Part shown: positions 1 to 64,000 of the stretch, piece after piece
Position numbering within the stretch: the first letter of the stretch is position 1
How the letters are laid out: the number at the start of each line of letters is the position of its first letter
Origin: Candidatus Omnitrophota bacterium
GTDB lineage: Bacteria; Omnitrophota; Gorgyraeia; Gorgyraeales; Gorgyraeaceae
NCBI GenBank assembly: GCA_003485765.1
Contig: DNHS01000056.1
Location: forward strand, 8,064-72,063
DNA length: 64,000 bases
Reading direction: 5' to 3'
The notes under the pieces: model-generated
Told to the model about the DNA's origin: nothing
The model's input: only the letters and a program-made list of their open reading frames with translations
The model's database searches: none
Translations under genes and position numbers: made by a program

Positions 1-923
1 TGGGGGGTAATAGAGCCTGGTTTTGCAAGGACTTGCCCGCGCTCAATATCAGCTTTTTCAACACCTCTTAAAAGAACTCCTACATTGTCTCCGGCCTGTC
101 CTTCATCAAGAAGTTTTCTGAACATCTCTATGCCTGTAACTACTGTTTTCTTGGGCTTTTCTGTCAAACCTACTATGTCAATATCTTCTCCTATCTTCAC
201 AACGCCTCTTTCTATACGGCCGGTTGCAACTGTTCCGCGGCCTGTGATACTGAATACGTCTTCAACTGCCATTAAGAAAGGTTTTTCAACGTCTCTTTTT
301 GGCATAGAGATATAGGAATCAACCTGTTTCATGAGCTCTAGGATTGGGCCGCATGACTTACATTCATCTTTACCGCAGCCGCAGTTCATTGCGTTAAGGG
401 CCGAGAGTCTTACTATCGGAATCTTGTCCCCGGGAAATTCATATTTTTTAAGGAGGTCTCTTACTTCGAGTTCTACGAGGTCTAATAATTCCGGGTCGTC
501 AACTGCGTCAACTTTATTTAAGGCTACAACTATCGCAGGGACACCTACCTGACGGGCCAGGAGTATATGCTCTCTTGTCTGAGGCATTGGGCCGTCGACA
601 GCAGAGACTACAAGTATTGCCCCGTCCATCTGGGCGGAACCCGTAATCATGTTCTTTATATAATCAGCGTGCCCTGGGCAATCAACGTGAGCGTAATGGC
701 GATTCTCGGTTTCATATTCTGCGTGATGAACGTTAATGGTAACGCCGCGTTCCTTCTCTTCTGGGGCGTTATCGATTTCATCGTAGTTCATTGCTTTGGC
801 TAAGCCGCGGCTAGAAAGAACCTTTGTGATAGCGCTGGTGAGCGTGGTCTTGCCGTGATCAACATGCCCTATGGTGCCGATATTTACGTGTGGTTTTTTA
901 CGCTCAAATTTTTCTTTTGCCAT
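1..923 (-). CDS. tuf: Elongation factor Tu (N-terminal ~307 aa; C-terminus runs off window start)
   Basis: Reverse translation from 923 gives [28 protein letters not shown]... (G1 P-loop). AGGAGG RBS at 928-933 on minus strand. No stop before window edge. Confidence 0.93.
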
Positions 924-955
924 GTTAACCCTCCTGATTAAACGTTAATCGACGG

Positions 956-1028
<73 letters not shown>

Positions 1029-1063
1029 ATAAAATGCTGCTATCATGGTATATAGAATTAAGA

Positions 1064-1092
1064 ATTTTACCATATTCTAGCCTATTGTCAAG
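1064..1092 (-). promoter_or_regulatory. sigma70-like promoter (TTGACA-17nt-TAAAAT) upstream of tRNA-Thr(GGU)-tuf
   Basis: Minus-strand TTGACA (1092-1087), 17-nt spacer, TAAAAT (1069-1064), about 35 nt upstream of the tRNA 5' end. Confidence 0.4.
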
Positions 1093-1141
1093 AAAAAAAT
1101 AATATATTTTTATATACTATGAAGGATTTATTCCCTAATCT

Positions 1142-1298
1142 GGAGCTGGCGAGAGGAATCGGCGCTTTGTCCTTCGGACAAAGTCGGCCACTCGCTTTGC
1201 TTACGCTACTCCTATTTGTCGCAGCTTTTCCTCGCTTCGCTCGGCGCAAAGCTCACTTCGATTCCTCTTTACATATTCGGAGCTGGCGAGAGGAATCG
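1142..1298 (-). repeat. 20-nt direct repeat of the tRNA-Thr(UGU) 3' end (1142-1161 and 1279-1298) flanking a 117-bp hairpin-rich insert
   Basis: GGAGCTGGCGAGAGGAATCG occurs twice. The second copy is the true T-arm/acceptor 3' half of the tRNA at 1281-1352. The intervening sequence contains inverted repeats (GAGGAATCG...CGATTCCTC; CTTTGTCCTTCGGACAAAG). Confidence 0.6.
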
Positions 1299-1352
1299 AA
1301 CCTCCAACCTATGGTTTACAAAACCATTGCTCTGCCGTTGAGCTACGCCAGC
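1281..1352 (-). tRNA. tRNA-Thr (anticodon UGU)
   Basis: GCTGGCG acceptor, anticodon stem ATGGT/ACCAT with loop TTTGTAA, GGTTCGATTCC T-arm. Confidence 0.85.
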
Positions 1353-1375
1353 GAAATTTGCGAAACAAAATTCGG

Positions 1376-1446
1376 AGCGGGTGAACGGGATCGAACCGTC
1401 GTAACTAGCTTGGAAGGCTAGCGCTCTACCATTGAGCTACACCCGC
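1376..1446 (-). tRNA. tRNA-Gly (anticodon UCC)
   Basis: GCGGGTG acceptor, anticodon loop CTTCCAA, GGTTCGATCCC T-arm. Confidence 0.85.
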
Positions 1447-1454
1447 ATAGTAGA

Positions 1455-2394
<940 letters not shown>

Positions 2395-2423
<29 letters not shown>

Positions 2424-2778
2424 TGCTGACTGCGTAATTATTCGTATGAGACATGCTGACTATTATCTTGTTTAGTTTATTCTTGTTTGCAAATCTCCTG
2501 GCTTCCTCGTGTAATATCACTTCCGGCTTGCCTTTTGAATCATTCAGGACTTCTATATTTTTTAAGTTTACACCCACCCTTGTATCCCCGAATGCCTTTA
2601 AGACTGCTTCTTTACAGGCAAACCTCGCAGCCAAATTTTCATGCGGAAATTTTTTCTTGTTCGCATAAGAAAGTTCCCGCTTGGTAAAAACCCTGTTCAG
2701 GAATTTATCGCCCCAGATATCCAAAGCTTTTTTTACCCGCGATACCTCTATTATATCAATTCCGGTTCCTATAATCAT
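2395..2778 (-). CDS. acpS: Holo-[acyl-carrier-protein] synthase
   Basis: 127 aa. MIIGTGIDIIEVSRV... is the typical AcpS N-terminus with the GxD motif. Confidence 0.85.
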
Positions 2779-2802
2779 TTCAATCTCTCCAGCAACCCGC
2801 CA

Positions 2803-2837
2803 ATGTTACAAAACGAGTATGGCTTGTTTTGTAACAT
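2803..2837. repeat. 35-bp palindromic intergenic element, copy 1 (ATGTTACAAAAC-gagtatggctt-GTTTTGTAACAT)
   Basis: 12-bp perfect inverted arms with an 11-nt loop. The same element is at 9219-9252, 24231-24263 and 43632-43666. Confidence 0.8.
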
Positions 2838-3550
2838 TAGGAGCACAATGCCTTCATATCCTGAACTGCTTGGCACAATCCTGTAAACACAGCTCGAGAT
2901 ATTATCGAATGGCCGATATTTAGTTCGTTTATGCCTTTAATATCAGCTATTGGTTTAACATTCATATAATTAAGGCCGTGTCCTGCGTTTACAATAATGT
3001 CTCTGGACATTGCGTACTCAGCCGAATCTTTTATTTTCTTAAACTCTCTGGCCATAGACTTCTTGTCTTTCGCCAGGCTATACTCTCCTGTATGTATTTC
3101 TATAGTGCCTATACCTATATATATAGCAGAACGGATTTCGTTCTTGTCAGGCCCAATAAAAACACTTACGTCTATGCCTTTTTTATTGAATAATGCCGTT
3201 ATTTTAGCCAGCTTTTTTTCAAATTTTATAACGCTTAACCCGCCTTCTGTTGTAAGTTCCTGCCTTTTTTCAGGCACTAGAGTAACTTGATCAGGCCCAA
3301 GCTTCAAGGCAATATCCACTATCTCCGGATTTATTGACATCTCAAGATTAAACCTTGTATTTATTCTCTTTCTTAACTCAAAGACATCCCTGTCGTTTAT
3401 GTGCCGCCTGTCTTCCCTTAGATGCGCAACAATACTGTCGCAACCTGCCTTCTCGCATATCAAAGCAGCTTCAATAGTGTCAGGTTCGATCCCTCCTCTG
3501 GCCTGCCTTAAAGTTGCAACGTGATCTATGTTGACTCCTAACTTAGGCAT
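2837..3550 (-). CDS. pdxJ: Pyridoxine 5'-phosphate synthase
   Basis: 237 aa. MPKLGVNIDHVATLRQARGG...EDRRHI... are PdxJ signature residues. Confidence 0.9.
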   Translation of the reverse strand: MPKLGVNIDHVATLRQARGGIEPDTIEAALICEKAGCDSIVAHLREDRRHINDRDVFELRKRINTRFNLEMSINPEIVDIALKLGPDQVTLVPEKRQELTTEGGLSVIKFEKKLAKITALFNKKGIDVSVFIGPDKNEIRSAIYIGIGTIEIHTGEYSLAKDKKSMAREFKKIKDSAEYAMSRDIIVNAGHGLNYMNVKPIADIKGINELNIGHSIISRAVFTGLCQAVQDMKALCS

Positions 3551-3576
3551 TTTCTTTTTTTCTCCTGAAAATATTT

Positions 3577-3759
3577 TTATTTCACTGGCTTTTTATTATA
3601 GGGCGGATTTTGAATCTGACTTATAACCGAAGATTTATATAATTGCTTGACCATCTTTTTTTCTTTGATCAGCTCTTCGTTAACATAAAACCACGTTATT
3701 ACAGCAAGTGTCAGCGATACTATCTTTATCCAGAAATTATTTATTATCCAATTATTCAT
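3577..3759 (-). CDS. Hypothetical small membrane protein (60 aa)
   Basis: Single predicted TM helix (IVSLTLAVITWFYV). Fits exactly between cdaA and pdxJ on the same strand. No recognisable family. Confidence 0.3.
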   Translation of the reverse strand: MNNWIINNFWIKIVSLTLAVITWFYVNEELIKEKKMVKQLYKSSVISQIQNPPYNKKPVK

Positions 3760-3760
3760 A

Positions 3761-4519
3761 TTATTTCCTATTTTTCTTATCCGGCCTGTAAAGATTACTC
3801 AGAACTCTCTCCAGAGATTCTCTGTCCAGATCATGTGTAAGCCTGCCGCCTATTGCTACAGAAACCCCGCCTGTTTCTTCAGACACAACAACTACTATAG
3901 CGTCGGTCTCCTCGCTCAAACCAAGAGCTGCCCTGTGCCTTGTGCCAAGGGTCGTTAAAACCTTTGGATTCTGCGTAAGCGGAAAAAGACATCCTGAAGC
4001 AGCTATCCTTTCTCCTGCAACAACTATACCTCCGTCGTGAAGCGGGGTATTCGGCATGAATATAGTTATTAAAAGCTCTGAATTCACTTTTGCATCTATC
4101 TCTATGCCGCTTTCTATATAATTTTCAAGCCTCGTCTCTCTTTCGATAGCAATAAGCGCTCCTATCTTTTTCTTGGATAGCAAAAAACACGCTGTGGTTA
4201 TTTCACTTATTATCTCTGACTCTTTGAGGAAAAATCTGGACCACCTGCGCTGCCCTATGTTAGCAAGACCCCTTCTTATCTCTTGCTGGAATATTATAAG
4301 AAATGCCAATATAGACAATGCGAATATTTTTGTAAATATCCAGTTTATCCTCTCGAACCCAAGCTGCCTGGTAATGATAAATATCAGAGTTATTAAAATC
4401 ACGCCTCTTAAAATATATACGCCCCTGGTGCCTCTTGCAAACAGTAAAATACCATAATACACAAACCACAATATGCCTATCTCTATTAATATCTTGGCTA
4501 ACGATAGGTAATCATTCAT
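3761..4519 (-). CDS. cdaA: Diadenylate cyclase (c-di-AMP synthase), membrane-anchored CdaA/DacA type
   Basis: 252 aa. N-terminal TM helices plus DAC domain motifs (GALIAIERET..., FMPNTPLHDGGIVVAG, RHRAALGLSEETDA). Confidence 0.85.
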   Translation of the reverse strand: MNDYLSLAKILIEIGILWFVYYGILLFARGTRGVYILRGVILITLIFIITRQLGFERINWIFTKIFALSILAFLIIFQQEIRRGLANIGQRRWSRFFLKESEIISEITTACFLLSKKKIGALIAIERETRLENYIESGIEIDAKVNSELLITIFMPNTPLHDGGIVVAGERIAASGCLFPLTQNPKVLTTLGTRHRAALGLSEETDAIVVVVSEETGGVSVAIGGRLTHDLDRESLERVLSNLYRPDKKNRK

Positions 4520-5343
4520 TATTTTTCTCCGTTACGGCTAATTGCATCGGCAACCATAACAACCTGCTTCATTTCTTTAACGTCATGCACCCTTACTATA
4601 TCTGCGCCGTTTTTGATTGCTATAGCTACTGACGCTGCTGTGCCGAATTGCCTTTTATCAGATTTAGCTCCCGTGAGTTTTCCTATAAAAGACTTTCTCG
4701 AAGTTCCGATGAGTACAGGCAGCTTAAATTCTTTAAATTCAGAGAGCCTGTTTAAAATCTGAAGATTATGCTCTAGTGTTTTTCCAAATCCAATTCCAGG
4801 ATCTATTATTATATTTTCTTTTTTTATGCCCCTTATTATTGATTTTTCAATAATAATTTTTAGCTTCTCTTTAATTTCCTGAACCACATTCCCATAATTC
4901 GGGCTATGTTGCATTGTTTGTGGAGTGCCTTTTATATGCATCAGCACAACCTTTGCATTAAATCCCTTAGCCACATCTATAATTTCAGGATCCGACTCCA
5001 AACCTGTTATATCGTTTACTATTGATGCCCCGTTTTCTAACGCAAGCCTGGCAACCTCTGACTTGGCTGTATCTATTGAAATAGGAACGCTTATTCTTTT
5101 TGACAATCTTTTGATAATAGGTATTGTCCTTTTTATCTCTTCTTCAGTTGTAACAGGCTCTGCGCCTGGCCTGGTAGATTCGCCTCCTATGTCAATTATA
5201 TCAGCCCCGTCTTCAACCATCCCTTCTGCTATACTGACTGCTCTATCTACATCTTGATATATGCCGTCTCCGCTAAAAGAATCAGGCGTGACATTCAGTA
5301 TCCCCATTATATAAGTACGGGAACCAAATTTAAAATCTGTCAT
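4519..5343 (-). CDS. folP: Dihydropteroate synthase
   Basis: 274 aa. GILNVTPDSFSGDG...DIIDIGGESTRPG... pterin-binding motifs. Confidence 0.9.
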   Translation of the reverse strand: MTDFKFGSRTYIMGILNVTPDSFSGDGIYQDVDRAVSIAEGMVEDGADIIDIGGESTRPGAEPVTTEEEIKRTIPIIKRLSKRISVPISIDTAKSEVARLALENGASIVNDITGLESDPEIIDVAKGFNAKVVLMHIKGTPQTMQHSPNYGNVVQEIKEKLKIIIEKSIIRGIKKENIIIDPGIGFGKTLEHNLQILNRLSEFKEFKLPVLIGTSRKSFIGKLTGAKSDKRQFGTAASVAIAIKNGADIVRVHDVKEMKQVVMVADAISRNGEK

Positions 5344-7181
5344 ACTTGCGCAGGAAAAACTATCTTTTTTACCTCTTCCGAATCCAATACCTCTTTTTCA
5401 AGCAATGTTTCAGCAAGGGCTTTTAATTTTTCAACATTAGCTGTTAATTCATCTTTTGCCCGCTTATAGCACTCTTCTATGATTTTGCGTATCTCTTTAT
5501 CTATTTCCACAGCTGTTGCTTCGCTGTAATTTCTTTCTTCCACAATATCGCGGCCAAGAAATATCTGATCTTCTCTCCTCCCAAAAGTAAGATTTCCAAG
5601 TTTCTCGCTCATGCCCCATCTCATTACCATATCCCTGGCAATATCAGTAGATTTTTCTAAATCGTCTTGAGCGCCCGTTGAAAGCTCCCCGAACACAAGA
5701 TCCTCGCTGGCCCTGCCGCCCAATATGCCAACTATCCTTCCTATCAGTTCTTTTTTAGTCACGATGTATCTATCTTCCAAAGGCAGCCTCATCGTGTAAC
5801 CAAGCGCAATGCCCCTTGGTATAATAGAAACTTTATGCAAAGGGTCAGCTCCTGGTATCAGAAGCGCTAAAAGCGCATGGCCTGATTCATGATACGAAAC
5901 TATTTTTTTCTCCTCTAGGTTTATAACTCTTGTCTTTTTTTCAGGCCCTGCAATAACTCTTTCAATAGACTCTCCTAATTCTTTCATCTCCACATTCTCT
6001 TTATTTCTCCTCGCAGCCAAAAGAGCAGCCTCGTTCACAAGATTAGCAAGGTCTGCCCCTGAAAAACCAGATGTCTGCCTTGCAATGTATTTAAGGTCAG
6101 CGTCTTTGTTGAGCTTAATGCCTTTTGTGTGAACTTTCAATATCGCTTCTCTGCCTATGATATCAGGCCTGGAGATAACTATTGTTCTGTCAAATCTCCC
6201 TGGCCTTAACAATGCCGGGTCCAGAACATCAGGCCTGTTGGTAGCTGCTATCAGTATAACGCCTTCCTGTGTATCGAATCCATCCATCTCTACAAGAAGC
6301 GCGTTCAAAGTCTGTTCCCGTTCGTCGTGGCCACCGCCTATTCCTGCGAACCTCTGCCTTCCTACTGCATCTATTTCATCAATAAAAATAATGCATCCTC
6401 TGCCGCTTATCTTTGCAGAGCGTTTGGCTTGCTCAAAAAGATCTCTTACTCTGGAGGCGCCTACGCCCACAAACATCTCTACGAAATCAGAACCGCTTAT
6501 GTTGAAAAATGGCACACCTGCTTCGCCGCTCACTGCCTTTGCTAGAAGGGTTTTTCCCGTGCCAGGGGGCCCCATCAATAAAACGCCTTTAGGAATCTTG
6601 CCGCCTAATTTCTGGAACCTCTTAGGATCTTTTAAAAATTCTATAATCTCCTTCAATTCTTCTTTTGCTTCGTCAACCCCGGCAACATTATCAAATGTTA
6701 TTTTTAATTTATCGCCTGCTATTTGTTTTGCGCGACTTTTCCCAAACGAAAGTATTTTGCCTCCTCCCTGCGCACCTCTATATACAAAAAACCACAGGAA
6801 TCCTATGAATAAAAGCATTGGCCCAAGTGAATAAAAAAGATTTGTCCACAACGTCTTTGGAGGTTTAACATCAAAATCAGGCACATTGTTACGTAATAAA
6901 TTTAAAAGCTCAGGATCTTCCTGGGGTATATGCACTGTAAAACGCGCTCCGCTGGAAAACGTGCCTTTGAGCTCATCCTCCATTTTTACAACAGACTTAA
7001 TGGCCACTGTTTGTTTATTGCCTTGTAATAGCCTGTAAAATTCACCGTAACTCAGCTCTTTTGGAAGCGAAGCTTGGGAGAAAGAATCCATCCTGAATAT
7101 ATATATAAGAAGCAAAAACAGCCCTACCCATAATAAAATATTCTTATTAACTTTATTCCCGCCTTTATTTTCCATTTTCAT
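5340..7181 (-). CDS. ftsH: ATP-dependent zinc metalloprotease FtsH
   Basis: 613 aa. N-terminal TM region, AAA Walker [14 protein letters not shown], second region of homology, HEAGH zinc motif (HESGHAL). Confidence 0.95.
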
Positions 7182-7229
7182 ACATCTCCTAAATTAGATA
7201 CATATATTACCACAACTTATTTGAATAAA

Positions 7230-8237
7230 TCAACTTTTTATTAATTTCAAGACAATATTTGTTCTATCTTTTGCAACACTTATGCCTGCTGGTAAGTTAA
7301 CTATTGAGTTCGCAGGCCTGTTATTAATTAAATCTTCCATTTCCTTCCAGTGCTGATACGTAAATCTTCTCAGGTCACCCTTGAATTCTTCCAGGGCAGC
7401 CCTTAAAATTCTTTTTCTTATAGCTTCTGGCTGCTTTTTAAATTTCTTGATATCTATTAGAATCTCTTCCTGCCTGACTTTCGACACGCTCTTAAATTTT
7501 CTATTTGCATATTTAATTAGAAATTCATTCTCCACTTGTAAGTTCTCTGCCATATTAGCAAGGACTTCCTTGATATTAGAATTAAAATCTTTTTCCAAAA
7601 GAGGTATTAATTCCAGCCTGATTTTATTTCTTGTAAAGATAGTTTTCTCGTTCGAAGAATCTTTTCTGAATTCAAGGCCTGTTTCTGAAATAAAAGCCTC
7701 CACATCTTTTCTGGATATTTCTATAAGCGGCCTTATTATTTTAAACCCCTGCATATCTTTAACAGGGCTAATCCCTCCCAAGCCTTTCATGCCAGCTCCT
7801 CTTATTATCCTCATAAGAACTGTCTCAGCCTGATCATCCCTTGTATGGCCAACTGCTATTTTATCCACGCCTCTTTCTTTTGCAACCCGCTTAAAAAAAT
7901 CATATCTCTCAAACCTTGCAGCCTCTTCTGGAGAAATCCCTTTTTCCTTACTAATCCTTGGGACATCTATTTCTTCCCAAGCAATTTCAAGACTGTATTT
8001 TTTCGCAAGCTCTTCGCAAAATTTCCTGTCAGCTCTGGATTCTTCTCCTCTAAACCTGTGGTCCAAGTGAGCAATCAATATGGTTAATGAATATTCTTTC
8101 TTCAGATCGCATAACACATGAAGCAGGGTAACTGAATCAGGCCCTCCCGAAAGACCTACCAGAACACTATCATTTTTCTTTAACATATTATATTTTTTTA
8201 TGGTGGATTTAACTTTGTCTAGAAAAGTGGCAGGCAT
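7230..8237 (-). CDS. tilS: tRNA(Ile)-lysidine synthetase
   Basis: 335 aa. PP-loop SGGPDS near the N-terminus. Typical tilS-ftsH synteny. Confidence 0.85.
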   Translation of the reverse strand: MPATFLDKVKSTIKKYNMLKKNDSVLVGLSGGPDSVTLLHVLCDLKKEYSLTILIAHLDHRFRGEESRADRKFCEELAKKYSLEIAWEEIDVPRISKEKGISPEEAARFERYDFFKRVAKERGVDKIAVGHTRDDQAETVLMRIIRGAGMKGLGGISPVKDMQGFKIIRPLIEISRKDVEAFISETGLEFRKDSSNEKTIFTRNKIRLELIPLLEKDFNSNIKEVLANMAENLQVENEFLIKYANRKFKSVSKVRQEEILIDIKKFKKQPEAIRKRILRAALEEFKGDLRRFTYQHWKEMEDLINNRPANSIVNLPAGISVAKDRTNIVLKLIKS

Positions 8238-8250
8238 TATATTTTTGTAA

Positions 8251-8327
8251 TGGTAGCGGCGAGTGGATTTGAACCACTGACACGCCGGGTATGAGCCGAC
8301 TGCTCTGCCAGGCTGAGCTACGCCGCC
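8251..8327 (-). tRNA. tRNA with CAU anticodon (elongator Met or Ile2/lysidine substrate), CCA encoded
   Basis: GGCGGCGTAGCTCAGCCTGGCAGAGCAGTCGGCTCATACCCGGC...GGTTCAAATCC...CGCCGCTACCA. Immediately upstream of and co-oriented with tilS. Confidence 0.8.
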
Positions 8328-8392
8328 AAATTTTACGAAGTAAAATTTGATCCTGAGGCTGCGACTGAATAAGGAGCAGCTGAAGGACCTTC

Positions 8393-9193
8393 TTACCTCA
8401 ACACTTCATTCAAGCTTCCAGTCCTATATCCTTCTAAATCCAGCGTAATATACTTAAACTCAAGCTGTTTTAAATGTTTTGTTATTTTATCACAAAATTT
8501 TTTATTCACAAACCTTTTTATATCCTCTTTTTCTACTTCAATTCTTGCAACATTGCCATGATAACGAACCCTTACTTGAGTTATGCCCTGCCTTTTTATA
8601 AAATCTTCCGCTGCCTCTATTTTTACTAACGTCTTTTTATTTATCTTTTCGCCATATGGGAATCTGGAAGCCAAGCATGCCATTGAAGGCAGCATAGCGG
8701 TCTCTAATTTTAATTTCGTAGAATATCTTCTTATATCATATTTTGAAAACCCTGCTTCCATAAGAGGGCTTCTTATCCCTAACTCCTTTTTTGCTATACT
8801 GCCGGGCCTATAATCCTTTGCATCGTCTGTATTTGATGCGTCCAGCACATAGTTAAAACCCTGCTTTCTTGCTATTTCATTTAGTTTGCAGAATAATTCT
8901 TTCTTGCAATAATAACATCTATTAATTGGATTCTTTGTAAAATTTTTATTTTTAAGCTCATCTGTAAAGATTATTTTGTGCCTTGCTCCTAGCTTTTTTG
9001 CAAATCTCTTTGCCTGTTTAAGCTCAGAGCTGGTATATGTCTCTGAAACAGCTGTTACAGCCAGGACATTCCCATCCTGCAAAATATCCTTTGCCATCTT
9101 AAGCAAAAAACTACTATCCACCCCTCCTGAAAACGCCACAACGACCCTGCCCATTCCCATCAAAATCTTCTTCAATCTCTCTAATTTACCCAA
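8393..9193 (-). CDS. PP-loop ATP pyrophosphatase, LarE/TIGR00268-type sulfur transferase family
   Basis: 266 aa. SGGVDSS PP-loop and a conserved Cys segment (MACLASRFPYG) typical of LarE-like proteins. Confidence 0.6.
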   Translation of the reverse strand: MGKLERLKKILMGMGRVVVAFSGGVDSSFLLKMAKDILQDGNVLAVTAVSETYTSSELKQAKRFAKKLGARHKIIFTDELKNKNFTKNPINRCYYCKKELFCKLNEIARKQGFNYVLDASNTDDAKDYRPGSIAKKELGIRSPLMEAGFSKYDIRRYSTKLKLETAMLPSMACLASRFPYGEKINKKTLVKIEAAEDFIKRQGITQVRVRYHGNVARIEVEKEDIKRFVNKKFCDKITKHLKQLEFKYITLDLEGYRTGSLNEVLR

Positions 9194-9218
9194 ATCGCCA
9201 TCCTTTTATCCCCCCCCC

Positions 9219-9252
9219 ATGTTACAAAACGAGTATGACTTGTTTTGTAACA
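9219..9252. repeat. 35-bp palindromic intergenic element, copy 2
   Basis: ATGTTACAAAACgagtatgacttGTTTTGTAACA, between larE-like and mnmA. Confidence 0.8.
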
Positions 9253-9268
9253 GGCACGAATTGTAAAG

Positions 9269-10426
9269 TTACGATAATATTTTGTCGATCCAGCCGCCGC
9301 CTGAGACATATTCTCCATCATAAAAAACAGCTGCTTGTCCTGGCGTTATTGCGCTTTGTGGCTCTTTAAAATCTACTTCTGCAATATTGCCGCCTAAATC
9401 CTTTACGTAAGCCCAAGCCTTTTTATGATTATATCTTATCTTCACCTCTAAATCTTTTTCTTTTTCAGTATCCTTTGCCAGCCAGTTGATTTTCTTCACC
9501 AGAAATCTTTTTTTCTTAACATCTTCCGCGGCTCCGACAACAATAATATTATGCTTAGGCCTTATTTCTGTAACATAAAGAGGTTCTTTGGCGGCTATGC
9601 CAAGCCCTCTGCGCTGGCCTATTGTAAAATTCCAGAAACCCATATGATTTCCAAGCGCCTTGCCAGATCTATCTATTATATTGCCTTTCTGAGGCTTTAT
9701 ATTTCTATACTTTTTTATAAAATCAGAATAATTATTATCAGGAACAAAACATATCTCCTGACTATCAGGCTTATCGTATATGTTAAGCTCTAATTCCTTT
9801 GCTTTACGCCTGATATCATCCTTTGTAAAATTTCCTATCGGAAATAGTATTTTTTTCAACTGGCTTTGTTTCAGGCAAAATAAAACATAAGATTGGTCTT
9901 TTGCTTTATCAACAGATTCTCTCAGCCCATAAGAACCATTTATACATTCGCCCGCCACAGAAACCAATGGCGGGCTCAGTATTCCGCCCAAGGAACCCCG
10001 GGCATTAGCCCGGGTGGGCTCCATTTCTATCCTGGCATAATGTCCTGTTGCAATAAAATTACAGCCTAGGCCAATTGCTTTTTTAAGCAGACTGCCGAAC
10101 TTTATTTTTTCGTTGCAAACAATACATGGATTAGGGGTTTTGCCTGCTAAATATTCTTTTACAAAATAGTCTATTACATTCTTTTGGAAGTCCGCTTCAA
10201 GATTTAAAACATAATGTTTTATGCCGAGGACTCTTGAAACCTTTCTTGCGTCTTCTATATCTTTTAATGAGCAGCACGCCTTTTCTTTTTCCTTGCCGCA
10301 TAACTCCTTCGGCCAAACCTTCATGGTGGCGCCTATGACTTCATATCCAGCTTCATTCAGAATAGCTGCTGCCACAGAGCTGTCCACCCCGCCACTCATC
10401 GCAACTAGTACTCGCTTATTCTTCAT
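9269..10426 (-). CDS. mnmA: tRNA-specific 2-thiouridylase
   Basis: 385 aa. VLVAMSGGVDSSVAA PP-loop, catalytic Cys residues, C-terminal beta-barrel region. Confidence 0.9.
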   Translation of the reverse strand: MKNKRVLVAMSGGVDSSVAAAILNEAGYEVIGATMKVWPKELCGKEKEKACCSLKDIEDARKVSRVLGIKHYVLNLEADFQKNVIDYFVKEYLAGKTPNPCIVCNEKIKFGSLLKKAIGLGCNFIATGHYARIEMEPTRANARGSLGGILSPPLVSVAGECINGSYGLRESVDKAKDQSYVLFCLKQSQLKKILFPIGNFTKDDIRRKAKELELNIYDKPDSQEICFVPDNNYSDFIKKYRNIKPQKGNIIDRSGKALGNHMGFWNFTIGQRRGLGIAAKEPLYVTEIRPKHNIIVVGAAEDVKKKRFLVKKINWLAKDTEKEKDLEVKIRYNHKKAWAYVKDLGGNIAEVDFKEPQSAITPGQAAVFYDGEYVSGGGWIDKILS

Positions 10427-11157
10427 ATTGCTATTATTGCAAGGCCTTTTAGGGTAAGCTCTGGGTCTATTTTATCAATACTTTCGCAATAGGGCCCTAT
10501 AAGTTTAGAAAAACCCCCTGTAGCTATAACCTTGGCATTTCTCGAATACCGTTTTTTCAGCTTATACACTATGCCATCGCATAAACTGCTGAAACCATAT
10601 ACGATCCCTATAAGCATGCTTTCCTTTGTTTCTTTACCCAATATACCTTTTGGTTTTTTGATAATAACTTTTGGCAGAAGCGCTGTCTTTTCATACAATG
10701 CCCACAATGAAATCCCTGGGCCAGGCGCTATAACTCCGCCAATATATTGCCGCTTCTCGTTTACAATATCTATTGTTATGGCTGTGCCAAAATCCACAAC
10801 TATACATGCCCCACCGTATAGCTCATACGCAGCCCTGGCATTCACAAGCCTGTCAGAACCTACTTGCTCAGGGTTTTTGTAAAGATTCTTAACCCCGCTG
10901 TCCACATCTCTTCCAACAACTATGCAATTTATGTTAATTGTTTTTTTAACAGCCTTTTCTACATTTTTTAAAGCAATAGGCACTACGCTAGTTACAATCA
11001 CAGAATCTATAACCTTAAGATAAAGCTTTAATTTTACCTCATAGTCTCCAGCCAAATCACCAGAATACGTAGGTATTCTAAAAGCCCTCTTTAAAACCTT
11101 TTTATCAAAAATGCCATTATGAATACTTGTATTGCCAATATCAATTGCTAACAGCAT
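10423..11157 (-). CDS. coaX: Type III pantothenate kinase
   Basis: 244 aa. MLLAIDIGNTSIHNGIF ASKHA-fold N-terminus typical of CoaX. Confidence 0.85.
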   Translation of the reverse strand: MLLAIDIGNTSIHNGIFDKKVLKRAFRIPTYSGDLAGDYEVKLKLYLKVIDSVIVTSVVPIALKNVEKAVKKTININCIVVGRDVDSGVKNLYKNPEQVGSDRLVNARAAYELYGGACIVVDFGTAITIDIVNEKRQYIGGVIAPGPGISLWALYEKTALLPKVIIKKPKGILGKETKESMLIGIVYGFSSLCDGIVYKLKKRYSRNAKVIATGGFSKLIGPYCESIDKIDPELTLKGLAIIAI

Positions 11158-11159
11158 AA

Positions 11160-12122
11160 CTACCTCAGCATTGTCACATCGCCAGCAAGAACCCTTTCAT
11201 TGAGCCCTGAATCCATTCTTAATACAAGAGCGCCGTCCTTGTCAACATCTATAGCATAGCCTTCAATCTTTGTCTCGTGATATGTCACCTGAACCCTTGT
11301 GCCCAGAAAGTTTGAAAATTCTTTATATTCTCTTATAATCTCGCCTATATGGCCGCTATTAAAAAGCCTGTAATATTTGTCCATATTTTTAAAAATACTT
11401 CTTACTATTTCAACTCTGGATAACTCTCTGCCAAACTCTTCTGCAATAGAAGTTGCGCCTTTCGGCAAAAGCTCTTTTTTTGTATTTATATTAATCCCTA
11501 TGCCTATTATAACAAAATTAATCTTGTCTGTCTCCGCATTCATTTCAGTCAATACGCCGCATATCTTTTGCCTATCTATCAAAACATCGTTTGGCCATTT
11601 TATAAACGCGGCCAAATTTGTCATTTCTCTGATTGTCTTTGCGACGCTCAGAGCTGAAAAAAGCGTAATGCTGGACACCTCTTTTGGCAATATATCTGGC
11701 CTCAATATAATAGACATATATGCGCCTTTGGATTTAGGAGAAACCCAAATTCTACCCATCCTTCCTCTGCCAGCAGTCTGCGATTCTGCTATAACAATAG
11801 ACCCCTCTTTTTCTCCGGCCATGGCAAGATCATGCGCCGCATCATTGGTAGAGGCTATTTCTTTGTAAGAATAAATCTTTTTGGCTATGATATCTGTTTT
11901 AAGATGCCACTTTAGCTCCACCTCTGTTAAGCAGTCTGGTATAGAGATCAGCTTGTAGCCCAGATGCGGGAATGCCTCGATATCATAACCTTCTTCTCTT
12001 AGATTTTCTATGTGTTTCCACACTGCCGCACGGGAAATTCCAAGTTCATGACTCATATCTTCGCCTGAAATATACCCTTCTTCGTGTCTCTTAAAATAAT
12101 TTAATATTTTATCATCCAGCAT
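11160..12122 (-). CDS. birA: Bifunctional biotin-[acetyl-CoA-carboxylase] ligase / biotin operon repressor
   Basis: 320 aa. N-terminal wHTH ([26 protein letters not shown]), GRGRMGRIW biotin-binding loop, C-terminal domain. Confidence 0.85.
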
Positions 12123-14082
12123 TATTTTTTAATTCCTTTATTCTATCTCTCAATTTCGCTGCGCGTTCAAACTGTAAATTCCTAGCCAAAAGCTCCATCT
12201 CTCTTTCAAACTCAGCAATTACCATTTCTTTTTCATAATCTTCTTCACTCTGGCCAGTTGCTTCAATAACAATCTCTTCTGCTTTTTTAAGAGATTCTAT
12301 GCCGTTTCTAATAGCCTTTTCAATAGAGCGGGGCGTAATATTATTTGCCTTATTAAACTCTGCCTGTTTCTTCCTTCTCCTGTTTGTTTCCTCGATAGCC
12401 TTTCTCATTGAACTTGTTATATTGTCTGCATACATTATAACATGGCCGTCTATATTCCTGGCTGCCCTTCCTGCCACCTGAATCAAAGATGTCTCTGATC
12501 TCAGGAAACCTTCTTTATCTGCATCCAAAATAGCTACCAGAGCTACCTCTGGCAAATCCAGGCCTTCTCTCAATAGGTTTATCCCTACCAGGCAGTCAAA
12601 TTTCTGCATCCTTAAATCCCTTAATATCTCCGAGCGCTCAATAGTATCTAACTCTGAATGTATATACCTTGCTTTCAGGCCTAACTCTTTCAAATACCCG
12701 GCAAGGTCTTCGGACATCCTTTTTGTTAAAGTAGTGACAAACACTCTCTGGTTTTTAGACGCTCTTTGTTTTATGTTTTCAACAAGGTCCTGTATCTGAT
12801 TCTCAGTTGGTTTCACAGTTATTTCCGGGTCCAATAACCCTGTAGGCCTTATGACCTGTTCCGCTATCCGGCCTGAATTTTGCAGCTCGTATTCCGAAGG
12901 CGTAGCTGAAACAAATACTGTTTCATGAACAATGCCCATAAATTCTTCAAAGCTTAAAGGCCTGTTATCCAAAGCTGACGGAAGCCTGAATCCATAATCA
13001 ACAAGCGTCTGCTTGCGGGCTCTGTCTCCATTGTACATGCCTCTCAGCTGCGGCATTGTGACATGCGATTCATCAATTATTGTCAAAAAATTTTCCGGGA
13101 AATAATCCAGAAGGCAGCTTGGCCTTGAGCCAGCAAGCCTTTGGCTCAAATGCCTTGAATAATTTTCTATGCCGTTACAAAATCCCATTTCCTGAAGCAT
13201 CTCAATATCATAACGCGTCCTGGACCCTAACCTCTGTGCCTCCAATAATTTATTCTGCGCCCTTAATTCCTTAAGCCTTTCTTCAAGCTCTACCTCTATT
13301 GACCTGATAGCTGAGTCTATTCTTTCCTGCGTAGTGACAAAATGTTTGGCTGGATATATAGCTATCTTTTCAATAAAATCCGCGAGCGTGCTGCCGCTAA
13401 CAGGATCTAATTCTGAAATCTTCTCTATCTCATCTCCAAACAAACTTATCCTGAAAAATGTTTCTTTATACGCGGGGAATATATCTATAGTATCGCCTCT
13501 TACCCTAAAACAGCCTCTCTTGAAATCAACATCGTTTCTGGTGTAATGTATGTTTACAAGGCGGGATAATAAAGCGCTTCTTTTTATCGCCTCTTTCTTC
13601 TTTAAAAATAATAATAAATCTTTATAATCTTCTGGCGAACCCAGGCCGTAAATGCACGACACGCTTGCTACTATAATAACATCGCTCCTAGACATAAGAG
13701 AACTAGTAGCAGAAAGCCTGAGCCTGTCTATATTATCATTTATAGAAGCGTCTTTTTCTATATAGATATCTGCCTGCGGCACATATGCCTCTGGCTGGTA
13801 ATAATCGTAATAGCTTACAAAATATTCAACTGCATTATACGGAAAGAATTCTTTGAATTCACTGTATAACTGCGCAGCGAGAGTTTTATTATGCGATACC
13901 ACAAGCGTAGGCCTTTGGACATTACTGACCACATTAGCCATAGTAAATGTTTTACCGCTGCCAGTAACGCCAAAAAGCGTTTGATACTTCAAATTTTTTT
14001 GCAGCCCATCAGTAAGCTTATCAATAGCCTGCTGCTGATCCCCGCAAGGCTTAAATGGAGCGACTAATTGAAATTTTGGCAT
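12112..14082 (-). CDS. uvrB: Excinuclease ABC subunit B
   Basis: 656 aa. [12 protein letters not shown] Walker A, helicase motifs, C-terminal UvrB/UvrC interaction coiled coil. Confidence 0.95.
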
Positions 14083-14933
14083 ATTTCCAACGAAAAATCT
14101 ATTGAAGGAGCCGAGTGGGTGAGTTTGCCTATTGAAATTCTGTCAACTCCTGTTTTAGCAATCTTTCTTACATTCTCCAAGCTGACTCCGCCAGAAGCTT
14201 CCAAAATTACCTGTCTAAAACGGCCTTTGTCTTTAGTATCTTTAAGCTTCACGGCTTTCTTAATCTCCTCGGCTTTCATATTATCCAACATAATTATATC
14301 TGCCTCTGCTTCCAGCGCCTCTTTAAACTCTGCAATATCATCTACCTCAACCTCTATATTTTTATATCCCCTGCTTTTGAATATAGAAACTGATTTTTTT
14401 ATAGCATCTTCTCTTAATGCCCCTAAATGATTATCCTTTATCATTACCTCGTCCCATAAACCAATCCTGAAATTAAACCCTCCTCCAGCAACAACAGCAT
14501 ATTTTTCCATTTCTCTTAACCCAGGGGTTGTCTTTCTGGTATCATATATTCTGGCGCCCGTACCCTTTACTTCTTTCACAAATTCAGCAGTAAGCGTTGC
14601 TACGCCGGAAAGATGCCCCAGAAAATTCAAAACAGTCCTTTCAGCTGACAAAATATTTTTTGCAGAGCCTCTTACTGATATGATCCTTTTGTTTTTCTTA
14701 ACCCTGTCACCATCTTTATACAACGCTGTAAATGCTATCTTTTCATCAACTGCATCAAAAACCCATTTTACGACATCCGCGCCAGCTAAAATACATTCCT
14801 CTTTTACTATAATATGCGCTAATAGACTGACGGGTTTTTCAAAAATAACAGAACTTGTAATATCGCCAGAGCCGATATCTTCTTTTAAAGCGCTTATAAT
14901 TATTGGAAATACCTTTTCTTTTGTAAGTTTCAT
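14064..14933 (-). CDS. nadC: Nicotinate-nucleotide pyrophosphorylase [carboxylating]
   Basis: 289 aa with QPRTase N- and C-domain motifs ([12 protein letters not shown]..., MLDNM). Confidence 0.85.
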
Positions 14934-14957
14934 CTTATTTAACTATTAACTCTGCCC

Positions 14958-15247
14958 GTGCCAGCAGTTTGCGAGGACGCAAAATTTTCCCAGCGTGAAA
15001 ATTTTGCTCCGTTTTGACCCTCGCTCGTCTGTTGAGCCAGGTGGGGTCTGAGGCACATTAGAATCGTTTCGGCAAAAGTCCGCAAGGATTTATGGTGAGT
15101 TCTGTTCAGTTGACAATACGATAGTCGACAGAAGAACGAACCATAAACCGTAGCGGACGGCGAAACGATTCAGTGCCGAATGGCCCCACCTGGCTCAACA
15201 GACACCGTGCCCGCTCGTGTCAAAGAGGCCTCTCAAACTGCTGGCAC
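14958..15247. repeat. Composite structured repeat, copy 1: module A (14958-15029 plus 15201-15247) with module B (15030-15200) nested inside it
   Basis: Terminal inverted repeat CCAGCAGTTTGCGAGG / CCTCTCAAACTGCTGG. The 57-nt core GAGGACGCAAAATTTTCCCAGCGTGAAAATTTTGCTCCGTTTTGACCCTCGCTCGTC is identical to the one at 20830-20886. The inner module has TIR TGTTGAGCCAGGTGGGGTC / GGCCCCACCTGGCTCAACA. Lies in the valS-nadC intergenic region, the nadC leader. Confidence 0.75.
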
Positions 15248-15261
15248 AGGCAGAAAGCCAA

Positions 15262-17895
15262 CTACAGATCTTCAATAGTCTTTCCCAACCTATCTATTTG
15301 TTCTCTGAGCTTCTCAGCCTTTTCCTGCTCAGCCCTGACTACGCTTTCAGGCGCGTGATCCATGAAATTTTTATCCTTCAATTTCTTTTCTGTAAACACA
15401 ATCTGTTGCTTTAATAAATCCTGCTTCTTTACCAGCCTGGCCTTTTCTGCCTCCACGTCTATTACCCCCTCCAGAGGAATAAATATATTAAACTCTTCTG
15501 TAACAGCGCTGAGAGAGCTCTTCGGCCTTATAAAATTTTCATCTATTGTCAATTTCTCAAGATGAGCCAGATTTTTGATATATTCCGCGTTATTGGATAC
15601 TACAGAACCAGCTCCTTGTTTCAATGGCGCAAGCCCTACTGTCAATTTTTTAGAATAAGCTATATTCATATCAGAACGAATATTCCTTATATTGACTATA
15701 ATATTTTTTACTATCTCTATATCGGACTCTATTTTTTTATTTATATAATGCTTATCTGCTTCGGGCCACGCTGCAATCATTATGCTGTCTCTTTCTCTTA
15801 TGCTCTGCCATATGGCCTCTGTCACAAACGGCATAAAAGGATGTAATAATTTCAGCGAATTTTCTAACACATGTATTAAGATTTCTCCTGTTCTCTGCTC
15901 TTTGCTCTCCGCGCTTTGCCCTATAATTTGCGGCTTTACCATCTCCACATACCAATCGCAAAAATCATGCCAAAAGAAATCATATAACAAGCTCTCCGCT
16001 TCATTAAATCTATAATTTTTCAATGCCCTAGTCACAGCCTCTATGGTTCTATTTAATCTGCTCAATATCCACCTGTCAGCTATAGACAGCTTTTCTTCTG
16101 CTCTATGCTCTACGCGCTCTGCCCTCTGCTCGATATTCATCAACACAAACCTTGACGCATTCCATATCTTATTCGCAAAATTCCTGCCTATCTCAAATTT
16201 TTCTTTTGATAAGAATACGTCCTGGCCAGCAGAGGTTATGGATATAATGCTAAACCTTAAAGCATCTGCGCCAAATCCATCTATTATCTCCAATGGGTCT
16301 ATTATATTCCCCAGAGATTTTGACATCTTCTTGCCTGTTGCGTCCCTGACAGTCCCGTGTATATAAACATCGCTGAACGGAATCTCTTTTATGAATTCCT
16401 TGCCTGACATAATCATCCTTGCGACCCAGAAAAATAATATCTCAGGCGCGGTTACCAGAACAGAGGTTGGGTAAAAATACTCCATGTCTTTTGTTTTTTC
16501 AGGCCACCCGAGAGTTGAAAATGGCCACAGCCACGACGAGAACCATGTATCCAACACATCCTCATCCTGTTTCAATTCTACGCTTCCGCACTTTTGGCAT
16601 TTTTCAGGCGTAACTTTTGAAACAATAACAGCGTTACATTTCTGACAATAGTAAACAGGCAGGCGATGTCCCCACCATATCTGCCTTGAGATGCACCAGT
16701 CCTTTATATTCTCCATCCAATTCAGATAAACCTTTGTCCATCTCTTTGGGTGGAATTTAATTTTTCCGCTTCTGACCGCTTCTATTGCAGGTTCTGCCAA
16801 TGGCTTCATTCTCACAAACCACTGCAAAGATAGATACGGCTCTATTACAGTATGGCACCTGTAACAATGCCCTACTGCGTGGTCATGTTTTTCTGTTTTT
16901 ATCAATAATTTCTTTTCTTCAAGTTCAGCTACTATTAACTTTCGAGCCTCAAATCTATCCAGGCCATTGAATCTGCCTGCATTTTCATTCATCCTTCCGT
17001 CAGGCCCCATGACAGTTATTGGTTCTAAATTATGCCGTTTTGCCATTTCAAAATCATTAGGGTCATGAGCAGGCGTAACTTTTACAGCGCCTGTGCCGAA
17101 TTTTTTATCCACAAAATCATCCGCAATAATGTTTATCTCTTTCCCAACAATAGGCAATATTAATTTCTTGCCCATTAATTTCTTGTATCTCCTATCCTTG
17201 GGATTTACCGCCACTGCAACATCTCCAAGCATAGTCTCCGGCCTAGTGGTCGCCACCACCACTCCTTTACCCTCTTTAAACGAATACAGTATATAGTAAA
17301 GCTTCCCCTCCACATCCTGATGAGGCGCTTCTTCGTCAGAAAGAGCTGTCTGGCACCTGGGGCACCAGTTGATTATATAATTGCCCCTATAGATCAAGCC
17401 TTTATTATAGAGTTGGACAAATGCTTCCAAAACTGCTTCTGAAAGGCCTTTATCCATGGTAAAACGCGTTCTCTCCCAGTCGCATGAAGCGCCCAGTCTT
17501 TTAAGCTGCATGATAATAGTATTCCCGTATTTCTCCCTCCACTTCCATACCTCTTCTACAAACTTTTCCCTTCCAAGCCCCTGCCTAGTGATGCCTTTTT
17601 CCCGCAGATTTCTTTCCACAACATTTTGCGTAGCTATTCCAGCATGGTCCGTGCCAGGCACCCATAAACTCGCAGATCCTTGCATCCTTTTCCATCTTAT
17701 AAGAATATCCTGTAATGTATTGTTCAGCGCGTGCCCCATATGGAGAATTCCTGTAACATTGGGCGGAGGAATTGTTATGGTAAAAGGTTTCTTGGAAGGA
17801 TCAGGCTCTGCATGAAAAAGCCTGCTATTTTCCCATTTAGAATAAATAGACTCTTCGTGATCTTTTGGATTATATCTTGGAGGTATGTCTTTCAT
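15262..17895 (-). CDS. valS: Valyl-tRNA synthetase
   Basis: 877 aa. HMGH (HIGH-class) and KMSKS motifs, C-terminal coiled coil. Confidence 0.95.
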   Translation of the reverse strand: MKDIPPRYNPKDHEESIYSKWENSRLFHAEPDPSKKPFTITIPPPNVTGILHMGHALNNTLQDILIRWKRMQGSASLWVPGTDHAGIATQNVVERNLREKGITRQGLGREKFVEEVWKWREKYGNTIIMQLKRLGASCDWERTRFTMDKGLSEAVLEAFVQLYNKGLIYRGNYIINWCPRCQTALSDEEAPHQDVEGKLYYILYSFKEGKGVVVATTRPETMLGDVAVAVNPKDRRYKKLMGKKLILPIVGKEINIIADDFVDKKFGTGAVKVTPAHDPNDFEMAKRHNLEPITVMGPDGRMNENAGRFNGLDRFEARKLIVAELEEKKLLIKTEKHDHAVGHCYRCHTVIEPYLSLQWFVRMKPLAEPAIEAVRSGKIKFHPKRWTKVYLNWMENIKDWCISRQIWWGHRLPVYYCQKCNAVIVSKVTPEKCQKCGSVELKQDEDVLDTWFSSWLWPFSTLGWPEKTKDMEYFYPTSVLVTAPEILFFWVARMIMSGKEFIKEIPFSDVYIHGTVRDATGKKMSKSLGNIIDPLEIIDGFGADALRFSIISITSAGQDVFLSKEKFEIGRNFANKIWNASRFVLMNIEQRAERVEHRAEEKLSIADRWILSRLNRTIEAVTRALKNYRFNEAESLLYDFFWHDFCDWYVEMVKPQIIGQSAESKEQRTGEILIHVLENSLKLLHPFMPFVTEAIWQSIRERDSIMIAAWPEADKHYINKKIESDIEIVKNIIVNIRNIRSDMNIAYSKKLTVGLAPLKQGAGSVVSNNAEYIKNLAHLEKLTIDENFIRPKSSLSAVTEEFNIFIPLEGVIDVEAEKARLVKKQDLLKQQIVFTEKKLKDKNFMDHAPESVVRAEQEKAEKLREQIDRLGKTIEDL

Positions 17896-17904
17896 GGCTG
17901 GGGC

Positions 17905-19476
17905 TTATCTGGCCTTGTCTTTTAATAGCTTGTATTCCACGCTATCCACAAGAGCCTGCCAGCTTGCTTCTATGATGTTTTCAGAAACTCCGACAGTGCC
18001 CCATGAGCTATTTTCGTCCTCTGACTGGATAAGGACCCTTACTTTAGCAGCAGTGCCTGCTTTTTCATCCAGCACCCTTACCTTGAAATCAGACAGATGC
18101 ATCTTTGAAAGTGTGGGGTAAAATTTTGTCAAAGCTTTGCGCAATGCATTATCCAAAGCGTTTACAGGCCCATCTCCTATTGCCGCAGTATGCTCTTCTT
18201 TTTTATTCACATTCAGCTTAATAATAGCCTCTGAAATCAGCATATCGTCTTCTCTTTTCTCAATACTAACCCTGAATCCTTCCAACGTAAAAAACGGTTT
18301 ATATCTTTTCAATTCCTTTTTCACCAATAGTTCAAAAGACCCATCAGCAGCTTCAAAATGATACCCCTGATTTTCCATAGATTGGATCAACCTCAATATC
18401 CTTTTTGTCTTGGGATCATCCTTTGTAAGGTCAAATTCCATCTCTTTTGCTTTTAGAATAATGCTGGTCTTGCCTGACAATTCAGAAACAAGGATCCTCC
18501 TATGATTTCCCACCTTTTCAGGTATTACATGTTCGTAAGACGCAGGGTTCTTCATAACTGCGTTAATATGAACTCCGCCTTTATGCGCAAAAGCGCTCCT
18601 TCCAACAAAAGGCTGGTTATCCTGAGGCCTCATATTTGAAATCTCGTTTATATACCTAGATACCTCTGTCAGCTCTTTCAGCTTAGATTCAGAACAACAT
18701 TTATACCCCATCTTCAATTGAAGATTCGGGATAATGCCGCACAAATCTCCATTACCGCATCTTTCGCCATATCCATTTATCGTGCCCTGCGCAATACTTG
18801 CGCCTGCCTCAACCGCAGCTAAAGTATTCGCAACAGCCAGGCCGCCATCATTATGAGTGTGAATCCCCAGTATAACATTAGAACACTCGCTGGAAATCGC
18901 CCTGACAATAGTCCCTAATTCATGAGTAAGCATGCCGCCGTTTGTATCGCATAAAACAACCGCATCGCATCCCGCGTTTACAGCTGAATGCAGGGTCTCC
19001 AAGGCATAATTTTTATTCCGCATATATCCGTCAAAAAAATGTTCTGCATCATAAAATACATAAAGATTCATGGATTTAAGAAATTCTACGGTGTCTTTGA
19101 TCATCCTCAAATTTTCCTGTAGAGACACCTTGAGAATATCTGTCACATGCATATCCCATGTCTTGCCAAAAATAGCAGCTAGCCTTACGCCTGATTTTAT
19201 AAGAGCCTTTAGGTTTTCATCTTCTGTTGGATTGATCTTTGGGCGCCTTGTGCTGCCGAACGCAACAAGCTCAGAATTCTTGAATTTAATTTTTCTGGCC
19301 TGCTTGAAAAATTCCATATCCTTTGGATTTGAGCCCGGCCATCCGCCTTCTATATAATGAACTCCAAACTTGTCTAATTTCTTTGCAATCTTAACCTTAT
19401 CCATCACAGAAAAAGAAATACCCTCTCCTTGTGAACCATCTCTCAATGTAGTATCGTAAATCTTGATTTCCTTCAT
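17905..19476 (-). CDS. cimA: (R)-citramalate synthase / 2-isopropylmalate synthase family (LeuA-related, CimA-like)
   Basis: 523 aa. N-terminus KIYDTTLRDGSQGEGISFS...IEGGWPGSNPKD is characteristic of the CimA subfamily. Has the C-terminal LeuA dimerisation/regulatory domain. Confidence 0.65.
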   Translation of the reverse strand: MKEIKIYDTTLRDGSQGEGISFSVMDKVKIAKKLDKFGVHYIEGGWPGSNPKDMEFFKQARKIKFKNSELVAFGSTRRPKINPTEDENLKALIKSGVRLAAIFGKTWDMHVTDILKVSLQENLRMIKDTVEFLKSMNLYVFYDAEHFFDGYMRNKNYALETLHSAVNAGCDAVVLCDTNGGMLTHELGTIVRAISSECSNVILGIHTHNDGGLAVANTLAAVEAGASIAQGTINGYGERCGNGDLCGIIPNLQLKMGYKCCSESKLKELTEVSRYINEISNMRPQDNQPFVGRSAFAHKGGVHINAVMKNPASYEHVIPEKVGNHRRILVSELSGKTSIILKAKEMEFDLTKDDPKTKRILRLIQSMENQGYHFEAADGSFELLVKKELKRYKPFFTLEGFRVSIEKREDDMLISEAIIKLNVNKKEEHTAAIGDGPVNALDNALRKALTKFYPTLSKMHLSDFKVRVLDEKAGTAAKVRVLIQSEDENSSWGTVGVSENIIEASWQALVDSVEYKLLKDKAR

Positions 19477-19479
19477 ATT

Positions 19480-20700
19480 TTACCTCTTTAATCCAAATGC
19501 TTTATGCAGCGCCCGCACTGCATCGTCTGCGTATTTCTTATTTATCACGCACGATATCTTGATTTCAGAAGTTGATATCATGTCTATATTGATCTTTTTT
19601 GAAGCCAGGGCGCCAAACATCTTTGCCGCAACTCCTGAATGGGTCTTCATACCTACGCCAACTATTGAAACCTTCGCAATCTCATTATTATAAACCACAC
19701 CCTTTGCTTTCACAGCCTTCACTATTCTAGCCACCACATCTTTTGTCTTATTGAGCTCAGCCGTAGGCACTGTAAATGACAAATCTGTATAACCACGCCT
19801 ACTTATGTTCTGAATTATCATGTCGACATTTATATCGTGTTTAGCTAGGCTTGCGAATATTTTCGCTGCTATACCCGGCCTGTCAGGCACATCACAGATA
19901 GTTACTTTTGCCTCGCCTTTATTCGCAGTTACACCGCTAACAAGAACCTCTTCCATTGACTTAACCTCCTTTGAAATAATTGTTCCTTCTTTATCTGTAA
20001 AGCTTGATCTTATATGCAAAGGAACTGAATATTTTTTTGCAACCTCTATAGACCTTGCCTGCATTACCTGCGCGCCCAGAGAAGCCAGTTCTAGCATTTC
20101 TTCATAGCTGATCACGGAAAGTTTTCTGGCGTCTTTTACAACCCTAGGGTCAGCAGTATAAACACCTTCCACGTCAGTATATATCTCGCACATATCAGCA
20201 TCCAGGGTCTTTGCGATAGCAACAGCTGTAAGGTCTGACCCGCCCCTGCCAAGCGTTGTAATCTCTTGTTCGGCATTCATGCCCTGAAAACCAGCTACTA
20301 TAACAACCTTCCCTTTTTTAACCTGTTCCCTGATCCTGTCTGCGCTTATTTTAAGAATCTTGGCCTTTGTGTGAGAACAGTCTGTAACAATGCCTACTTG
20401 CGGGCCTGTAAAAGATATAGCATCAATACCTATCTTATGAAGAGCCATTGCCAGAAGCGCCACAGATACCTGCTCGCCTGTAGATATAAGCATATCCAGC
20501 TCTCTATCGCTTGGCCTATCCGTAATCTGGCCTGCCAGTTCCAAAAGCTCGTCAGTAGTATCTCCTAAAGCAGAAACCACCACTACTATCTTATGGCCTT
20601 GTTTCTTATAACGCGCAATGCGGTTTGCTACATTCTTTATCCTGCCTGTATCCGCTACAGAGCTACCGCCGTATTTTTGAACAATCAAAGACTTTCCCAT
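19480..20700 (-). CDS. lysC: Aspartate kinase
   Basis: Motif (M)GKSLIVQKYGGSSV...VVVVSALGDTTDEL, two C-terminal ACT domains. The ORF track extends to 20775, but the 25-aa N-terminal extension is probably not translated. ATG chosen at 20700. Confidence 0.85.
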   Translation of the reverse strand: MGKSLIVQKYGGSSVADTGRIKNVANRIARYKKQGHKIVVVVSALGDTTDELLELAGQITDRPSDRELDMLISTGEQVSVALLAMALHKIGIDAISFTGPQVGIVTDCSHTKAKILKISADRIREQVKKGKVVIVAGFQGMNAEQEITTLGRGGSDLTAVAIAKTLDADMCEIYTDVEGVYTADPRVVKDARKLSVISYEEMLELASLGAQVMQARSIEVAKKYSVPLHIRSSFTDKEGTIISKEVKSMEEVLVSGVTANKGEAKVTICDVPDRPGIAAKIFASLAKHDINVDMIIQNISRRGYTDLSFTVPTAELNKTKDVVARIVKAVKAKGVVYNNEIAKVSIVGVGMKTHSGVAAKMFGALASKKINIDMISTSEIKISCVINKKYADDAVRALHKAFGLKR

Positions 20701-20806
20701 ATCGATAAATATTACCACAAATGCTAAAAATAATCTATTAAAATATTTCCGTTCACTGAGCCAAGATAGGGTCATTCAACATTGAATCGTTTCAGTAATT
20801 CGCTAA

Positions 20807-20959
20807 TGCTGCTAAGGCTACTGGGTTTCGAGGACGCAAAATTTTCCCAGCGTGAAAATTTTGCTCCGTTTTGACCCTCGCTCGTCCCAACGCTATTCGC
20901 GTCGGGACACCAGCCCGCTCGGGTCAAAGAGGCCTCTCAACCCAGTAGCCTTAGCAGCA
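20807..20959. repeat. Structured repeat module A, copy 2 (stand-alone, about 153 nt)
   Basis: TIR TGCTGCTAAGGCTACTGGG / CCCAGTAGCCTTAGCAGCA. Shares the 57-nt core with copy 1. A small hairpin (CCCAACGC-tattc-GCGTCGGG) sits where copy 1 carries module B. Confidence 0.75.
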
Positions 20960-20986
20960 AAAATACTATCACAATATTTTAGTCAT

Positions 20987-21177
20987 TTGCTGAGCCAGGC
21001 TGGGGCCTGAGGCACATTTGAAAGGTTTTGGCACCATGTTTATTTTACTTTTAGTGCGCAAGGATTTACAGCGAGTTTCGATCAAGTGACAATACGATAG
21101 TCGACAAAGAAACGAGCTGTAAACCGTAGCGCACCCAAAAGCATTTCTGTGCCGCAGACCCCAGACTGGCTCAGCAA
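20987..21177. repeat. Structured repeat module B, copy 2 (stand-alone, about 191 nt)
   Basis: TIR TTGCTGAGCCAGGCTGGGGCCTGAGGCAC / GTGCCGCAGACCCCAGACTGGCTCAGCAA. Conserved apex GTGACAATACGATAGTCGACA. The internal stem shows compensatory substitutions relative to copy 1. Lies in the long lysC leader. Confidence 0.75.
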
Positions 21178-21192
21178 AACGAAACAAATGAT

Positions 21193-22401
21193 TTACCTGA
21201 TAAAAAATTCCATCAGCTCATGGCCTTTATCTATGCGGAATTTGGAAAGGCGGGCTTCTTTCTCGTTAAAATGCTTAATAGTCCCCTGCTCTATATCTGT
21301 GCCATACATGGCAAAACAAACATAATCCCTGGAATGGGTCTTTAATGCAATAGGTGTAGCATGGTCGTACAAAACCAGTATTCTGAATTCTTCATCACCA
21401 GACTTAAAATGGTTTAATACAGTGCCTACTACAAACTTGTCAAATTTCTCTATGCTGTAGATTTTTTCTCTCAAATCTCCATTGTGCCCTGCCTCATCAG
21501 GGGCTTCCACGTGAACAAATACAAAATCCTTATGCCTTAGCGAATCAATAGCATACTCTGCCTTGCCCAGATAGTTGGTGTCATAATATCCTGTAGCCCC
21601 AGGCACATTAATAACGTCAAGCCCTATAATCTTGCCTATGCCTTTTATAAGATCAACCGCTGATATAATAGAACCCTCTACATGATAAAGCTTTGAAAAT
21701 TTTGGCATAAAAGGTTTTATGCCCTGGCCCCACAGCCATATCATATTTGCAGGATTCTCTTTCAGGTCAAGCCTCACCCTGTTCACTTCATGTTCAGACA
21801 AGATCTTTCTGGATTCATCCATTAATCTTTTTAATATTTCTGCCTGAGGCGTCATTGCAGGTAGAAATCTATAAATTGTCTTCCCTGATATATCATGGGG
21901 CGGCATACATTTTGTTTTTACAAAGTTTTCCTGTTCTCCTTTATCTTTACATTTAAATACTACAAGATGCCTGTAACTTATGCCTGGGTAAAATTTAATA
22001 TCTTCTGTCCCTAATTTAGAATTTAATTCTTCTATAAGAGATTTTGCCTCTTCGTTTGATATATGGCCTGCGCTGTAATCCGCCATTTTATCGTCTGAAA
22101 TAGTTACCAGGTTACACCTGAAAGCAACTTCATTATCCTGTAAATCTATGCCCATATTTACCGCTTCTAACGGGCCGCGGCCAGTATAATATTTTTTTGG
22201 ATTATACCCAAGTATAGAAAGGTTTGCCACATCGCTTGCAGGCAGCATCCTGGCAGGTATCATATTGGTAAGGCCGACCTTGCCTTTTTCAGCTATAAAA
22301 TTCATATTAGGAATTTTGGCTGCCTCAAGAACAGTCTTTCCGCCAAGATCCTCAATAGGCCTGTCGCCCATTCCATCGCCAACCAGGACAATATATTTCA
22401 T
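21193..22401 (-). CDS. apgM: Cofactor-independent phosphoglycerate mutase, archaeal ApgM family (possible non-orthologous homoserine kinase)
   Basis: 402 aa. N-terminus YIVLVGDGMGDRP...NM is a metalloenzyme-superfamily motif. Sits next to lysC; ApgM homologues in thr-type contexts have been proposed as homoserine kinases. Confidence 0.6.
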   Translation of the reverse strand: MKYIVLVGDGMGDRPIEDLGGKTVLEAAKIPNMNFIAEKGKVGLTNMIPARMLPASDVANLSILGYNPKKYYTGRGPLEAVNMGIDLQDNEVAFRCNLVTISDDKMADYSAGHISNEEAKSLIEELNSKLGTEDIKFYPGISYRHLVVFKCKDKGEQENFVKTKCMPPHDISGKTIYRFLPAMTPQAEILKRLMDESRKILSEHEVNRVRLDLKENPANMIWLWGQGIKPFMPKFSKLYHVEGSIISAVDLIKGIGKIIGLDVINVPGATGYYDTNYLGKAEYAIDSLRHKDFVFVHVEAPDEAGHNGDLREKIYSIEKFDKFVVGTVLNHFKSGDEEFRILVLYDHATPIALKTHSRDYVCFAMYGTDIEQGTIKHFNEKEARLSKFRIDKGHELMEFFIR

Positions 22402-22459
22402 AGATGTCTCCCAATTTCATAACGCCCTAAAAACGCGATAACCGCTAATTACTTAAATA

Positions 22460-22654
22460 TCAAATACCCCTCTGGTTTTTATGTTCGTTTTCGTCCATCC
22501 ACTTTTTAATAGACTCTTTTCTGATGCGCCAACTTGCGCCTATTTTAAAAGCAGGAATTTTGCCATCTTGGACATGCTTGTATATTGTCATAGGGTGGAC
22601 GCCCATATATTCTGCTATTTCCTTAACTGTCATCACTTGTTTGGCTTTAGTCAT
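22460..22654 (-). CDS. Excisionase-family (MerR-like) helix-turn-helix DNA-binding protein, 64 aa
   Basis: MTVKEIAEYMGVHPMTIYKHVQDGKIPAFKIGASWRI matches HTH_17/excisionase-type DNA-binding domains. Has its own promoter and RBS (AAAGGAG). Confidence 0.6.
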   Translation of the reverse strand: MTKAKQVMTVKEIAEYMGVHPMTIYKHVQDGKIPAFKIGASWRIRKESIKKWMDENEHKNQRGI

Positions 22655-22694
22655 ACTAGGCTCCTTTATATTCCTTTAAGTCGAAGTATAAGAA

Positions 22695-22722
22695 AGTATA
22701 ATGATTTTATTGGGTTTGTCAA
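22695..22722 (-). promoter_or_regulatory. sigma70-like promoter (TTGACA-16nt-TATACT) for the small HTH gene
   Basis: Minus-strand TTGACA at 22722-22717 and TATACT at 22700-22695, about 40 nt upstream of the ATG at 22654. Confidence 0.4.
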
Positions 22723-22783
22723 GAAATTCGAGATCTGCTATTAGGAGAACTTTCTTGATACTGGATTAGAATACCTGCAGAAC

Positions 22784-23437
22784 CTATGCGGAAATGGAAG
22801 ATTCAGCGCGCCTGACTTCTTCTATAAAGCGCTCCATTAATTCGGCATTCTTATTGCCTGGGCTGGATTCAATACCTGAGGAGACATCTACGCCATAAGG
22901 CTTAACTTCTTTTATTATTTTATAAACATTATCAGGGTTTAAGCCGCCTGATATAATAATATTTTTTCCATATTCTTTTGCAATGACAACAAGTGAATGG
23001 TCAAAATCTTCACCTGTGCCGCCATATAACCCTCTTTTATAAGCATCAAGTAAAATCGCATCTGCAGGGCAATCTTCTATAGCTTCCAAACTTTCCCTAT
23101 CCTTGATCCTTATAGCTTTTATAAGTTTCACTCCTTTTAACTTTAAACTTTTAAACTTTAAACAATATTTCACATCTTCATCGCCATGCAGCTGGACAGC
23201 GTTCAAATTACACCTTTCAACGCATTCTTCAATAAATTCGAGATCCTCATTAACAAAAACTCCCACTGCGCTTATAAAAGGCGGGATATCTTTTACTATC
23301 CTCTCAGCCTTTTCCAATGCGACAAAACGAGAGCTATCTTTAAAAAATACAACCCCTATTGCGTCAGCGCCTGCTGCTATTGCGCTATCCCTGTCTTCAA
23401 CTGATATTATTCCGCAAAACTTAACCCTTACTCTCAT
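22784..23437 (-). CDS. trpF: N-(5'-phosphoribosyl)anthranilate isomerase
   Basis: 217 aa. VKFCGI...VQLHGDE...GGTG...SGGL PRAI motifs. Contains an in-frame tandem-heptamer segment at about 23141-23170. Confidence 0.85.
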   Translation of the reverse strand: MRVRVKFCGIISVEDRDSAIAAGADAIGVVFFKDSSRFVALEKAERIVKDIPPFISAVGVFVNEDLEFIEECVERCNLNAVQLHGDEDVKYCLKFKSLKLKGVKLIKAIRIKDRESLEAIEDCPADAILLDAYKRGLYGGTGEDFDHSLVVIAKEYGKNIIISGGLNPDNVYKIIKEVKPYGVDVSSGIESSPGNKNAELMERFIEEVRRAESSISA

Positions 23438-24243
23438 TGCATGATCTCCTTTATCTTCCCTGCAATATCATCTGCTCCCAAAAACGCTCCACCTATTAGA
23501 ACAGCATTCACTCCAGCCTTCCTGAGCTTTCCAATATCTTCATTGGTGGATATCCCGCTTTCACTAATTGTTATAATTTCTTTAGGGATTTTAGGAATAA
23601 GTCTGTAAGCGGTATCCATCGATATTATGAATGTCTCCAGATCCCTATTATTAACCCCTATTATATCTGCTCCGCTCAACAAGGCCTTTTCAAGATCAAA
23701 TTCATCGTGAATCTCAATAATGGCATCCATGTTAATCTTTTTCGCAAGATGCATAAAACTCTTTATCTGGTCCACTGATAAAATCCTAGCAATTAATAGT
23801 ATTGCGTCTGCTCCGAAATAACGGGACTCGTAAACCTGATATTCGTCTATTATAAAATCTTTTCTCAGGACAGGCATATCTACGGCGCGCTTTACTTCAT
23901 TTATATGCAGGATATTCCCGCTAAAAAACTTTTTATCTGTGAGGACTGATATAGCTTTAGCTCCTTCTGCCTTATATATATTTGCTATGGTGGTTATATC
24001 TAATTTTCTGAAAAAATTTCTTTTAAAAGACGGAGATTTCTTTTTTATCTCTGCAATAAGGTTCAGCTCTTCCCCGCTGGAGATAGCTTTTTTAAATGGC
24101 CGTATGCCTCTTAATAGGCGTTTTGAATCAACAAACTCTGTTATAGCCCTTTTGGATTTCAGCGCATCGACTTCTTTTCTTTTTAATATAATTATATCCT
24201 GCAAAAAATTTTTCATATTATGCGCTACTAGTTTACAAAACAA
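23434..24243 (-). CDS. trpC: Indole-3-glycerol phosphate synthase
   Basis: 269 aa with IGPS motifs (IAEIKKKSPS, VLRKDFIID, GVNNRDLETF). The real start is possibly the internal Met at 24216. Confidence 0.85.
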   Translation of the reverse strand: MFCKLVAHNMKNFLQDIIILKRKEVDALKSKRAITEFVDSKRLLRGIRPFKKAISSGEELNLIAEIKKKSPSFKRNFFRKLDITTIANIYKAEGAKAISVLTDKKFFSGNILHINEVKRAVDMPVLRKDFIIDEYQVYESRYFGADAILLIARILSVDQIKSFMHLAKKINMDAIIEIHDEFDLEKALLSGADIIGVNNRDLETFIISMDTAYRLIPKIPKEIITISESGISTNEDIGKLRKAGVNAVLIGGAFLGADDIAGKIKEIMQ

Positions 24244-24263
24244 GTCATACTCGTTTTGTAAAC
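24231..24263. repeat. 35-bp palindromic intergenic element, copy 3 (opposite loop orientation)
   Basis: GTTTACAAAACaagtcatactcGTTTTGTAAAC at the trpD stop / trpC start junction. Confidence 0.75.
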
Positions 24264-25270
24264 TAACGATTAGTAAATTCTACCAGTTTTTCTAATTTCT
24301 CTTTTGCCTTGCCTGATTCTATGGATAAACTGGCTATTTCAATGCCATCTTTAAAATCCTTTGCCATGCCTCCGGCAATTAACGCAGCAGAAGCGTTTAA
24401 TAATACCACATCCTGCCTCGGGCCTTTTTCTCCTTCAATGACCTTTTTTACTATAGCTGCGTTTTCTTCCACGGTTCCGCCTTTTATATCTAAAAGTTCT
24501 GCTTTCTTCATGCCGAAATCCTGAGGCTTTATATAATATCCTTTTACCTTTTTATTATTCAACTCGCTAACTTTGGTTTCACCTGTTATAGTTATTTCAT
24601 CCAGAGTGTCCATGCCATGCACTACAAATGCCCTTTTAACACCCAGATTATTAAGCACGTTTGCAAGCTTATCCGTAAGGCCTTCTTCATATACGCCTAA
24701 AACCTGGCCCATAGCATTTGCAGGATTTGTAAGAGGCCCGAGTATATTGAATATCGTTCTTATTCCTATCTCTCTCCTTGGTCCTATTGCAAATTTCATT
24801 GCATTATGAAAAAGCGGCGCATATAAAAAACCTATGCCTATCTTTTCTATACATTCCTTAACTTTTTCAGGCGATATATCAATATTTACCCCAAGCGCTT
24901 TTATAACATCTGCGCTTCCACAAACGCTAGAGACCCCGCGATTTCCGTGCTTAGCCACTTTTAACCCAGCCCCGCTTACCACGAAAGCAACTGTTGTCGA
25001 TATATTAAAGGTATCCACTCCGCTTCCTCCTGTCCCGCAGGTATCTATTGAATTGCTGCTTATGTCAATTTTTGTAGCTTTCTCGCGCATAACAATAGCA
25101 GCGCCTGTAATTTCCTCTACTGTTTCGCCTTTAATTCTAAGCGCTGTAATAAAACTTCCTATCTGCGCCTGAGTGGCAACTCCAGTCATTATCTCATTCA
25201 TGCAGGAAATCATCTCTTCCCGCGTCAGGTCAAATCCATCTACTGCTTTCCCAATAGCTTCTTTTATCAT
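24263..25270 (-). CDS. trpD: Anthranilate phosphoribosyltransferase
   Basis: 335 aa. [24 protein letters not shown] and NPANA motifs. Confidence 0.9.
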
Positions 25271-25281
25271 ACAAACCTCTC

Positions 25282-25845
25282 TTATAAATTAATAAAGTTC
25301 TTTAATAATTGCTTTCCTTCTTTAGTCAAGATTGATTCGGGATGAAACTGAACTCCCCATATTGGAAATTTTTTATGCGCAAGGCCCATTATTTCGTTAT
25401 CCTTTGTCCATGCCATAATCTGCAATGCATCCGGAAAAGATTTTTTCTCAACTATCAATGAATGATACCTCGTAGCTTCGAATGGATTAGATAAACCTTT
25501 AAAGATAGGATTGGCGTTATGGTATATCAAAGAAGTTTTGCCATGCATAAGTTTATCTGCGCGGATAACCTTCCCTCCAAAAACCTCTCCTATTGCCTGG
25601 TGACCGAGACAAACTCCTAACAATGGAATTCTAGCTCCAAACTCTTTTATAACCTTTTCTGAAATACCCGCCTCGCTTGGCCTTCCTGGGCCAGGAGAGA
25701 TTACGATATGATTCGGCTTTAATATTTTTATCTCTTCAATGTTTATCTTATCGTTTCTATATACAGTTAACTTTTCCCCAAGTTCAGACAAATACTGAAC
25801 CAGATTATAGGTAAATGAATCATAATTATCTATCATTAAAATCAT
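25282..25845 (-). CDS. trpG: Anthranilate synthase component II (glutamine amidotransferase)
   Basis: Class-I GATase triad (GVCLGHQ..., HPES). ATG at 25845 is preceded by a GAGGTG RBS; the ORF-track start at 25857 is a TTG. Confidence 0.85.
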
Positions 25846-25862
25846 GCAGCACCTCAAATTCT

Positions 25863-25899
25863 AAGTTGACACTTCTGACATTGTCAGAAGTGTCAACTT
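25863..25899. repeat. Perfect 37-bp palindrome (18-bp arms, 1-nt spacer) at the trpE-trpG junction
   Basis: AAGTTGACACTTCTGACA t TGTCAGAAGTGTCAACTT. The right arm overlaps the last codons and stop of trpE. Ends 18 nt upstream of the trpG RBS. Confidence 0.8.
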
Positions 25900-27380
25900 G
25901 TCAATCCTCTCTCTGCGATTTCTATCGCCATGACTATTGCTTTTGCTTTATTCACTGTCTCCTGATATTCCCTGGACGGGATAGAATCAGCTACGATGCC
26001 TCCGCCTGCCTGTATAAAAGCGTCTCTTCCTTTAACAAGCATAGTCCTTATGGTTATGCAAGTGTCCATATTCCCAGAAAAACTAAAATATCCTACCGCT
26101 CCTGCGTAATAACTTCTTTTTGTATTCTCAAGTTCGTCTATTATCTCCATAGCCCTTACCTTGGGAGCGCCTGATACAGTGCCTGCTGGAAAACACGCCC
26201 TTAAGACATCAAATGCGTTCTTATTTTTATCAAGAATGCCCCTGCAATTACTCACAATATGCATGACGTGAGAATACTTCTCTATAAACATAAAATCTGT
26301 TACATGCACGCTGCCCGGTTTACAGACCCTTCCTATGTCATTCCTGCCAAGATCCACCAGCATTACATGTTCTGCTCTTTCCTTTACGTCAGCTAAAAGT
26401 TCCTTTTCCAGTTTTTTATCTTCGGCATCATTCCTGCCTCTCGGCCTTGTGCCTGCTATAGGCCTGGTCTCAACTATTCCGTTTTCGCACCTAACCAAAA
26501 GCTCCGGAGACGAGCCTACAATCTTTAGATCGTTAAAATTCAGATAATACATATAAGGCGATGGATTTAAAGATCTGAGCGAGCGGTAAACATCAAACGG
26601 CTCGCAGTCGAGCTTTGTGTGAAACCTCTGCGACGGCACAACCTGTATAATATCCCCGGCTTTTATATATTCTTTTGCCTTTCTAACTAAATTTTCAAAT
26701 TCTAGTTTTGTAAAATTAGCTTCTATCTTATGTTTTTTGTTTGTTGGTTTTATTTTTTGTTTCTTCTCAGGCATGCTCAATTTCTTCACAATCTCTTCTA
26801 TTTTTTTGACTGCCTTATCGTATATCTTTCCGCCTTTAACCTTTAACCTTTCACCTTTCACTAAATATGCATTTACCACTATCTTAACCTTGTGCGTTGA
26901 ATGATCAAATATCACTAGGCTGTCCGCCATCATAAATATAGAATCGGGGATCTGCAAATCATCAGGATTTTTATCAGGCAGGTTTTCAAAAAATCTTACC
27001 ATATCATATCCCATGTATCCTACCAGCCCTCCGGAAAATCTGGGAAGGCCTTTTGTCTCAGCCGCTTTAAAATCACTCATTATATTTTCAATTTCTTTTA
27101 ATGGCTCATCTGCAAGATATGTTTTAATTTTTCCACCCTTATTTATCTCAATTGAATTCGCCTTGCTCTTTAATATTATAGAAGGTTCTAGGCCTATAAA
27201 TGAAAACCTCGCTATCTTTTCCTGGCCTTCAACAGACTCCAATAAATATGAATACCCCTTGCCTATTTTCTGAAAGACAGAAACAGGGGTTAATGTATCT
27301 GCCAGAATTTCTTTATAGACAGGGATTACGTTTACCTTTTTAGCCAGCTTTATGAATTCTTGTTTGGATGGATAATACAT
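25893..27380 (-). CDS. trpE: Anthranilate synthase component I
   Basis: Chorismate-binding motifs ([28 protein letters not shown]). Start set at the Met of MYYPSKQEF (27380), which abuts the hisI stop. The track's longer start would overlap hisI by 50 nt. Confidence 0.85.
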
Positions 27381-27381
27381 A

Positions 27382-27717
27382 TTATACTTTTCTATAAAAA
27401 CAATTCCTGTTTCCCGTATGACACGCAACGCCATCTCCTAATTGCCTTACTTTTATAAGAAGGGTGTCCATGTCGCAATCATAATAAATCGCTTTCACAA
27501 CCTGGAAATTTCCAGAAGTCTCTCCTTTTACCCAGTATTTTTGCCTGGATCTGGACCAGAAACATGTCTTTTTAACTTTCAATGTCTTCTTGAGAGAATC
27601 TTTGTTCATATAAGCCATCATCAAAACTTCTCTAGTCTTATAATCTTGGATTATAGCCGGAATCAAACCTTCTTTATCATATTTTAAATCCTCTGCTTTG
27701 AACCTTTGAGTCTTCAT
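27382..27717 (-). CDS. hisI: Phosphoribosyl-AMP cyclohydrolase (monofunctional)
   Basis: 111 aa. GLIPAIIQD...[16 protein letters not shown]...CD.D HisI motifs. No HisE domain. Confidence 0.85.
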
Positions 27718-28472
27718 ATCCTCACTCTCACTTTTCTATTCCTCAGATACTCTTTAACTTCTCTGATTGAATATTCTTTATAATGAAAAATAGACGCTGC
27801 CAAAGCTGCGTCTGCCTTGCCTTTTGTAAACGCTTCGTATATGTGCTCCAAGTTTCCTGCGCCGCCTGAAGCTATTATAGGGATGCTTAAGCTTTCTGAA
27901 AATTTCCTTGTAAGCTCTATGTCATAGCCGTTTTTTGTCCCATCCATATCCATGCTTGTAAGAAGAATCTCGCCAGCTCCCATTTTTTGCACAATTTTGC
28001 CCCATTTAATAGCGTCAATACCTGTGGGAGTCCTGCCGCCATGCACATAAACTTCCCACCTGTCTTTAGAGCTTTTTTTAGCGTCTATCGCAACCACAAT
28101 ACACTGACTGCCGAATTTTTCGCTGGCTTTTTTTACAAGCTCAACATCTTTTACAGCAGCTGTATTTATAGAGACCTTATCAGCTCCTGCTTTCAATAAC
28201 TGCCTTATGTCTGTCAGGTTTCTTATGCCGCCGCCTACGGTTAAAGGCATAAAAACAGTCTCTGCAGTCTTTTTTACAACATCCAGCATTATATTTCTTT
28301 TTTCAAAACTCGCTGTAATGTCTAAAAAGACAATCTCATCCGCCTTTTCTCTGTCATAAAACTGGGCAACCTCAACAGGATCTCCTGCGTCCCTGAGATT
28401 CAGGAACTTGACCCCCTTGACAACCCTGCCGTCTTTTACATCTAAACATGGAATGATTCGTTTTGTTAACAT
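27714..28472 (-). CDS. hisF: Imidazole glycerol phosphate synthase cyclase subunit
   Basis: 252 aa. [16 protein letters not shown]...GGGI...SGGAG TIM-barrel HisF motifs. Confidence 0.9.
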
Positions 28473-28478
28473 AACATT

Positions 28479-28517
28479 TTGGCAGACTAAAGTCTGCCCT
28501 ACAATTTTATAGCAAAG
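28479..28517 (-). promoter_or_regulatory. Conserved hairpin motif (AAAATTGTAG-GGCAGAC-ttta-GTCTGCC-AA, minus strand) 8 nt upstream of the hisF ATG
   Basis: Perfect 7-bp stem with a 4-nt loop. Near-identical motif at 39717-39755, where the stem carries a compensatory C<->G swap. Confidence 0.55.
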
Positions 28518-28532
28518 ATCTTTACTTTCATA

Positions 28533-29258
28533 TTATTTCGCGATTTGTATGGCTTCCTGTAAATCAATCTTGCTTTCATATATCGCCTTGCCGATAACAA
28601 CGCCTTCTAAATTCTTATTTTCAATTTCTTTCAATTTTTTTATATCTTTCAGGGAAGAAATACCGCCGGAAGCTATGACAGAGATATCTACGGTATTAAG
28701 GATTTGTTTCAATCTCTCTATTCTTGGACCTTTTAATGTCCCATCTACGCTTATGTCAGTCAATATTATAGTCTTAACTCCTATTTTTTGCATCTCCTGA
28801 ACCATAAATATTGGGTCCAGGCCTGTTTTTTCCTTCCAGCCGTGTTTCACAACCTCGTCTCTATGAAAATCCACACCCACAGCTATCTTTTCTCTAAATT
28901 CTTTTATCAGTTCTTCTAAAAACCTTGGATCTTCAAAAGCCTTAGTGCCTAATATCACGCGTCTTGCGCCGCTATTTAAAAAATACTCTATATCGCTTTT
29001 ATCCCTGATGCCCCCGCCTACTTCGCATGGCGTTTTTATATTTTTTATAATCTCCGCTATTATATCTTGGTTTTTTATCTTTCCTTCTCTTGCGCCGTCC
29101 AAATCAACTATATGCAGTAATTCCGCTCCTTTTTTCTCCAAATATTTTGCCATCTCAAGAGGGTTGTTTGAATAAATCCTCTTCTTATTAAAATTGCCTT
29201 TTACAAGCCTAACTACCTTTCCACCAATTATATCTATAGCTGGAATAATTAACATCAT
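28533..29258 (-). CDS. hisA: 1-(5-phosphoribosyl)-5-[(5-phosphoribosylamino)methylideneamino]imidazole-4-carboxamide isomerase
   Basis: 241 aa. IIPAIDI..GKVVRL... and GGGIR HisA motifs. Confidence 0.9.
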   Translation of the reverse strand: MMLIIPAIDIIGGKVVRLVKGNFNKKRIYSNNPLEMAKYLEKKGAELLHIVDLDGAREGKIKNQDIIAEIIKNIKTPCEVGGGIRDKSDIEYFLNSGARRVILGTKAFEDPRFLEELIKEFREKIAVGVDFHRDEVVKHGWKEKTGLDPIFMVQEMQKIGVKTIILTDISVDGTLKGPRIERLKQILNTVDISVIASGGISSLKDIKKLKEIENKNLEGVVIGKAIYESKIDLQEAIQIAK

Positions 29259-29293
29259 AACCTCCTCTAACTGCGTAGGTCACCTCGGGTGAT

Positions 29294-29974
29294 TTAAGCA
29301 ATTATGTTAACAAAGTTCTCTATAATTTTTAACCCCATAGATTGGCTTTTTTCAGGATGAAATTGAAATCCATATACATTGTCTTTACGCACTCCTGAAG
29401 CAAAATCCCATCCATAATCTGTCTCGCATAAAATAACATTTTTATCTTTCGGCACCGCATAATACGAATGCACAAAATACATATAACTCCCGTCTTCCAC
29501 CCCATCTATAACTTTTAACTTTGAACTTTTAAACTTTAAACTAATTCTATTCCACCCCATATGTGGTATCTTTAATCCATCTCTTTCCTTAAACCTTCTA
29601 ACCTTGCCTTTTATAATATCCAGGCCTTTTATACATTCGCCCAAGGAACCCCGGGCTTTAGCCCTGGTGGGCTCCGCTTTCCCGCCTTCCTCGCTTTCAG
29701 TAAATAAAAGCTGCAATCCTAGGCATATTCCTAAAAAAGGTCTGCCTTTTTCTATAGAGTCCTTGATCGGCTCTATTAAATCTCTTTTTTTTAATTCTTC
29801 CATTGCGACCTTAAAAGCTCCTACACCAGGCAGAATTATTTTATCAGCCTTAAGGATATCTTTTGCAGACGAACTCACAATAACATTTGAACAGAATTTC
29901 TCAAACGCCTTCTGAACGCTCCTCAAATTCCCCATCCCGTAATCAATAATAACTATCATTTTACATTCCAACAA
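29294..29974 (-). CDS. hisH: Imidazole glycerol phosphate synthase glutamine amidotransferase subunit
   Basis: GATase triad (GICLGLQ, HMGWN, FHPEKS). Start probably at MIVIIDYG (29959). Contains an in-frame tandem-heptamer segment at about 29506-29540. Confidence 0.85.
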   Translation of the reverse strand: MLECKMIVIIDYGMGNLRSVQKAFEKFCSNVIVSSSAKDILKADKIILPGVGAFKVAMEELKKRDLIEPIKDSIEKGRPFLGICLGLQLLFTESEEGGKAEPTRAKARGSLGECIKGLDIIKGKVRRFKERDGLKIPHMGWNRISLKFKSSKLKVIDGVEDGSYMYFVHSYYAVPKDKNVILCETDYGWDFASGVRKDNVYGFQFHPEKSQSMGLKIIENFVNIIA

Positions 29975-29976
29975 CT

Positions 29977-30603
29977 TTACAGTTTGCCTTTAGTAGACGG
30001 TATAGATTTAGATCTAATATCTATCTGCGTTGCCTCATCAAGGCTGCGGCCCATTGCTTTAAAAATAGCCTCTATCAAATGATGAAGGTCCTTGTCAAAC
30101 GCAAGAATCTCTATGTGCATGTTAATACCTGCGTTCATGACAAACGCCTGCATGAACTGTTCCATGTTTACGAAAGAATATTTTACGCTGTCCCCTATCG
30201 CCAGATTAGCCAATAGATTTTCGATATCGCGTTTTGTTTTATAGTGTACATGCAAAGATGGCCTGTTGCTTATATCTGCAACCACCCTTACAAGGCAGCC
30301 ATCCATAGGGACAAAACTATCTCCGAATCTCCTTATGCCCTTTTTATTTCCCAGCGCCTTCTTAAATGCGCTTCCAAGCGTAATGCCTATATCCTCATTA
30401 GTATGGTGCATATCTACGTCCATGTCGCCTTGAGCAGCTACGCCTAAATCAAAAAAACCATGTTTTGCAAAAAGCGTAAGCATATGATCAAGAAAACCTA
30501 TGCCTGTTTTGATCTCAGCGTTACCCCTTCCGTCTATTGTTAAATTCACAACTATATTAGTCTCTTTTGTTTTCCTTGCTACTTTCGCAGTTCTTTTTTT
30601 CAT
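29977..30603 (-). CDS. hisB: Imidazoleglycerol-phosphate dehydratase
   Basis: 208 aa. IGFLDHML...HH.ED IGPD metal-binding motifs. Confidence 0.9.
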   Translation of the reverse strand: MKKRTAKVARKTKETNIVVNLTIDGRGNAEIKTGIGFLDHMLTLFAKHGFFDLGVAAQGDMDVDMHHTNEDIGITLGSAFKKALGNKKGIRRFGDSFVPMDGCLVRVVADISNRPSLHVHYKTKRDIENLLANLAIGDSVKYSFVNMEQFMQAFVMNAGINMHIEILAFDKDLHHLIEAIFKAMGRSLDEATQIDIRSKSIPSTKGKL

Positions 30604-30618
30604 ATTTATCCTTTTCTT

Positions 30619-31839
30619 CTATTTGAATCGCACTTTGAATGATTCCAGGTGCTTATTTAAGCCCTCTATTTTGGTCATCTTTTCAATAGCGACCTTTTCT
30701 TTTTCAAGCGCTTTTTTAGAATACGAAATAGTATGAATACTCTTTAAGAATGACCTTGCGCCAAGCCCTGAAAAAAATCTCGCAGTCCCGCCTGTAGGCA
30801 ATATATGGCTCGGCCCTGCAACATAGTCGCCTATGCAGACCGGCGAATATGGCCCTGTAAATATCGCGCCTGCATTCTGTATTTTCTTCATTATCCTGTT
30901 AGGTCTTTTGATTAATATCTCAAGATGTTCCGGCGCTATTCTATTTATAACCTCTACTGCCTGGTCAATATTTCTTGTCAGGACTATATATCCTTTTATA
31001 TCTTCATTTTTCATTGTCTTTGCGAACTTCTTAGATGTTGTCACCAGCACTACCAAGCCCTTAACATGTTCTGCCTGAGCCATTAGGTCTTGCGCAACAT
31101 AAGATTTATCTGAAAAATGATTTGCAAGTATAACGATTTCGCTCGGACCTGCCAGCATATCTATATCTACAAAGCCAAACACTTGTCTCTTTGCTTCGGT
31201 AACATATTCATTTCCCGGGCCTACTATCTTGTCCACCCTTGGTATAGTCTTTGTGCCAAACGCTAAGGCTGCTATTGCCTGAGCGCCCCCTACTTTATAA
31301 ACCTCGTCTACTTTTAAAAGATTAGCAACTGCCAGTATATGAGGATCCACATTGCCATATTTATTAGGAGGTGTAGTGAGAATTATCTTTTTAACCCCTG
31401 CCATCTTTGCAGGCACTACGCTCATGTAAACGCTTGACACAAGAGGCACTGTGCCAGCCGGGACATATATGCCGACCCTTTCAATAGGCCTGAATATTTC
31501 GCCGAGCTCTGCGCCGTCATCATATTTTATCTTCCAGGATTTTGGAAGTTCTTTTTTATAATATCTCTGTATATTCTCAATGATATGCTTAAGGCTTGTG
31601 ATAAAAGCTGTATCTATATTCTGAAAAGAACTATTTATCTCATTTACGCTTACTTTTAAATCTTTGGAGGTAAACTTTACTTTATCAAAACGCTTTGCGT
31701 ATTTTAAAACAGCTTTGTCTCCTTCGTTCCTGACATCATCGATGATTCTCCTGACCTTTTCTTCAATGTGCCTTTTATTCGTATAATAACGTTCGAAAAG
31801 TTTCTGCATTTCTTTGGATGATAATTTTAAAATTTTCAT
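30619..31839 (-). CDS. hisD: Histidinol dehydrogenase
   Basis: 406 aa. HisD family N-terminus, GPGN..V..AK motif, QAEH catalytic region. Confidence 0.85.
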
Positions 31840-34421
31840 AGATACCCCTTTATAATCTCCTCTGCCTTTTTTAATATATCCTGAATCTTTGGGCCTGAAC
31901 GGCTGCCTGCTTGAGCAAAATCCTGCCTGCCTCCGCCTTTTATCCCAAAATCAGCTCCTATATCATTTAAAATACCAACTGCGTCAAGTTTTCCTGCCTT
32001 AAGTAATTTACCTATCCCAACTATCAAAGCAATCTTTCCGTCTTTCTCGCTTACAAGCATAAATACCCCATTCGCGAGCCTATCCTTTATTGAATCAGCA
32101 TTTTTTCTCAAAAAAGAAGAATCTGCATTCTTAATCTCATTCATAATTACATCGATGCCGTTTATTTTCTTTATAGACCCCAAAATATCAACTACATTAT
32201 CCTGGACATTTTTATTGATGAAAACTTCCAGGGTTTTCTCCATCTGCTTTAATTTATCTGTAAGCTTTTCTATTTCCTTTGCTATATCCTCTGGCCTCAC
32301 ATTCAATTCTTTCGCAACCTCTTTTATCAGGCCCTCTTCCTGTTTTATTTTTTCATAAGCTGGTTTGCTTGTAATTGCCTCGATTCTTCTCACTCCGCTC
32401 GCAATAGAAGATTCTGAAACAATCTTAAAGATGTCTATCTCTCCTGTCCTTGTTACATGAGTCCCGCCGCAGAGCTCTCTAGAGTAATCGCCCACAGATA
32501 CCATCTTGACCACATCTCCGTATTTTTCTCCAAAAAGAGCAATCACATCTCTTTTACTTGCCTCTTCCAGGCTCAATTCATCTATCCTGACAGCGCTATC
32601 CTTTCTTATGCTTTCATTTACAATATCTTCGATCATAAAAAGCTCTTCATCTGTAACTCGCTTGAAATGCGTAAAATCAAAACGCAGCCTTTCCGGAGCC
32701 ACCATAGACCCTGCCTGCTTCACGTGCAAACCCAGGACCTTTCTTAAAGCATTATGCAAAAGATGCGTGGCAGTGTGATTTTTTCTTATGTCTAGCCTGC
32801 GCTCGATATCAACTTTTGCTGTAACCCGGTCCCCTGTTTTTAGAATGTCTTCTTTCATTTCAATCTCATGCTGAGTCCTGCCTGCCACATCAATGGCGTT
32901 TATAACACTGGCCATTATCTTCCCATCTTTTAAAAGCTCGCCCCTATCTCCTGCCTGTCCGCCTTTTTCGCCGTAAAAATTCGTCTCTTTTAAAAAAATG
33001 CTTCCTTTTTCTTTCTTTTTTATTTCGTTTTTTAAATTTCCATCTGAAACTATCTGAAGCACATGGGTCATTATCTCTTCCTTGTCTTCTATAAAAGGAG
33101 AAATATCCGGCAACTTTATATTAGTATTTCCTTCAATGTTAAATATGCTACCTGCGATTTTACTGCCCTGTTTTGATGCGGAGCGCTGATTTTCCATAAG
33201 GGCTTCAAAACCCTTTATATCCACTTTTATATTTTCACCTTCCGCAATTTCCTGAGTTAATTCCCACGGAAACCCATAGGTGTCATATAGCCTGAACACA
33301 TGCTCTCCAGATAAAATACCTAAATTTTTGGATCCTAGTAACATTACTTTTAATCTCTCAGTCCCTTCATCTATGGTATTTTTAAATCTTTTCTCCTCTT
33401 CCATCACTATCTGGCTTATATTCTCCCGATGTTCTACGAGTTCAGGGTAAGGCTTTTTCATAACATGGCTAACTACAGGGGCTATTCTGTATAAAAAAGG
33501 CTTGTCAAGGCCCATTCCTCGCCCATACCAGAATGCCCTTCTTATCAGTTTTCTTATTACATAACCTCTTTCCTCATTTGAAGGCAAAACCCCATCTGAT
33601 ATTGCAAACACAACAGCCCTTATGTGATCTGCTATTGCATTTACCTTCTGTCCACCTGCCATGTGAGCCATCTGGCTCACCTGGCAGGTGGACAGGTCTA
33701 ATATAGCTTTTATAATAGGCTGAAACGAATCTATCTCAAAATTTGTCTTTTTTCCCTGCAGCACCCTGGCAATCCTCTCCAGCCCCATTCCTGTATCTAT
33801 GTTTTTATTAGGCAACGGCTCCAGCGCGCCTTCACCTTTTCTGTCAAATTGCGTAAAAACAAGATTCCACACCTCTACCTCGTCAGGTCCGCCAAAAAAT
33901 ATCTCAGAACACGGCCCGCACGGGCCATTCGGGCCTGCGGCTGGCGCATTAGACGGCCAGAAATTATCCTTTTCTCCTAATTTTAAAATCTTTTCTTCCG
34001 GGATTTTTACTGTGTCCCTCCATATTTCATACGCCTCTTTATCATCTTTATAAACAGAAACCCATAGATCTTTTTCTTTAAGCCCAAGCTCTTTTGTAAG
34101 AAATTCCCATGCCCAAGAAATAGCGTCTTTTTTAAAATAATCCCCGAATGAAAAATTGCCGAGCATTTCAAAAAATGTGTGATGGCCGGCAGTTCTACCT
34201 ACATTTTCCAAATCTCCAGTCCTGAGGCATTTCTGGCATGTAGCAGCCCTTTTAGGGCCTTTAACCCTGCCCAAAAATTCTTCCTTAAACTGGTTCATGC
34301 CAGCGCCTGTAAATAGAAGCGACGGGTCATTGCGAGGGACAAGCGAATCGCTAGGATAAATCCTGTGGCCCCTTTCCTCAAGAAATCTCAAAAACCTTTC
34401 CCTTATCTCATCAACTTTCAT
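31836..34421 (-). CDS. alaS: Alanyl-tRNA synthetase
   Basis: 861 aa. Class II catalytic core, editing domain HxxxH...CGGTH, C-terminal DHHA1-like domain. Confidence 0.95.
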   Translation of the reverse strand: MKVDEIRERFLRFLEERGHRIYPSDSLVPRNDPSLLFTGAGMNQFKEEFLGRVKGPKRAATCQKCLRTGDLENVGRTAGHHTFFEMLGNFSFGDYFKKDAISWAWEFLTKELGLKEKDLWVSVYKDDKEAYEIWRDTVKIPEEKILKLGEKDNFWPSNAPAAGPNGPCGPCSEIFFGGPDEVEVWNLVFTQFDRKGEGALEPLPNKNIDTGMGLERIARVLQGKKTNFEIDSFQPIIKAILDLSTCQVSQMAHMAGGQKVNAIADHIRAVVFAISDGVLPSNEERGYVIRKLIRRAFWYGRGMGLDKPFLYRIAPVVSHVMKKPYPELVEHRENISQIVMEEEKRFKNTIDEGTERLKVMLLGSKNLGILSGEHVFRLYDTYGFPWELTQEIAEGENIKVDIKGFEALMENQRSASKQGSKIAGSIFNIEGNTNIKLPDISPFIEDKEEIMTHVLQIVSDGNLKNEIKKKEKGSIFLKETNFYGEKGGQAGDRGELLKDGKIMASVINAIDVAGRTQHEIEMKEDILKTGDRVTAKVDIERRLDIRKNHTATHLLHNALRKVLGLHVKQAGSMVAPERLRFDFTHFKRVTDEELFMIEDIVNESIRKDSAVRIDELSLEEASKRDVIALFGEKYGDVVKMVSVGDYSRELCGGTHVTRTGEIDIFKIVSESSIASGVRRIEAITSKPAYEKIKQEEGLIKEVAKELNVRPEDIAKEIEKLTDKLKQMEKTLEVFINKNVQDNVVDILGSIKKINGIDVIMNEIKNADSSFLRKNADSIKDRLANGVFMLVSEKDGKIALIVGIGKLLKAGKLDAVGILNDIGADFGIKGGGRQDFAQAGSRSGPKIQDILKKAEEIIKGYL

Positions 34422-34431
34422 GGTTACATGA

Positions 34432-35472
34432 TTATTTATTCTCTGCTGCTTTTTTCGCTATTGTTTCTTTAATTTTCTTCTCTATTTCACTGCAGACTTT
34501 TGCATTATTTTTAAGATACTCTCTGGCGGATTCCATGCCCTGGCCTAATTTTTCGCTTCCAAAAATTATCGATGAGCCTGACTTAGTCAAGACTTCTGAC
34601 TCTATGCCAAGTTCCAATATACTGCCTTCCCTTGAAATGCCTTCACCATGTATTATTTCAAATTCTGCATTCCTGAAAGGCGGAGCAACCTTATTTTTCA
34701 CAACCTTAGCCCTGACTCTATTTCCTATGACCTTATCGCCTGTCTTTATTGCTCCTATATTCCTCATGTCTATCCTCACAGAAGAATAAAATTTCAAAGC
34801 CCTTCCGCCTGTTGTGGTCTCAGGATTTCCAAACATGACTCCTATCTTCTCTCTTATCTGATTAATGAAGATAACGCAGGTGTGGGTCTTTGCAATAATA
34901 GCTGTGAGTTTTCTCAATGCCTGAGACATAAGCCTTGCCTGTAACCCTATATGTCTGTCTCCCATTTGTCCTTCTATTTCTGCCTGTGGCACAAGCGCTG
35001 CAACAGAATCTATTACTATCAGATCAACTGCGTTACTCCTCACAAGCATCTCCACTATATCAAGCGCCTGCTCGCCTGTATCAGGCTGGGATATTAAAAG
35101 ATCATCAAGGTTCACCTTTAGCTTCCTTGCGTAAGCCGGGTCCAATGCATGCTCAGCATCTATAAAAGCAGCAACGCCTCCTGCTCTTTGAGCCTGCGAG
35201 ATTATAGTCAAGGTAAGGGTTGTTTTTCCGCCTGCCTCAGGCCCAAATATCTCTACAACTCTTCCTTTCGGCACGCCTCCTACGCCTAATGCCAAGTCTA
35301 AAGACAATGCGCCCGTAGAAATAACATCCACATCAAACTTGGTTTCCTGGCCTAATCGCATAATAGACCCCTTGCCAAACTGCTTTTCTATCTGCGAAAC
35401 AGCTGATTCAATAGCCTTTTCTTTATCATCAGACTTTGCCGCAATTACCTTTTTCTCTTCTTTCTTAACCAT
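34432..35472 (-). CDS. recA: Recombinase A
   Basis: 346 aa. GPEAGGKTT Walker A, loops L1 and L2. Typical recA-alaS adjacency. Confidence 0.95.
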
Positions 35473-35595
35473 GCTAACCCCCTTTGTTATAGATATAAAT
35501 TATACATTTACAGTAGGTTAAAGTAAAGCACAAAAGTATCCATCACCCCCTTCCATTACATTAGACACATCTCGCGTTCATTTTCTTTCAAAAAT

Positions 35596-35624
35596 TTGAC
35601 AATATAATAAATATCCCATATAAT
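35596..35624 (+). promoter_or_regulatory. Consensus sigma70 promoter (TTGACA-17nt-TATAAT) 7 nt upstream of the cinA ATG, implying a leaderless transcript
   Basis: TTGACA 35596-35601, TATAAT 35619-35624, ATG at 35632. No RBS is possible in the 7-nt gap. Confidence 0.5.
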
Positions 35625-35631
35625 AAACCCT

Positions 35632-36885
35632 ATGGAAATCAGCGCTCAGGTAATCTGCATAGGCAATGAAATAATGCTGGGCCATATTGCAAATACAAAC
35701 GCCCAATTCATTTCAAATAAGCTTGCCTCTATAGGCATAAAAACTTCCAAACATCTAGATATACCCGACAATCCTGAAGTTATCATCTCGTCTATAAGGG
35801 AAGTTCTCAATGAATCAGAAATAGTAATCACAAGCGGCGGGCTCGGCCCTACTGTTGATGACATAACGCTTGAATGTATCCAGAAGGCATTAAATAAAAA
35901 ACTAATCTTTAATAAAAAAATCTCTGAGCGCATAAAAGCTCATTTTAAGAGACGTAAAATAAAAATGCCCGCTAATAACCTGCGCCAGGCATTATTACCT
36001 GAAGGCGCAATACCAATTGATAACAATATCGGCACAGCCCCAGGCCTCATAATCCCTGTGGAAAATAAAGTCTTAATAGCTTTTCCTGGAGTACCGTTTG
36101 AACTTTATCCTATGTTTGAAGAAACCGCGCTTGTGTATTTAAAAAAGAAATTCTCCCTAGGACAAATTATAAAATCCAGGGTTATAAAAATAACAGGCCT
36201 CGCTGAATCAAGAGTAAATGAAATAATAGAAGATATTTTACAGATAGCGGGAGATGTCCAGATGGGAATCTATCCGCATCCTGAGGAAATACATGTAAAA
36301 ATCACTGTAACTGAAAAAAATGAAATTGCCGCTGATTTAATAATAAATAAAATCCAGAAAAAGGTTGAATCGCGCCTTAAAAATTATATCTTTGGCTATG
36401 ACAACGATGAGCTTGAAGAGATTGTTGGGAAATACCTTCTAAGGGCTAAGAAAACATTAGCCATAGCTGAATCCTGCACAGGCGGTCTTCTGGCCAATAG
36501 AATCACAGATATCCCAGGGAGTTCCAGTTATTTTAAGCTCGGCATTGTTTCTTATAGCAATGAATCAAAAAATAACCTCCTGAATATACCCATGGATACA
36601 ATAAAAAAATACGGCTCTGTTTCAAAACAAGTTGCCGCATTAATGGCAAAAAATGTAAGGGATCTGACTAGTACAGATTATGGTATAGGGATCAGCGATA
36701 TTGCAGGGCCTGGAGGCGCGACAAACAAAAAACCAACAGGACTTGTCTATATAGCTCTATCAACCAAAGCAAAAACTATCTGTAAAGAATTTCGCTTTAT
36801 AGGTACCCGGAATCTCATAAAATACAAATCCACCCAAGCTGCCTTAAACATGCTCAGATTATGGCTACCATCCGCGCTTTCATAG
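35632..36885 (+). CDS. cinA: Competence/damage-inducible protein CinA (MoCF-binding domain plus NMN deamidase PncC domain)
   Basis: 417 aa. N-terminal MoCF-biosynthesis-like domain (ICIGNEIMLG...) and C-terminal CinA/PncC domain. Confidence 0.85.
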   Translation: MEISAQVICIGNEIMLGHIANTNAQFISNKLASIGIKTSKHLDIPDNPEVIISSIREVLNESEIVITSGGLGPTVDDITLECIQKALNKKLIFNKKISERIKAHFKRRKIKMPANNLRQALLPEGAIPIDNNIGTAPGLIIPVENKVLIAFPGVPFELYPMFEETALVYLKKKFSLGQIIKSRVIKITGLAESRVNEIIEDILQIAGDVQMGIYPHPEEIHVKITVTEKNEIAADLIINKIQKKVESRLKNYIFGYDNDELEEIVGKYLLRAKKTLAIAESCTGGLLANRITDIPGSSSYFKLGIVSYSNESKNNLLNIPMDTIKKYGSVSKQVAALMAKNVRDLTSTDYGIGISDIAGPGGATNKKPTGLVYIALSTKAKTICKEFRFIGTRNLIKYKSTQAALNMLRLWLPSALS

Positions 36886-37433
36886 CAGTTGAAATTGATA
36901 ATCAAACCTGGCAAAAAATATCCGAGCTTGTTTCCATCCTCAAAAAATCCAATGCTGATATTAAATGGATAACCGACGGCCAGATGCATCTCACATTAAA
37001 GTTCCTTGGGAATATAGACAAAGATAAGGTTCTGGGAATTTCTGAGGCAATATCCAATATCTCAGATAATTTTAATTCTTTTAAAATCGCATTTTCCAAA
37101 ATAGGCGCTTTCCCAAGCCTGAATCATCCGGCCGTCATATGGCTCGGCATTGATAAAGGCGCAGAATCTTTAAAAACGCTTAATGAGAAAATAGAAATTG
37201 CTTTAGAAAAATTAGGTTTTGAGCGGGAGAGCCGCGAATTCAAGCCCCATCTCACGCTAGGCAGAGTCAGGTCGGATAAAAATATGCCAAACATCACAAA
37301 ACTGCTTAAGGAAACAGCTTTTTACTTAGTGAATGATGTACAAATCGATAAACTTACGCTTTTCCAGAGCGGCCTTAATCCAAAAGGCGCTATCTATTCT
37401 ATTATCTTACAAAAATACCTACAGAACATTTAA
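36861..37433 (+). CDS. thpR: RNA 2',3'-cyclic phosphodiesterase (2'-5' RNA ligase family, ThpR/LigT)
   Basis: 190 aa. Two H-x-T-x motifs (HLTLKFLG and HLTLGRV). Often found beside cinA. Confidence 0.85.
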   Translation: MATIRAFIAVEIDNQTWQKISELVSILKKSNADIKWITDGQMHLTLKFLGNIDKDKVLGISEAISNISDNFNSFKIAFSKIGAFPSLNHPAVIWLGIDKGAESLKTLNEKIEIALEKLGFERESREFKPHLTLGRVRSDKNMPNITKLLKETAFYLVNDVQIDKLTLFQSGLNPKGAIYSIILQKYLQNI

Positions 37434-37888
37434 TGGCATAACAGATTAAATATATATATAATCTGAAGAGCTATATTGGCATATACGCCTGCTATAATAT
37501 CATCTGACATGATCCCTAGACTGCCTTTTAATTTTTCAAGGCTCTGGATAGGTTTTGGCTTTACTATATCAAAAAATCTGAATAGTAAAAATCCTGTAAC
37601 CACATAGCCCATAGTAGGGGGCAAGCGATATAAGCTTATAAGCATGCCAGCAAATTCATCGATTACTATCTCCCCAGGGTCTTTTTCTCCAAAAACTTTC
37701 TCTACCCTGCCAGCTGTCATAAACCCAAGTATAATTACTATTAAAATAACCGCGGCCATTATTAATGCGTCATGGCATATAAAATAATATAAAACAAGTG
37801 ACGCAAGACTCCCGAGTGTGCCAGGCGCAACAGGCAAATAGCCTATATAAAAAACACTTGCTATCATTCTACATAAACGGTCTTTCAT
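37430..37888 (-). CDS. pgpA: Phosphatidylglycerophosphatase A
   Basis: 152 aa. YIGYLPVAPGTLGSL PgpA signature. Confidence 0.8.
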   Translation of the reverse strand: MKDRLCRMIASVFYIGYLPVAPGTLGSLASLVLYYFICHDALIMAAVILIVIILGFMTAGRVEKVFGEKDPGEIVIDEFAGMLISLYRLPPTMGYVVTGFLLFRFFDIVKPKPIQSLEKLKGSLGIMSDDIIAGVYANIALQIIYIFNLLCH

Positions 37889-38451
37889 TTATCACCCATA
37901 AAAATGTCTTTGTTTCTGGCCATATAAGAAATACCTGAAGTCAAAGTCATGCCCACTGTTATAAGCATCAGTAAATACACGGCTATTTTAAAATCTTCCA
38001 TATACCTGAAACTGAACCCTAGATCCCTGATTATTAAAAATATAAGTATCGAGACAACAGCCACCATCTGGGAAACTGTTTTATGTTTTCCTCCCATCTC
38101 TGCGCTAAGAACCTTTTTTTGCGAAAGCGCGAGAATCCTTATGCCTGTAATCACCAGCTCCCTTGCTATGATAACCATCACCATCCACGCGGGTATTATC
38201 TCCATCTCTACAAAAGCCAGGAACGCTCCCAAAATAAGTATCTTATCCGCAATAGGATCCATTAATTTGCCAAAAGCAGTGATGTCGCCTGTTTTCCTGG
38301 CCATATAACCGTCGTAATAATCAGTGGCGCAGGCGGCCAGAAAAATAGCCATTGCTATAAACTTTGCGCTCGGGCCTTTTATAAAAAGAAACCATATAAA
38401 AATGCCAGCCAAAATTATTCTAGAAATCGTAAGCTTATTTGCTATATTCAT
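37885..38451 (-). CDS. pgsA: CDP-diacylglycerol--glycerol-3-phosphate 3-phosphatidyltransferase
   Basis: 188 aa. CDP-alcohol phosphatidyltransferase motif D..DG..AR...G...D...DK. Confidence 0.85.
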   Translation of the reverse strand: MNIANKLTISRIILAGIFIWFLFIKGPSAKFIAMAIFLAACATDYYDGYMARKTGDITAFGKLMDPIADKILILGAFLAFVEMEIIPAWMVMVIIARELVITGIRILALSQKKVLSAEMGGKHKTVSQMVAVVSILIFLIIRDLGFSFRYMEDFKIAVYLLMLITVGMTLTSGISYMARNKDIFMGDK

Positions 38452-39703
38452 AGCTGCCTGCTAAATCATATTCATGCGTATCTTGTATTTTAACGTTATA
38501 AAAATTCCCTATCTTTAGATTTTTGCCTTTAACATACACCAGCCCGTCTATATCAGGGGCGTCATATTCTGTCCTGGCTATATAATAACCCTTGCCTTTT
38601 TCTTCCACTAGCATCTTTAATGCCCTGCCTTTAAATCTTTCATTTATCTTTCTTGATATCCCTTGCTGCGCTGACATTATGCAGTCAAATCTTCTTTGTT
38701 TCTCTTTTTCTGAAATCTGATTTTTATGTTCATAAGCTGGGGTGCCTTCCTCTCTCGAATATTTGAAAATACCCAGCTTTTCAAATTTCATTTCTTTTAT
38801 AAAAGATACGAGTTCCTTGAATTCCTTGTCTTTTTCTCCTGGAAAACCAACTATAAATGAAGTTCGAATAACAGCATCTGGGATCTCTTTTCTTATATAC
38901 TCTATAAGAGCTATTATTTCCCTTTTATTTGTCGGCCTAGCCATCTGCTTTAATATTCTATCATTAATATGTTCCAGCGGCAAATCTATATACCTGCATA
39001 TATTTTCATTATCCCTTATAACCTCAATGACTTCTTTATCTAAATTCGCCGGGTGTAAGTACAATAGTCTCACCCATACATCTTTTGAAATCTTAGCTAA
39101 CTCTTTTAATAAATCTCCCAACCTCTTTTTTCCATACAAATCTATGCCATATAAAGAAGTATCCTGGCCTATTAAGATAATTTCTTTTGCTCCATTTTTT
39201 ACCAGCCTAACTGCTTCTTTCTTTATGGAACCAATGGGCCTGCTTTTATAATTTCCCTTCAAGCGAGGTATAACACAATATGTGCACCTGTTAGCGCAGC
39301 CTTCTGAAATCTTGATATAGGCATAATGCGGCGGAGTAAGTTTCAGGATCTGGTTTTGAGGCTTCCTGAAATCCAAAACACCTCTAAATTCATCCACTTC
39401 TTTTAATTCTCCGGCTAATTCTTTTCTATATCTTTCTGAAAGGCATCCAGCCACTATAATCTTTTTTATATTTCCGTCCTTTTTAGCGTCTATCGCCCTA
39501 AGTATATTGTCTACTGATTCTTTCTTAGCATCCTCTATAAAAGCGCATGTGTTCACAATCACAGTATCAGAATTTAATATATCCTCCTGAAATCTGTAAC
39601 CCTTTTTAATAAATTCGGTTACCAGCTTTTCTGAATCCACAAGATTTCTCGGGCAGCCTAAACTTATTATGCTGACTGTTTTTGCCATAAAAAAACGGGG
39701 CAT
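38435..39703 (-). CDS. rimO: Ribosomal protein S12 methylthiotransferase (radical SAM MTTase with TRAM domain)
   Basis: SLGCPRNLVDSE N-terminal MTTase motif, CANRCTYC radical-SAM cluster, C-terminal TRAM domain. Start could be 39703 (MPRFF...) or 39688 (MAKTV...). Confidence 0.85.
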   Translation of the reverse strand: MPRFFMAKTVSIISLGCPRNLVDSEKLVTEFIKKGYRFQEDILNSDTVIVNTCAFIEDAKKESVDNILRAIDAKKDGNIKKIIVAGCLSERYRKELAGELKEVDEFRGVLDFRKPQNQILKLTPPHYAYIKISEGCANRCTYCVIPRLKGNYKSRPIGSIKKEAVRLVKNGAKEIILIGQDTSLYGIDLYGKKRLGDLLKELAKISKDVWVRLLYLHPANLDKEVIEVIRDNENICRYIDLPLEHINDRILKQMARPTNKREIIALIEYIRKEIPDAVIRTSFIVGFPGEKDKEFKELVSFIKEMKFEKLGIFKYSREEGTPAYEHKNQISEKEKQRRFDCIMSAQQGISRKINERFKGRALKMLVEEKGKGYYIARTEYDAPDIDGLVYVKGKNLKIGNFYNVKIQDTHEYDLAGSYEYSK

Positions 39704-39710
39704 CTCCCCG
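39689..39710 (-). terminator. GC hairpin (CGGGG-agatg-CCCCG) plus 7 Ts, terminator-like, abutting or overlapping the rimO start
   Basis: Read on the minus strand. Lies directly downstream of rodZ-like. Leaves no room for a rimO RBS if rimO starts at 39688. Confidence 0.4.
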
Positions 39711-39716
39711 TAACTC

Positions 39717-39755
39717 TTGGCACACTAAAGTGTGCCCTACAATTTTGTCGCAAAG
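39717..39755 (-). promoter_or_regulatory. Conserved hairpin motif (AAAATTGTAG-GGCACAC-ttta-GTGTGCC-AA), second copy
   Basis: Same flanks as the 28479-28517 motif. The stem sequence differs by a compensatory G/C exchange that preserves pairing. Confidence 0.55.
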
Positions 39756-39759
39756 GCCT

Positions 39760-40581
39760 TTAATTCTTTATTCCATCTTTCGTAATTATAATTTCTTTTT
39801 TTTCGCCTTTTTTCCCGGAAAAACTTGCGGGTTTTCCGTTTACACTTATCTTAATAACTCCGGAATTGCCTGCTTCCAATTTTATTTCTTTTTTTGCCTT
39901 CCACGTATCCGAACTACCTTTTCTAAATGTCCCCGTAAACATAAGCACTCCGTCGCCTATTATCCGGAGCCATGTATTATCCGAAGTAGAAACTTCTATC
40001 TCAATTTCATCTGTTTTTACAGCTGCAGCTTCTTCTTTTTTCTCTTTTAAAGGTTTTCGTTCAGAGAGTTGGTGGGTTGCTTGCTCCGTACCCTTGCGCG
40101 CGCTTTTAACTATCTTATTTTGCTTCTTTACAGATATATTTTTAATAAATTTAGTAACATGGCTAATAGCTGACGATAACACCCAGAATACAAATACTCC
40201 TATAATTATAGCTATTATCTGGTTCTTATATTTAATTATGCATGAAAAACCTAACTGCGGCATTTCTTTTGCAGGCAAAGATTTTTGTTGTGCGGTTCCA
40301 GAAATAGGCACGGCTACTGGCTTTAAAATCGTTGGCGGCTGGCCGGATTTAGCAAGATATTCTTTTATACCAGGCTCATCCAATGCCCCTAAAAAAACAG
40401 CGTATGTTTTTACAAAGCTCTTTGCATAAAAAACTGACCTTATTTCATTCAGCCTGTCTTCTTCCAGGGTAGAAATTATATGCTTAGGTATGCGGCTTCT
40501 CTCGGATACTTCTTCTATGGAAAGATGCTTGGATTCCCTTGTTCTTTTTAATATTTTACCTAATGACTCTGGCAGATGCAT
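39760..40581 (-). CDS. rodZ: RodZ-like cytoskeleton protein (N-terminal XRE-type HTH, TM helix, C-terminal DUF4115-like domain)
   Basis: 273 aa. HTH (LGKILKRTRESKHLSIEEVSERSRIPKHIISTLEE), one TM segment, C-terminal beta-rich domain. Confidence 0.6.
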   Translation of the reverse strand: MHLPESLGKILKRTRESKHLSIEEVSERSRIPKHIISTLEEDRLNEIRSVFYAKSFVKTYAVFLGALDEPGIKEYLAKSGQPPTILKPVAVPISGTAQQKSLPAKEMPQLGFSCIIKYKNQIIAIIIGVFVFWVLSSAISHVTKFIKNISVKKQNKIVKSARKGTEQATHQLSERKPLKEKKEEAAAVKTDEIEIEVSTSDNTWLRIIGDGVLMFTGTFRKGSSDTWKAKKEIKLEAGNSGVIKISVNGKPASFSGKKGEKKEIIITKDGIKN

Positions 40582-40628
40582 AGTCGCCTTTGAATTTTTC
40601 AGATTGCAAAAACAATCTAAAAAATTGG

Positions 40629-42869
40629 CTAAGGAGTGGCTAAACCCTGGTCCCCGCTAACTTCTTCCTTGGTATTTTCCTCTTTTGCCTGATATTCCTC
40701 TATCAATATCTCCCTGGGCTTACTGCCTCTAAAGGGGCCTATTATGCCCTCTTCTTCCATAGCATCCACAATCCTGGCAGCCCTTGTATAACCAAGCCTT
40801 AGTCTCCTCTGAAGCATTGAAACAGACGCCTGGCCTGTTTCCAGCACCATTTTCACTGCCTCATCAAAAAATTCATCCTTTTCAAACCCGCCCCTGGCTG
40901 ATACGCTCTTTTTTTGCTGTTCAAGTATCTCGTTGTCATACACAGGTTCCTGCTGGGACTTTATAAAATTCACAACCTTTTCTATTTCAGAGTCTGTAAG
41001 ATATGTGCCTTGAGCTCTTATCGGTTTTGGCCTTCCAGGCTCCAAAAACAGCATATCTCCTTTTCCTAACAGTTTATCAGCGCCGTTCATATCAAGTACT
41101 GTCCTGGAATCAACCTTTGATGCAACCTTAAATGAGATCCTAGCGGGAAAATTTGCCTTTATTACACCTGTCACAACATCTACAGATGGCCTCTGGGTGG
41201 CGAGTATCATATGAATGCCAACTGCCCTTGAAAGCTGCGCAAGACGCGTGATAGCATTTTCAATATCTTCCTGGGCAACCATCATAAGGTCTGCTAATTC
41301 GTCTATTATAACAACTATATAAGGTAATTTCTCTTCTGATTTCTGGTTAAACGCTGTTATGTTTCTCACGGCTATCTTTGCGAGCATTTTATATCTTGCT
41401 TCCATTTCGCTCACAACCCAGCTAAGCGCGCCTGAGGCCTTTTTTGCATCAGTCACAACAGGGCACAATAGATGAGGCAGGCCATTGTATATTGCAAGCT
41501 CTACCATCTTTGGGTCAACCATTAAAAATTTCAATTCTTCAGGCGTAGCATTATAAACCATGCTCATTATCAGGGAATTTACGCAAACAGTCTTTCCAGA
41601 ACCAGTAGTGCCTGCTATTAAAAGATGAGGCATATCTCCCAGATCCGTAACCACTGATTTGCCTGATATATCTTTGCCAAGGGCCATGGCCAGTTTTGAA
41701 GAAGCTGCCATCTTCTGAAACTCGCTGGATTCCAGTATTTCCCTTAAGAAAACCATAGACGTATCTAGATTAGGCACTTCTATGCCGACGCAGGATTTTC
41801 CAGGTATAGGAGCTACTATCCTTACAGTAGTCGCCTTCATAGTAAGGGCTATGTCATCACTAAGACTTGTGATCCTGTTTACCTTTACACCAGGCGCAGG
41901 CTGTAATTCATATCTTGTAATAACAGGTCCTTTGCTTATATCCAAAACCTTTGACTCTATACCGAAATCCCTTAGCGTATCCTCAAGTATTCTTGCGCTT
42001 TCCTCAAGATTCTCCCCAAAAATATTTCCAAGCTCGTGAGTAGGTGAATCCAATAACTCAAGACCTGGAAGCTTGTAGCCGCCCACAACTCTCGGCTCAA
42101 CCTTTGCCGCTTTTACAAGCGCGGGTTTTGGCCTGGCTACAGGCTTTGACATTATATTTATCCTTGGCCTTTCTTCAGCTTTAACTTCTTTTTCTTCTAC
42201 TTCTTCTTTGTTTCCACTGCTTACTTTCTTCTCCACCCTTACCGCAGGCCTTAATCTCGGCCCACTAGCAGGCTTTTCAATTTTTGCATCCCTAACAGCT
42301 CCTTTTTCTCTTTTTCGCTTACCTATTTTATCCGCTACAGCCCATATTTTCATGAATAAAATAGAAACTACAGGCACTATTAAAAATTCTGTAGCAACTA
42401 GAAGCGCCAATATAGTTAAACTTATCGTCACTATATATCCGCCAATAGCCCCAAGATAATCCAGGAGAAACCTGTCAGTCAATAAAAATCCTAAAAGCCC
42501 TCCTCTAGCCACCATCAAAACTGAATCAGGCCTAGCTGTTAAACTGAAAAATGCAGAACTTGCGGAGAATAAAAATAAAATGCCAAGAATTCTGTATAAA
42601 AGCCTTCCTGTCAGCCTTTCAGCTAAAATCCCTATGCCCCATACTATAAAAAGAAACGGTATAAAAAATCCTGCATATCCTATTAGTTTGAATATTGCCC
42701 ACGCAGTATATGCGCCTATTATTCCTATATAATTACGGATATGGATATTAGGAGTGGATGTTTCAAATCCGATATCATAAAGCGAGTATGAAATCATTCC
42801 AGCCAAAAGCAACAGCGCCAGAACAAACAATCCAATGGAAACTATAAGGTCTTTGTTATCCTTGCTCAT
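40629..42869 (-). CDS. ftsK: DNA translocase FtsK/SpoIIIE
   Basis: 746 aa. N-terminal TM helices, Pro/Lys-rich linker, Walker A GTTGSGKT, C-terminal gamma wHTH domain. Confidence 0.95.
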   Translation of the reverse strand: MSKDNKDLIVSIGLFVLALLLLAGMISYSLYDIGFETSTPNIHIRNYIGIIGAYTAWAIFKLIGYAGFFIPFLFIVWGIGILAERLTGRLLYRILGILFLFSASSAFFSLTARPDSVLMVARGGLLGFLLTDRFLLDYLGAIGGYIVTISLTILALLVATEFLIVPVVSILFMKIWAVADKIGKRKREKGAVRDAKIEKPASGPRLRPAVRVEKKVSSGNKEEVEEKEVKAEERPRINIMSKPVARPKPALVKAAKVEPRVVGGYKLPGLELLDSPTHELGNIFGENLEESARILEDTLRDFGIESKVLDISKGPVITRYELQPAPGVKVNRITSLSDDIALTMKATTVRIVAPIPGKSCVGIEVPNLDTSMVFLREILESSEFQKMAASSKLAMALGKDISGKSVVTDLGDMPHLLIAGTTGSGKTVCVNSLIMSMVYNATPEELKFLMVDPKMVELAIYNGLPHLLCPVVTDAKKASGALSWVVSEMEARYKMLAKIAVRNITAFNQKSEEKLPYIVVIIDELADLMMVAQEDIENAITRLAQLSRAVGIHMILATQRPSVDVVTGVIKANFPARISFKVASKVDSRTVLDMNGADKLLGKGDMLFLEPGRPKPIRAQGTYLTDSEIEKVVNFIKSQQEPVYDNEILEQQKKSVSARGGFEKDEFFDEAVKMVLETGQASVSMLQRRLRLGYTRAARIVDAMEEEGIIGPFRGSKPREILIEEYQAKEENTKEEVSGDQGLATP

Positions 42870-42870
42870 T

Positions 42871-43650
42871 CTATGGTTTTAAAATTAAAACAACCGCTAT
42901 TCCCAGCAGAATACAATATATCCCAAACCAATGAAACTTATTTCTATAAAGCACTTTTAATAATACTTTTAATGATACAACCCCTACAATACAAGATATA
43001 AAAAGTCCGATAAAATAATTTATATTTACGCCTGTAAGATTAAACCCTGTTTCCTTGATTTTAAATAAGAACGCCCCTAGTATTGCCGGGATAGATAATA
43101 AAAACGAGAATTTTGCAGCAGTCTGTCCATCAAGCCCTAAAAATAACCCTGTGGAAATCGTGGCGCCGCTCCTGGATATGCCAGGTAAAGCTGCTATACC
43201 CTGAGCTAGTCCAATCAAACCTGCTTTAAAAACTGTCATACCCTCTGTTCCAAGTCTTATGAAATTAGCAGCAATAAGCCATATGCCTGTCAGTATAAGC
43301 ATAATACCGACTGTTCTTACATTACTAAATGCAGCCTCTATGTTTTTAATAAAGAACAAAACAAAAACAAATGTTACTAAGCTGCTTGCTAAAATTAATG
43401 CGCCTATTCTTTTTTTAGTAGTTACACTTTCTATTATATCTCTGCCGAATACTATAAATACGGCTACTAAGGTTCCAAGATGCAAAAATAAATCGAAAAG
43501 AATTTCAGGCTCATTAAGGCCCATTAATTTATGCAAAATAACCAAATGGCCTGAGCTTGAAATAGGTAAAAACTCTGCCACGCCCTGCACGATCCCTGAA
43601 ATTATAGCCTGAAATAACCCCATAACCCCGTATGTTACAAAACAAGTCAT
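42871..43650 (-). CDS. uppP: Undecaprenyl-diphosphatase
   Basis: BacA family, EFLPISSSGH motif. The real start is probably the internal Met at 43623, which would leave the palindromic repeat fully intergenic. Confidence 0.85.
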   Translation of the reverse strand: MTCFVTYGVMGLFQAIISGIVQGVAEFLPISSSGHLVILHKLMGLNEPEILFDLFLHLGTLVAVFIVFGRDIIESVTTKKRIGALILASSLVTFVFVLFFIKNIEAAFSNVRTVGIMLILTGIWLIAANFIRLGTEGMTVFKAGLIGLAQGIAALPGISRSGATISTGLFLGLDGQTAAKFSFLLSIPAILGAFLFKIKETGFNLTGVNINYFIGLFISCIVGVVSLKVLLKVLYRNKFHWFGIYCILLGIAVVLILKP

Positions 43651-43666
43651 ACTCGTTTTGTAACAT
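43632..43666. repeat. 35-bp palindromic intergenic element, copy 4
   Basis: ATGTTACAAAACaagtcatactcGTTTTGTAACAT between pnp and uppP. Confidence 0.8.
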
Positions 43667-43677
43667 TAGCGTTTAGT

Positions 43678-45756
43678 TTATTGGCTTGCCTGTTTTATGC
43701 TCAGGTTCAATCTGCCCATCTCGTCTATCTTAATGAGCTTAACTCTGACCTTGTCCCCAATCTTAACAACATCTTCCGCGTTTTTAACAAACTTATCCGA
43801 AAGCTCAGAAACATGCACAAGGCCTTCCTTGCCAGGCAGTATCTCGCAGAACGCTCCAAAGTTCATAATCTTTTTTACAGTAGCTTCATAAATCGTGCCG
43901 ACTTCGGGCTCGCTTGTAATACCCTTTATTATATCAATCGCTTTTCTGGAAGCCTCTTCATTGTCAGAAGCAACAGAAACTTTTCCTTCATCATCCACTT
44001 CTATTGTAGCGCCTGTATCCTGAATTATCCTTTTTATAATTTTGCCTCCCGGGCCTATCAAAGCTCCTATTTTTTCCTTGTCTATCATCAATGTGGTTAT
44101 CCTTGGCGCATATTCTGATAATTCTTTTCTAGGCGCATTTATTGTTTCTATTATTTTGTTTAAGATAAATGCCCTTGCAGGATTCGCCTGCTTAACTATC
44201 TTTCTGATTAAATTCATATCTATTCCATCTATCTTAAGGTCCATCTGAAGCGCGGTTACGCCTGAATCAGTACCTGCTACCTTGAGATCCATATCGCCGT
44301 AATGGTCTTCCAATCCCGCAATATCAGTTAATATAGCTACTTCATTCTCTTCCTTTATCAGGCCCATAGCTATGCCTGAAACAGGCTTTGTAATAGGGAC
44401 GCCTGCGTCCATTAAGGAAAGAGTGCTAGCGCAAACAGTTGCCATGCTGCTAGAACCGTTTGACTCAAGTATCTCTGACACAACTCTTACAGTATAAGGA
44501 AACTCTTCATTCGAAGGCATTACTGCCTTGAGCGCCCTTTCTGCTAATGCGCCGTGCCCAATCTCGCGCCTGCCAGGCCCTCTCATCGGCTTTGTCTCTC
44601 CAACGCTAAAAGGCGGAAAATTATAATGCAGCATGAAACTTTTAAGTTTCTCGCCCTCAAGCGTATCCATCCTCTGCTCATCCTGGCTGGTGCCAAGTGT
44701 GGTGATTGATAAACTCTGGGTCTGGCCTCTTGTAAAAAGGCCTGAACCGTGAGTCCTTGGCAAAAGGCCTACTTCGCAGTTTATAGGCCTTATATCTTCA
44801 TATTTTCTAGTATCTATTCTTATTTTTTTCTCCAGAATAAACTTTCTAACCTCGGTTTTTTCTACTTCATACAACGCGTTTTTTATATCAAATTCGCTCA
44901 AGCCTTCATCTTCCTGGGTTAGTTTCTCGATAATCTGCCTGGCTAAAATATTAAAAGCATCTTCTCTCTGTTCTTTTGCAGGCAGAGCATTTATTTTTTT
45001 AAGCTCATCTATAGAAATCTTCCTTACTTTTTCATGCAGCCCGCTAGACACAAGCTTCAATTCAGGTTTAGTCTTTTCCTTGCCGCATTTTTTCTTAAGT
45101 TCTTCTTGTAATTCTATGCTTACTTTTATATACTCCTGGCTTAACTCTATTGCCTCAAGCATTTTTTCTTCTGAAATCTGATTTGCCCCTGCTTCCAGCA
45201 TTATGATCTTGTCTTTGAGCCCAGCTGAAACTAGATTCAATGAACTTTCCTCCAGCTCTTTAAAAGTAGGATTAATTACAAACTCTCCGCCTACTAATCC
45301 AATCCTTACCGCTCCTATAGGCCCCGTAAAAGGTATATCTGAAATAGCCAATGCGCAGGAAGCGCCTATAATTGCAGGTATATCAGAATCATTCTGGCCG
45401 TCGCTTGAAAGCACTATTGCAACAACCTGAACATCATTTACAAAGCCTTTTGGAAAGAGCGGCCTTATCGGCCTGTCTATAAGCCTTGATGTTAAAATCT
45501 CTTTTTCAGTAGGCCTTCCTTCGCGCTTAAAAAATCCTCCAGGGATCCTGCCTGCTGCGTATGTTTTTTCCTGGTATTCTACAGTAAGCGGGAAAAAATC
45601 AATGCCTTCCCTGAGTTCATTTGAACAAACAGCTGTAACCAGGACCATGGTTCCTCCATACTGCACGCGCACTGCCCCATTGGCCTGTTTTGCCATGCTG
45701 CCTGTTTCTATGATAATTGTTTCTTTTCCTATTTTTCTTTCGACTTTATGAATCAT
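43678..45756 (-). CDS. pnp: Polyribonucleotide nucleotidyltransferase (PNPase)
   Basis: 692 aa. Two RNase PH domains, KH domain, S1 domain. Confidence 0.95.
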   Translation of the reverse strand: MIHKVERKIGKETIIIETGSMAKQANGAVRVQYGGTMVLVTAVCSNELREGIDFFPLTVEYQEKTYAAGRIPGGFFKREGRPTEKEILTSRLIDRPIRPLFPKGFVNDVQVVAIVLSSDGQNDSDIPAIIGASCALAISDIPFTGPIGAVRIGLVGGEFVINPTFKELEESSLNLVSAGLKDKIIMLEAGANQISEEKMLEAIELSQEYIKVSIELQEELKKKCGKEKTKPELKLVSSGLHEKVRKISIDELKKINALPAKEQREDAFNILARQIIEKLTQEDEGLSEFDIKNALYEVEKTEVRKFILEKKIRIDTRKYEDIRPINCEVGLLPRTHGSGLFTRGQTQSLSITTLGTSQDEQRMDTLEGEKLKSFMLHYNFPPFSVGETKPMRGPGRREIGHGALAERALKAVMPSNEEFPYTVRVVSEILESNGSSSMATVCASTLSLMDAGVPITKPVSGIAMGLIKEENEVAILTDIAGLEDHYGDMDLKVAGTDSGVTALQMDLKIDGIDMNLIRKIVKQANPARAFILNKIIETINAPRKELSEYAPRITTLMIDKEKIGALIGPGGKIIKRIIQDTGATIEVDDEGKVSVASDNEEASRKAIDIIKGITSEPEVGTIYEATVKKIMNFGAFCEILPGKEGLVHVSELSDKFVKNAEDVVKIGDKVRVKLIKIDEMGRLNLSIKQASQ

Positions 45757-45771
45757 AATTCCTTTCTTATG

Positions 45772-45837
45772 AAAAAAGCGGACTTAAAGACCTTTTTCCT
45801 TCTAATCTAAAAACTAACAGCAGGTCGTTAAATCCGC
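45772..45837 (-). terminator. Long imperfect hairpin plus U-run between rpsO and pnp (rpsO terminator / pnp leader processing hairpin)
   Basis: GCGGATTTAACGACC...GGTCTTTAAGTCCGC followed by TTTTTT on the minus strand, about 15 nt upstream of the pnp start. Analogous to the RNase III-targeted hairpin known in the E. coli rpsO-pnp leader. Confidence 0.5.
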
Positions 45838-45843
45838 CTTCCA

Positions 45844-46110
45844 TTATTTTTTCAAACTCAGCTTATCAGCAAGTTCGCGGTATTTTTCCGGGTTTTCTTT
45901 TTTAAGATAATCCAGAAGTCTTTTTCTATTGCCAACCATACGTAAAAGCCCGACCCTTGAATTAAAGTCCTTCTTATGGGACTTGAAATGATCTGTAAGG
46001 CCATTGATCCTCTCTGTAAGTATTGCTATCTGCACATTACAAGAGCCAGTATCTTTTTCGTGTTCAGCAAACTTCTTTATTACCTCTTTTTTTCTTTCCT
46101 TTATTATCAC
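45844..46110 (-). CDS. rpsO: 30S ribosomal protein S15
   Basis: 88 aa. GSCNVQIAILTERI...LLRMVGNRKRLLDYL S15 signature. Confidence 0.95.
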   Translation of the reverse strand: MIIKERKKEVIKKFAEHEKDTGSCNVQIAILTERINGLTDHFKSHKKDFNSRVGLLRMVGNRKRLLDYLKKENPEKYRELADKLSLKK

Positions 46111-46125
46111 TTTTAACCTCCAATT

Positions 46126-47022
46126 TTAGATTATACTATGCCTTTTTATCCTGGTCAAGAAAAAATTTCCAATAATATAACAATACATCTTGATCTCGTA
46201 TAATAATATAAACGGTAAATTTATTAAAAAACCAGCTATTGAATCATTTTTTTTCATGCATTTATATCTATTCCTTATATATTTTTTCTTTAATTCATCT
46301 GATATGCCTCTAAAGATGTCATTGCGAGGCCGTAGGCCAAAACAATCTTTATTTTCAATAACAGCCGTCGCGCCTCTCTCATGATACGCTGTTGCCATAG
46401 GATTATAATACGCCTTCCATCCCTTTTTCTGCGCCCTCCAGCATAAATCCAAGTCTTCATAGTATATCTCAAAGGTTTCATCAAAATACCCGTTTTTATC
46501 TTTTATATCGTCTAACATAACTTTTTTCATAAGCATGCACGAGCCGCTTACGCCAAAAACATATTCTGGTTTCTCGTGCTGACCTTTATCTAGTTTCCCA
46601 TACCCTCTCTCTAATGGCTTTCTGTTTCTGGCTACAAATAATCCCGTAGAATCTATTGTCTTTTTATCCGTCCTGAAAATCTTCCCGCTTACCATGCCTA
46701 TTCTTTTATCTAAGTTAAAAGAACTTAACGCCTCTTTTAAATAATCCTTATCCAGCACGCAATCGCTGTTTAAGCACAGTATAAAATCCCCCTTCGCCTC
46801 TTTTATGCCTTGATTGTTTGCCTTGCAAAAAAACAAGTTTTCTGTATTTTGCAATAATTTAACTTCAGGATACATGGCATTAACCATCCCACTGCTAGCG
46901 TCTAAAGAACTATTATCTACTACTATTACTTCTTTATCGCCAAAACTCTGCGTCATCACAGAATCTATGCAGCCTTTCAACAAATCTTTTCTATTATAAT
47001 TTACTATTATTACTGATATCAT
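46126..47022 (-). CDS. Glycosyltransferase family 2 (last gene of the RiPP-like operon; candidate peptide glycosyltransferase)
   Basis: 298 aa. ISVIIVNYNRKDLL...VVDNSS..., DxD-type motif (LNSDCV). Packed against the B2-like gene. Confidence 0.7.
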   Translation of the reverse strand: MISVIIVNYNRKDLLKGCIDSVMTQSFGDKEVIVVDNSSLDASSGMVNAMYPEVKLLQNTENLFFCKANNQGIKEAKGDFILCLNSDCVLDKDYLKEALSSFNLDKRIGMVSGKIFRTDKKTIDSTGLFVARNRKPLERGYGKLDKGQHEKPEYVFGVSGSCMLMKKVMLDDIKDKNGYFDETFEIYYEDLDLCWRAQKKGWKAYYNPMATAYHERGATAVIENKDCFGLRPRNDIFRGISDELKKKYIRNRYKCMKKNDSIAGFLINLPFILLYEIKMYCYIIGNFFLTRIKRHSII

Positions 47023-47027
47023 AATTT

Positions 47028-47447
47028 TTAAATAATTATATTACGAGGAGGAAAAATAAAACATACCTTAAAATCTTCGTTCATCTGAGGCTGAAGCTGC
47101 GCAAGATATGGTTTATCATCTAACGTAAGCCAGGCATGGCCATATATCTTTTCACTGTCGCCTTTTACGCCTATATTAATCCTGACTTCGATGCCTTTTT
47201 CCCTCAAAAATTTATAAAGAATCAAAGATCTTTTAAGACAGGTCCCTCGCCTGCTAAAAAATGGCGCTCGCAGCTTAAAAAATAAATCAAGATATTTTGT
47301 TATCTTTGATATATTCCATTCTCTTAATTTAGGAGGCCTGCAAGGCGTCCATGATTTAAGGATTTCAGGAAGAGGTTTTATATGTATTATGACTGGCAGA
47401 ATAAAAAATAGATAAGAAACTCTTGCAAAAAGAAAAATATCTTTCAT
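47028..47447 (-). CDS. Transglutaminase-like cysteine protease, lasso-peptide B2 / McjB C-terminal-domain family (candidate leader peptidase)
   Basis: Putative Cys/His/Asp triad within CLKRSLILYKFLREKGIEVRINIGV...GHAWLTLDD. Start chosen at MKDIF (47447), forming an ATGA overlap with the GT4 stop. Confidence 0.6.
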   Translation of the reverse strand: MKDIFLFARVSYLFFILPVIIHIKPLPEILKSWTPCRPPKLREWNISKITKYLDLFFKLRAPFFSRRGTCLKRSLILYKFLREKGIEVRINIGVKGDSEKIYGHAWLTLDDKPYLAQLQPQMNEDFKVCFIFPPRNIII

Positions 47448-48685
47448 GGCGATCTGCCTTCTGACTTGAGCGAATGCTCTAATAAAAGCGCCTTGCAAGC
47501 CATGACCCACTGCTGGATGCTTTCATCAAAATCCTCTGTCTTTTCAGAAAACTTCCTTGCCTTCTGGCCTATTTTTATCGCTATATCAGGGCTTTTTACG
47601 ATTGACTGCAATCTTCGCGCAAACTCCTTCGTATTATCAGGATCGACTATATAGCTATTTACGCCATCCTGCAGCATGCGGTATACCCCTTTTTCAGCCA
47701 CGCCTTTCCCAATAATAACACACCTGCCGCATGCCATTGCCTCCCTGGCAATCTTAGGATAATGCGTGTTTTTGGGAAGATAAGGCTCTTCAGAGGTTTC
47801 TGGAGAAACAACGCAGGTAGCTGAATTTATAAGAGCCGGCATTCTCCATGGAGCTTGAAAAGGTAGAAACACGGCTTTCCCGCCTAATCCTTTTGAGTGG
47901 ACATACTTCTTCAGCAATAATGATCTTTCATTATTACCCACCACAAATATCAGCCTGAATTTTTCTTTTTTTATGCTACTGCACGCATCTACAAAATTAA
48001 ATGATTTTTTAAGCTTTGAAACTTTGCCTATATATAAAAATGTAGTCATTTTTTCTTTTTTGTTTTTCCTTGAATATAAAGACATATCGAATGGCTTAAC
48101 GTCGGGATGAAACGCTTTTAAGTCTATAGATCTTCGCAATCCAATTATAAATTTATCCCGGCTTATTTTACATCTCCTTAAAATTTTCCGGCTATGTCGC
48201 TGTGTAGTCGATATCTTATCAGCGCCTTTAAATATTTCTATAAAAAGTGATTTTAAAGACGGCGAATCAAATAACCGGGTTATATCGCTTCCAGCGTGAG
48301 CAACCATAAATGGTTTTTTAGTGATATATTTTGCCATCAAACCAGCCACTCCATAAGGCATAAGATATTCTGAATAAATAAGGTCTATGTCATATTTTCT
48401 TATGACCTCAATAGCTATATTGACTAACTTTGGAATATACGGATTGTATGAAGGAATAAAAAACGGCGTATCGCAAGCTGTGCTATGCACCCTTACGTTC
48501 TTTGGTTCAAATTGGCCAGGCTTATTTTCTAAGATTTCCTCGCGATAATCCCCTTCAACCTCCATGCAGTTAGTAACGACGTGCACCTTATGATTTAATT
48601 CGCCCAATCCTCTGGCTAACCAGTATATTCCGGATGATACCCCGCCTTCTATTGGAGGATACTTGCTAATAATGCATATCTTCAT
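47444..48685 (-). CDS. Glycosyltransferase family 1 (GT4-type)
   Basis: 413 aa. N-terminal KICIISKYPPIEGGVS and a C-terminal GT4 E-x7-E-like region. Confidence 0.75.
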   Translation of the reverse strand: MKICIISKYPPIEGGVSSGIYWLARGLGELNHKVHVVTNCMEVEGDYREEILENKPGQFEPKNVRVHSTACDTPFFIPSYNPYIPKLVNIAIEVIRKYDIDLIYSEYLMPYGVAGLMAKYITKKPFMVAHAGSDITRLFDSPSLKSLFIEIFKGADKISTTQRHSRKILRRCKISRDKFIIGLRRSIDLKAFHPDVKPFDMSLYSRKNKKEKMTTFLYIGKVSKLKKSFNFVDACSSIKKEKFRLIFVVGNNERSLLLKKYVHSKGLGGKAVFLPFQAPWRMPALINSATCVVSPETSEEPYLPKNTHYPKIAREAMACGRCVIIGKGVAEKGVYRMLQDGVNSYIVDPDNTKEFARRLQSIVKSPDIAIKIGQKARKFSEKTEDFDESIQQWVMACKALLLEHSLKSEGRSP

Positions 48686-49670
48686 ATTTATGTTTTATCA
48701 ACCTCTTTAAAATCAAAGATAAATTAGCAGGAGACTTTATTATATCTTTTCCGCCAAGAAGCAAATAAGAGCGGCATTGCTTAGCCAGCTTTTTCAAAAT
48801 CTCCATAGCTTCAACATGATGATCTCTAACCGGCTCAAGCGATGAGAACATAAGATTTTCAACTATCTTTATCATCGCTTCATTCGAAGAAAGAGGCATG
48901 AGTTTACTTTTCTTTTTATGCGTTATCGTAGGAAATACAATAAAATTCGGAGCAGAAGCTTTTTTATAACAAGCTTTACGCCTTGCGCATACCCCTGTCC
49001 CTTTTTCGTGATCCCTGCGCAGCATTCTGGTTGGAAACGGATAAACTTTCACCTTGGAATTTGAGCGGCATAAAAACGATATATCATCTCCGCGGCAAAT
49101 AAAACCAGCCTTAGTAAGATTTATAGAAATAGTGGTTTTTCCGTATCCGCTATCGCCCGGAAATAATATACTAACATCGCCCTTTGTCAAATAAGCTGCA
49201 TGTAAGGCGAAAAAACCTCTGATTCTAAAAAAATACATCAACATAATGCGGATAGAATTTCTAAAACTCCTTGGTTTAACCTGGCCTGTAGTAAACAACA
49301 AAATTTTATTTTGATGGTAAAGCCCTGCCATGGGCGAAATTTCGCCATAGTTTCCAAGATGCCTGAGATATCTTACATCTTTGATATCTTTAAAATACTG
49401 AGGCCCTTTAAAATCTTTAGAAACGCCGGGCTGCCAATCTGTTTCGGCCGGCATATCTAAAGGAATCTGAGAAAGGTCCTTGACTGAAATAACTACCATG
49501 GTAACATCAGGTTGCTTTTTTTTAACAATGTCTTTGACAAGATACATTTTGTCAATAGCTCTATAAAAAGAGCTGTTATCTGTCATTATCCTGACAGATA
49601 GACCTCCGATCAGACATGTTTCTGTGAACCTATAGCATTTATTAAAATATGGTGTAAAATCAATTTTCAT
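48666..49670 (-). CDS. HPr-kinase-related (HprK C-domain-like) P-loop kinase, candidate precursor-peptide kinase
   Basis: 334 aa. LHAAYLTKGDVSILFPGDSGYGKTTISINL...GDDISFL resembles the HprK Walker-A region. Such kinases accompany PqqD/B2 genes in lasso-peptide loci. Confidence 0.55.
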   Translation of the reverse strand: MKIDFTPYFNKCYRFTETCLIGGLSVRIMTDNSSFYRAIDKMYLVKDIVKKKQPDVTMVVISVKDLSQIPLDMPAETDWQPGVSKDFKGPQYFKDIKDVRYLRHLGNYGEISPMAGLYHQNKILLFTTGQVKPRSFRNSIRIMLMYFFRIRGFFALHAAYLTKGDVSILFPGDSGYGKTTISINLTKAGFICRGDDISFLCRSNSKVKVYPFPTRMLRRDHEKGTGVCARRKACYKKASAPNFIVFPTITHKKKSKLMPLSSNEAMIKIVENLMFSSLEPVRDHHVEAMEILKKLAKQCRSYLLLGGKDIIKSPANLSLILKRLIKHKYEDMHY

Positions 49671-50817
49671 TTGTAAAAGATGGGCTAAAAGCTGTACTTA
49701 TATGCAGGTTTTTCTTTTCCGGCCATCTCCTAAAAGCTGTTTGAAGAGGAAGCTTTTTAAAAACTCGCCAACATTGCGGGTCTGGCGCGGATAATTGATT
49801 GAAGTATGCATGGCTTATGCACAGCGCTCCTCCATGACAGAATTTAAAATTGCGGCATTTCTGGCACAAAGAGTGCGCATTATTCAAATTTCTCAACTGC
49901 CATAATATATCTGAAGAAAAATATACTTCTAGCAGGCTCTTTTGCAGGACATTTCCTACTTTTATAGGAAGCCGCCTGCATGCTAGAACATCGCCATTAG
50001 GAAACAAAGACAATGTCCTGCCTTCGACCACTCCGCAGCACACTTTCCTATGAGCCATGTCTCCTGTTAAAGCGCTGTTAAATATGCCGTCCTCGCATCC
50101 ATTGGCAATATGAAGCTTGCTATGTTTCGCCCTTAATTCAATGCGCATTTTTCTTTTCCAATGATAAATTTTTCTTAATTCTTCCGGGCTTAATAAGTTA
50201 AACTTGTTTTCTTTGCCCTTTCCGATAGGGACAAACCTCCTTATGCCAACCTTTCCAACTCCTAGCTTTTCGCATAGCTGGACAAGCGCAGGCACATCAG
50301 CCATATTTTTCCTTGTCAGCGTAAAAGAAACAGCGGTTCGCATGCCTGTGTTTACCAATAACTTGGCTTTCTCAATTACTTTATCAAAGCTGCCTTTTTC
50401 GCGTATATTGTCATTATTTTCCTGCATGCCTTCAAGGCTCAACTGCACCCTTTTAACTCCCAAAGATTTCAACTTTAAGGCATTTTTCTCGTTAATAAGA
50501 GAGCTGTTGGTCAAAATGCCTACGGTAAATCTGCCCTTATTATATTTATTTACAAATTTCAATAACCGGAAAAAATCTTTTCTGATAAATGGTTCTCCGC
50601 CGGCAAAGTTAAGATAAGAATGGCCCTTTGGCGAGTTTAAAGCTTTAAGCAAATCCAGATACTGGAAAAAGATATCGCATAATTTAGCGAATGGCAGCTC
50701 TTTCATGTTTTCTTTTTCCCTATAACAATGCTTGCAGCTCCAATTACACCTCTCAGTTATATGCCACTGAAGGGTAAAGGCGCGAAAAAAATCAAAATAA
50801 TGAGGTATGGTTTCCAT
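49660..50817 (-). CDS. Radical SAM enzyme with C-terminal SPASM domain (RiPP maturase candidate)
   Basis: 385 aa. CNWSCKHC (CxxxCxxC) near the N-terminus. C-terminal Cys cluster (CCGVVEG...C...CQKCRNFKFCHGGALC) typical of SPASM auxiliary Fe-S domains. Confidence 0.8.
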   Translation of the reverse strand: METIPHYFDFFRAFTLQWHITERCNWSCKHCYREKENMKELPFAKLCDIFFQYLDLLKALNSPKGHSYLNFAGGEPFIRKDFFRLLKFVNKYNKGRFTVGILTNSSLINEKNALKLKSLGVKRVQLSLEGMQENNDNIREKGSFDKVIEKAKLLVNTGMRTAVSFTLTRKNMADVPALVQLCEKLGVGKVGIRRFVPIGKGKENKFNLLSPEELRKIYHWKRKMRIELRAKHSKLHIANGCEDGIFNSALTGDMAHRKVCCGVVEGRTLSLFPNGDVLACRRLPIKVGNVLQKSLLEVYFSSDILWQLRNLNNAHSLCQKCRNFKFCHGGALCISHAYFNQLSAPDPQCWRVFKKLPLQTAFRRWPEKKNLHISTAFSPSFTNEN

Positions 50818-50825
50818 ACTATGTA

Positions 50826-51107
50826 TTAAGCTGTAATTTCTACCATCTTCTCTTTTATAAGTTTTTTTATCTGGCGATTTACGCTAGCGAATGCTTTATC
50901 TTTATCAACGTCATATTCATCCACTATCGCATCGGTTATTTCTCCAATAGTCTTTTTGCCATCCAAAAGCTGCCAAATCCTTACTCCCGCCTCATTAAGC
51001 CTATAAAAATACTTTGTTTCAAAATTTAAAAGAACAGCTTCTTTGTTATCCAGTTCAGTATAGATTATGGACGGCTTAACTCTTAAGCGCTGTTTGGGGT
51101 TTATCAT
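50826..51107 (-). CDS. PqqD-family protein (RiPP recognition element), copy 1
   Basis: 93 aa. Pattern L.N.T...Y.LN..G..IW.LLDG..T..EI matches PqqD/RRE. Confidence 0.7.
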   Translation of the reverse strand: MINPKQRLRVKPSIIYTELDNKEAVLLNFETKYFYRLNEAGVRIWQLLDGKKTIGEITDAIVDEYDVDKDKAFASVNRQIKKLIKEKMVEITA

Positions 51108-51372
51108 ATAAACTCAATACGCCTGTTTTTGATAACTTATTTATAAAGCTGCTGGCATCTTTTTTCGCTGTCTCATAATTAACGTCGAATTCTTTAAGTA
51201 CGGCGTCTATAATTTTATTTACCTTTGTTTTGCCATCCGCCAAATTCCATATAAAGCTTCCCATGGGATTAAGAAAGTAAAAAGCATTGTCCTTTAGATT
51301 TAAAATAACTGTTTCTCCGTCTATTATTCTACAGTGAAGCTTTTTACCAGGTAATACGTATTTGTCAAGCAC
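51076..51372 (-). CDS. PqqD-family protein (RiPP recognition element), copy 2
   Basis: 98 aa. IDGETVILNLKDNAFYFLNPMGSFIWNLADGKTKVNKII PqqD pattern. GTG start with AGGGAGG RBS. Overlaps copy 1 by 32 nt. Confidence 0.7.
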   Translation of the reverse strand: MLDKYVLPGKKLHCRIIDGETVILNLKDNAFYFLNPMGSFIWNLADGKTKVNKIIDAVLKEFDVNYETAKKDASSFINKLSKTGVLSLYDKPQTALKS

Positions 51373-51515
51373 AATGCCTCCCTTTACCTTATTGAGTATA
51401 AAATACTGCTAAGATTAAGAAATATCAAGAAAATAATTAAGTTTTCAGGTAGGATTTATTAGGAATGATGGCGTTTCTTTATCTTTTCTATAAACATCCT
51501 TTGGGTTTAATATAA

Positions 51516-51659
51516 CTAAGCGCAGGAGGTACAACTGGCGCAGCTGGAACAACTCGTGCCTACCCGATTATTCAGTTTTCCTTCTTTTTTCAACTGCGGT
51601 TCTTTAAAAAACTTTTTGTATTCTGGTTTTTGATATTGTTTTTTATTATTCTTGTCCAT
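51516..51659 (-). CDS. Candidate RiPP precursor peptide (47 aa): MDKNNKKQYQKPEYKKFFKEPQLKKEGKLNNRVGTSCSSCASCTSCA
   Basis: Not in the ORF track (<60 aa). Manual translation of the minus strand. AAGGAGGA RBS 5 nt upstream of the ATG, own promoter, Lys-rich leader, C-terminal C-x-x-C-x-x-C-x-x-C Ser/Thr-rich core. First gene of the operon. Confidence 0.6.
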   Translation of the reverse strand: MDKNNKKQYQKPEYKKFFKEPQLKKEGKLNNRVGTSCSSCASCTSCA

Positions 51660-51685
51660 ATACATCCTCCTTATCTTATATTAAT

Positions 51686-51714
51686 AGTATAAAAGATATA
51701 TTAAAATTGGTCAA
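51686..51714 (-). promoter_or_regulatory. sigma70-like promoter (TTGACC-17nt-TATACT) for the precursor operon
   Basis: Minus-strand TTGACC at 51714-51709 and TATACT at 51691-51686, about 27 nt upstream of the precursor ATG. Confidence 0.45.
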
Positions 51715-51901
51715 GTATTATCATTTTAAAAGTTTTCGAAAAAATTATAAAATTAATATTTTTCTAGTAGCTATGACCGTGATTTAAAAACTTAGAAAGC
51801 ATTTACCTTTATGATATAAATTATAGCATATAATATAACAATTGCAAGGTCATTTTTTTCTTGATTTTCAAATCTATATATAATAAGCTTATTATATAAT
51901 C

Positions 51902-53059
51902 ATGCATAACGCATTATCCAAATCCAGTCTTTTATTGAATAAAAATTCTCCTCTTCCAAGTCTAAATAACGCTGAATTAGAGATAGTCCTTAAAGAATCT
52001 TTATACCATAGCCTTACAAATCTTATCTATTTAACTATAAAAACATCGGATAGATACAAAGAATTAATTCATCATCCTGCATTTTCTCGTCTAAAAAATA
52101 GCTATTTTATGACAGTTAAGGATAATATGCTGAAACAGAAAGAGTTTATTGATATTAGCAATGCTTTTGAAACCGCTGACATACTTATGGTTCCTATCAA
52201 AGGCATGGCTTTATTATTTGATGTTTTCCAAGATAATTTAAGCCGGCCTATGGCTGATATAGATATTTTAATAAAGAAAAATGACCTGGAAAAAGCTAAA
52301 CAGCTCATGCAAGGTCTTGGCTATAAAGCAGCTCTCGGAAATTTTTCAGAAAGATATTATACTGATTATTACCATCATCTGCCTTTTTTTAAAGCATCTA
52401 TGGTAGAACTGCATTGGGATCTTGCAGTTCCAAGGCCGAATAAAATTATTTTACCTGAGTTGTGGGATAGATTGCAAAAGATTGAGCATAATAACGCCTT
52501 TTTAAACATCCTCTCTCCAGAAGACACGATATTCTCGCTTGCGCTTCATTTAAGAAGATTTAACACACCATTCTCATTAAAGCCCATATACGATATTTAT
52601 AGAATAATGGAAAAATACGATAAAGAAATAGATTGGGAGTATCTATCAAAATACAGCGGATTAAACAGGCTAAACTCTATTATCTATTACTCCCTGGTTT
52701 CTGTTAAAACAATATTTGAATATCCTATATCTGAAAAAGAACTGGGGATGTTTTACCCTGGTATATTAAGAGCGTCTTTATTAAAATTATTTATAAATAG
52801 GGTCAAGAATAGAGGCGTTACGAGACTTATAAAATCTGCTTCTTTTAGAAAATACGCCTATATATTTTTACGTTTTTTATTATATGACCGCTTGTGGGAT
52901 CTTATAAAATTCATAATACTTATACCTGAGGAAGAATTCAGCCGTTTCTATTCAATCGAATTTCCCTCAAAAGTATCATCCGCTATTTACAGTCTTAGAT
53001 TTTTGGCCATGCCTTTTCTAGCCTTATTAGACAGGTTTTCTAAAAAATCATCTATATAG
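51902..53059 (+). CDS. Nucleotidyltransferase-family protein (PF14907-like uncharacterised NTase)
   Basis: 385 aa. Pol-beta-like NTase core hinted by ...GMALLFDVF...RPMADIDILI. Divergent from the precursor operon. This family co-occurs with HprK-like kinases in lasso-type loci. Confidence 0.5.
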   Translation: MHNALSKSSLLLNKNSPLPSLNNAELEIVLKESLYHSLTNLIYLTIKTSDRYKELIHHPAFSRLKNSYFMTVKDNMLKQKEFIDISNAFETADILMVPIKGMALLFDVFQDNLSRPMADIDILIKKNDLEKAKQLMQGLGYKAALGNFSERYYTDYYHHLPFFKASMVELHWDLAVPRPNKIILPELWDRLQKIEHNNAFLNILSPEDTIFSLALHLRRFNTPFSLKPIYDIYRIMEKYDKEIDWEYLSKYSGLNRLNSIIYYSLVSVKTIFEYPISEKELGMFYPGILRASLLKLFINRVKNRGVTRLIKSASFRKYAYIFLRFLLYDRLWDLIKFIILIPEEEFSRFYSIEFPSKVSSAIYSLRFLAMPFLALLDRFSKKSSI

Positions 53060-54183
53060 TTTATAAAATTGCTCCAGTTATATTTTATTATATCTTTCCT
53101 GCCAAGGCTGCCCATTTGCATTGTCAATTCCACGTCCATAGCTATTTTACACATATAAGATGCGTATTCTCTTGCATCAGGTGAACTTAAAAATCCTGTT
53201 ATGCCATTTTTTATAATTTCCTTTGGCCCGCCGTTATTAATAGCAATAACAGGCTTAGAAAAAGAAAGCCCCTCCAGCACAGTAAGGCCAAAGTCTTCAT
53301 TCAGGGTAGTTGAGAGAACTGCGCGGCAATCTTTGTAAAGGTTCAAAATATCTTTTTCCGAAGGGTTTATCGTAATGATTATATTTTTATTCGCAGCAGC
53401 CATCTTTTTTAATTTTTCATAATAACTATTATTTGTCTTATACAGCTCTCCTGCTATTATAAGTTTAAAATTACGCAATCCTTCATGTTCCATCTGCGCT
53501 ATATTAAACGCCTCTATTGATAATTCTATATTCTTCCACCATTTTATACGCGTTGGGTGGAAGAAATAATTCTCATATCCAGTATTTCCCGAAAAATACA
53601 TTGTGTCAACGCCAAGGTTCAAAACCTTTAATTTATAATCAGGCAGAAGGTTATTTTTCAGAATCCTATCCCTGACTTCCTTGCTGATACAAAAACACAA
53701 GTCATATAATTCAAACGCCTTTTTATCTATTACCTTGAATAAAAAATAAAACAGAAAATAAAATGGGGCCTTATGTAAATTTTTTAAAACATAGTCTTTT
53801 CTCAAAACATCGTCATATATAATCTTCAATGGGGTGTAACAAATACTAATTTTAGCTATATCCTTATTTTTGAAATTTATCAGGCCTCCCAGGCCTTCGT
53901 TATGCACGCATAAAGCATCAAACCCTTCGAGAGGAAGTTTCTGATTAAAGATAACCCACGCTGACCTTAAGGTATTAAAATAACTTCTCTCTACAGAGAT
54001 CTTTTTAAATTCCGTTATCCTGGATTTAAAATCCTCAAATTCTGGGTAGGTGGTATCTTTTTCATAAAGATTGGTAAACACATGCCAATCATGTCTGGAG
54101 CGCTTCAAGACTTCAAGTATCGTACGCTCAACACCACTTCTTAAATGGATATAAGGATAATATAATGCGATTTTTAAAGACAT
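52987..54183 (-). CDS. Glycosyltransferase family 1 (GT4-type)
   Basis: 398 aa, GT4 fold (N-terminal KIALYYPYIHLRSGVER, C-terminal nucleotide-sugar-binding half). Confidence 0.7.
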   Translation of the reverse strand: MSLKIALYYPYIHLRSGVERTILEVLKRSRHDWHVFTNLYEKDTTYPEFEDFKSRITEFKKISVERSYFNTLRSAWVIFNQKLPLEGFDALCVHNEGLGGLINFKNKDIAKISICYTPLKIIYDDVLRKDYVLKNLHKAPFYFLFYFLFKVIDKKAFELYDLCFCISKEVRDRILKNNLLPDYKLKVLNLGVDTMYFSGNTGYENYFFHPTRIKWWKNIELSIEAFNIAQMEHEGLRNFKLIIAGELYKTNNSYYEKLKKMAAANKNIIITINPSEKDILNLYKDCRAVLSTTLNEDFGLTVLEGLSFSKPVIAINNGGPKEIIKNGITGFLSSPDAREYASYMCKIAMDVELTMQMGSLGRKDIIKYNWSNFINYIDDFLENLSNKARKGMAKNLRL

Positions 54184-55478
54184 TTTTTAGCGCTCAGAAG
54201 AGATAATATCCCGGTATAACTCCAAAAAATATAACTGGGAACTATCCAGTAAAGCGTATCATAGGTTAAAAATGTGCACATTATACCTGCAAGGCCTGAC
54301 AAAAAACCTATCAACAATAACCTATTATCTCTGGTTAAATTAGCCTTAAGCTTTAAGCATGAACGCTTCAAAATAGAAAAAATAAAAATAAGAAAACCTC
54401 CCAACCCTACTATCCCTGCCTCTGCTAAAATTGTTATATACATGCAATCCGCTATCTTTTGGTCATATTCTGTTATATTAGCTATAGCCGGTAAATAATG
54501 GTCAAATAAAACCCTGTAATGTCCAAAACCTATCCCAAAAAAAAGATGGTCTTTGAGTATGGCTTCAAGCGCTGAAAAACGTATAATCTTTCTTAAATAG
54601 ACCTCCCAGCTTGATAGGTATCTAAGGCTGTAACGCCAAAATGCAAAATTATTGTAGCCTAACAGCACAGAACTAACCCATACTAAAAATATACAAAATA
54701 ATATAAGCCACAGTATAAAGACTATCTTCTTCCGCCTAATAAAAAAAGAGGTCATAATGAATACGCTTGTTAATAAGCCAATAAGCGCGCCCCTGGAAAA
54801 TACCAGAATAATACAAACAGCTATCGTAACTGCATAAATAAAAGCTGCTATTTTAAAAAATCTTTTCTCCTCTTTTAAGAACAATACATATGCAAGCGGA
54901 AAGATCGCTAAAAGGTATGTCCCGAATGATATTGGATGCATATGTATAGACATCATCCTAATGCCCTTATACGTCTCATAGTATAAACTTGTTAAATATT
55001 TTTCATATATAATATTGTTTCTTGTAGAGAATTCTATTATTCCATAAAGACATAAAACAAATGCCATAAAACATACAACTCTTAATATATATTTAGTATT
55101 TTGTATTTTAAATGTGATTTTTGCAAAAAAGTATAAAAATGGTATAGGAAATATATAGCTCCAGAAATGCCTATACATAGTAACCGACTCCACTGCATTC
55201 ACAATACCTGCCATTAAAGCCGCTAAAAATATCCAGAAAGGTATTTCTTCCCTGGAAAATATAAGCTTATACAATTGTCTGTCAATAAAAAGCAAAACTG
55301 AAAGAAAAATAATTAACACAACAAAAAACCAAAAGCGACAAGATTCATTAACAATCGGAGCGAAAAACGATATCCATAAAAACAAAGCTATTACTCCTGT
55401 TAACTTAAAATTATTTATTACTTTATCCATAATATATTGCGGCTGTAAGAATGCTATGATGAATCGCTTTTTAAGCAT
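54174..55478 (-). CDS. O-antigen ligase / Wzy-like polytopic membrane protein
   Basis: 434 aa with more than 10 predicted TM helices and a periplasmic loop. Sits in a glycosyltransferase cluster. Confidence 0.55.
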   Translation of the reverse strand: MLKKRFIIAFLQPQYIMDKVINNFKLTGVIALFLWISFFAPIVNESCRFWFFVVLIIFLSVLLFIDRQLYKLIFSREEIPFWIFLAALMAGIVNAVESVTMYRHFWSYIFPIPFLYFFAKITFKIQNTKYILRVVCFMAFVLCLYGIIEFSTRNNIIYEKYLTSLYYETYKGIRMMSIHMHPISFGTYLLAIFPLAYVLFLKEEKRFFKIAAFIYAVTIAVCIILVFSRGALIGLLTSVFIMTSFFIRRKKIVFILWLILFCIFLVWVSSVLLGYNNFAFWRYSLRYLSSWEVYLRKIIRFSALEAILKDHLFFGIGFGHYRVLFDHYLPAIANITEYDQKIADCMYITILAEAGIVGLGGFLIFIFSILKRSCLKLKANLTRDNRLLLIGFLSGLAGIMCTFLTYDTLYWIVPSYIFWSYTGILSLLSAKKCL

Positions 55479-55488
55479 CTTTTTTGAG

Positions 55489-56466
55489 CTAGCTATCCTT
55501 ATGCTTTATTTCTTCTACTAACGACATCTTCTTTGTAAATATTGCAGGTAAATATAATGAAGCGCCTAAAAATATTCCCAACAACTCCGCCATTCTTATG
55601 ATCGGGGAATATAAAATCCAGCTCAATTTATAAGATAAGTTTCTTTTTAAATGCGATATATATATCATATCTTTTATCGACTTAAAAATAAAAATCAAAG
55701 GAAGCTTTAATAATGCTGAAAAAGTCCATCGCTTAAGCAACAAATGATTTAATCTTGCATCATCAAAATATCTCTTCATTGTTCCAATAAAAGACTTGTG
55801 TAAATCATGAGAATGAATAACCTCTGAACTAGACTCAAATATGATCTTATACCCTTTTTCTAACATTCGTTGTGACCATTCTAAGTCTTCGCCAAATTCA
55901 ATATCTGCGAATGGATTTTTCAACAGCAGATCTTTTTTAATTGCGCAACTAATTGTATGAAATGATATAAATCTCCTTTTTTCTTCCACGTCTTTATTTT
56001 TATATTCCGCAAATGTCTTAATATGCTTTATTCTCTCGCTAAAAATACGATCATTGCGTAAGATGTCCAGTACGCCCAATGGGTTGCAATCTTGTCTAGG
56101 ACATAATCTGCTGCACACTCCGGCAACATCTTCGTATATTAAAAATGGCCTGATTAAATTATTTAACCAATGCTTATCTTTTGGCGTTGCGTCTCCATTT
56201 AAAAATACCAAATATTCACCCTTGCTTAAACACATGCCTAAATTTCGAGTTTTGCCATGCCCGAATTCTTCTGGAGAAATTTGAATCAAAACAACAGGAT
56301 ATTTTCTTATTATTTCTAAAACTCTACTGTTAGAACCAGAATCGATTATTATCACTTCAAAACCACAGCTTATCTCCTGGCAAAAAACAGCCTTAAGCGT
56401 TTCTTCAATCATATTTTCCTGGTTTTTAGTTAAAATTACTATAGAGATTTTTATGATATTATTCAT
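55489..56466 (-). CDS. Glycosyltransferase family 2
   Basis: 325 aa. ISIVILTKNQE...IIIDSGSNS... and DxD-type motif (LNGDAT). Confidence 0.75.
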   Translation of the reverse strand: MNNIIKISIVILTKNQENMIEETLKAVFCQEISCGFEVIIIDSGSNSRVLEIIRKYPVVLIQISPEEFGHGKTRNLGMCLSKGEYLVFLNGDATPKDKHWLNNLIRPFLIYEDVAGVCSRLCPRQDCNPLGVLDILRNDRIFSERIKHIKTFAEYKNKDVEEKRRFISFHTISCAIKKDLLLKNPFADIEFGEDLEWSQRMLEKGYKIIFESSSEVIHSHDLHKSFIGTMKRYFDDARLNHLLLKRWTFSALLKLPLIFIFKSIKDMIYISHLKRNLSYKLSWILYSPIIRMAELLGIFLGASLYLPAIFTKKMSLVEEIKHKDS

Positions 56467-57527
56467 GCTATGCGCGAGGTAGGCATAAGCTCTTTTACTG
56501 ACTCGACTACCTTTTCCATAGATATCTTATCCATACAGGTTTGTTTCTTATCGCATTTATTCTTATAACATGGGGCGCACTTTGCTTCTGTGATTATTTT
56601 AGAGCCTAGATTATATAAATCTATTTCCTGAGCACAGGTAGGGCCAAAAAGCGCAACAACCGGTTTTTTAAGCGCTATTGCCATGTGCATTGCAAGCGTA
56701 TCGGCTGCTATAATCAGCCCGCAATTATTAATCAATGCAGTGAATTCCTTAAGGCTATTGTCGCATCCGCTATCAATTACTTTACCATCCATTGCTTTTC
56801 TAATATATTTATGGATATCCTTTTCAAAAGGCCCTCCAAGTAATATTATTTTCACATTTAATTCTTTACACAATAACTCTATTAGACTAACTAACCTATT
56901 TTTTCCTAAGTTCTTATTTGCAAAAACCCTGCCTGCCCCTGTATTGATGCCAATAACAATATCGTCTTTATCTAACCCGTTCTTCTTGAAAAAACTGTCT
57001 GCAAAATCAATATGTTTTTTATCTAACTTTAATTCATAAGGATTGTTTTGATAGTTAAGTTTTGCTGTTTCAAATATTAGCTCCTGATAGGTCTTTTTAT
57101 TTTTAAAAAATTTTAACTCATCATCTATGCCTAACAGATAAGAATAACTCGCTTCCTTATTCAAAGGGCATAACTTGCCTTTTTTATCCAAGCCAAAGCC
57201 ATATTTTTCAGAAGCCCTGACAGACATAGCCAGAGAAGCTGCTTCAATAGCCTTATCTAAAGATATAACAATATCGAACTCTTCTCCGTTTAGCAGTAAA
57301 ACGCTCTTTTTGCTATAAACCAAAATCCGGTTTATGCTATCATTGCCTTCTAAAAGTTCCAGCGCTAACTCTTCGACAATCCATGTTATATGACTATATG
57401 GATATTTTTTCTTTAATCCAGATAAAAGCGTAGTTGTCCTTAAAACATCTCCTGCTGAAGCTAATTTGATAATTAAAATCTTTTTACTATTACAAGAAAT
57501 TGACATGTTCTCTAGGCTGTTTAACAT
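56463..57527 (-). CDS. Glycosyltransferase family 9 (LPS heptosyltransferase-like)
   Basis: 354 aa. KILIIKLASAGDVLRTTTLL... is the GT9 N-terminus. C-terminal GPTCAQEI... region. Confidence 0.75.
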   Translation of the reverse strand: MLNSLENMSISCNSKKILIIKLASAGDVLRTTTLLSGLKKKYPYSHITWIVEELALELLEGNDSINRILVYSKKSVLLLNGEEFDIVISLDKAIEAASLAMSVRASEKYGFGLDKKGKLCPLNKEASYSYLLGIDDELKFFKNKKTYQELIFETAKLNYQNNPYELKLDKKHIDFADSFFKKNGLDKDDIVIGINTGAGRVFANKNLGKNRLVSLIELLCKELNVKIILLGGPFEKDIHKYIRKAMDGKVIDSGCDNSLKEFTALINNCGLIIAADTLAMHMAIALKKPVVALFGPTCAQEIDLYNLGSKIITEAKCAPCYKNKCDKKQTCMDKISMEKVVESVKELMPTSRIA

Positions 57528-58563
57528 TCCAAAGTATCTGATTAAATGTATTATCTCTGCACAATGGTATGCAATTGCGAAAATCTATCCTATTTATAGC
57601 TTTAACCCTTTCTTCGGAATTCCAGATATACTTAAAACTTTTCTTTTTAAGGTCCCCTATGCAATATTTATTATAACCCCTAGTGTGGCAGCATATATAC
57701 ATCTTTCCCGTAGCGGATATCACAGTGGCAAACTGCTGGCCGTAACATTTCTTATAATACCTTCCAAACTTAGAGTCATGTGCCATCTCGTATTTATGCT
57801 GGGAATACAAAACCTTGAATTTGTTGCCTGAATATTTAAGGCAATTTACTATCTCATCCTGGACATCTGCCCAATAATACCTGAACTTTCCTCCGTTATG
57901 GATCTGCATAGGCCTGAATTGCAGATAATCAACACCTAATCTATCTGCTAGCAGCGTTGCCTTCATCATATCCGGTTTTGTATAATCACTAGTTAAGAAA
58001 CCTATTCCTACATTGCATAAACTTTTTATTTTTTTCTTTATTTTTACCAATAAAGCTATATTTTTTATGATTTTATTAAACTCGTTTCCATCAAGGCCAT
58101 GCGTCAGTTTAAATACTCCGGGCGATCCTGCATCCAAAGATACCCTCAGCCATGTGCAGTTATTTAAAAGAACGCTCGATGACTTATGGTCTAATAATGA
58201 CCCGTTCGTTATGAAACCCACGTCAAGGCCCTTTGAGCGGGCAAGCTTAACCATGTCCAGCGTGCAGGGATTGCATAAGGGCTCTCCGCCTCCTGTAAAT
58301 ATTAATCCTTTTATTTTGTTTTTTGCAAGCTGCAAGATAATTTTTTTAGCAAGTCTGGGGGTAAGAAAACTTCTATCATTGATTCTGAAATAATTTACAA
58401 CGCACTCCTGGCATCTATGATTACATATATTTGTCATATCCAATTCTACTGTGATTGGAGGCGTATTCTTTCCATTCAACCAATCATTTACCCTATCTAA
58501 GTGCTTCAATATCTTGTCGGAGCTAAACTGCCTCACATCAATCTGTCTTAAATCCATGCCCAC
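57490..58563 (-). CDS. Radical SAM protein with C-terminal Cys-rich (SPASM/twitch-like) region, embedded in the glycan locus
   Basis: 357 aa. CNHRCQEC (CxxxCxxC), GGGEP motif, C-terminal CC...C...C..C cysteines. Confidence 0.7.
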   Translation of the reverse strand: MGMDLRQIDVRQFSSDKILKHLDRVNDWLNGKNTPPITVELDMTNICNHRCQECVVNYFRINDRSFLTPRLAKKIILQLAKNKIKGLIFTGGGEPLCNPCTLDMVKLARSKGLDVGFITNGSLLDHKSSSVLLNNCTWLRVSLDAGSPGVFKLTHGLDGNEFNKIIKNIALLVKIKKKIKSLCNVGIGFLTSDYTKPDMMKATLLADRLGVDYLQFRPMQIHNGGKFRYYWADVQDEIVNCLKYSGNKFKVLYSQHKYEMAHDSKFGRYYKKCYGQQFATVISATGKMYICCHTRGYNKYCIGDLKKKSFKYIWNSEERVKAINRIDFRNCIPLCRDNTFNQILWNVKQPREHVNFL

Positions 58564-58775
58564 ACTATTTCTCCTTACTGTATCCCAAATTTATAAACAG
58601 ATATCTTAACCCAAACTTTAATAATATAAACCCGGTCGCTATTAATAAATATGTAAAAATTATGATCTCGCGTAAAACTTTGAAAATCATGCTTATCTTT
58701 TAAGAAACTTTTGCATAACTCATACCTTTCATATGCTATATATTCAGCTCATATATAAAATTTTCTCTCTTATTT

Positions 58776-61700
58776 TTACCTTCTAAAGGTTAAATTCTCA
58801 GATTGTTCTGAAGCTAAGACCTCTATAGCAGCTTTATCTCCGTGCAAAGCCAGGGCCTTACCAATAATAGGGAATACAGTGCAAACTAGCCAGCATGAAC
58901 ACTTACCAGAATCTATAAAATCTCTTACCTCACAAGCCTTGTTAGAATCCCATATATAGTCCATCTTATTATCTCTTATATTTCCTATTGTTTTTTCTTT
59001 TAAAAGCGGGCAGAAAAACATATTTCCATAAGGATCGAGCATTACAAATTTAAATCCGGCATTGCAATCATAAGCAAATCTGCTTTTTGTCTTTTGGAAA
59101 TCTACAAGATGGGACCAGTAATATATTTTAGTGAAAAGATTTATTTTACCCCTCACCGTAGACATATTATTATAAAAATCCTCCGGGCTAGAAACCTTTC
59201 TGATAATGCGTTCCAGTATTTGCCCGATATGGCCCTCTATTCTTTCAAGATCTTTATTGCTCCATTTAAATACCTCGCTTTGCCTGGACTCTTTTGGCAC
59301 CCCAAACTGGGCAAAAAAATCAATGCCATTTTTATCAGCAAATTCCCAGCAAGGCACCAGCTGATCCGTATTAAAAGGCGTCAAAACAAAAGTAAGACTA
59401 AAACGCACTTCCGGAAGCTCTTTCTTAAAGAATTCTAATGTTTTCACAAAACCGCTGAATCCGCCATCAACGCCCCTTATCTTGTCGTAAGCATCTCCAA
59501 GCCCATCAAGAGAGCTTCCTATCCATATAGCATTTGTTTTGATCTTTTTAAGAATCTGCTTCATTTTCGAAACTATGACTTCTGTATTTATGCCATTTGT
59601 AAGAATTCCTAAAGATGCTTGCGGCAGCGTATCTTTTATCGCAAAACATATATCTACAAAATCAGGCCTAAGAAAGGGTTCTCCTCCGGACAGGACAACG
59701 GTCTTTATGCCCTTTAACGCATTTGAACCTGATAAAAGTTTCTTGATATCATCTAGAGAAATTTCATCTTTTACGCTTTTGCCTGTTCTTTTATGAATGT
59801 CCCAGATATCGCATGTAATGCACTTGCTGTTGCATAAATGAGTAAGTTCGACATGCAATTCTTCCGGTTTCATATTAATATCCTTAGAATATTCTTTATT
59901 CAAATAATCAAGAGACAGTTTTATAATATCGTCTGTTTTTTTAACAATATCTTTCATGATGCTATCTGAAGACGGTAAACGCTTATCCGCGCCAACAGGC
60001 TTGATAACAGAACCTTCGGGCCTTATTGCAATTCTATCTATTTCCATAACATCAGCGTAAATGTTGTCTAATTTTTGGACTACCTTATTCCAGTCATATT
60101 TTTCCTCTACAAGAAGTCTTGCTTGCCTGGCTATTCTTTTATACAATGCGTCATTATTGAAAAGCTCTGTTACATATCTTGCAAAATCTTTGGGTTTGTC
60201 AGATATTAAAATATTAAAGCCGTTTTCCGCATCTATCCCGCAAGAGCCTCGCGTTGTAGATACAACAGGTGTCCCTGTAGCCATAGCTTCCAATATCTTG
60301 CCCTTTATCCCTGCGCCTACCCTGGAAGCGCATACGAACAGAGAGGCATTATGAAGATATGGCTTAACGTCAGGCACATCACCTATGACTTCTACGCCTT
60401 TGATGCTTGAAAGCCTCAGCACATTTTCAGTAGGTCCTGACCCTACAAGCTTAACAGTTGCTTCCGGGATTAATTTTTTTATCAAAGGAAAGATTTTACG
60501 GCAGAAATATACAGCTGCTTCCTCATTTGGATAATGAGGGTAGTGTCCGACAAATATCAGAGATTTATCTCTACCTGTCTTATCTTTAAATTCAAAATGC
60601 TCGATATCTACTCCTGTAGGCACATAAGAAAAGTCTGAATTAGGAGAAAATACCCTGACTACGCGCATATCTTCTTTTGATAAAACAATTATTTTATCGA
60701 GATTTTTATAAAAAGAGTTGTGGCTATGTACGATTTTCATGTAATCTATTATACCCGGTAAAACATATCTCGTATTTTTTTTATAATAAGACTTATGCGG
60801 CGACAGTATGCTGATATCGTGCTCGGTATATACGATGGGAATATGCTTGACAAATCTGGTAAGGTACAAAAGCTCGTTTGATTCTATGTGGGCAAGATCT
60901 ATGGAAAGCCTGCCTTGAATTTCATTTAATTTCTCTATTAAGAAACTGCTGAACGAATGCCTGTAGCGGTTTGGAAATAAAAATTCATTAACCTTAGTTT
61001 GCCTATCTATTAAATGTATTTCTTTGAAAATATCTTTCATGGAATTAGACTTAGCGTATTCTGAATCTTTTTCATGATGCGCGAGAGACAGGAGCACTAT
61101 ATCGTAGTTTTTAGACAGGCGCTTGTATAAGTTATACATCCTTATCTTCCCTCCGCTATTAAGCGGATATGGTATAAAAGGCGTTATTAAAAGAACTGTC
61201 TTCTTATCAGAATGTACAAAGTTATTGCGCATAAAATTCCTGTAGTAAAGCAAGCTTCTGTCTAAAACCCTCTTATCTTTTACTTCAGCATATCTGAATT
61301 CCTTAAACCTATTAACTAAAGCAGGTATTATATAATTTAATGCCCAGACATACCCTATTAAAAATGTTAACCTTGTGCTATGGCGCCCTTTTAATAAAAA
61401 TTTTGGCAAATTATTAAAGTGGCTTAAGACCATGTTATTATCCCTTAGATTCTTCCACATAAACAACAGTTCATTCTTTATTTCTTTATGCCTTACATAA
61501 TTCAGCGTGGCCGCGCCTTTATGATACATTATGCTGTTCGGTTCATATAAAACTTTCAATCCTCTTTTTTGCGCCCTGTATGAAACATCTATATCCTCCC
61601 AGCAATTAGGCCTGTATATGTCGTCAAAACCCCCCATCCATAAAAAATCTTTCTTGCGGAAACACATTGCGCCTCCTACAGCGAAAACTGTAGGGGAAGT

Positions 61701-63722
61701 CTGCGATACCTTATCGCTATTGCCTGTCTCAGCCTCATTCCACAGATTAAGATAGCCATCCTTAAATTTCCCCATATGCATTCCATAATTAAAACTCTTC
61801 ATGTCCCAATAATAAAGCTTCGGAGATACAGCAAATACTTCTGGATCTTTAAAATGCGCTTTCAGAGGGTCCAGGAATCCCCTTGAGACCATAATATCAT
61901 TATTTAATAAAACTATGAGTTCCCCTTTAGCTTCTCTGACGCCTCTATTGCATGTTTTCCCAAATCCCTGGTTGCCCCTATTTCTGATTACTCTAACCTT
62001 AGGAAAATCATCTTTGATGACCATAGCTATACTCTGGCTGCTGGCATCATCTACCACTAAAATCTCATATCCGTCTTCCTTAAAGCCATCCGCTTCACAT
62101 AAAGAAGACAGGCATTTTTTAAGAAAATTCAGGCCATTCCAATTAGGTATAACTACACTTACAGTTAAATTATCAAAATGCACTATTTCTCTTTTTTTTC
62201 TAAAATAACGCGATAATTTTCCAAAAAATAATTCCAAAGATACCTCTAAAGTAAAAAGCAGAGCATGAGCTAATAATATCGGGCTTATAAAAAAAATCAT
62301 GGCTGTCCAGACAAGAACAGCCGCCTTTTTTGCTGCATACTTTAATGTAGCCCGCATATGCCACATAATCTTCCATAGCGGGCTCAATATAAACCTATAT
62401 CCTTCGGAATTATATATGCCTAATAATTGTTTCCGAGCCTCATCTAGTTTACTTGTAACATTATTTAGCTGGCTAGTTTTATCTAGTATAATATCATCTT
62501 TAGCAGTTCCTTCATCTAGACTTATCTTCAATTTATCTGTCAGCTTAGATATTTCTTCTTTGTAAGCGCCAAGCTCTTCTTTAATGGCAAGTACTTCTTC
62601 GGAAAGCTGCTTTATTTTGTGTTCTTTTTCCTGAATGATATTCTCTTTGTCATGTAAATTACTAGATAAACTAGATATTTGCTTTTTATCTAATTCTATA
62701 TCTTTTTGATATTTTTCCTCCTGCATTTTACACCAATTTCTATCTTTTTTTGTTCCTATTAAATCGTCCAAAAGACTTTTTAATTCCATTTCCATCTTTT
62801 TATTTTCATAATTTGTAATATTTTTAAGCTCTTCGAATAAATCTTTTATTATGCCATCGCTTATTAATCGGCCGTGTTCTTTGAGCAATTTCAGGAATAC
62901 TTGCGCCGTTAAATCAAAAAATCTGCCGCTATTTAAATTATCTTTGTTTGCAATAAAATAACTATTCCCGATTAACGACTTTGCAAGCTTGTCCGGATAA
63001 TGTTTAGCTATGAACAATAACCTATTCTTTTCTATTGCTTCGCGCGAAAATTCTTCATTACAGCTTCCATGTTTTTTATGATAAGCTACGCTTGAGGGAG
63101 CAAATATAAGCCTCCAGCCTTTTTTTCTAAATCTAATAGACATATCCACATCTTCTCCAAACATCAAAAAATCTTCATCAAATAAGCCTATGTCTCGTAA
63201 TGCTGATTTTCTGTAAAGAACGCTTGCCCCGCACACAGCCTCTAGATCTGTCACGTAGTTGAATTCCTTTGGTTTTTTGCCAGCGCCCCTCTCGTCCCAA
63301 TAAAAATTAGGCAGTTCATACAGGCCTGCATTCTGAATAAGCCCGCTCTTCTCCAGCAGCATGCTAGACACGGCGCCTACAGATCTGTCTTTTTCTATCG
63401 GTTTAACCAGTTCTGAAAGCCAGCCTTTTTTAACCACAACATCATTATTCAATAAAACGACGTAGCTTCCTCTTGACTCTAAAATACCAAGATTACATGC
63501 CTGGCAGTAATTATTCTGCCTATTTTCTATGACCTTCACCTTTTTATACTTATGTTTGATAAATTTTACAGAATCGTCCGTAGAGGCATTATCAACAACT
63601 ATGATTTCTAGCCTTGCTTTAGGATACCCTGTTTTCCATAACGAATCCAAGCATCTTTTTATAAGCTTCTTATTATTAAAATGCACGATAACTATGCTGA
63701 CAAAAGGGCTTTTAATGGCCAT
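58776..63722 (-). CDS. Giant 1648-aa multidomain protein: GT2 - coiled coil - GT2 - GT1(GT4) - radical SAM/SPASM-like
   Basis: Two GT2 N-terminal signatures (VSIVIVHFNN...VVDNASTDDS; VSVVIPNWNG...VVDDASSQS), a heptad-rich segment around aa 300-420, a GT4 region (VLLITPFIPYPLNSGG), and a C-terminal CNSKCITC radical-SAM motif followed by Cys-rich C-terminus. Confidence 0.75.
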   Translation of the reverse strand: MAIKSPFVSIVIVHFNNKKLIKRCLDSLWKTGYPKARLEIIVVDNASTDDSVKFIKHKYKKVKVIENRQNNYCQACNLGILESRGSYVVLLNNDVVVKKGWLSELVKPIEKDRSVGAVSSMLLEKSGLIQNAGLYELPNFYWDERGAGKKPKEFNYVTDLEAVCGASVLYRKSALRDIGLFDEDFLMFGEDVDMSIRFRKKGWRLIFAPSSVAYHKKHGSCNEEFSREAIEKNRLLFIAKHYPDKLAKSLIGNSYFIANKDNLNSGRFFDLTAQVFLKLLKEHGRLISDGIIKDLFEELKNITNYENKKMEMELKSLLDDLIGTKKDRNWCKMQEEKYQKDIELDKKQISSLSSNLHDKENIIQEKEHKIKQLSEEVLAIKEELGAYKEEISKLTDKLKISLDEGTAKDDIILDKTSQLNNVTSKLDEARKQLLGIYNSEGYRFILSPLWKIMWHMRATLKYAAKKAAVLVWTAMIFFISPILLAHALLFTLEVSLELFFGKLSRYFRKKREIVHFDNLTVSVVIPNWNGLNFLKKCLSSLCEADGFKEDGYEILVVDDASSQSIAMVIKDDFPKVRVIRNRGNQGFGKTCNRGVREAKGELIVLLNNDIMVSRGFLDPLKAHFKDPEVFAVSPKLYYWDMKSFNYGMHMGKFKDGYLNLWNEAETGNSDKVSQTSPTVFAVGGAMCFRKKDFLWMGGFDDIYRPNCWEDIDVSYRAQKRGLKVLYEPNSIMYHKGAATLNYVRHKEIKNELLFMWKNLRDNNMVLSHFNNLPKFLLKGRHSTRLTFLIGYVWALNYIIPALVNRFKEFRYAEVKDKRVLDRSLLYYRNFMRNNFVHSDKKTVLLITPFIPYPLNSGGKIRMYNLYKRLSKNYDIVLLSLAHHEKDSEYAKSNSMKDIFKEIHLIDRQTKVNEFLFPNRYRHSFSSFLIEKLNEIQGRLSIDLAHIESNELLYLTRFVKHIPIVYTEHDISILSPHKSYYKKNTRYVLPGIIDYMKIVHSHNSFYKNLDKIIVLSKEDMRVVRVFSPNSDFSYVPTGVDIEHFEFKDKTGRDKSLIFVGHYPHYPNEEAAVYFCRKIFPLIKKLIPEATVKLVGSGPTENVLRLSSIKGVEVIGDVPDVKPYLHNASLFVCASRVGAGIKGKILEAMATGTPVVSTTRGSCGIDAENGFNILISDKPKDFARYVTELFNNDALYKRIARQARLLVEEKYDWNKVVQKLDNIYADVMEIDRIAIRPEGSVIKPVGADKRLPSSDSIMKDIVKKTDDIIKLSLDYLNKEYSKDINMKPEELHVELTHLCNSKCITCDIWDIHKRTGKSVKDEISLDDIKKLLSGSNALKGIKTVVLSGGEPFLRPDFVDICFAIKDTLPQASLGILTNGINTEVIVSKMKQILKKIKTNAIWIGSSLDGLGDAYDKIRGVDGGFSGFVKTLEFFKKELPEVRFSLTFVLTPFNTDQLVPCWEFADKNGIDFFAQFGVPKESRQSEVFKWSNKDLERIEGHIGQILERIIRKVSSPEDFYNNMSTVRGKINLFTKIYYWSHLVDFQKTKSRFAYDCNAGFKFVMLDPYGNMFFCPLLKEKTIGNIRDNKMDYIWDSNKACEVRDFIDSGKCSCWLVCTVFPIIGKALALHGDKAAIEVLASEQSENLTFRR

Positions 63723-63860
63723 TAGGACTTCCTCCTTTTGAAATGAGCCAATCCCAGCTATGTTCTAAATACACTGCGCCATGATATTGTCCATGCAGTT
63801 TTCAATAATTTTCTCTGTTGTAATTTACAATAATTACTGATATTATAGTCTTATTATATC

Positions 63861-64000
63861 ATGGAAAATAAAAATTCTAAAGCGTTATCATCCCTTATTT
63901 TCATTCCCTTATTATCCCTGCTTTTTATCAGGCCTTTTGTTTCAGGGCTTTCATACCCTGTATTTGAATTCTGGTATGAAATTTTAATAACCCTCCTTGG
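63861..64000 (+). CDS. Hypothetical membrane protein, N-terminal fragment (runs off window)
   Basis: ATG at 63861 followed by a hydrophobic ORF (MENKNSKALSSLIFIPLLSLLFIRPFVSGL...) that stays open to the window end. Confidence 0.3.
   Translation, partial: MENKNSKALSSLIFIPLLSLLFIRPFVSGLSYPVFEFWYEILITLL

Follow-up and report, generated by a model that had tools for sequence, protein, structure and literature searches.

Hairpin repeats at gene junctions of Omnitrophota genomes and their link to a RAYT-like HUH/Y1 gene

REP/REPIN-RAYT systems, in which the gene of a REP-associated tyrosine transposase (RAYT) is bordered by the dispersed repeat, are known almost exclusively from work on Gammaproteobacteria and Neisseria. 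Other hairpin-forming repeats, the Correia/nemis and ERIC-type MITEs, are known RNase III substrates and mRNA stability determinants. The described REP superfamilies are defined by a GTAG or a CGTC tag (PMC3733652). RAYTs are pictured as single-copy and vertically inherited, and only those of Groups 2 and 3 have been tied to repeat populations (bioRxiv 10.1101/2021.07.10.451892). A neighbouring class, TIRYT, comprises RAYT-like genes flanked by non-GTAG repeats, some of them self-complementary and moderately abundant; protein length separates these enzymes from the RAYTs (PMC3733652).

The window, meaning the whole 64-kb stretch of Omnitrophota DNA analysed here, carries four copies of a hairpin in gaps between genes. 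A preliminary description had reported all four; its coordinates are exact for copies 1 and 4, and those of copy 2 (9219–9252) and copy 3 (24231–24263) become 9219–9253 and 24230–24264. The copies and one further hairpin are as follows:

2802–2839 (core 2803–2837): hairpin copy 1, ATGTTACAAAAC GAGTATGGCTT GTTTTGTAACAT, with the loop GAGTATGGCTT on the plus strand, between pdxJ (2837–3550, minus strand) and acpS (2395–2778, minus strand)
9219–9253: hairpin copy 2, between mnmA (9269–10426, minus strand) and a PP-loop ATPase/larE-like gene (8393–9193, minus strand)
24229–24265 (arms 24230–24264): hairpin copy 3, between trpD (24263–25270, minus strand) and trpC (23434–24216, minus strand)
43630–43668 (core 43632–43666): hairpin copy 4, between pnp (43678–45756, minus strand) and uppP/bacA (42871–43623, minus strand)
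25863–25899: hairpin of a probable second, related repeat family, AAGTTGACACTTCTGACA-T-TGTCAGAAGTGTCAACTT, between trpE (25893–27434) and trpG (25282–25845)

The neighbours of the four copies are identified by Pfam as PdxJ/ACPS, MnmA/PP-loop ATPase, TrpD/TrpC and PNPase/BacA. The PNPase is identical to a protein encoded on MHEZ01000007.1 of assembly GCA_001803975.1, a groundwater-metagenome MAG assigned to Candidatus Omnitrophota. Nearly all genes of the window lie on the minus strand, including those that flank each copy. The co-directional arrangement described before holds; the gaps measure about 46–75 nt and not 20–60. Copy 1 and the trp copy sit within tightly packed operons, pdxJ-acpS and trpE-G-D-C-F. 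The upstream stop codon lies inside the foot of the hairpin in copies 1 and 3 and 11–16 nt from the foot in copies 2 and 4, and the next start codon follows about 8–25 nt beyond the hairpin. In copy 1, the terminal tag doubles as the TAA stop of pdxJ (2837–2839, where the plus strand reads TTA), and the right arm of copy 3 contains the TAG stop of trpD.

The core pattern TACAAAAC-N11-GTTTTGTA has four near-perfect copies in the 64-kb window, where none is expected by chance. The 12-nt arm, with at most one mismatch, occurs seven times against 0.42 expected, a number reached in 0 of 100 shuffles, and the full arm-N11-arm pattern gives three to four matches in the window against 0.00 expected. 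A 27-nt consensus with three mismatches allowed finds these four copies and no others in the window. Solo half-sites at 1317, 21368, 26705, 57806 and 57975 lie inside genes or a tRNA and are apparently due to chance.

The element had been drawn as 12-bp arms around an 11-nt loop. The hairpin is real, but most of the nominal loop is itself paired (GAGT/ACTT), which leaves a true loop of 3 nt, ATG or CAT. The stems comprise 16–17 bp and the elements 35–41 nt. In copy 2, 11 of the 12 arm positions are complementary, the final base of the right arm being G, and the outer stem is degenerate (CATGT/ACAGG). Copy 3 has the variant arms AGTTTACAAAAC/GTTTTGTAAACT, its pairing reaches 24229–24265, and its outer-stem variant TAGTT is the same as that of the repeats around a RAYT gene in locus L156. 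In 61-nt contexts, the predicted RNA folds range from -19.7 to -23.4 kcal/mol in the mRNA sense; when two folds of the opposite strand are included (six in all), the range is -16.1 to -23.4 kcal/mol, with z between -4.1 and -7.6. Relative to transcription, the loop points one way in two copies and the other way in two, in agreement with the preliminary description. No U-run follows any copy in either orientation and the stems are AT-rich, so the copies lack the form of intrinsic terminators, as had been noted from the missing U-run. A search of the whole window against Rfam at gathering thresholds returned five tRNAs only and no match at the hairpins.

Beyond the window, the repeat forms a family of hairpins with compensatory changes, dispersed over Omnitrophota genomes and mostly intergenic. 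A scan of one genome per species with the pattern GTTACAAAAC-N11-GTTTTGTAAC gave 24 loci. Six further Omnitrophota MAGs, of which one carries the label Planctomycetia, account for 19 of them. The remaining five, in Firmicutes, have a T-run behind the hairpin and an unpaired loop; they look like ordinary terminators and not like family members. In metagenomes, a somewhat shortened pattern gave at least 114 loci. Several of the metagenome matches, such as the L055 group, fit the pattern via a different fold and were set aside. In the assembly Ga0302250, at least 31 copies are dispersed along three contigs (833, 562 and 190 kb; 1.585 Mb). The motif is thus found in many Omnitrophota genomes and mostly between genes. 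Neither of the two outcomes that the preliminary description had named as refuting it, a lack of intergenic enrichment or confinement to the window, was observed.

The family consensus spans about 41 nt, nnnnTAAnTT-TACAAAAC-[11]-GTTTTGTA-AnnTTAnnnn, and ends in TAA...TTA; the invariance of its mid-stem is partly a matter of construction, since the mid-stem was the search pattern. Variant types carry TACAAAAC, GACAAAAT, TACATTTT or GACAC. The apical stem varies among genomes and keeps its self-complementarity (for example GAGT-ATG-ACTT, GAGTA-T-TGCTT, AGTTG-T-CAACT, CGTCG-T-CGACG and AGGC-CTC-GCCT), and the basal stem occurs in compensated variants (TAAGTT/AACTTA, TAACTT/AAGTTA, TAATGT/ACATTA and TAATT/AATTA). 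Among 94 distinct elements, filtered for at least three of four inner and four of seven outer pairs, each oriented to its better-pairing strand and with the core fixed by the pattern, 94.1% of the cells are paired against 80.3% after shuffling. Cells changed on both sides number 235 in these 94 elements against 74.5 in shuffled sets, which none of 500 shuffles matched. When the register is slid by 1–3 columns, pairing falls to 36–47%.

Copies within one genome have a common inner-stem sequence. The elements are singlets, and clustering is seen only in L023, where two copies lie 128 nt apart, and beside RAYT genes. Neither a GTAG nor a CGTC tag is present in the consensus, which places the family outside those two REP superfamilies. 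Literature searches for Omnitrophota palindromes, for the arm sequence and for RAYTs in these phyla gave no description of this repeat.

A tblastn search found no RAYT homologue in the 64-kb window. The search for a RAYT gene, which the preliminary description had suggested, succeeds in related genomes, where a RAYT-like Y1/HUH gene is flanked by the element. At locus L007 (MAG JBDRIY01), a gene at 4982–5866 bracketed by two elements encodes a protein of 294 aa with the Pfam domain Y1_Tnp (PF01797, E 8.7e-13) and a C-terminal HTH. Against the NCBIfam model NF047646 (REP-associated tyrosine transposase), this protein scores 83.1 bits, with a cutoff of 80, and 17.9 bits with the IS200 model. Its sole PDB match is 4ER8, the E. 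coli TnpA_REP; the match is weak (E 0.0055), and the HUH and YI..NP tyrosine motifs line up in it. NH.H and YI..NP do not vary among six aligned family members, and the first tyrosine of YI..NP corresponds to the catalytic Tyr115 of the E. coli enzyme. Scores below the 80-bit cutoff of NF047646 were obtained for L012 (47.9), P0148 (57.0), P0162 (44.4) and for P0151, P0179, P0042 and P0158 (56–63.5). The family is termed RAYT-like because most members other than L007 fall below this cutoff, at 44–63 bits.

The 100-aa RAYT fragment of L059, used as a protein query, gave four short matches only, and P0110 served as the query for the family. The family is large: L007 has 371 matching proteins at E<=1e-10, and P0110 has 1,145 at E<=1e-40. 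Its named members are mostly from Omnitrophota, with a few from Elusimicrobia, WOR-3 and "Deltaproteobacteria" MAGs.

In relatives, this RAYT-like gene is physically linked to flanking copies of exactly the repeat seen in the window. The layout known from REP-RAYT systems, a RAYT gene bordered by the dispersed repeat, is seen at L007, L012, L059 and L156–L159. The element lies on both sides of the gene in L007, while L012 has a downstream copy together with a degenerate upstream copy, and L059 has an upstream copy. The proteins P0148 (NCBI JBGGHJ010040632.1, L156) and P0162 (three ENA contigs, L157–L159) are 77–78% identical to the L059 fragment. The flanks of their genes carry the exact 27-nt core and loop of the window, TACAAAAC-GAGTATGACTT-GTTTTGTA, in the form of two repeats upstream of the gene and one that overlaps its stop codon. 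The outer stems of these repeats read TAGTT/AACTA, as in window copy 3, or TAATT/AATTA, and the flanking copies are in direct and not in inverted orientation.

More distant homologues are accompanied by hairpins of their own. In L145, an Elusimicrobia MAG, the RAYT homologue is bordered by the inverted pair TTAACTTTACATTTT...AAAATGTAAAGTTAA, the homologue in L150 has the variant TAAGTTGACAAAAT-GAGTATTACTT-GTTTTGTCAACTTA, and further hairpin variants lie beside the genes of L143, L147, L152 and L154. This is the pattern expected under co-evolution of enzyme and hairpin. In L150, L152, L154 and L156–L159, the RAYT gene keeps the same company, namely PilZ, homoserine dehydrogenase, a threonine synthase-like PALP (thrC), then the RAYT gene itself, an XRE-type HTH, Tricorn_N and a giant protein; L007 and L143–L148 have the gene in other neighbourhoods. 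A neighbourhood conserved in several genomes agrees with the published picture of single-copy, vertical inheritance (bioRxiv 10.1101/2021.07.10.451892). Many contigs with a RAYT-like gene are only about 1 kb long, which is attributed to the flanking repeats breaking the assemblies, a practical point for metagenome work around this gene.

The trp operon of the window also holds the hairpin at 25863–25899 listed above, which the preliminary description does not mention and in which the TGA stop of trpE falls in an arm. Stems of its type, GTTGACA...TGTCAAC, border the RAYT gene in L150 as well, and repeats resembling it occur upstream of the RAYT gene in L152.

The genomic context was surveyed in 67 non-redundant elements of the RAG...CTY type. 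Co-directional genes flank 46 of the 67, three lie between convergent and four between divergent genes, and a few overlap called ORFs. At least one long ORF end adjoins 51 of 68 elements. For 21 of the 56 adjoining ORF ends (about 40%), the terminal TAA of the element, 3 nt before the core, is the stop codon, and a further three of the 56 finish 2 nt ahead of it. From the core to the start codon of the next gene, the distance is typically about 15–40 nt, and a Shine-Dalgarno-like stretch comes directly after the element. Two of the three reading frames of the element contain an in-frame TAA and the third is open throughout; a single copy, seen in three related assemblies, lies in frame within an ORF of 743 aa. 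Asymmetric forms are oriented 23 against 15 with respect to transcription, which amounts to no orientation bias. In 23 of 49 cases, G.U pairs of the opposite strand correspond to A/C mismatches in the mRNA sense. Random orientation and mRNA-sense A/C mismatches in about half of the copies speak for a sequence shaped by what happens to the DNA and not by an RNA-specific need.

Some junctions are occupied in more than one species. The mnmA/PP-loop ATPase junction of window copy 2 is also occupied in L035, on Ga0302250, by a variant of its own, the flanking proteins being 74% and 79% identical, and L028 and L113 likewise correspond to each other, with flanking proteins 84–89% identical. An element lies at the junction of tsaE and an AIR-synthase-family gene in L084 and L122, with flanks 37–54% identical; in L007, this junction holds the RAYT gene bracketed by two elements. 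Since the same junctions are occupied in different species by variants belonging to each species, positions can outlast the sequence variant. A kept position with a changed sequence may reflect homogenisation in place (gene conversion or enzyme-mediated replacement), repeated insertion at tolerated sites, or selection. Positions conserved at 37–54% flank identity are explained by a cis-element under selection no less well than by a mobile element. Among the fetched loci there was no pair of empty and filled orthologous sites, a result that is uninformative as these loci were chosen by the presence of the repeat, nor was there an orthologue of the window's other three junctions.

Taken together, the hairpins are most probably REP-type elements that are recognised, copied and kept uniform by a RAYT-like HUH/Y1 enzyme with an extra C-terminal HTH domain. 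The short near-palindromic repeats would fold as hairpins of single-stranded DNA (and RNA), and a single-copy, chromosomally fixed enzyme would keep the copies of each genome alike. On the model of TnpA_REP and the TnpA of IS200/IS605, the enzyme may bind the conserved mid-stem (GT)TACAAAAC/GTTTTGTA(AC) on single-stranded DNA; the same models suggest that it might cut near the TAA/TTA-tagged foot. In gene-dense genomes, the only copies to persist would be those in the short stretch that separates a stop codon from the ribosome-binding site of the following gene. Their location inside operons such as trpE-G-D-C-F means that the copies are almost certainly transcribed. A transcribed hairpin of about -20 kcal/mol could then act as a barrier to 3' exonucleases, as an RNase III or other processing site or as a weak attenuator, as REPs and Correia elements do, and may thereby modulate the relative expression of the flanking cistrons.

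The observations on placement can also be read without giving the enzyme the leading part. In that case, the hairpins would primarily act in cis in the RNA of operons, as stabilisers between cistrons, as processing sites of the RNase III type or in translational coupling, and selection would hold them at the junctions, and the link to the RAYT would be secondary or limited to homogenisation. The placement is indeed very regular: the elements start at the upstream stop codon or within about 22 nt of it and end just before a Shine-Dalgarno sequence and start codon. The use of the element's own TAA by 21 of 56 adjoining ORF ends, the occupation of orthologous junctions at 37–54% or 74–89% identity of the flanking proteins, the stable RNA folds and the preservation of stem pairing by compensatory changes point the same way. 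However, this explanation is unlikely, as the orientation to transcription is random, the mRNA-sense strand bears A/C mismatches in 23 of 49 cases, and the inner-stem sequence is uniform within a genome, which a purely structural RNA role does not need. Some copies are also found where the neighbouring genes converge or diverge, or within an ORF and in its frame, and a gene of a transposase family is flanked by the repeat. Much less probable is a role as factor-independent terminators or attenuators that lack a U-tract. Strong hairpins directly after stop codons would suit it, and canonical terminator-like sites are no commoner than in shuffled sequence over the first 20 kb (17 against 16.1), but no U-run follows the hairpins, whereas the five Firmicutes matches to the pattern do have T-runs, together with unpaired loops. 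Furthermore, the core is invariant across species although terminators need no conserved stem sequence, and the elements sit inside tight operons (trpE-G-D-C-F, pdxJ-acpS) with the next start codon about 9–34 nt past the element.

Two further explanations start from the symmetry of the element. It consists essentially of two inverted 20-nt halves with ends TA(A)...(T)TA, compatible with duplication of a TA target, and might be a minimal MITE in which the two terminal inverted repeats of a DDE transposon (IS630/Tc1-like, TA target) directly adjoin each other, and mobilised by a full-length IS elsewhere. MITEs of the Correia/nemis type provide a precedent for hairpins co-transcribed within operons. 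This origin is nevertheless very doubtful: no pair of single arms 0.5–3 kb apart around a DDE transposase gene was found, nor did a search for a full-length element bounded by single arms yield one, and the idea was dropped. The Y1/HUH gene is the only one repeatedly bounded by the repeat, the solo half-sites of the window look like chance occurrences within coding sequence, and A does not regularly follow the right TTA, contrary to regeneration of a TAA target. The invariant palindromic half-sites, whose orientation is irrelevant, and the HTH domain of the RAYT-like protein would also suit an operator in double-stranded DNA, or a site of chromosome organisation, for a dimeric protein with half-sites GTTACAAAAC spaced by 11 bp. 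Against such a site, which appears extremely improbable, the spacer and the outer flanks co-vary so as to keep the pairing within a strand, a feature not required of a duplex operator, the sites separate co-directional genes and are not at promoters, and tens of copies are evenly spread over the chromosome. Integron attC sites, CRISPR repeats and parS were rejected, as the elements are single dispersed units with housekeeping neighbours and do not fit the consensus of any of these.

Returning to REP-type elements served by a RAYT-like enzyme, a broader scenario can be put forward tentatively. In Omnitrophota and the candidate phyla next to them, repeat and enzyme would be old partners, and this partnership would stand apart from the RAYT groups that have so far been associated with populations of repeats. 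The RAYT-like enzyme, domesticated and HTH-bearing, might maintain TAA-tagged single hairpins that have turned into operon punctuation, supplying stop codons and kept at their junctions across deep divergence, while being rewritten in place to the master sequence of each genome. Concerted evolution would then proceed by replacement or gene conversion, not by transposition to new sites.

The system is of a known kind, in a new form of sequence and architecture and in a phylum for which it had not been described before. Such partnerships are extended beyond their known range by the association, in a gene-dense phylum that is uncultivated, of a RAYT-like family of more than 1,100 proteins (E<=1e-40) with AT-rich, tag-less hairpins. 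The system is also well suited to the question of whether REPs live as parasites or symbionts or have been co-opted as elements of operons, as stop-codon donation, conserved junctions and homogenisation per genome are all visible in the sequence. The surprising parts are the donation of stop codons, the conservation of junctions together with homogenisation per genome, and the size of the HTH-bearing RAYT-like family. In practice, the ATG of the loop can be mistaken for a start codon and mislead gene callers, one of which placed the start of uppP at the loop ATG of copy 4, and the repeats could serve as lineage markers for Omnitrophota bins.

Compared with known systems, the elements resemble REPs: they are imperfect palindromes of only 35–41 nt, present in tens of copies that lie mostly outside genes, mainly downstream of ORFs, and in both orientations (PMC3733652; bioRxiv 10.1101/2021.07.10.451892). 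As with REPs, the copies of one genome are alike and those of different species differ. The likeness extends to the REP-RAYT layout, with an HUH/Y1 gene bordered by repeats, in a synteny shared by several genomes, and the E. coli TnpA_REP 4ER8 as the best solved structure. Unlike the REPs of Enterobacteria, Pseudomonas, Stenotrophomonas and Neisseria, the Omnitrophota element is AT-rich and not GC-rich and has no GTAG tag; its stem is nearly perfect with a 3-nt loop, and its symmetric TAA/TTA ends often serve as a stop codon. The elements are singlets, whereas REPINs and BIMEs are inverted doublets (a REPIN being two inverted REPs within about 130 bp). The enzyme, at about 290 aa (294 in L007, some 125 longer than the 165-aa chain of 4ER8), differs from the E. 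coli TnpA_REP by its length and its C-terminal HTH, and most members of the family fall under the NCBIfam cutoff of the RAYT equivalog. The published REPIN-associated RAYTs belong to Groups 2 and 3 from Gammaproteobacteria and Neisseria, and the phylum here is Omnitrophota.

Like the Correia/nemis and ERIC-type MITEs, the elements are hairpin-forming repeats within operons that end in TA. Those MITEs are 100–150 bp long, have distinct TIRs with internal sequence and are mobilised by DDE enzymes, whereas the present element has 41 nt and is linked to a Y1 enzyme. With IS200/IS605 elements (IS608, ISDra2), the system shares an HUH/Y1 enzyme, a hairpin of single-stranded DNA as the substrate proposed by analogy, and no evident target duplication. 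The element contains TTAC, which is the target tetranucleotide of IS608. Unlike IS200/IS605, the Omnitrophota hairpins are dispersed without the gene, and the gene is taken to be single-copy and syntenic, not multi-copy and mobile. In the TIR/TIRYT systems (Di Nocera et al. 2013), as here, a RAYT-like gene is flanked by repeats of dispersed families unrelated to GTAG REPs, some of them self-complementary in the TIR case; the Omnitrophota repeat differs in lacking the GGGGWSAS motif, and no published TIRYT group comes from Omnitrophota. Likened by description, the TIR families with their TIRYT enzymes (PMC3733652) may be the nearest described relatives of the Omnitrophota hairpins and their RAYT-like enzyme.

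At the junction between tsaE and a gene of the AIR synthase family, the content of related genomes differs. Two of them (L084 and L122, loci fetched, like all L-numbered loci below, from other metagenome-derived assemblies or contigs, with locus-internal coordinates) carry one copy of the repeat there, whereas in a third (L007, 4473-6873) a RAYT-like gene bracketed by two copies occupies the same junction. The comparison of the single repeat with the repeat-bracketed gene suggests that the RAYT-like gene was gained or lost at this position by recombination between repeats. Elsewhere, the gene lies in a conserved neighbourhood (L150, L152, L154 and L156-L159), listed after the genes for a PilZ protein, homoserine dehydrogenase and a PALP enzyme and ahead of those for an XRE HTH protein, a Tricorn_N protein and a protein of ~2,000-2,500 aa. 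Many other contigs bearing a RAYT-like gene are only ~1 kb long, as would be expected if the flanking repeats break the assemblies.

Some copies of the repeat are unusual in placement or form. In L013, the copy at 5980-6019 lies in frame within an ORF of 743 aa and encodes the peptide ...SMLQNEHDLFCNI...; it is also found in L073 and L112, and is conserved across three related assemblies. This copy is a REP inserted within a coding sequence, where it is tolerated in the sole reading frame of the element that is free of stop codons. In the element of L040 (846-900), the right arm is duplicated and slightly diverged (GTTTTGTAAACTC, followed by ATTTTGTAAATTAGCG), a form that two nested or slipped copies would give.

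The repeat also misleads gene callers, which is seen at the copy between pnp and uppP/bacA. The ATG of the hairpin loop (window 43648-43650) serves as the uppP/bacA start in the ENA gene call (259 aa), whereas the NCBI call begins 27 nt downstream of it and yields 250 aa. In the fetched loci, the positions that correspond to this comparison are 12107 in L025 and 12134 in L026.

Further features of the window were recorded. The ORF of an 861-aa alanyl-tRNA synthetase (31836-34421, minus strand) contains a near-perfect palindrome of 48 bp at 33648-33695, whose 23-nt arms are 96% complementary and separated by 2 nt. At ~47000-52000, amid glycosyltransferase genes, two PqqD-family genes and genes for a radical SAM/SPASM enzyme, a Transglut_core3 protein and an NTP_transf_5 protein form what looks like a RiPP-maturation-like cluster. 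The tRNA genes are located as follows:
956-1540, minus strand: four clustered tRNA genes
8254-8327, minus strand: fifth tRNA gene

A different hairpin separates two trp genes of the window:
25863-25899, between trpE and trpG: perfect hairpin, each arm 18 nt long, AAGTTGACACTTCTGACA-T-TGTCAGAAGTGTCAACTT
Its right arm contains the trpE stop codon TGA. Resembling copies occur in L096 (211-243) and L140 (3984-4016). In L150, the RAYT-like gene is flanked by the same GTTGACA...TGTCAAC stems, and in L152, similar repeats lie upstream of the RAYT-like gene. This hairpin probably represents a second REP-like family within the same genome.

Follow-up and report, generated by a model that had tools for sequence, protein, structure and literature searches.

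The window, by which we mean the whole 64-kb stretch of DNA that was analyzed, has a G+C content of 38% and is very compact: almost all of its 54 open reading frames (ORFs) lie on one strand, and the gaps between them are mostly shorter than 80 nt. The Omnitrophota are uncultured and have been little studied, and their genomes are very compact; in the window the elements described here lie in some of the few large spacers. On the minus strand the gene order is apgM, lysC, cimA, valS, nadC, uvrB, with one repeat-bearing locus between valS and nadC (locus 1) and another between apgM and lysC (locus 2). The gaps at the two loci, 328 nt and 417 nt, respectively, are among the four largest in the window.

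At locus 1, a 302-nt element (14952-15253) can be read from the sequence, in which one module, B, is nested within another, the frame A; we refer to this form as A(B). A sequence-only reading of this DNA had recognized a nested, structured B-in-A repeat here, with a B of 171 nt, and both are present in the sequence. The limits it gave, 14958-15247, enclose a real element; both arms of the terminal stem, P1, extend 6 nt beyond them. The left arm, ctgcccgtgccagcagtttg (14952-14971), and the right arm, caaactgctggcacaggcag (15234-15253), are partners in the minimum free energy folds of both strands and pair over 20 bp with a single C.A mismatch; in L027, a related assembly, the orthologous copy pairs perfectly at this position. 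Inside P1 is the A-left core (14972-15029), which is 98% identical to 20826-20886 at locus 2. It contributes one strand each to P2 (GAGG) and P4 (TTTTGACCC), and it also holds the junction motif CTCGCTCGTC (15020-15029) and a perfect hairpin of 11 bp whose loop, CCAGCGT, is conserved (GCAAAATTTTC-ccagcgt-GAAAATTTTGC, 14979-15007). The A-right core (15201-15233) contains the junction motif GACACCGTGCCCGCTCG, the GTCAAA half of P4, and the CCTC half of P2. Between the two junction motifs, exactly at the apex of frame A, sits B (15030-15200; nhmmer, 187.9 bits), a 171-nt imperfect rod hairpin of the subtype that we call Ba. Compensatory changes are seen in its rod structure when copies are aligned, and its sequence is 100% identical to that of the B in L020, which comes from another assembly and another site.

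Locus 2 is an unusual, scrambled arrangement: a B fragment, then an A without B, then a B. The sequence-only reading had described A and B as separate and adjacent at 20807-21177; this is confirmed, and what had been missed is the B-end remnant of ~45 nt to the left of A (20757-20800), which was found by blastn (81% identity to a B end) and by direct reading. The frame (20808-20958), of the same type as at locus 1 (type A1), has its own 20-bp P1, gctgctaaggctactgggtt/aacccagtagccttagcagc, and a 25-nt apical hairpin, GTCCCAACGCTATTCGCGTCGGGAC, occupies the position that B has at locus 1. It is the sole A without B in all sequence examined, a count that is biased because our metagenome scan was B-based. 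The solo B (20989-21175; nhmmer, 154.6 bits), 30 nt from A, belongs to a second subtype, Bb, and has an extra side arm.

When the two loci were aligned, A-left matched over 61 nt at 98.4% identity (E = 2.6e-25), B over 190 aligned columns at 70.5% (E = 5.7e-21), and A-right over 36 nt at 91.7% (E = 6e-8). The P1 stems of the two A copies have no obvious sequence in common, and each pairs perfectly or nearly so. The locus 1 element folds at -170.8 kcal/mol (z = -15.7) on the plus strand and at -164.2 kcal/mol (z = -15.05) on the minus strand; A and B of locus 2, folded alone, reach -86 kcal/mol (z = -11.5) and -88 kcal/mol (z = -9.2). In all four tests, no shuffle had an energy as low as that observed. 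There is no further A or B copy within the 64-kb window, and a pair with nothing beyond it could in principle reflect chance similarity or a simple segmental duplication. The E-values (1e-21 to 1e-25), the fold z-scores (-9 to -16), the differing flanks of the two loci, and the dozens of copies elsewhere make such an origin hardly conceivable.

Both window copies lie upstream of nadC and lysC, on the coding side, and had therefore been thought able to affect these genes as leaders. To judge this, we compared the syntenic block apgM-lysC-cimA-valS-nadC-uvrB in four relatives (L027-L030) whose lysC genes are 92-96% identical. At the apgM-lysC junction, where the window has its A/B modules, L027, L029, and L030 have only 37 nt, 70 nt (including a small hairpin), and 63 nt, respectively, and no A or B. 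The L028 contig begins 322 nt upstream of lysC, and this stretch holds a group II intron 3' end (RF00029, 50.8 bits). At the valS-nadC junction, A1(B) is present in the window and in L027, and a short unrelated palindrome is found in L028, L029, and L030, where the gap upstream of nadC is only 40-60 nt. Directly upstream of the lysC start codon lies a block, TATTTTAATAGATTATTTTnnGCATTTGTGGTAATATTT (20701-20749, minus strand; TATTTTAATAGATTATTTT..GCATTTGTGGTAATATTT), with an extended -10-like TGgTAATAT. This block is kept in 5/5 genomes (the window and L027-L030), everything farther upstream differs among them, and we regard it as a putative promoter; the locus 2 elements are located farther upstream. 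A search of Rfam gave neither a lysine riboswitch nor any other match at the two loci, and copies elsewhere border unrelated genes in both orientations. A role of the elements as cis-regulatory leaders of nadC and lysC, whether riboswitch or attenuator, is thus very improbable, and such elements should not be annotated as gene-specific leaders or riboswitches.

Further copies were sought with an exact 22-mer from the A core, with a two-block B pattern, and by profile searches of the fetched loci. The 22-mer matched at three loci of another Omnitrophota MAG, JAHJQM01, and the B pattern at 21 metagenome loci. The window and 29 related loci together contain 36 B copies scoring at least 100 bits, at ~22 distinct sites; the suggestion, made alongside the sequence-only reading, that there might be only two copies derived by segmental duplication is clearly contradicted. 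As far as sampled, the family is confined to an Omnitrophota clade around 'Omnitrophica bacterium GWA2_41_15'. Viral contigs scanned with one A motif and two B motifs contained nothing related, four 17-mer matches being dismissed as chance matches in GC-rich DNA. A literature search on repeats of Omnitrophota returned nothing specific, and the A/B family is previously uncatalogued. L017 was considered as a possible counterpart of the valS-nadC junction in a more distant genome and was rejected, its flanks being unrelated to valS and nadC. The comparison sequences are all metagenome assemblies, in which some mis-assembly inside repeats is possible. Two or three independent sources gave identical sequences for the key loci (L003 = L019 = L027; window = L001 = L002), which argues against assembly artefacts.

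The nested form, A(B), is the commonest, and the same junction (CTCGCTCGTC/B/GACACCGTGCCCGCTCG) occurs at at least 15 sites other than locus 1. In the usual unit, of ~300-330 nt, a closing stem of 20 bp that varies in sequence leads into a small three-way frame, which bears the B rod at its apex; across the family, element lengths range from 150 to 330 nt. The nesting at locus 1 had been read as the record of a local, sequential insertion. Since A(B) with a constant junction is the standard form of the family, we conclude instead that at locus 1 A and B were inherited or propagated together, as one composite.

Analysis of the copies also revealed how freely the modules are combined. There are at least three types of frame, A1 (the window type), A2, and the longer A3, which differ in the sequence of every helix and retain the loop CCAGCGT and the junction motifs. 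The two subtypes of B have fully compensated stems (TTTATGGT/ACCATAAA versus TTTACAGC/GCTGTAAA), and all four combinations of A1 or A2 with either subtype were observed. Some B copies have an optional side arm of ~20 nt, and two B copies of L026 have an alternative apex. B stands without a frame in L008b, L013, L018, L022, and at locus 2 of the window, and it is intact amid decayed remnants of A in L008 (L008a) and L024. Inside A, the orientation of B is nearly constant (about 15 to 1), the single inverted case being a B within an A2-like frame in L026. The L028 frame encloses two copies of the hairpin CCCGCCCTTT...AAAGGGCGGG, which is solitary in L007.

The elements are located at junctions of tightly packed co-directional genes. 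Genes flanking different sites are unrelated, and with respect to them roughly half of the elements are in sense and half in antisense orientation. Around ~20 copies, no consistent target motif was conserved in the flanks; nor did these copies and a filled/empty pair of sites yield a consistent direct repeat that could be a target-site duplication, the single clean filled/empty pair offering at most an ambiguous ATTT. This pair is the nadC/uvrB junction. In the window the site is empty and the two genes overlap by 19 nt (14064-14082, minus strand); in L027/L003, alignment of the filled against the empty site places a 361-nt insert with A2(B) exactly at the window's overlap. At the same junction L028 has a longer relative of the L027 insert, again with A2(B), and in L029 and L030 the genes abut.

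Similar differences were found at other sites. One of them has A1(B) in L020 and an inverted solo B in L022. At another, with flanks about 95-100% identical, A3(B) in L009 is matched by an inverted solo B of another subtype in L018. A third carries A2(Bb) in L007, A1(Ba) in L012, and an inverted A2(Ba) in L016, and the element content of L015b and L021 also differs at a shared site. The elements are therefore gained, lost, replaced, and inverted at fixed junctions between very close relatives. The earlier proposal that A and B are separable, mobile-like modules is borne out by their many unrelated sites, by the filled and empty orthologous sites, and by the solo and inverted B copies.

To get a clearer picture of what is conserved, we aligned 14 distinct composites, for which RNAalifold gave a consensus in the form of a rod with one branch. 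Standard pairs were present in 98% of cells, compared with 35-44% when the partners were slid by 1-3 columns; double-sided changes were found in 32/81 pairs, compared with 4-6 in the slid controls; and 0/500 column shuffles attained the observed pairing values. Across A1 and A2, the loop and the junction motifs are constant while the stems covary. From the compensatory changes in stems, the near-invariant loops and junctions beside variable terminal stems, and the nesting of modules, we infer that selection acts on a single strand in its folded form. The compensated helices support such a strand, which may be RNA or ssDNA alike.

P1 was not alignable by MAFFT and was checked copy by copy. Its sequence differs in every copy and always pairs, with 0-2 mismatches each. 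The idea that P1 is derived from the target, by insertion into pre-existing hairpins, was considered and rejected, the P1 arms of A1 copies being loosely homologous (consensus about CTCTGCCcAGaCcAGC...). Hence P1 belongs to the element and evolves fast. Conservation is lowest in the terminal stems, P1 in A and the end stem in B. The family has two unusual features: variation is greatest in the terminal stems, the internal loops and junctions being almost invariant, and modules are hierarchically nested at hairpin apices.

Between the window and L027, the two copies at locus 1 are 97-99% identical, and windows in the adjacent valS and nadC genes mostly 74-94%, a pattern suggestive of purifying selection across the entire element. 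The seven differences between the two locus 1 copies (a compensatory pair, a repaired mismatch, a wobble change, one difference in the P2 region, and loop changes) are all structure-neutral or compensatory. These properties, together with the strong covariation and the conserved loops and junctions, would also be compatible with a host-selected, multi-copy structured ncRNA, as genes or cis elements, in which A forms the three-way frame and B an extension and which spread by duplication or recombination. The almost fixed orientation of B within A also fits this alternative, as does a strand preference of B: in the plus orientation G.U outnumbers A.C by 72 to 22, so that the polymorphic wobbles are G.U there, and the B fold is more stable on this strand in 26/27 copies. 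P1 of A, however, is biased in the opposite direction (7 C.A versus 2 G.T on the plus strand), and the composite is more stable on the plus strand in only 9/15 copies. Unpaired columns, which in many RNAs are better conserved than paired ones, show the same conservation here (85% for both), and no promoter or terminator signal accompanies the element above shuffle background. Further points against an ncRNA family are the occurrence of both orientations inside operon-like strings of genes, the lack of any Rfam match, and the very close relatives that have no element, or a different or inverted one, at the same junction. We consider the ncRNA alternative, the most serious rival, possible but not the expected outcome.

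The element itself contains nothing coding-like, the pattern of substitutions being compensatory and not codon-like. At the gathering score, Rfam found only tRNAs in the whole window, and at E-values up to 10 it gave nothing meaningful at loci 1 and 2. In 14 related loci with divergent copies, there was likewise no match to the element; the only hits were the group II intron of L028 and tRNAs. Proteins encoded in the window were searched with Pfam (30 of ~54 ORFs) and with NCBIfam (seven more), genes of the his/trp block being assigned via precomputed Pfam hits on the syntenic L027 genes. Among the ORFs scanned we found no transposase, integrase, reverse transcriptase, or Y1 enzyme, and no adjacent iscB, tnpB, or reverse transcriptase gene. 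The examined flanks of the copies contained no adjoining insertion sequence (IS) or transposase.

Replacement and flipping of content at identical junctions with near-identical flanks might also result from a site-specific recombinase, with the elements serving as attC-like recombination sites, folded as a single strand, or as invertible segments. Like such sites, the elements keep their structure and not their sequence, vary in the apical part, and lie between co-directional genes. Their neighbors, however, are core housekeeping genes in conserved synteny rather than cassettes, and R'/R'' core sites (GTTRRRY/RYYYAAC) are not visible in the arms at loci 1 and 2. The search of window ORFs described above yielded no integrase, and recombination between the 17-20-bp inverted arms is a simpler account of inversion. 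We therefore regard a relationship to attC-like sites as improbable.

The many unrelated sites, the two orientations, the filled and empty sites, the separable modules, and the non-coding nature of the sequence point to small non-autonomous palindromic mobile repeats. Accordingly, our favored interpretation, which we consider probable, is that A and B are modules of non-autonomous, non-coding repeats of a REPIN/MITE/BOX-like kind, in which the folded single strand is selected. Several observations count against it. The sequences searched revealed no consistent target-site duplication, parent IS, or mobilizing enzyme, and the terminal inverted repeats are less conserved than the rest of the element, the reverse of what a classical MITE shows. 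The high conservation of the locus 1 copy, the conserved loops and junctions, the near-fixed orientation of B, and its strand preference in folding would also fit a functional RNA.

If the elements are mobile repeats, they may be moved by a trans-acting enzyme encoded elsewhere, which would recognize the folded single strand; mobilization could proceed via an ssDNA intermediate, as in REPIN/RAYT or IS200/IS605-type systems. The inversions and module swaps may then arise by recombination, either between different copies or between the inverted arms of 17-20 bp. Being located in operon-like gene strings, the elements are probably co-transcribed, and as such they could serve as RNA stem-loops, for example as signals for processing or stability, with no particular tie to nadC or lysC. 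A more specific possibility, to which we give rather little weight, is a structure-dependent mobile element or mobile structured RNA whose modules dock into apical loops at the CTCGCTCGTC/GACACCGTGCCCGCTCG junction. Here an enzyme would recognize the folded strand alone, and strong purifying selection would preserve a fold of use to the host or to the element itself. Docking of this kind would produce a Russian-doll nesting, with small hairpins in A, B in A, and a side arm and an alternative apex in B.

The mobile repeats as we interpret them resemble several known systems. REP and REPIN sequences, which are mobilized by RAYT (Y1/HUH) transposases, are likewise palindromes without coding capacity that are present in many intergenic copies and fold into long, imperfect hairpins (Bertels & Rainey, PMC3116915; Di Nocera et al., PMC3733652). 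They have no target-site duplication, their pairing is maintained in evolution, and at orthologous positions they persist but also turn over (PMC3116915; PMC3733652). Non-autonomy, with an enzyme encoded once elsewhere in the genome, is a further likeness (PMC3116915; PMC3733652). A/B elements are nevertheless larger, at 150-330 nt compared with 20-40 nt for a REP and about 100 nt for a REPIN; single modules measure 150-190 nt and have complicated internal loops, and an A(B) is a three-way frame with a nested rod whereas a REPIN is two inverted REPs. The GTAG/CGTC foot tag is absent from A/B hairpins: CGTC is found only in the A junction motif CTCGCTCGTC and is absent from solo B copies, and GTAG occurs only inside B. 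No RAYT was identified among the ORFs scanned in the 64-kb window.

The modular architecture of the family is shared with BOX elements of Streptococcus pneumoniae (boxA-boxB(n)-boxC) and with the BIME mosaics of enterobacteria. These are modular intergenic repeats in which two pairing end modules enclose a variable middle module, and a stable secondary structure is predicted for the RNA or DNA. Forms with and without the middle module coexist in BOX, so that A(B) and A compare with ABC and AC. The sequences are unrelated, and in the A/B family the middle module, itself a long hairpin able to carry side hairpins, also occurs solo and in inverted orientation.

Bacterial MITEs, including Correia/NEMIS, ERIC/IRU, and RU-1, are like the A/B elements in size range, in having no ORF, in their terminal inverted repeats (TIRs) and long hairpin folds, in co-transcription with neighbors, which is probable for the A/B elements, and in presence/absence polymorphism between strains (reviewed in PMC3184786, PMC10969869). 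A/B elements are short (within about 50-500 bp), non-coding, and multi-copy, and they show insertion polymorphism between related genomes, as MITEs do. In classical MITEs, however, the TIRs are conserved and correspond to those of a parent IS, and insertion generates target-site duplications (PMC3184786, PMC10969869). In the A/B family the terminal stems are the most variable parts, so that conserved TIRs shared with a parent IS are lacking; no target-site duplication is evident, and no parent IS was found. The mobile RNAs in Rfam (the HEARO/IscB omega RNA, the TnpB reRNA, and group II intron domains) are likewise multi-copy, structured, and associated with mobile DNA; the A/B loci, unlike these, match no covariance model at E-values up to 10. 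Because the conserved TIRs of MITEs and the tagged REPs of REPINs are lacking, and neither a consistent target-site duplication nor a RAYT was found in the sequences examined, we assign the A/B family to small palindromic mobile repeats, outside the MITE and REPIN families proper.

The finding is real, structured, and dynamic, in an under-studied phylum; its general kind is familiar, and the mechanism is proposed only. A nested system of hairpin repeats of this kind provides a marker for genome dynamics at the strain level. It is also a candidate system for studying how structure-recognizing enzymes move DNA, or how operons tolerate long RNA hairpins. The repeats account for recurrent assembly breaks in these MAGs: independent assemblies end inside repeats (L002, L015), as expected of multi-copy DNA. 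The junctions that carry A/B elements in the window also host other mobile or palindromic DNA, namely, the group II intron of L028 at locus 2 and the palindromes at locus 1.

At the apgM-lysC junction, which carries A and B hairpin modules in the window (locus 2), the relative CG1_02_40_15 (L028) has the 3′ end of a group II intron (Rfam RF00029, 50.8 bits). The maturase C-terminus and domain V/VI occupy positions 1–300 of L028, with the Rfam match at 196–269. Since this intron end lies at the same junction as locus 2, we conclude that several types of mobile DNA share the apgM-lysC junction as a hot spot. The valS-nadC spacer, the site of locus 1 in the window, contains a short perfect palindrome in each of two relatives, L028 and L030, and the palindromes differ from one another. 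That of L028, GTAGGGAACGGTTTCAAACCGTTCCCTAC, overlaps the stop codon (about 6203–6243); that of L030 has 24-bp arms (about 15728–15787). No T-run follows the palindrome in either L028 or L030.

A second repeat family, the 33-nt hairpin TGTTACAAAACGAGTATGGCTTGTTTTGTAACA, is found in short intergenic gaps of the window (2804–2836, 9220–9252, 24231–24263, and 43633–43665) and of the relative L029 (about 9931–9965 and 15464–15497), with the loop in both orientations. In L029, the hairpin stands directly 3′ of the apgM and valS stop codons, that is, where loci 2 and 1, respectively, would lie but the sites are "empty" of A and B modules.

The A2 frame of L028, part of the A2(B) element inserted between nadC and uvrB, itself contains two copies of CCCGCCCTTT-loop-AAAGGGCGGG, a hairpin that is small and GC-rich (7384–7409 and 7447–7472); another copy stands alone in a related Omnitrophota sequence (L007, 1096–1121). 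This hairpin is an additional nested module. The ends of nadC and uvrB vary as well: the two genes share a 19-nt overlap in the window (14064–14082), the nadC stop codon TAA abuts the uvrB ATG in L029 and L030, and in L027 and L028, where the insert is present, nadC has a different C terminus, LEICK*. From these differences, we conclude that gain or loss of the element remodels gene ends.

Elsewhere in the window, radical SAM/SPASM genes (49660–50817 and 57490–58563) have two short ORFs in their vicinity: one (51076–51372) appears PqqD-like by eye, and the other, of 49 aa (51516–51665), has a Cys/Ser-rich C-terminal tail (...GTSCSSCASCTSCA). This proximity suggests a putative RiPP precursor-maturase cluster embedded among glycosyltransferases. 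Between two glycosyltransferase genes, a 421-nt gap (47023–47443) contains no ORF of at least 80 aa, and it showed neither an Rfam match nor similarity to the A/B modules.

Two further repeats were observed in the window. A 56-nt direct repeat, which includes the hairpin GGCAGACT-AA-AGTCTGCC followed by CTACAATTTT, is located in two short intergenic gaps (28479–28534 and 39717–39772) and may be terminator-like or represent another small repeat family. A 38-nt repeat, CGCCCAAGGAACCCCGGGC.TTAGCCC.GGTGGGCTCC, with copies 95% identical, lies within two different ORFs (9985–10022 in ORF 9269–10426 and 29638–29675 in ORF 29294–29974); it could encode a protein motif common to both or be a palindromic insert in coding sequence.

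Follow-up and report, generated by a model that had tools for sequence, protein, structure and literature searches.

Bacterial structured interspersed repeats include ERIC/IRU, the Correia elements of Neisseria, bcr1 of Bacillus cereus and the RPE of Rickettsia (PMC3184786). They are non-coding, multi-copy, intergenic sequences of 100-200 nt that form long hairpins; their insertions are polymorphic among strains, and they are found between genes that are transcribed together. In all these respects they resemble the element analyzed here, which we call module B. However, they are restricted to a genus or a family and have defined terminal inverted repeats, often with a TA duplication, whereas B has variable ends with no detectable duplication. 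B also differs from them in keeping its internal-loop sequences across a whole phylum and in nesting modularly, in both orientations, within a second element, module A. The REP/REPIN sequences are mobilised by RAYT transposases, the GTAG- and CGTC-tagged REP superfamilies included, and the REP unit has 20-40 bp, with a GTAG or CGTC tag that is left unpaired at the foot of the stem (PMC3733652). Like B, these sequences are extragenic palindromes whose stems carry alternative residues that remain complementary; a HUH enzyme, present in a single copy and acting in trans, recognises them in the form of folded DNA, and they have been reported in the PVC superphylum. A GTAG is conserved in B and a CGTC in A, each of them adjoining a hairpin, but the GTAG of B lies in an internal loop midway along the ~90-bp stem of a ~190-nt hairpin and not at the foot of a stem, and, since its arms contain no sub-palindromes, B does not qualify as a REP doublet. 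The 8-kb stretches around the sampled B copies showed no RAYT gene.

The attC sites of integrons, which act as folded single-stranded DNA, share with B the preservation of structure over stem sequence, the extrahelical bases, the asymmetric loops and a variable terminal structure. They have 57-141 nt and R/L boxes (RYYYAAC/GTTRRRY), and they are arranged in cassette arrays adjacent to an integrase, in a fixed orientation. In contrast, B occurs as single copies among housekeeping genes, in either orientation; the copies of the window (that is, the whole stretch of 64,000 nt that was analyzed) have no GTTRRRY ends, and the neighbours of B (valS, nadC, lysC, apgM, nuoL, and ruvB) do not form a cassette array with an integrase. 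The lysine riboswitch (L-box, RF00168) resembles one of the window copies, B2, only in its position upstream of an aspartate kinase gene; B does not match its model, is not conserved at the locus and has another architecture. The closest known kind to A and B is the structured interspersed repeats (ERIC, Correia, bcr1, RPE, and REP/REPIN). A and B behave like those repeats, yet they miss their definitions with regard to ends, duplication, unit size or tag, and cassette-array context. What is unusual in them is the phylum-wide conservation of the loops, the very long, strictly Watson-Crick-compensated stems and the modular nesting in both orientations. No account of module A or B was found in the literature searched by organism, keyword and literal sequence.

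The cells of Candidatus Omnitrophota, a phylum without cultured members, are very small. The minus strand carries every gene in the part of the window that contains the elements, and trpF follows the apgM-type gene in the minus-strand gene list. The strand given for B is the one that reads GCAAGG...CCGTAGC. Genes and elements are the following:

12112-14082, minus strand: uvrB
14064-14933, minus strand: nadC
14951-15254, plus strand: module A copy 1 (A1; inverted repeat I10), with B1 in place of its P4 hairpin, filling the valS-nadC spacer
15030-15200, plus strand: module B copy 1 (B1), between the GTC and the GAC that open and close P4 of A1; covariance-model score 136.8 bits
15262-17895, minus strand: valS
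17905-19476, minus strand: citramalate/isopropylmalate synthase gene
19480-20703, minus strand: lysC (aspartate kinase; Pfam AA_kinase and ACT domains), a neighbour of the element and not a component of it
20704-20746, minus strand: conserved block of ~45 nt directly upstream of the lysC ATG (TTTTAATAGATTATTTTnnGCATTTGTGGTAATATTT), from the comparison of the window with L113, L114, L115, and L116
~20756-20805, minus strand: remnant of a third B element, 3' arm only, degenerate, abutting A2 (~75% identity to the B1 3' arm over the 49 columns of a local alignment)
20807-20959, plus strand: module A copy 2 (A2), a three-way junction (inverted repeat I8; direct repeats D4 and D13; alignment with A1; family alignment)
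20836-20864, plus strand: P2 hairpin of A2, GCAAAATTTTC-CCAGCGT-GAAAATTTTGC, whose loop is conserved in the family and whose stem covaries
20877-20921, plus strand: junction strands CTCGCTCGTC and ACACCAGCCCGCTCG of A2, flanking the P4 hairpin (20884-20908)
20986-21178, plus strand: module B copy 2 (B2), a rod-like imperfect hairpin of 193 nt (inverted repeat I6); covariance-model score 111.9 bits
21034-21052 (approximate), plus strand: extra segment of ~17 nt in B2, CCATGTTTATTTTACTT, at the GGCA^AAAGT bulge (alignment with B1)
21058-21130, plus strand: core of B2, GCAAGGATTTA ... TAAACCGTAGC
21193-22401, minus strand: apgM-type phosphoglycerate mutase gene, a neighbour of the element and not a component of it

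The lysC protein is 100% identical to its counterpart in Omnitrophica bacterium GWA2_41_15. The apgM-lysC spacer has 489 nt (20704-21192) and contains three elements, i.e., A2, B2, and the degenerate 3' arm of a B on the opposite strand; the stop codon of apgM is 15 nt from the end of B2. The interval 20807-21177 given in the initial annotation also holds a different second element, A2, besides B2. The valS-nadC spacer has 328 nt and is filled by A1, whose short apical hairpin is replaced by the complete B1.

B2 folds as a 193-nt rod on both strands, with -91.5 and -96.7 kcal/mol and z values of -10.5 and -11.6 with respect to shuffled sequences. Its core comprises the conserved AA/GTA internal loop, a bulged A, an inner stem that contains a tandem G·A (CGAG/CGAG), and an apex that varies. 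The initial annotation had proposed that compensatory base changes distinguish the two copies, and the inner-stem strings that it quoted are indeed found in copy 1 (GTCCGCAAGGATTTATGGTGAG...GAACCATAAACCGTAGCGGAC; core 15082-15154) and in copy 2 (GTGCGCAAGGATTTACAGCGAG...GAGCTGTAAACCGTAGCGCAC; core 21058-21130). The three changes in one arm (ATGGT to ACAGC) that are matched in the other (ACCAT to GCTGT) are real, and so is the exchange of C-G for G-C in the basal helix. In fact, the compensation between B1 and B2 exceeds what had been reported, since in a model-based alignment at least eight pairs have changed on both sides and are still Watson-Crick, next to 30 unchanged pairs; at ~18% divergence, by our rough estimate, chance would yield well under one doubly changed Watson-Crick pair. 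The apex had also been described as conserved, and B1 and B2 match at 20 of its 21 positions, but it varies across the B family, so this conservation is local to the B1/B2 subfamily.

We have scanned a collection with one genome per species using the pattern GCAAGGATTTA-N40-65-TAAACCGTAGC, which yielded at least 112 B loci. All the named records belong to Candidatus Omnitrophota, and a few are labelled just "bacterium" or "uncultured Planctomycetales". Several genomes carry 8-13 copies, with up to 13 in a single assembly among the matches listed. The invariance at the 22 positions fixed in the search pattern is partly due to the way in which the copies were found; a covariance model added ~10 copies that do not have the exact pattern. 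The viral collection gave 0 matches, and no Rfam family matches B, either in the whole window or, at E<=10, at the two window loci. The element is one copy of a non-coding, hairpin-forming repeat family of ~170-200 nt that is specific to Omnitrophota.

The consensus of B, on the GCAAGG strand, is gcaC-AUUA-GaAAnnUUUyGGC-AAAa-GUnnGC-AA-GG-A-UUUAcnnc-GAG...apex...CGAG-nng-UAAA-CC-GUA-GCnnAC-GGCrAAAnnUUUC-A-GuGc, and this core is enclosed by a further outer stem of 15-30 bp that is different in each copy. The conserved asymmetric loops are AUUA opposite A, a G·G mismatch with an AAA bulge, AA opposite GUA with a bulged A, and the tandem G·A. The first three of these, the bulged A included, are kept in more than 90% of the copies from many genomes, and a GNRA-like CGUAAG is found at many apices. 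The GGCA^AAAGU bulge is a recurrent insertion point, which has received 17 nt in B2, a hairpin-rich insert of 74 nt in L075 (~2620-2700) and inserts of 15-25 nt in other copies (L008, L010, L012, L015, L018, L058, and L067). About 13-20% of the B copies are in an A-type context and the remainder are solitary.

The structure of B was obtained from a vote over single-sequence folds, and its 55 pairs were counted on an alignment of 110 copies whose model held 19 of them; this first covariance model (R1) caught only 19 pairs because MAFFT had misaligned the stems, and it was used for alignment alone. Standard pairs occupy 82.0% of the cells compared with 67.8% in shuffles, and 45 of the 55 pairs, compared with 36.5 in shuffles, have changed on both sides. 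Doubly changed cells number 1040 versus 444±17 in shuffles, a value that none of 500 shuffles reaches, and the covariation score is 0.354 versus 0.142 in shuffled alignments and at most 0.129 when the partners are slid. The helices adjoining the conserved loops are 94-99% paired and switch cleanly: one pair is CG in 54 copies and GC in 50, the adjacent one is CG (59 copies) or UA (43), and another is UA in 61 and CG in 36. The initial annotation had taken the covariation as a sign of selection on secondary structure and had named a larger alignment with no significant covariation as the result that would speak against it; the 110 copies uphold the covariation as a real constraint on secondary structure. 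The counts of G·U and A·C are 22/20, 10/8, 16/16, and 104/131 in the different helix groups, each kind being near 1% in the well-aligned helices. As G·U is no commoner than A·C, the pairing is strictly Watson-Crick and has no strand preference, and these counts show no asymmetry by which to assign the functional strand of B.

Module A is composed of an outer stem P1 (21-27 bp), a hairpin P2, a stem P3, and a short apical hairpin P4, and the site of P4 in A2 is the position where A1 carries the entire B1. A scan of metagenomes with the pattern CCCAGCGTG-N18-30-CTCGCTCGTC returned 120 loci (L121-L240), 57 of which were counted as true A elements because the unforced motif ACACCnTGCCCGCTCG is also present downstream; the other hits are chance matches in GC-rich coding DNA. 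The P2 loop CCCAGCGUG and the junction strands CUCGCUCGUC and ACACCnUGCCCGCUCG are conserved in the family. All six variable pairs of P2 covary, with four to six pair types each, P1, P3, and P4 covary as well, and wobble pairs are very rare. In most of the true A copies the P4 hairpin is short (10-30 nt), and AT-rich copies have B in its place. By our reading, one strand of A also contains five to eight occurrences of the pentamer GCTCG/CGCTC.

The contigs bearing A range from 34 to 71% GC and the orientation of A with respect to the genes is mixed. Clustering of the ORFs within 2.5 kb of the 57 loci did not reveal any recurring gene, and Rfam gave no match for the 12 A loci scanned. The wide GC range had suggested a distribution over many phyla. 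We have tempered this idea, since in one GC-rich contig all the named homologues of the neighbouring protein are from Candidatus Omnitrophica, and judging from this contig A is probably also specific to Omnitrophota. Within the assembly JAHJHC01, the B inside A is reversed in L005 and L017 with respect to L026, L046, L053, L072, and L102 (2 of ~9 composites), and the presence of both orientations in one assembly resembles a flip/flop inversion between long inverted arms. In L096 (~6003-6195), B sits immediately within a stem of the type that normally encloses A (GCACTACCCAGGCCAG...), the A core being absent; the modules can therefore be combined in different ways, or else the A core is subject to deletion.

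The comparison with relatives that have a matching gene cluster and gene order gave the following lysC identities and spacer lengths:

Window: lysC 100%; apgM-lysC spacer 489 nt; valS-nadC spacer 328 nt
L113: lysC 96% identical; apgM-lysC spacer 37 nt; valS-nadC spacer 328 nt (read in L030)
L115 / L117: lysC 92% identical; apgM-lysC spacer 70 nt; valS-nadC spacer 59 nt
L116 / L118: lysC 90% identical; apgM-lysC spacer 44 nt; valS-nadC spacer 1 nt

Neither A nor B is present in the apgM-lysC spacers of L113, L115, and L116, and A1 is absent from the valS-nadC spacers of L117 and L118. The ~490 nt upstream of lysC that had been described as an unusually long leader are correct as a length (489 nt), but "leader" is an interpretation and not an observation. 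Given the short spacers of relatives with identical gene order, the long "leader" is a pile-up of insertions, and B2, A2, and the reversed B remnant were inserted into an apgM-lysC spacer that otherwise has 37-70 nt. All the insertions of the window are located upstream of the ~45-nt block that adjoins the lysC ATG and is retained by every relative compared. This block holds TGTGGTAATAT ~10 nt before the ATG, which resembles an extended -10 box; on account of this motif lysC may possess its own promoter, and its leader may be very short or absent. Upstream of lysC in L120, a 95% relative, there are ~200 nt of different palindromic material. In L114 (MNVP01000041.1, CG1_02_40_15; positions 1-322), the contig begins upstream of lysC at AGCCGTATACTGGAAAACAGTCCGTACGGTT, which we take to resemble domain V of a group II intron, and this suggests that the spacer there contains an intron (apparent group II 3' end) or an assembly break.

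Other repeats are present in the window. A third family consists of near-perfect palindromes of 30-40 nt, (A)TGTTACAAAACGAGTATGGCTTGTTTTGTAACA(T), at 2796-2836, 9212-9252, 24223-24263, and 43625-43665, and the 92% relative has related palindromes, GTTTACAC...GTTTTGTAAAC, in the two spacers where the window has A and B (L117 ~11964-12000; L115 ~2431-2470). A 56-nt repeat has two copies (28479-28534 and 39717-39772) that start with a hairpin, GGCAGAC-TAAA-GTCTGCC in one and GGCACAC-TAAA-GTGTGCC in the other, and differ there by a compensated G-C to C-G change. A GC-rich repeat of 38 nt, CGCCCAAGGAACCCCGGGCATTAGCCCGGGTGGGCTCC, with a CCCGGGC...GCCCGGG hairpin, is found at 9985-10022 and 29638-29675 (95% identical), and a low-complexity repeat of 30 nt, CTTTTAACTTTAAACTTTTAAACTTTAAAC, at 23134-23163 and 29512-29541 (97% identical).

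B is multi-copy and insertion-polymorphic, the spacers that it fills in the window being empty sites in relatives. Between co-directional genes it is antisense in 55 cases and sense in 19 (heuristic ORF calls), which is a bias and not a rule. Clustering of the ORFs within 1.5 kb of the 112 loci revealed no recurring gene family and no transposase, and the top clusters correspond by Pfam to housekeeping genes, e.g., nuoL, ruvB, and leuB. No case of B arms split around a gene, as expected of an autonomous parent, was found in ~0.8 Mb of loci, and no conserved promoter was found inside the element. Copies with more than 90% identity in their cores have different outer stems, terminal inverted repeats are not conserved, and ends such as TTTTAGG..CCTAAAA are common only to some subfamilies. 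In the two subfamilies examined for target-site duplication, TAA or TTA is present on both sides of some copies, not of most, within A/T-rich flanks. Fixed termini could not be defined, and filled and empty sites are too diverged to place the junctions. With neither target-site duplication nor fixed ends, parent or transposase found, we infer the mobility of B only from its insertion polymorphism and copy number, and the elements may still move. With regard to A, we have rejected the idea that it was inserted into a pre-existing palindrome (P1), since the empty sites of L117 and L118 lack such a sequence and we did not find any "empty" P1 hairpin; the outer stem of A1, missing from the empty sites, thus arrived with the element.

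The reading that we consider probable is that B is a structure-dependent, non-autonomous DNA element that is read in folded form by a putative trans-acting protein. B would be propagated, or else maintained, as a folded single strand, most likely of DNA, and a protein encoded elsewhere in the genome would read its conserved asymmetric internal loops. The stems would need only to pair, so that copies with complementary stems persist and spread, and we propose this as the origin of the compensatory changes; quasi-palindrome template switching may add to the complementarity of the stems. The location of B2 upstream of lysC, in an unusually long spacer, and its high degree of structure could suggest instead a riboswitch of the lysine or aspartate pathway, or a cis-regulatory leader of another kind, but such a role is contradicted by the empty spacers of relatives whose lysC is 90-96% identical. 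Moreover, the other window copy, B1, sits between valS and nadC, more than 100 additional copies adjoin unrelated genes (the unrelated intergenic sites number at least 112, and B takes either orientation there with respect to the flanking genes), and B2 lies ~280 nt upstream of the conserved ATG-adjacent block with its GCAAGG-reading strand antisense to lysC. Rfam, L-box included, gave nothing at the gathering threshold in the window and nothing at E<=10 in 20690-21210; the initial annotation could not recognise an L-box or any other known riboswitch motif. A riboswitch can thus practically be discarded. As B was inserted upstream of lysC in this strain only, it is not a regulator of lysC.

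The initial annotation had also left the choice between a functional RNA and a structure-dependent mobile DNA, and of these two options the mobile DNA is favoured and a single-stranded RNA disfavoured. According to the RNA option, B and the A+B composite would be a dispersed functional RNA domain, i.e., a protein-binding, processing or stability element carried in operon transcripts, or a small RNA with a transcription of its own. The strong covariation could be ascribed to selection for RNA folding, single-stranded segments are conserved in the three-way junction of A, and the elements lie between co-directional genes, probably co-transcribed, with a 3:1 orientation bias that could reflect an effect at the RNA level. 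The conserved loops of B, purine-rich on one strand (tandem G·A in CGAG/CGAG, AA/GUA) and accompanied by the GNRA-like apices, resemble RNA motifs as well; sheared G·A pairs are also stable in DNA. However, G·U pairs are no commoner than A·C pairs, transcription from the flanking genes would yield the strand with pyrimidine-rich loops in three quarters of the cases, and the element has no conserved promoter and is dispensable in close relatives. The strict Watson-Crick pairing, together with the occurrence of B in either orientation inside A and with respect to genes, favours a repeat acting at the DNA level, and we regard the RNA option as possible but rather unlikely. A hammerhead-like reading of CUGAGG...CGAAU in B was rejected since the core does not fit and Rfam gives no match. 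What the DNA repeat does not predict is that outer stems differ strongly among nearly identical cores, as copy-and-paste followed by neutral decay would not generate this pattern. Outer stems that are nearly perfect yet highly variable among copies, and the absence of a G·U preference, would fit a purely mutational origin of the compensatory changes by template switching or arm-to-arm conversion in palindromes, with no selection on the fold. Quasi-palindrome template-switch mutagenesis is an established mechanism. Nevertheless, such a process would erase bulges and asymmetric loops, which are kept in more than 90% of the B copies, so selection on the folded architecture is required and a solely mutational origin is quite improbable. 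The folded form of the structure-dependent element would be DNA rather than RNA, and its loops would be read by a protein.

These results remove as a false lead, an insertion pile-up, what looked like a riboswitch candidate upstream of lysC. They also indicate that strong covariation alone is not sufficient to establish a functional RNA, and that orientation, empty sites and the balance between G·U and A·C are needed too. The A and B repeats should be masked in searches for new RNA motifs, and they probably break the metagenome assemblies of Omnitrophota. We suggest tentatively, and with some doubt, that A and B together constitute an undescribed, phylum-wide modular hairpin system, made up either of a new mobile DNA or of rod-like multi-domain RNAs. 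If the former were true, the elements would land in the apices and bulges of other hairpins, flip inside them and have their loops read by a phylum-specific enzyme; if the latter, A would be a three-way junction with repeated GCUCG and B a ~90-bp arm with four loops, forming a protein-binding scaffold. In either form, the system would represent a new class, beyond another MITE or REP family.

Omnitrophota thus possess two large families of highly structured intergenic elements that were found neither in Rfam nor in the literature searched. Their internal loops keep their sequence in contigs whose GC content ranges from 34 to 71%, while their stems turn over by strictly Watson-Crick-compensated changes, and this combination points to a phylum-specific protein that reads a folded nucleic acid. 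The A and B families provide a large natural data set in which to find this putative loop-reading protein and to study the nesting and inversion of hairpins.

Follow-up and report, generated by a model that had tools for sequence, protein, structure and literature searches.

An operon that sets parts of lasso peptide clusters beside a radical SAM (rSAM)/SPASM enzyme and two glycosyltransferases, with no lasso cyclase, raises the question of what it makes. Such an operon lies at positions 46126 to 53059 of a 64,000-nucleotide stretch of DNA from a Candidatus Omnitrophota bacterium (hereafter, the window). It was examined together with 11 sister loci (12 loci in all; rSAM identity 44–89%).

Gene Content and Organization

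All nine ORFs of the original prediction were recovered at their coordinates, eight on the minus strand, running from 51659 down to 46126, and one divergent. The minus-strand genes code for a putative precursor peptide (51516..51659), two PqqD-type RRE proteins of clades A (51076..51372) and B (50826..51107), the rSAM/SPASM enzyme (49660..50817), an HprK-like (ScmC-like) P-loop kinase (48666..49670), a GT4 glycosyltransferase (47444..48685), a lasso B2-type peptidase (47028..47447) and a GT2 glycosyltransferase (46126..47022). The divergent gene (51902..53059, plus strand) specifies a PF14907 (NTP_transf_5) nucleotidyltransferase. The two PqqD genes overlap by 32 nt, the rSAM and kinase genes by 11 nt, and the kinase and GT4 genes by 20 nt, while gaps of 8 nt and 5 nt separate PqqD from rSAM and B2 from GT2. 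With the ATG start used for B2 in public gene calls, the GT4 and B2 genes overlap at an ATGA, and GT4 is translationally coupled to both the kinase and B2 genes. The sole long spacer (143 nt) lies between the precursor and PqqD genes. Domain searches found no exporter encoded in or beside the operon. The operon had been placed directly downstream of rpsO-pnp, but the order is the reverse: rpsO-pnp follows directly downstream on the minus strand, with the GT2 stop at 46126, the rpsO start at 46110, and a separate TTGACC-17-TATAAT motif for rpsO at 46158..46130.

The operon had also been credited with its own TTGACC/TATACT promoter. The motif is present upstream of the precursor gene (TTGACC-17-TATACT, 51686..51714, minus strand, 10/12 consensus positions), and together with the Shine-Dalgarno sequence and leader it is almost identical in L089, an 89%-identical sister locus, where it reads TTGACT-17-TATACT. 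Such promoter-like matches show no enrichment across the AT-rich stretch (38 vs 28.5 ± 5.8 in shuffled sequences); the motif is better described as a candidate promoter identified by consensus match. A second such motif (TTGATA-17-TATTTT, 51400..51428, minus strand, 9/12 positions) occurs in the precursor–PqqD spacer, within a block of some 60 nt that is nearly identical in L089 and is flanked by diverged spacer sequence. The block has no stable RNA fold (z = +1.45) and is possibly an internal promoter or regulatory element.

The Precursor Peptide

The first gene specifies a 47 aa peptide (MDKNNKKQYQKPEYKKFFKEPQLKKEGKLNNRVG / TSCSSCASCTSCA) with a Lys-rich leader carrying YQKP..KK and a CxxCxxCxxC core. 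Its ATG at 51659 is preceded, 6 nt upstream, by a strong Shine-Dalgarno sequence (AAGGAGG); there is an alternative ATG at 51665, and independent gene callers have annotated it in public assemblies as a 47- or 49-aa gene. Homologues in the 12 related loci retain the Lys-rich YxKP..KK leader, with Y9, P12, K15, K16 and the C-terminal Cys invariant (9–13 loci), and have hypervariable cores rich in Cys and small residues such as Ser, often (CxxC)n, that differ in length and sequence and contain from one to nine or more Cys. Even the window and L089, whose leaders are nearly identical, have diverged in the core, which carries an in-frame indel yet still has its CxxC periodicity. Nearly all of these peptides have a Ser or Thr at the predicted leader–core junction, and in at least 11 loci the ORF adjoins the rSAM or kinase gene. 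A conserved leader joined to a variable core is a RiPP signature, and YxxP is the recognition motif of discrete RREs (PMC12710340). On these features we regard the 47-aa ORF as the true precursor.

RREs and the Radical SAM/SPASM Enzyme

The PqqD assignment is borne out by matches of both proteins to PF05402 (clade A, 62.9 bits; clade B, 64.7 bits), with lasso_PqqD_Bac scores (52 and 49.6 bits, respectively) under the cut-off of 80. Clustering of 22 PqqD proteins separated two clades, one tracking rSAM and the other B2. Clade A is the type found beside the rSAM gene in 10/12 loci, and clade B accompanies B2 in five of its six occurrences; in L098, a PqqD gene lies directly upstream of B2. We infer that the clade A RRE is the partner of the rSAM/SPASM enzyme, which has no fused RRE, and that the clade B RRE is a B1-like partner of the B2 peptidase.

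The rSAM/SPASM enzyme (Radical_SAM, 72 bits; SPASM, 28 bits) has a CX3CX2C motif at C24/C28/C31 and a full SPASM Cys set, with eight other conserved Cys expected to serve auxiliary Fe-S clusters. It passes no curated NCBIfam cut-off, the best match being rSAM_ACGX (180.6 bits, below 400). Its best PDB sequence match is CteB (5wgg), and the fold neighbours of its AF2 model (pLDDT 89.7) are SkfB, SuiB, CteB, anSME and PqqE. These solved enzymes, the nearest to it, are peptide maturases, and it is predicted to be one as well; since the fold neighbours catalyse different reactions, thioether formation is only the default guess. The enzyme has over 120 homologues that share at least 39% identity with it; where a source is named, it is mostly Omnitrophota.

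Kinase, Peptidase and Sugar-Adding Enzymes

Identification of the HprK-like kinase (motif LHAA..GDSGYGKTT..DD) held at the family level. The family conserves H157, the P-loop and DD195/196, its profile matches the HprK/P structures 1knx (E = 1.4e-7) and 1ko7 (7e-7), Pfam Hpr_kinase_C and TIGR00679 are matched by 53/62 and 55/62 relatives, and orthologues have precomputed matches to Pfam ScmC (PF27840). The window sequence itself, however, falls short of the threshold of every kinase HMM (HprK_rel_A, 40.5 bits, cut-off 200; ScmC, 23.3 bits; no Pfam match), and its AF2 model (pLDDT 45) was unusable.

The B2 peptidase is 139 aa from its ATG (the ORF reaches a GTG at 47510), and its assignment is supported by NF033537 (45 bits, cut-off 33) and Transglut_core3 (45 bits). 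Five orthologues likewise pass NF033537 (39–48 bits), and all six sequences keep the Cys of GTCLKRS and the His of GHAWL, with the third residue of the catalytic triad not clearly conserved among them. In loci without B2, a signal peptidase I of the archaeal type was detected (TIGR02228, 53.7 and 54.2 bits; cut-off 51.85).

HMM searches agreed with the prediction of two glycosyltransferases, GT4 and GT2. The GT4 belongs to a cluster-specific subfamily: orthologues score 602 (L085), 360 (L086, L005) and 271 bits (L101), and the jackhmmer search used to count it across loci does not pick up the neighbouring GT4 at 52987..54183. The GT2 (PF00535, 95 bits) has only generic NCBIfam matches and, of the 12 loci, just the window and L089 have it at the operon end; it may be part of the glycan locus alongside, and its membership of the peptide pathway is uncertain. 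The divergent nucleotidyltransferase matches NTP_transf_5 at 142.7 bits, as predicted, and has a conserved RPxxDxDxL motif of which the DxD is kept across loci.

Related Loci

The cluster family is common in Omnitrophota. The precursor, PqqD-type RRE, rSAM/SPASM enzyme and HprK-like kinase co-occur in 12/12 loci. B2 is found in six of the 12, each with a second PqqD, and the archaeal-type signal peptidase I in four others, while a dedicated GT4 is present in about 7/12 and a PF14907 nucleotidyltransferase within 10 kb in 6/12. Judged from this distribution, the first four genes constitute the invariant core, with B2, GT4 and the nucleotidyltransferase as accessories. At rSAM identities of about 43–44% the context changes: L101 carries only rSAM and GT4 and L102 arrays of rSAM genes, so that members of the rSAM clade are not all tied to this system. 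Loci L091–L094 have related precursors with a YEKP leader and CxxCxxCxxC core, rSAM and PqqD, without any kinase, suggesting that the older core of the system is the rSAM/Cys module. In a Patescibacteria locus, the GT4 is translationally coupled and a membrane-anchored Cys/Gly-rich protein is present.

The window and most sister loci have glycan neighbourhoods (Wzy_C, PMT_2, GT2, GT4, GT9), and a Phosphodiest gene adjoins GT4 in L086 and L100. The glycan locus adjacent to the operon contains two further rSAM/SPASM domains, one fused to three GT domains. Some of the cluster's glycosyltransferases, the GT2 above all, may act in glycan synthesis instead of on the peptide.

Proposed Pathway and Alternatives

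The cluster quite probably specifies a radical-SAM RiPP whose maturation is guided by RREs, with its leader processed in the manner of lasso peptides or linear polyphosphorylated peptides (LPPs) and with phospho/glyco tailoring, a reading based on sequence comparison. RRE-A would bind the YxKP leader motif and present the core to the rSAM/SPASM enzyme, which would modify core cysteines, by default into thioether (sacti- or ranthipeptide-like) cross-links; other changes to the Cys, for instance heterocycles of the SbtM type, are possible. The kinase would phosphorylate a core Ser or Thr, by analogy with PsmK, PadeK and LppK, the nucleotidyltransferase and/or GT4 would attach a sugar, either at the phosphate or at a Ser, Thr or Cys residue, and RRE-B and B2 would remove the leader. 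By analogy, the product is probably a small, cross-linked peptide with phospho- and/or glyco-decoration; we infer the thioether, phospho and glyco chemistry from homology at every step. A pure glycan pathway had been considered instead, in which orthologous loci would have no small Cys-rich ORF, but such an ORF with a conserved leader was found there, and the PqqD, B2 and HprK-like calls were supported, the last at family level.

It is possible, though unlikely, that the class-defining step is instead (poly)phosphorylation of core Ser/Thr by the HprK-like kinase, with rSAM a secondary tailoring enzyme and phospho-linked glycosylation carried out via the nucleotidyltransferase and GT4, as in LPPs and paeninodin-type lasso peptides. 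In its favour, kinase and rSAM are equally invariant, and the peptidase is in some loci lasso B2 and in others the archaeal-type signal peptidase I, which is the leader peptidase of the LPP family (PMC13381572). The YxxP leader, nucleotidyltransferase and polysaccharide-locus setting also match, and the Ser/Thr near the leader–core junction recalls LppK, which phosphorylates core Ser3, with cleavage depending on that phosphorylation (PMC13381572). Against this stand the kinase-less precursor loci L091–L094, the presence of the nucleotidyltransferase in only half of the loci, and the missing LPP hallmarks detailed below.

Less likely again, the modified peptide may serve the surrounding glycan machinery as a primer, anchor or cofactor and not be a free metabolite: either a phosphoglycosyl-peptide serving as the platform for glycan assembly or attachment by GTs, Wzy_C or PMT_2 enzymes, or a small glycosylated molecule derived from a peptide, as in the mycofactocin case. 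Mycofactocin provides a precedent for rSAM/SPASM with PqqD and GT2, and weak MftC and MftF matches occur here, but these family matches (131.5 and 71) are both below their cut-offs (265 and 280). The glycan setting, the operon without an exporter, the dedicated, highly conserved GT4 with its translational coupling to the gene for rSAM or the kinase, seen also in the Patescibacteria locus, and the extra rSAM/SPASM domains nearby would all fit such a role, and capsule loci also house the LPP and paeninodin clusters (PMC13381572). Co-location is circumstantial, however, and a core ranging so widely in length, sequence and Cys number better suits diversifying natural products than a conserved cofactor or primer.

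Chance juxtaposition of a spurious ORF with PqqD, rSAM, kinase and GT genes acting on a non-peptide substrate is already disfavoured and very improbable: small Cys-rich ORFs readily arise by chance, promoter-like motifs are not enriched, and L101 and L102 carry the rSAM clade without an RRE, but this ORF family pairs a variable core with a conserved leader that has four invariant residues and the YxxP motif bound by PqqD-type RREs, and the precursor has a strong Shine-Dalgarno sequence, independent gene calls and a constant place beside rSAM or the kinase.

Comparison with Known RiPP Systems

As predicted, the lasso cyclase is absent: no ORF of at least 400 aa in the window has an Asn_synthase domain, and no cyclase was found in the window or the 11 sister loci. 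A lasso ring needs Asp or Glu, and the precursor cores contain neither. The claim that the cluster corresponds to no described RiPP class stands in part. It falls short of the curated cut-offs of ACGX, SynChlorMet, GeoRSP, mycofactocin and PapB, and no prior description of it was found in the searchable literature, but close relatives (LPPs and NCBIfam in-silico cassettes) have been described. SynChlorMet (ScmC/D/E/F), ACGX and GeoRSP are such cassettes, and their logic is similar to that of the cluster.

For the phospho/glyco steps, there is the example of PsmK, an HprK-like kinase that phosphorylates a Ser, and of PsmN, an NTP transferase described as uncharacterised, which is needed for hexose to be added to the phosphoserine of pseudomycoidin; the PsmN mutant D134A/D136A is inactive (PMC6993621). 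PsmN is a functional precedent for the PF14907 nucleotidyltransferase, the comparison being one of role. The LPP family, described in 2026, has an RRE, HprK-like kinase, NTP transferase and YxxP leader, lies in polysaccharide loci and has no cyclase (PMC13381572). The Omnitrophota cluster has all of these in common with it, in a glycan-locus setting, but differs in missing the extended leader motif, MsbA exporter and Bacillota host. The proposed RRE-guided pathway would join a radical SAM enzyme to the components that lasso and LPP pathways use for leader handling, phosphorylation and sugar addition.

Organization of the operon and its flanking genes

All nine ORFs of the original prediction were found. 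The stretch is matched in GCA_001803975.1 (contig MHEZ01000007.1) and in several Rifle groundwater assemblies, and close homologues of the window proteins are annotated as Candidatus Omnitrophota. The operon begins with a 47-aa precursor ORF (51516..51659, minus strand), with the Shine-Dalgarno sequence AAGGAGG 6 nt ahead of it and a promoter-like TTGACC-17-TATACT motif (51714..51686, minus strand) farther upstream. After a 143-nt spacer there are seven genes, overlapping or at most 8 nt apart, that specify two PqqD proteins (PF05402, 62.9 and 64.7 bits), a radical SAM (rSAM)/SPASM enzyme (Radical_SAM 72 bits, SPASM 28 bits), a 334-aa protein, a GT4 glycosyltransferase, a 139-aa Transglut_core3 protein that passes the NCBIfam lasso B2 model (NF033537, 45 bits, cut-off 33; PF13471, 45 bits), and a GT2 glycosyltransferase. 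The family matches of GT4 and GT2 (Pfam/NCBIfam) are clear. A PF14907 nucleotidyltransferase (NTase; 51902..53059; NTP_transf_5, 142.7 bits) is oriented divergently from the operon. Most of the domain assignments made earlier are backed by Pfam and NCBIfam, the weak point being the 334-aa protein, which had been proposed as a kinase.

The operon had been placed downstream of rpsO-pnp but lies upstream, since rpsO begins 15 nt past the GT2 stop codon and has a promoter-like motif of its own. This near-consensus TTGACC-17-TATAAT sequence (46130..46158, minus strand) lies 20 nt upstream of rpsO, still within the GT2 gene at its 3' end, and is probably the promoter of rpsO-pnp. No terminator was predicted between the operon and the abutting rpsO-pnp genes. 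The window and L089, the sister locus with 89% rSAM identity, differ hardly at all in about 60 nt of the precursor-PqqD spacer (51400..51460, minus strand), a block that includes the promoter-like motif TTGATA-17-TATTTT, while the spacer outside it has diverged. Expression of the precursor may be uncoupled from that of the enzymes by this block, as an internal promoter or a regulatory site. The spacer shows no stable RNA fold, leaving an attenuator hairpin unsupported, and an Rfam scan of the window from 40 to 64 kb matched no RNA family.

The precursor peptide family

Twelve related loci with 44–89% rSAM identity were gathered using the rSAM enzyme as anchor (the window, L089, L085, L097, L086, L098, L087, L088, L005, L099, L100 and L090). 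A small ORF of shared architecture is found beside the rSAM or kinase gene in 11 of them, and a more divergent one in L088. The N-terminus is Lys-rich and continues with Y-x-K-P-x-x-K-K, usually followed by (E/D)PxMKK..KFN, so that the leader consensus reads K-rich..YxKPxxKKxFxxPxxKK..KF. The C-terminal core is made up of Cys and small residues, for example SCSSCASCTSCA, SCGCSNCGCSACW, ACSSCFSCAA, SCGACVGCGSCACGSCGCAGCS, GGGGCSCY and GVSSCY. Y9, P12, K15, K16 and a C-terminal Cys are invariant in an alignment of nine sequences, and in nearly all precursors a Ser or Thr is found where the leader is predicted to meet the core. The window leader contains YQKP, and its core, TSCSSCASCTSCA, has no Asp or Glu; these residues are missing from all homologous cores save that of L085, which has one Asp near the C-terminus. 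YxxP is the recognition motif for discrete RREs of both the lasso type and the PqqD type (PMC12710340; PMC13381572).

At the DNA level, the promoter, Shine-Dalgarno sequence and leader of the window and L089 are almost identical, whereas the core has diverged and differs by an in-frame 9-nt insertion, with the CxxC spacing kept. Judged from this alignment, a conserved leader joined to a diverged core is the classic RiPP pattern, and the comparisons indicate that the 47-aa ORF is a real precursor. Ten precursors scanned against the NCBIfam peptide families gave no match at E ≤ 10, and the 11 members present in databases are all unnamed or annotated as "hypothetical protein".

Two further small genes were seen in sister loci. 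Besides its YxxP system, L097 carries a second small ORF (1852-2326, minus strand; MKKKKIRAAKKGNKTPWKEPDFEIYSLLDKNLYLRGVFCNCYDPGDCSSDPAGS) with WxxP in place of YxxP, which adjoins a PqqD gene of its own and a gene for a B12-binding rSAM protein. The case is reminiscent of the discrimination between Y and W leaders described for the RREs of linear polyphosphorylated peptides (LPPs) and paeninodin (PMC13381572). A signal-peptide-bearing protein of 125–148 aa is encoded directly upstream of the precursor in L086 (7270-7716), L097 (8324-8701) and L099 (8390-8782); these share the motif '...LRRLKDGKLGYSIV.LK...', have no Pfam or NCBIfam match, and have no counterpart in the window.

Core and accessory genes of the related loci

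Components were counted by jackhmmer annotation of the 12 loci together with precomputed Pfam lists. The rSAM/SPASM enzyme, the HprK-like kinase and at least one PqqD protein are each present in 12/12 loci. The remaining genes are more patchily distributed: B2 and the PF14907 NTase are each found in six, the cluster-specific GT4 in about seven, and a GT2 at the corresponding position in the window and L089 only.

Clustering split the PqqD proteins into two clades. That of the first window copy (51076..51372) occurs in 10/12 loci, usually adjoining the rSAM gene, and that of the second (50826..51107) is found together with B2 in five of its six occurrences. L098 has a divergent PqqD gene directly upstream of B2, a split B1-B2 arrangement. 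From the clade distribution and the L098 arrangement we infer that one RRE serves the rSAM enzyme and the other the peptidase.

All six B2 proteins pass NF033537, the five orthologues at 39–48 bits, and the B2 Cys and His are conserved; a PDB sequence search with B2 gave no match. Four sister loci carry a signal peptidase I of the archaeal type (SpI), the leader peptidase type of LPPs (LppS; PMC13381572), in L099 (4529-5469, minus strand), L088 (9186-10160), L100 (11286-12122) and L087 (13491-14327). TIGR02228 scores are 53.7 and 54.2 bits (cut-off 51.85), and SipW matches are weaker. The SpI gene of L099 adjoins a PqqD gene. B2 (six loci) and SpI (four loci) are never found together in one locus and appear to be mutually exclusive. 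The SpI proteins of L087, L088 and L100 also show a weak or faint Acetyltransf_1 match (Pfam), consistent with a fused GNAT-like domain.

The rSAM/SPASM enzyme

The CX3CX2C motif (C24/C28/C31) lies at the very start of the enzyme, which has no fused RRE; its alignment to CteB opens at CteB residue 99. The full set of conserved SPASM cysteines is C241, C261, C280, C318, C321, C327, C333 and C349. The best family scores are all well short of their cut-offs (rSAM_ACGX 180.6/400, SbtM 144/350, GeoRSP 144/400, MftC 131.5/265), and although the AF2 model is confident (pLDDT 89.7), SkfB, SuiB, CteB, anSME and PqqE matched it about equally well. With sub-cut-off family scores and fold matches of about equal quality, a reaction cannot be assigned to this peptide-modifying SPASM enzyme. 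Thioether formation on Cys residues would be the default, and SbtM-type Cys heterocyclisation or another reaction is possible. A lanthipeptide-like route, in which elimination of phospho-Ser is followed by Cys addition, is possible but not favoured, as no lyase or cyclase domain is present, and anSME-like formylglycine formation, raised by the anSME fold neighbour and by three sulfatase genes in L098, finds no support in the motif or the family scores.

Among the rSAM homologues listed (90%-identity clusters), the best 120 share no less than 39% identity with the window enzyme, and those with a named source are mostly from Omnitrophota. Several homologues of 537–576 aa (P0026, P0055, P0061, P0082, P0108 and others) are extended at the C-terminus by about 190 aa, a Cys-rich domain with the pattern PRCLFG..C.EC.ELF...C..C..C.YF.RG.C.G.C and no Pfam match. 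Those of 540–576 aa were considered as rSAM-kinase fusions, a reading ruled out by the Cys-rich, non-kinase nature of the extra domain. A genome-contig scan with the rSAM alignment used a generic CX3CX2C pattern, and among the matches listed L005 alone is a true relative; the other 79 listed loci have 23–37% identity and lack the module, except L048 (ScmC and NTase).

A metagenome-contig scan with the single protein found eight loci, and the six analysed comprise the close relatives L089 and L090 and a kinase-less family, L091-L094. The latter (JGI metagenome contigs, 36–38% rSAM identity) encode the rSAM enzyme, a weak PqqD and a precursor with a YEKP leader and a CKQCSSCHSCR core, but no kinase. 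A representative gene order is that of L094 (9962-11401): rSAM/SPASM, weak PqqD, precursor MKKKRVYEKPRITKEVKMQFPLKMIEAKTKQVVCKQCSSCHSCR, and a protein of about 1000 aa. The kinase-less loci suggest that the rSAM/Cys-repeat module is the older core. Gene contexts diverge at 43–44% rSAM identity (loci L101 and L102), and so the rSAM clade alone does not define the system.

The HprK-like kinase

Taken alone, the sequence of the 334-aa protein matches nothing in Pfam and reaches 40.5 bits with HprK_rel_A, where the cut-off is 200. Alignment of 11 orthologues shows little or no variation at His157, in the P-loop GxSGxGK(T/S)T and at Asp195-Asp196, and the profile from this alignment matches the HprK/P structures 1knx (E = 1.4e-7), 1ko7 (7e-7) and 1jb1 (1.6e-5) over about 70 residues, covering LH(G/A)..P-loop..DD. 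A word-indexed homologue search gave five proteins, whereas an exhaustive profile search returned 2535 representatives with E ≤ 1e-3 (528 with E ≤ 1e-10), mostly of 320–340 aa. Among 62 sampled relatives, 53 match Hpr_kinase_C (Pfam), 55 TIGR00679, 43 ScmC and all 62 HprK_rel_A. These matches support the kinase proposal at the family level, as a predicted HprK-like kinase, and it is a superfamily relative of ScmC, since orthologues carry precomputed Pfam matches to ScmC (PF27840). An AF2 model built from a 5-sequence alignment was unusable (pLDDT 45), and no fold search was made with it. The DD pair is the counterpart of the predicted metal site of the pseudomycoidin kinase PsmK, mutation of which inactivates that enzyme (PMC6993621).

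Putative tailoring enzymes and the glycan gene neighborhood

PsmK, of the HprK family, places a phosphate on the C-terminal Ser of pseudomycoidin, and addition of hexose to the phosphate needs the uncharacterised NTP transferase PsmN, a DxD mutant of which is inactive (PMC6993621). The window NTase and its orthologues keep RPxxDxDxL. In LPPs, the kinase LppK polyphosphorylates Ser3 of the core, a step on which cleavage of the leader depends (PMC13381572).

The GT4 belongs to a distinct, well-conserved subfamily (orthologues at 602, 360 and 360 bits), and its gene is translationally coupled to those for the kinase and B2. In L101 (9001-13119), a locus of the Patescibacteria MAG GCA_043803385.1, a GT4 of the same subfamily is translationally coupled to an rSAM/SPASM gene (44% identity), and no PqqD/RRE, kinase or peptidase was found in the locus. 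Near this rSAM gene is one for a 105-aa protein whose N-terminal part has a TM/signal-like segment, with a C-terminal SCSSCNSCGGWGSCGGGGGAGCGG... repeat and the ending SCSSCNSCGG..(GC)n, which may be a leaderless, membrane-anchored substrate. The coupling of GT4 to the operon genes and to the rSAM gene of L101 argues that it acts on the Cys-rich peptide, whereas the GT2 may be part of the glycan locus. Elsewhere, L098 has three tandem sulfatase genes (2975-7257) directly upstream of the precursor, and a Phosphodiest (PF01663) gene directly follows GT4 in L086 (12518-14053) and L100 (9080-10573). These members of the alkaline-phosphatase superfamily may act on a phospho-linked modification.

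The operon borders a glycan locus with genes for GT4 (52987..54183), Wzy_C (54174..55478), GT2 (55489..56466) and a GT9 of the heptosyltransferase family (56463..57527). Inside it, adjoining the GT9 and Wzy_C (O-antigen ligase/polymerase-like) genes, is a second, stand-alone rSAM/SPASM gene (57490..58563, minus strand); a similar extra gene recurs in L085, L097, L098, L099 and L100. Beyond it, an ORF that runs on past 58776..63722 (minus strand) specifies a giant fusion of GT2, GT2, GT4 and rSAM/SPASM in one polypeptide of more than 1648 aa (1748 aa in the compared locus L001). Such a glycosyltransferase-rSAM/SPASM fusion is unusual and hints that the organism has built rSAM/SPASM chemistry into its glycan or glycopeptide synthesis.

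Wzy_C, PMT_2, GT and Phosphodiest genes likewise surround the sister loci, and the operon contains no exporter gene. This setting, and the absence of an exporter, keep alive the reading in which the peptide would prime or anchor a glycoconjugate; LPP and paeninodin clusters also occur in capsule loci (PMC13381572). In its fullest form, the proposal would be a new RiPP class confined to Omnitrophota and candidate-phyla-radiation (CPR) bacteria, in which the rSAM enzyme transforms the (CxxC)n cysteines, a kinase/NTase/GT4 relay phospho-glycosylates the peptide, and the product is a covalent glycan primer or anchor, a combination that we think improbable as a whole. If true, the product would be a ribosomally encoded glycan carrier for envelope glycans rather than a diffusible antibiotic, and the interchangeable B2 and SpI would mark an evolutionary link joining lasso peptides, LPPs and rSAM RiPPs. 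The question is raised of why such clusters occupy the glycan loci of ultra-small, possibly host-dependent bacteria.

Comparison with known systems

Of the characterised systems, the LPP family (Popov et al., Nat Commun 2026, PMC13381572) comes closest. A discrete RRE and the Y/WxxP leader motif, as defined for LPPs (PMC13381572), are present in the window, as is an HprK-like kinase at the level of its family assignment. Also common to both are the lack of a lasso cyclase and a polysaccharide-locus setting, and the four SpI-carrying sister loci share the LPP leader peptidase type. LPP clusters include an uncharacterised NTP transferase (LppN), to which the PF14907 NTase of the window may correspond. 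The window operon has a lasso B2 and a second RRE instead of SpI, together with two additions, the invariant rSAM/SPASM enzyme and a dedicated GT4. The LPP core is linear and 45 aa long, that of the window short and rich in Cys, and the window leader lacks the xVLxHQxIxFETxxS part of the extended LPP consensus YxxPxVLxHQxIxFETxxS. LPPs have an MsbA-like exporter, but no ABC exporter was found at window 46–64 kb. LPP hosts are reported to be restricted to Bacillota, and the window host belongs to Omnitrophota.

Among systems described in silico, the closest are the NCBIfam ACGX (TIGR04340), SynChlorMet ScmC/D/E/F (TIGR04248-51) and GeoRSP (TIGR04302/3) families, compared here together with HprK-related kinase A (TIGR04352). 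These models are the top HMM matches for the window rSAM enzyme, PqqD proteins and kinase, and the systems similarly pair a short Cys-repeat peptide with an rSAM/SPASM enzyme and a PqqD chaperone, to which an HprK-like ScmC protein may be added. However, every protein scores far below the curated cut-offs, for SynChlorMet as well (ScmC 23.3/125, ScmD 38 and 41/100, ScmE 86/400, ScmF 83/400), and the window operon has only one rSAM/SPASM gene. For ACGX, the rSAM enzyme scores 180.6 bits against 400, none of the ten precursors matches an ACGX-repeat peptide family, and the name implies a four-residue period, unlike the CxxC repeat of the window family. B2 or SpI, GT4 and NTase are not among the families named for these cassettes in the HMM matches, nor are they known to belong to them. 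To our knowledge, none of the ACGX, SynChlorMet, GeoRSP or HprK-related kinase A systems has a characterised product.

The paeninodin/pseudomycoidin-type lasso clusters (Zyubko et al. 2019, PMC6993621) resemble the window in their split B1 (PqqD)/B2 pair, HprK-family kinase, uncharacterised nucleotidyltransferase (PsmN; PF14907 in the window) and Y/WxxP leader motif. They differ in the rSAM/SPASM enzyme of the window and in the Asn-synthetase-like cyclase, which is missing from the window and the 11 sister loci: Asn_synthase (PF00733) was absent from the operon, its flanking genes and the sister-locus Pfam lists, and its absence from all window ORFs of at least 400 aa bears out the earlier statement that no lasso cyclase is present. 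The cores have no Asp/Glu acceptor at positions 7-9, so no macrolactam is possible. A B2 transglutaminase-fold leader peptidase is present, but the PqqD proteins fall short of the lasso B1 models (lasso_PqqD_Bac 52 and 49.6 against 80; lasso_PqqD_Strm 36-38 against 70). By these sequence measures, without cyclase, acceptor or lasso-type PqqD, the operon is not a lasso peptide cluster. About 300 lasso-type discrete RREs that co-occur with rSAM enzymes have been treated as non-lasso (RRE-Finder).

The CteB, SkfB and PapB maturases share with the window a Cys-rich core and a SPASM domain with two auxiliary-cluster Cys sets, and CteB and SkfB are among the closest solved sequence or fold neighbours of the window enzyme. 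No N-terminal RRE is fused to the window enzyme, which scores below the PapB (81.6/340) and StsB (85.7/625) cut-offs and whose fold does not set sacti-/ranthipeptide maturases apart from SuiB, anSME or PqqE. The kinship to CteB and SkfB is circumstantial evidence for the Cys S-to-C(alpha/beta/gamma) thioethers of sacti- and ranthipeptides. The mycofactocin models are missed as well, with MftC at 131.5/265, MftF at 71/280, and a precursor that ends in Val-Tyr where that of the window ends ...SCA.

Among the papers searched, none describes the gene combination of the window and none deals with SynChlorMet, GeoRSP, ACGX or the HprK-related kinase. We rate the cluster as a real and conserved RRE-dependent rSAM RiPP system with lasso/LPP-type processing and tailoring, the chemistry and function of which are putative. 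The family is widespread and unnamed, its conserved precursor family has no name either, and its small gene set offers a test system for how HprK-like kinases, PF14907 proteins and a coupled GT4 act on peptides. In it, radical-SAM chemistry is recombined with modules shared by several RiPP classes (lasso B1/B2, the signal peptidase of LPPs, an HprK-like kinase and a PF14907 NTase), which extends the 2026 LPP finding past Bacillota.
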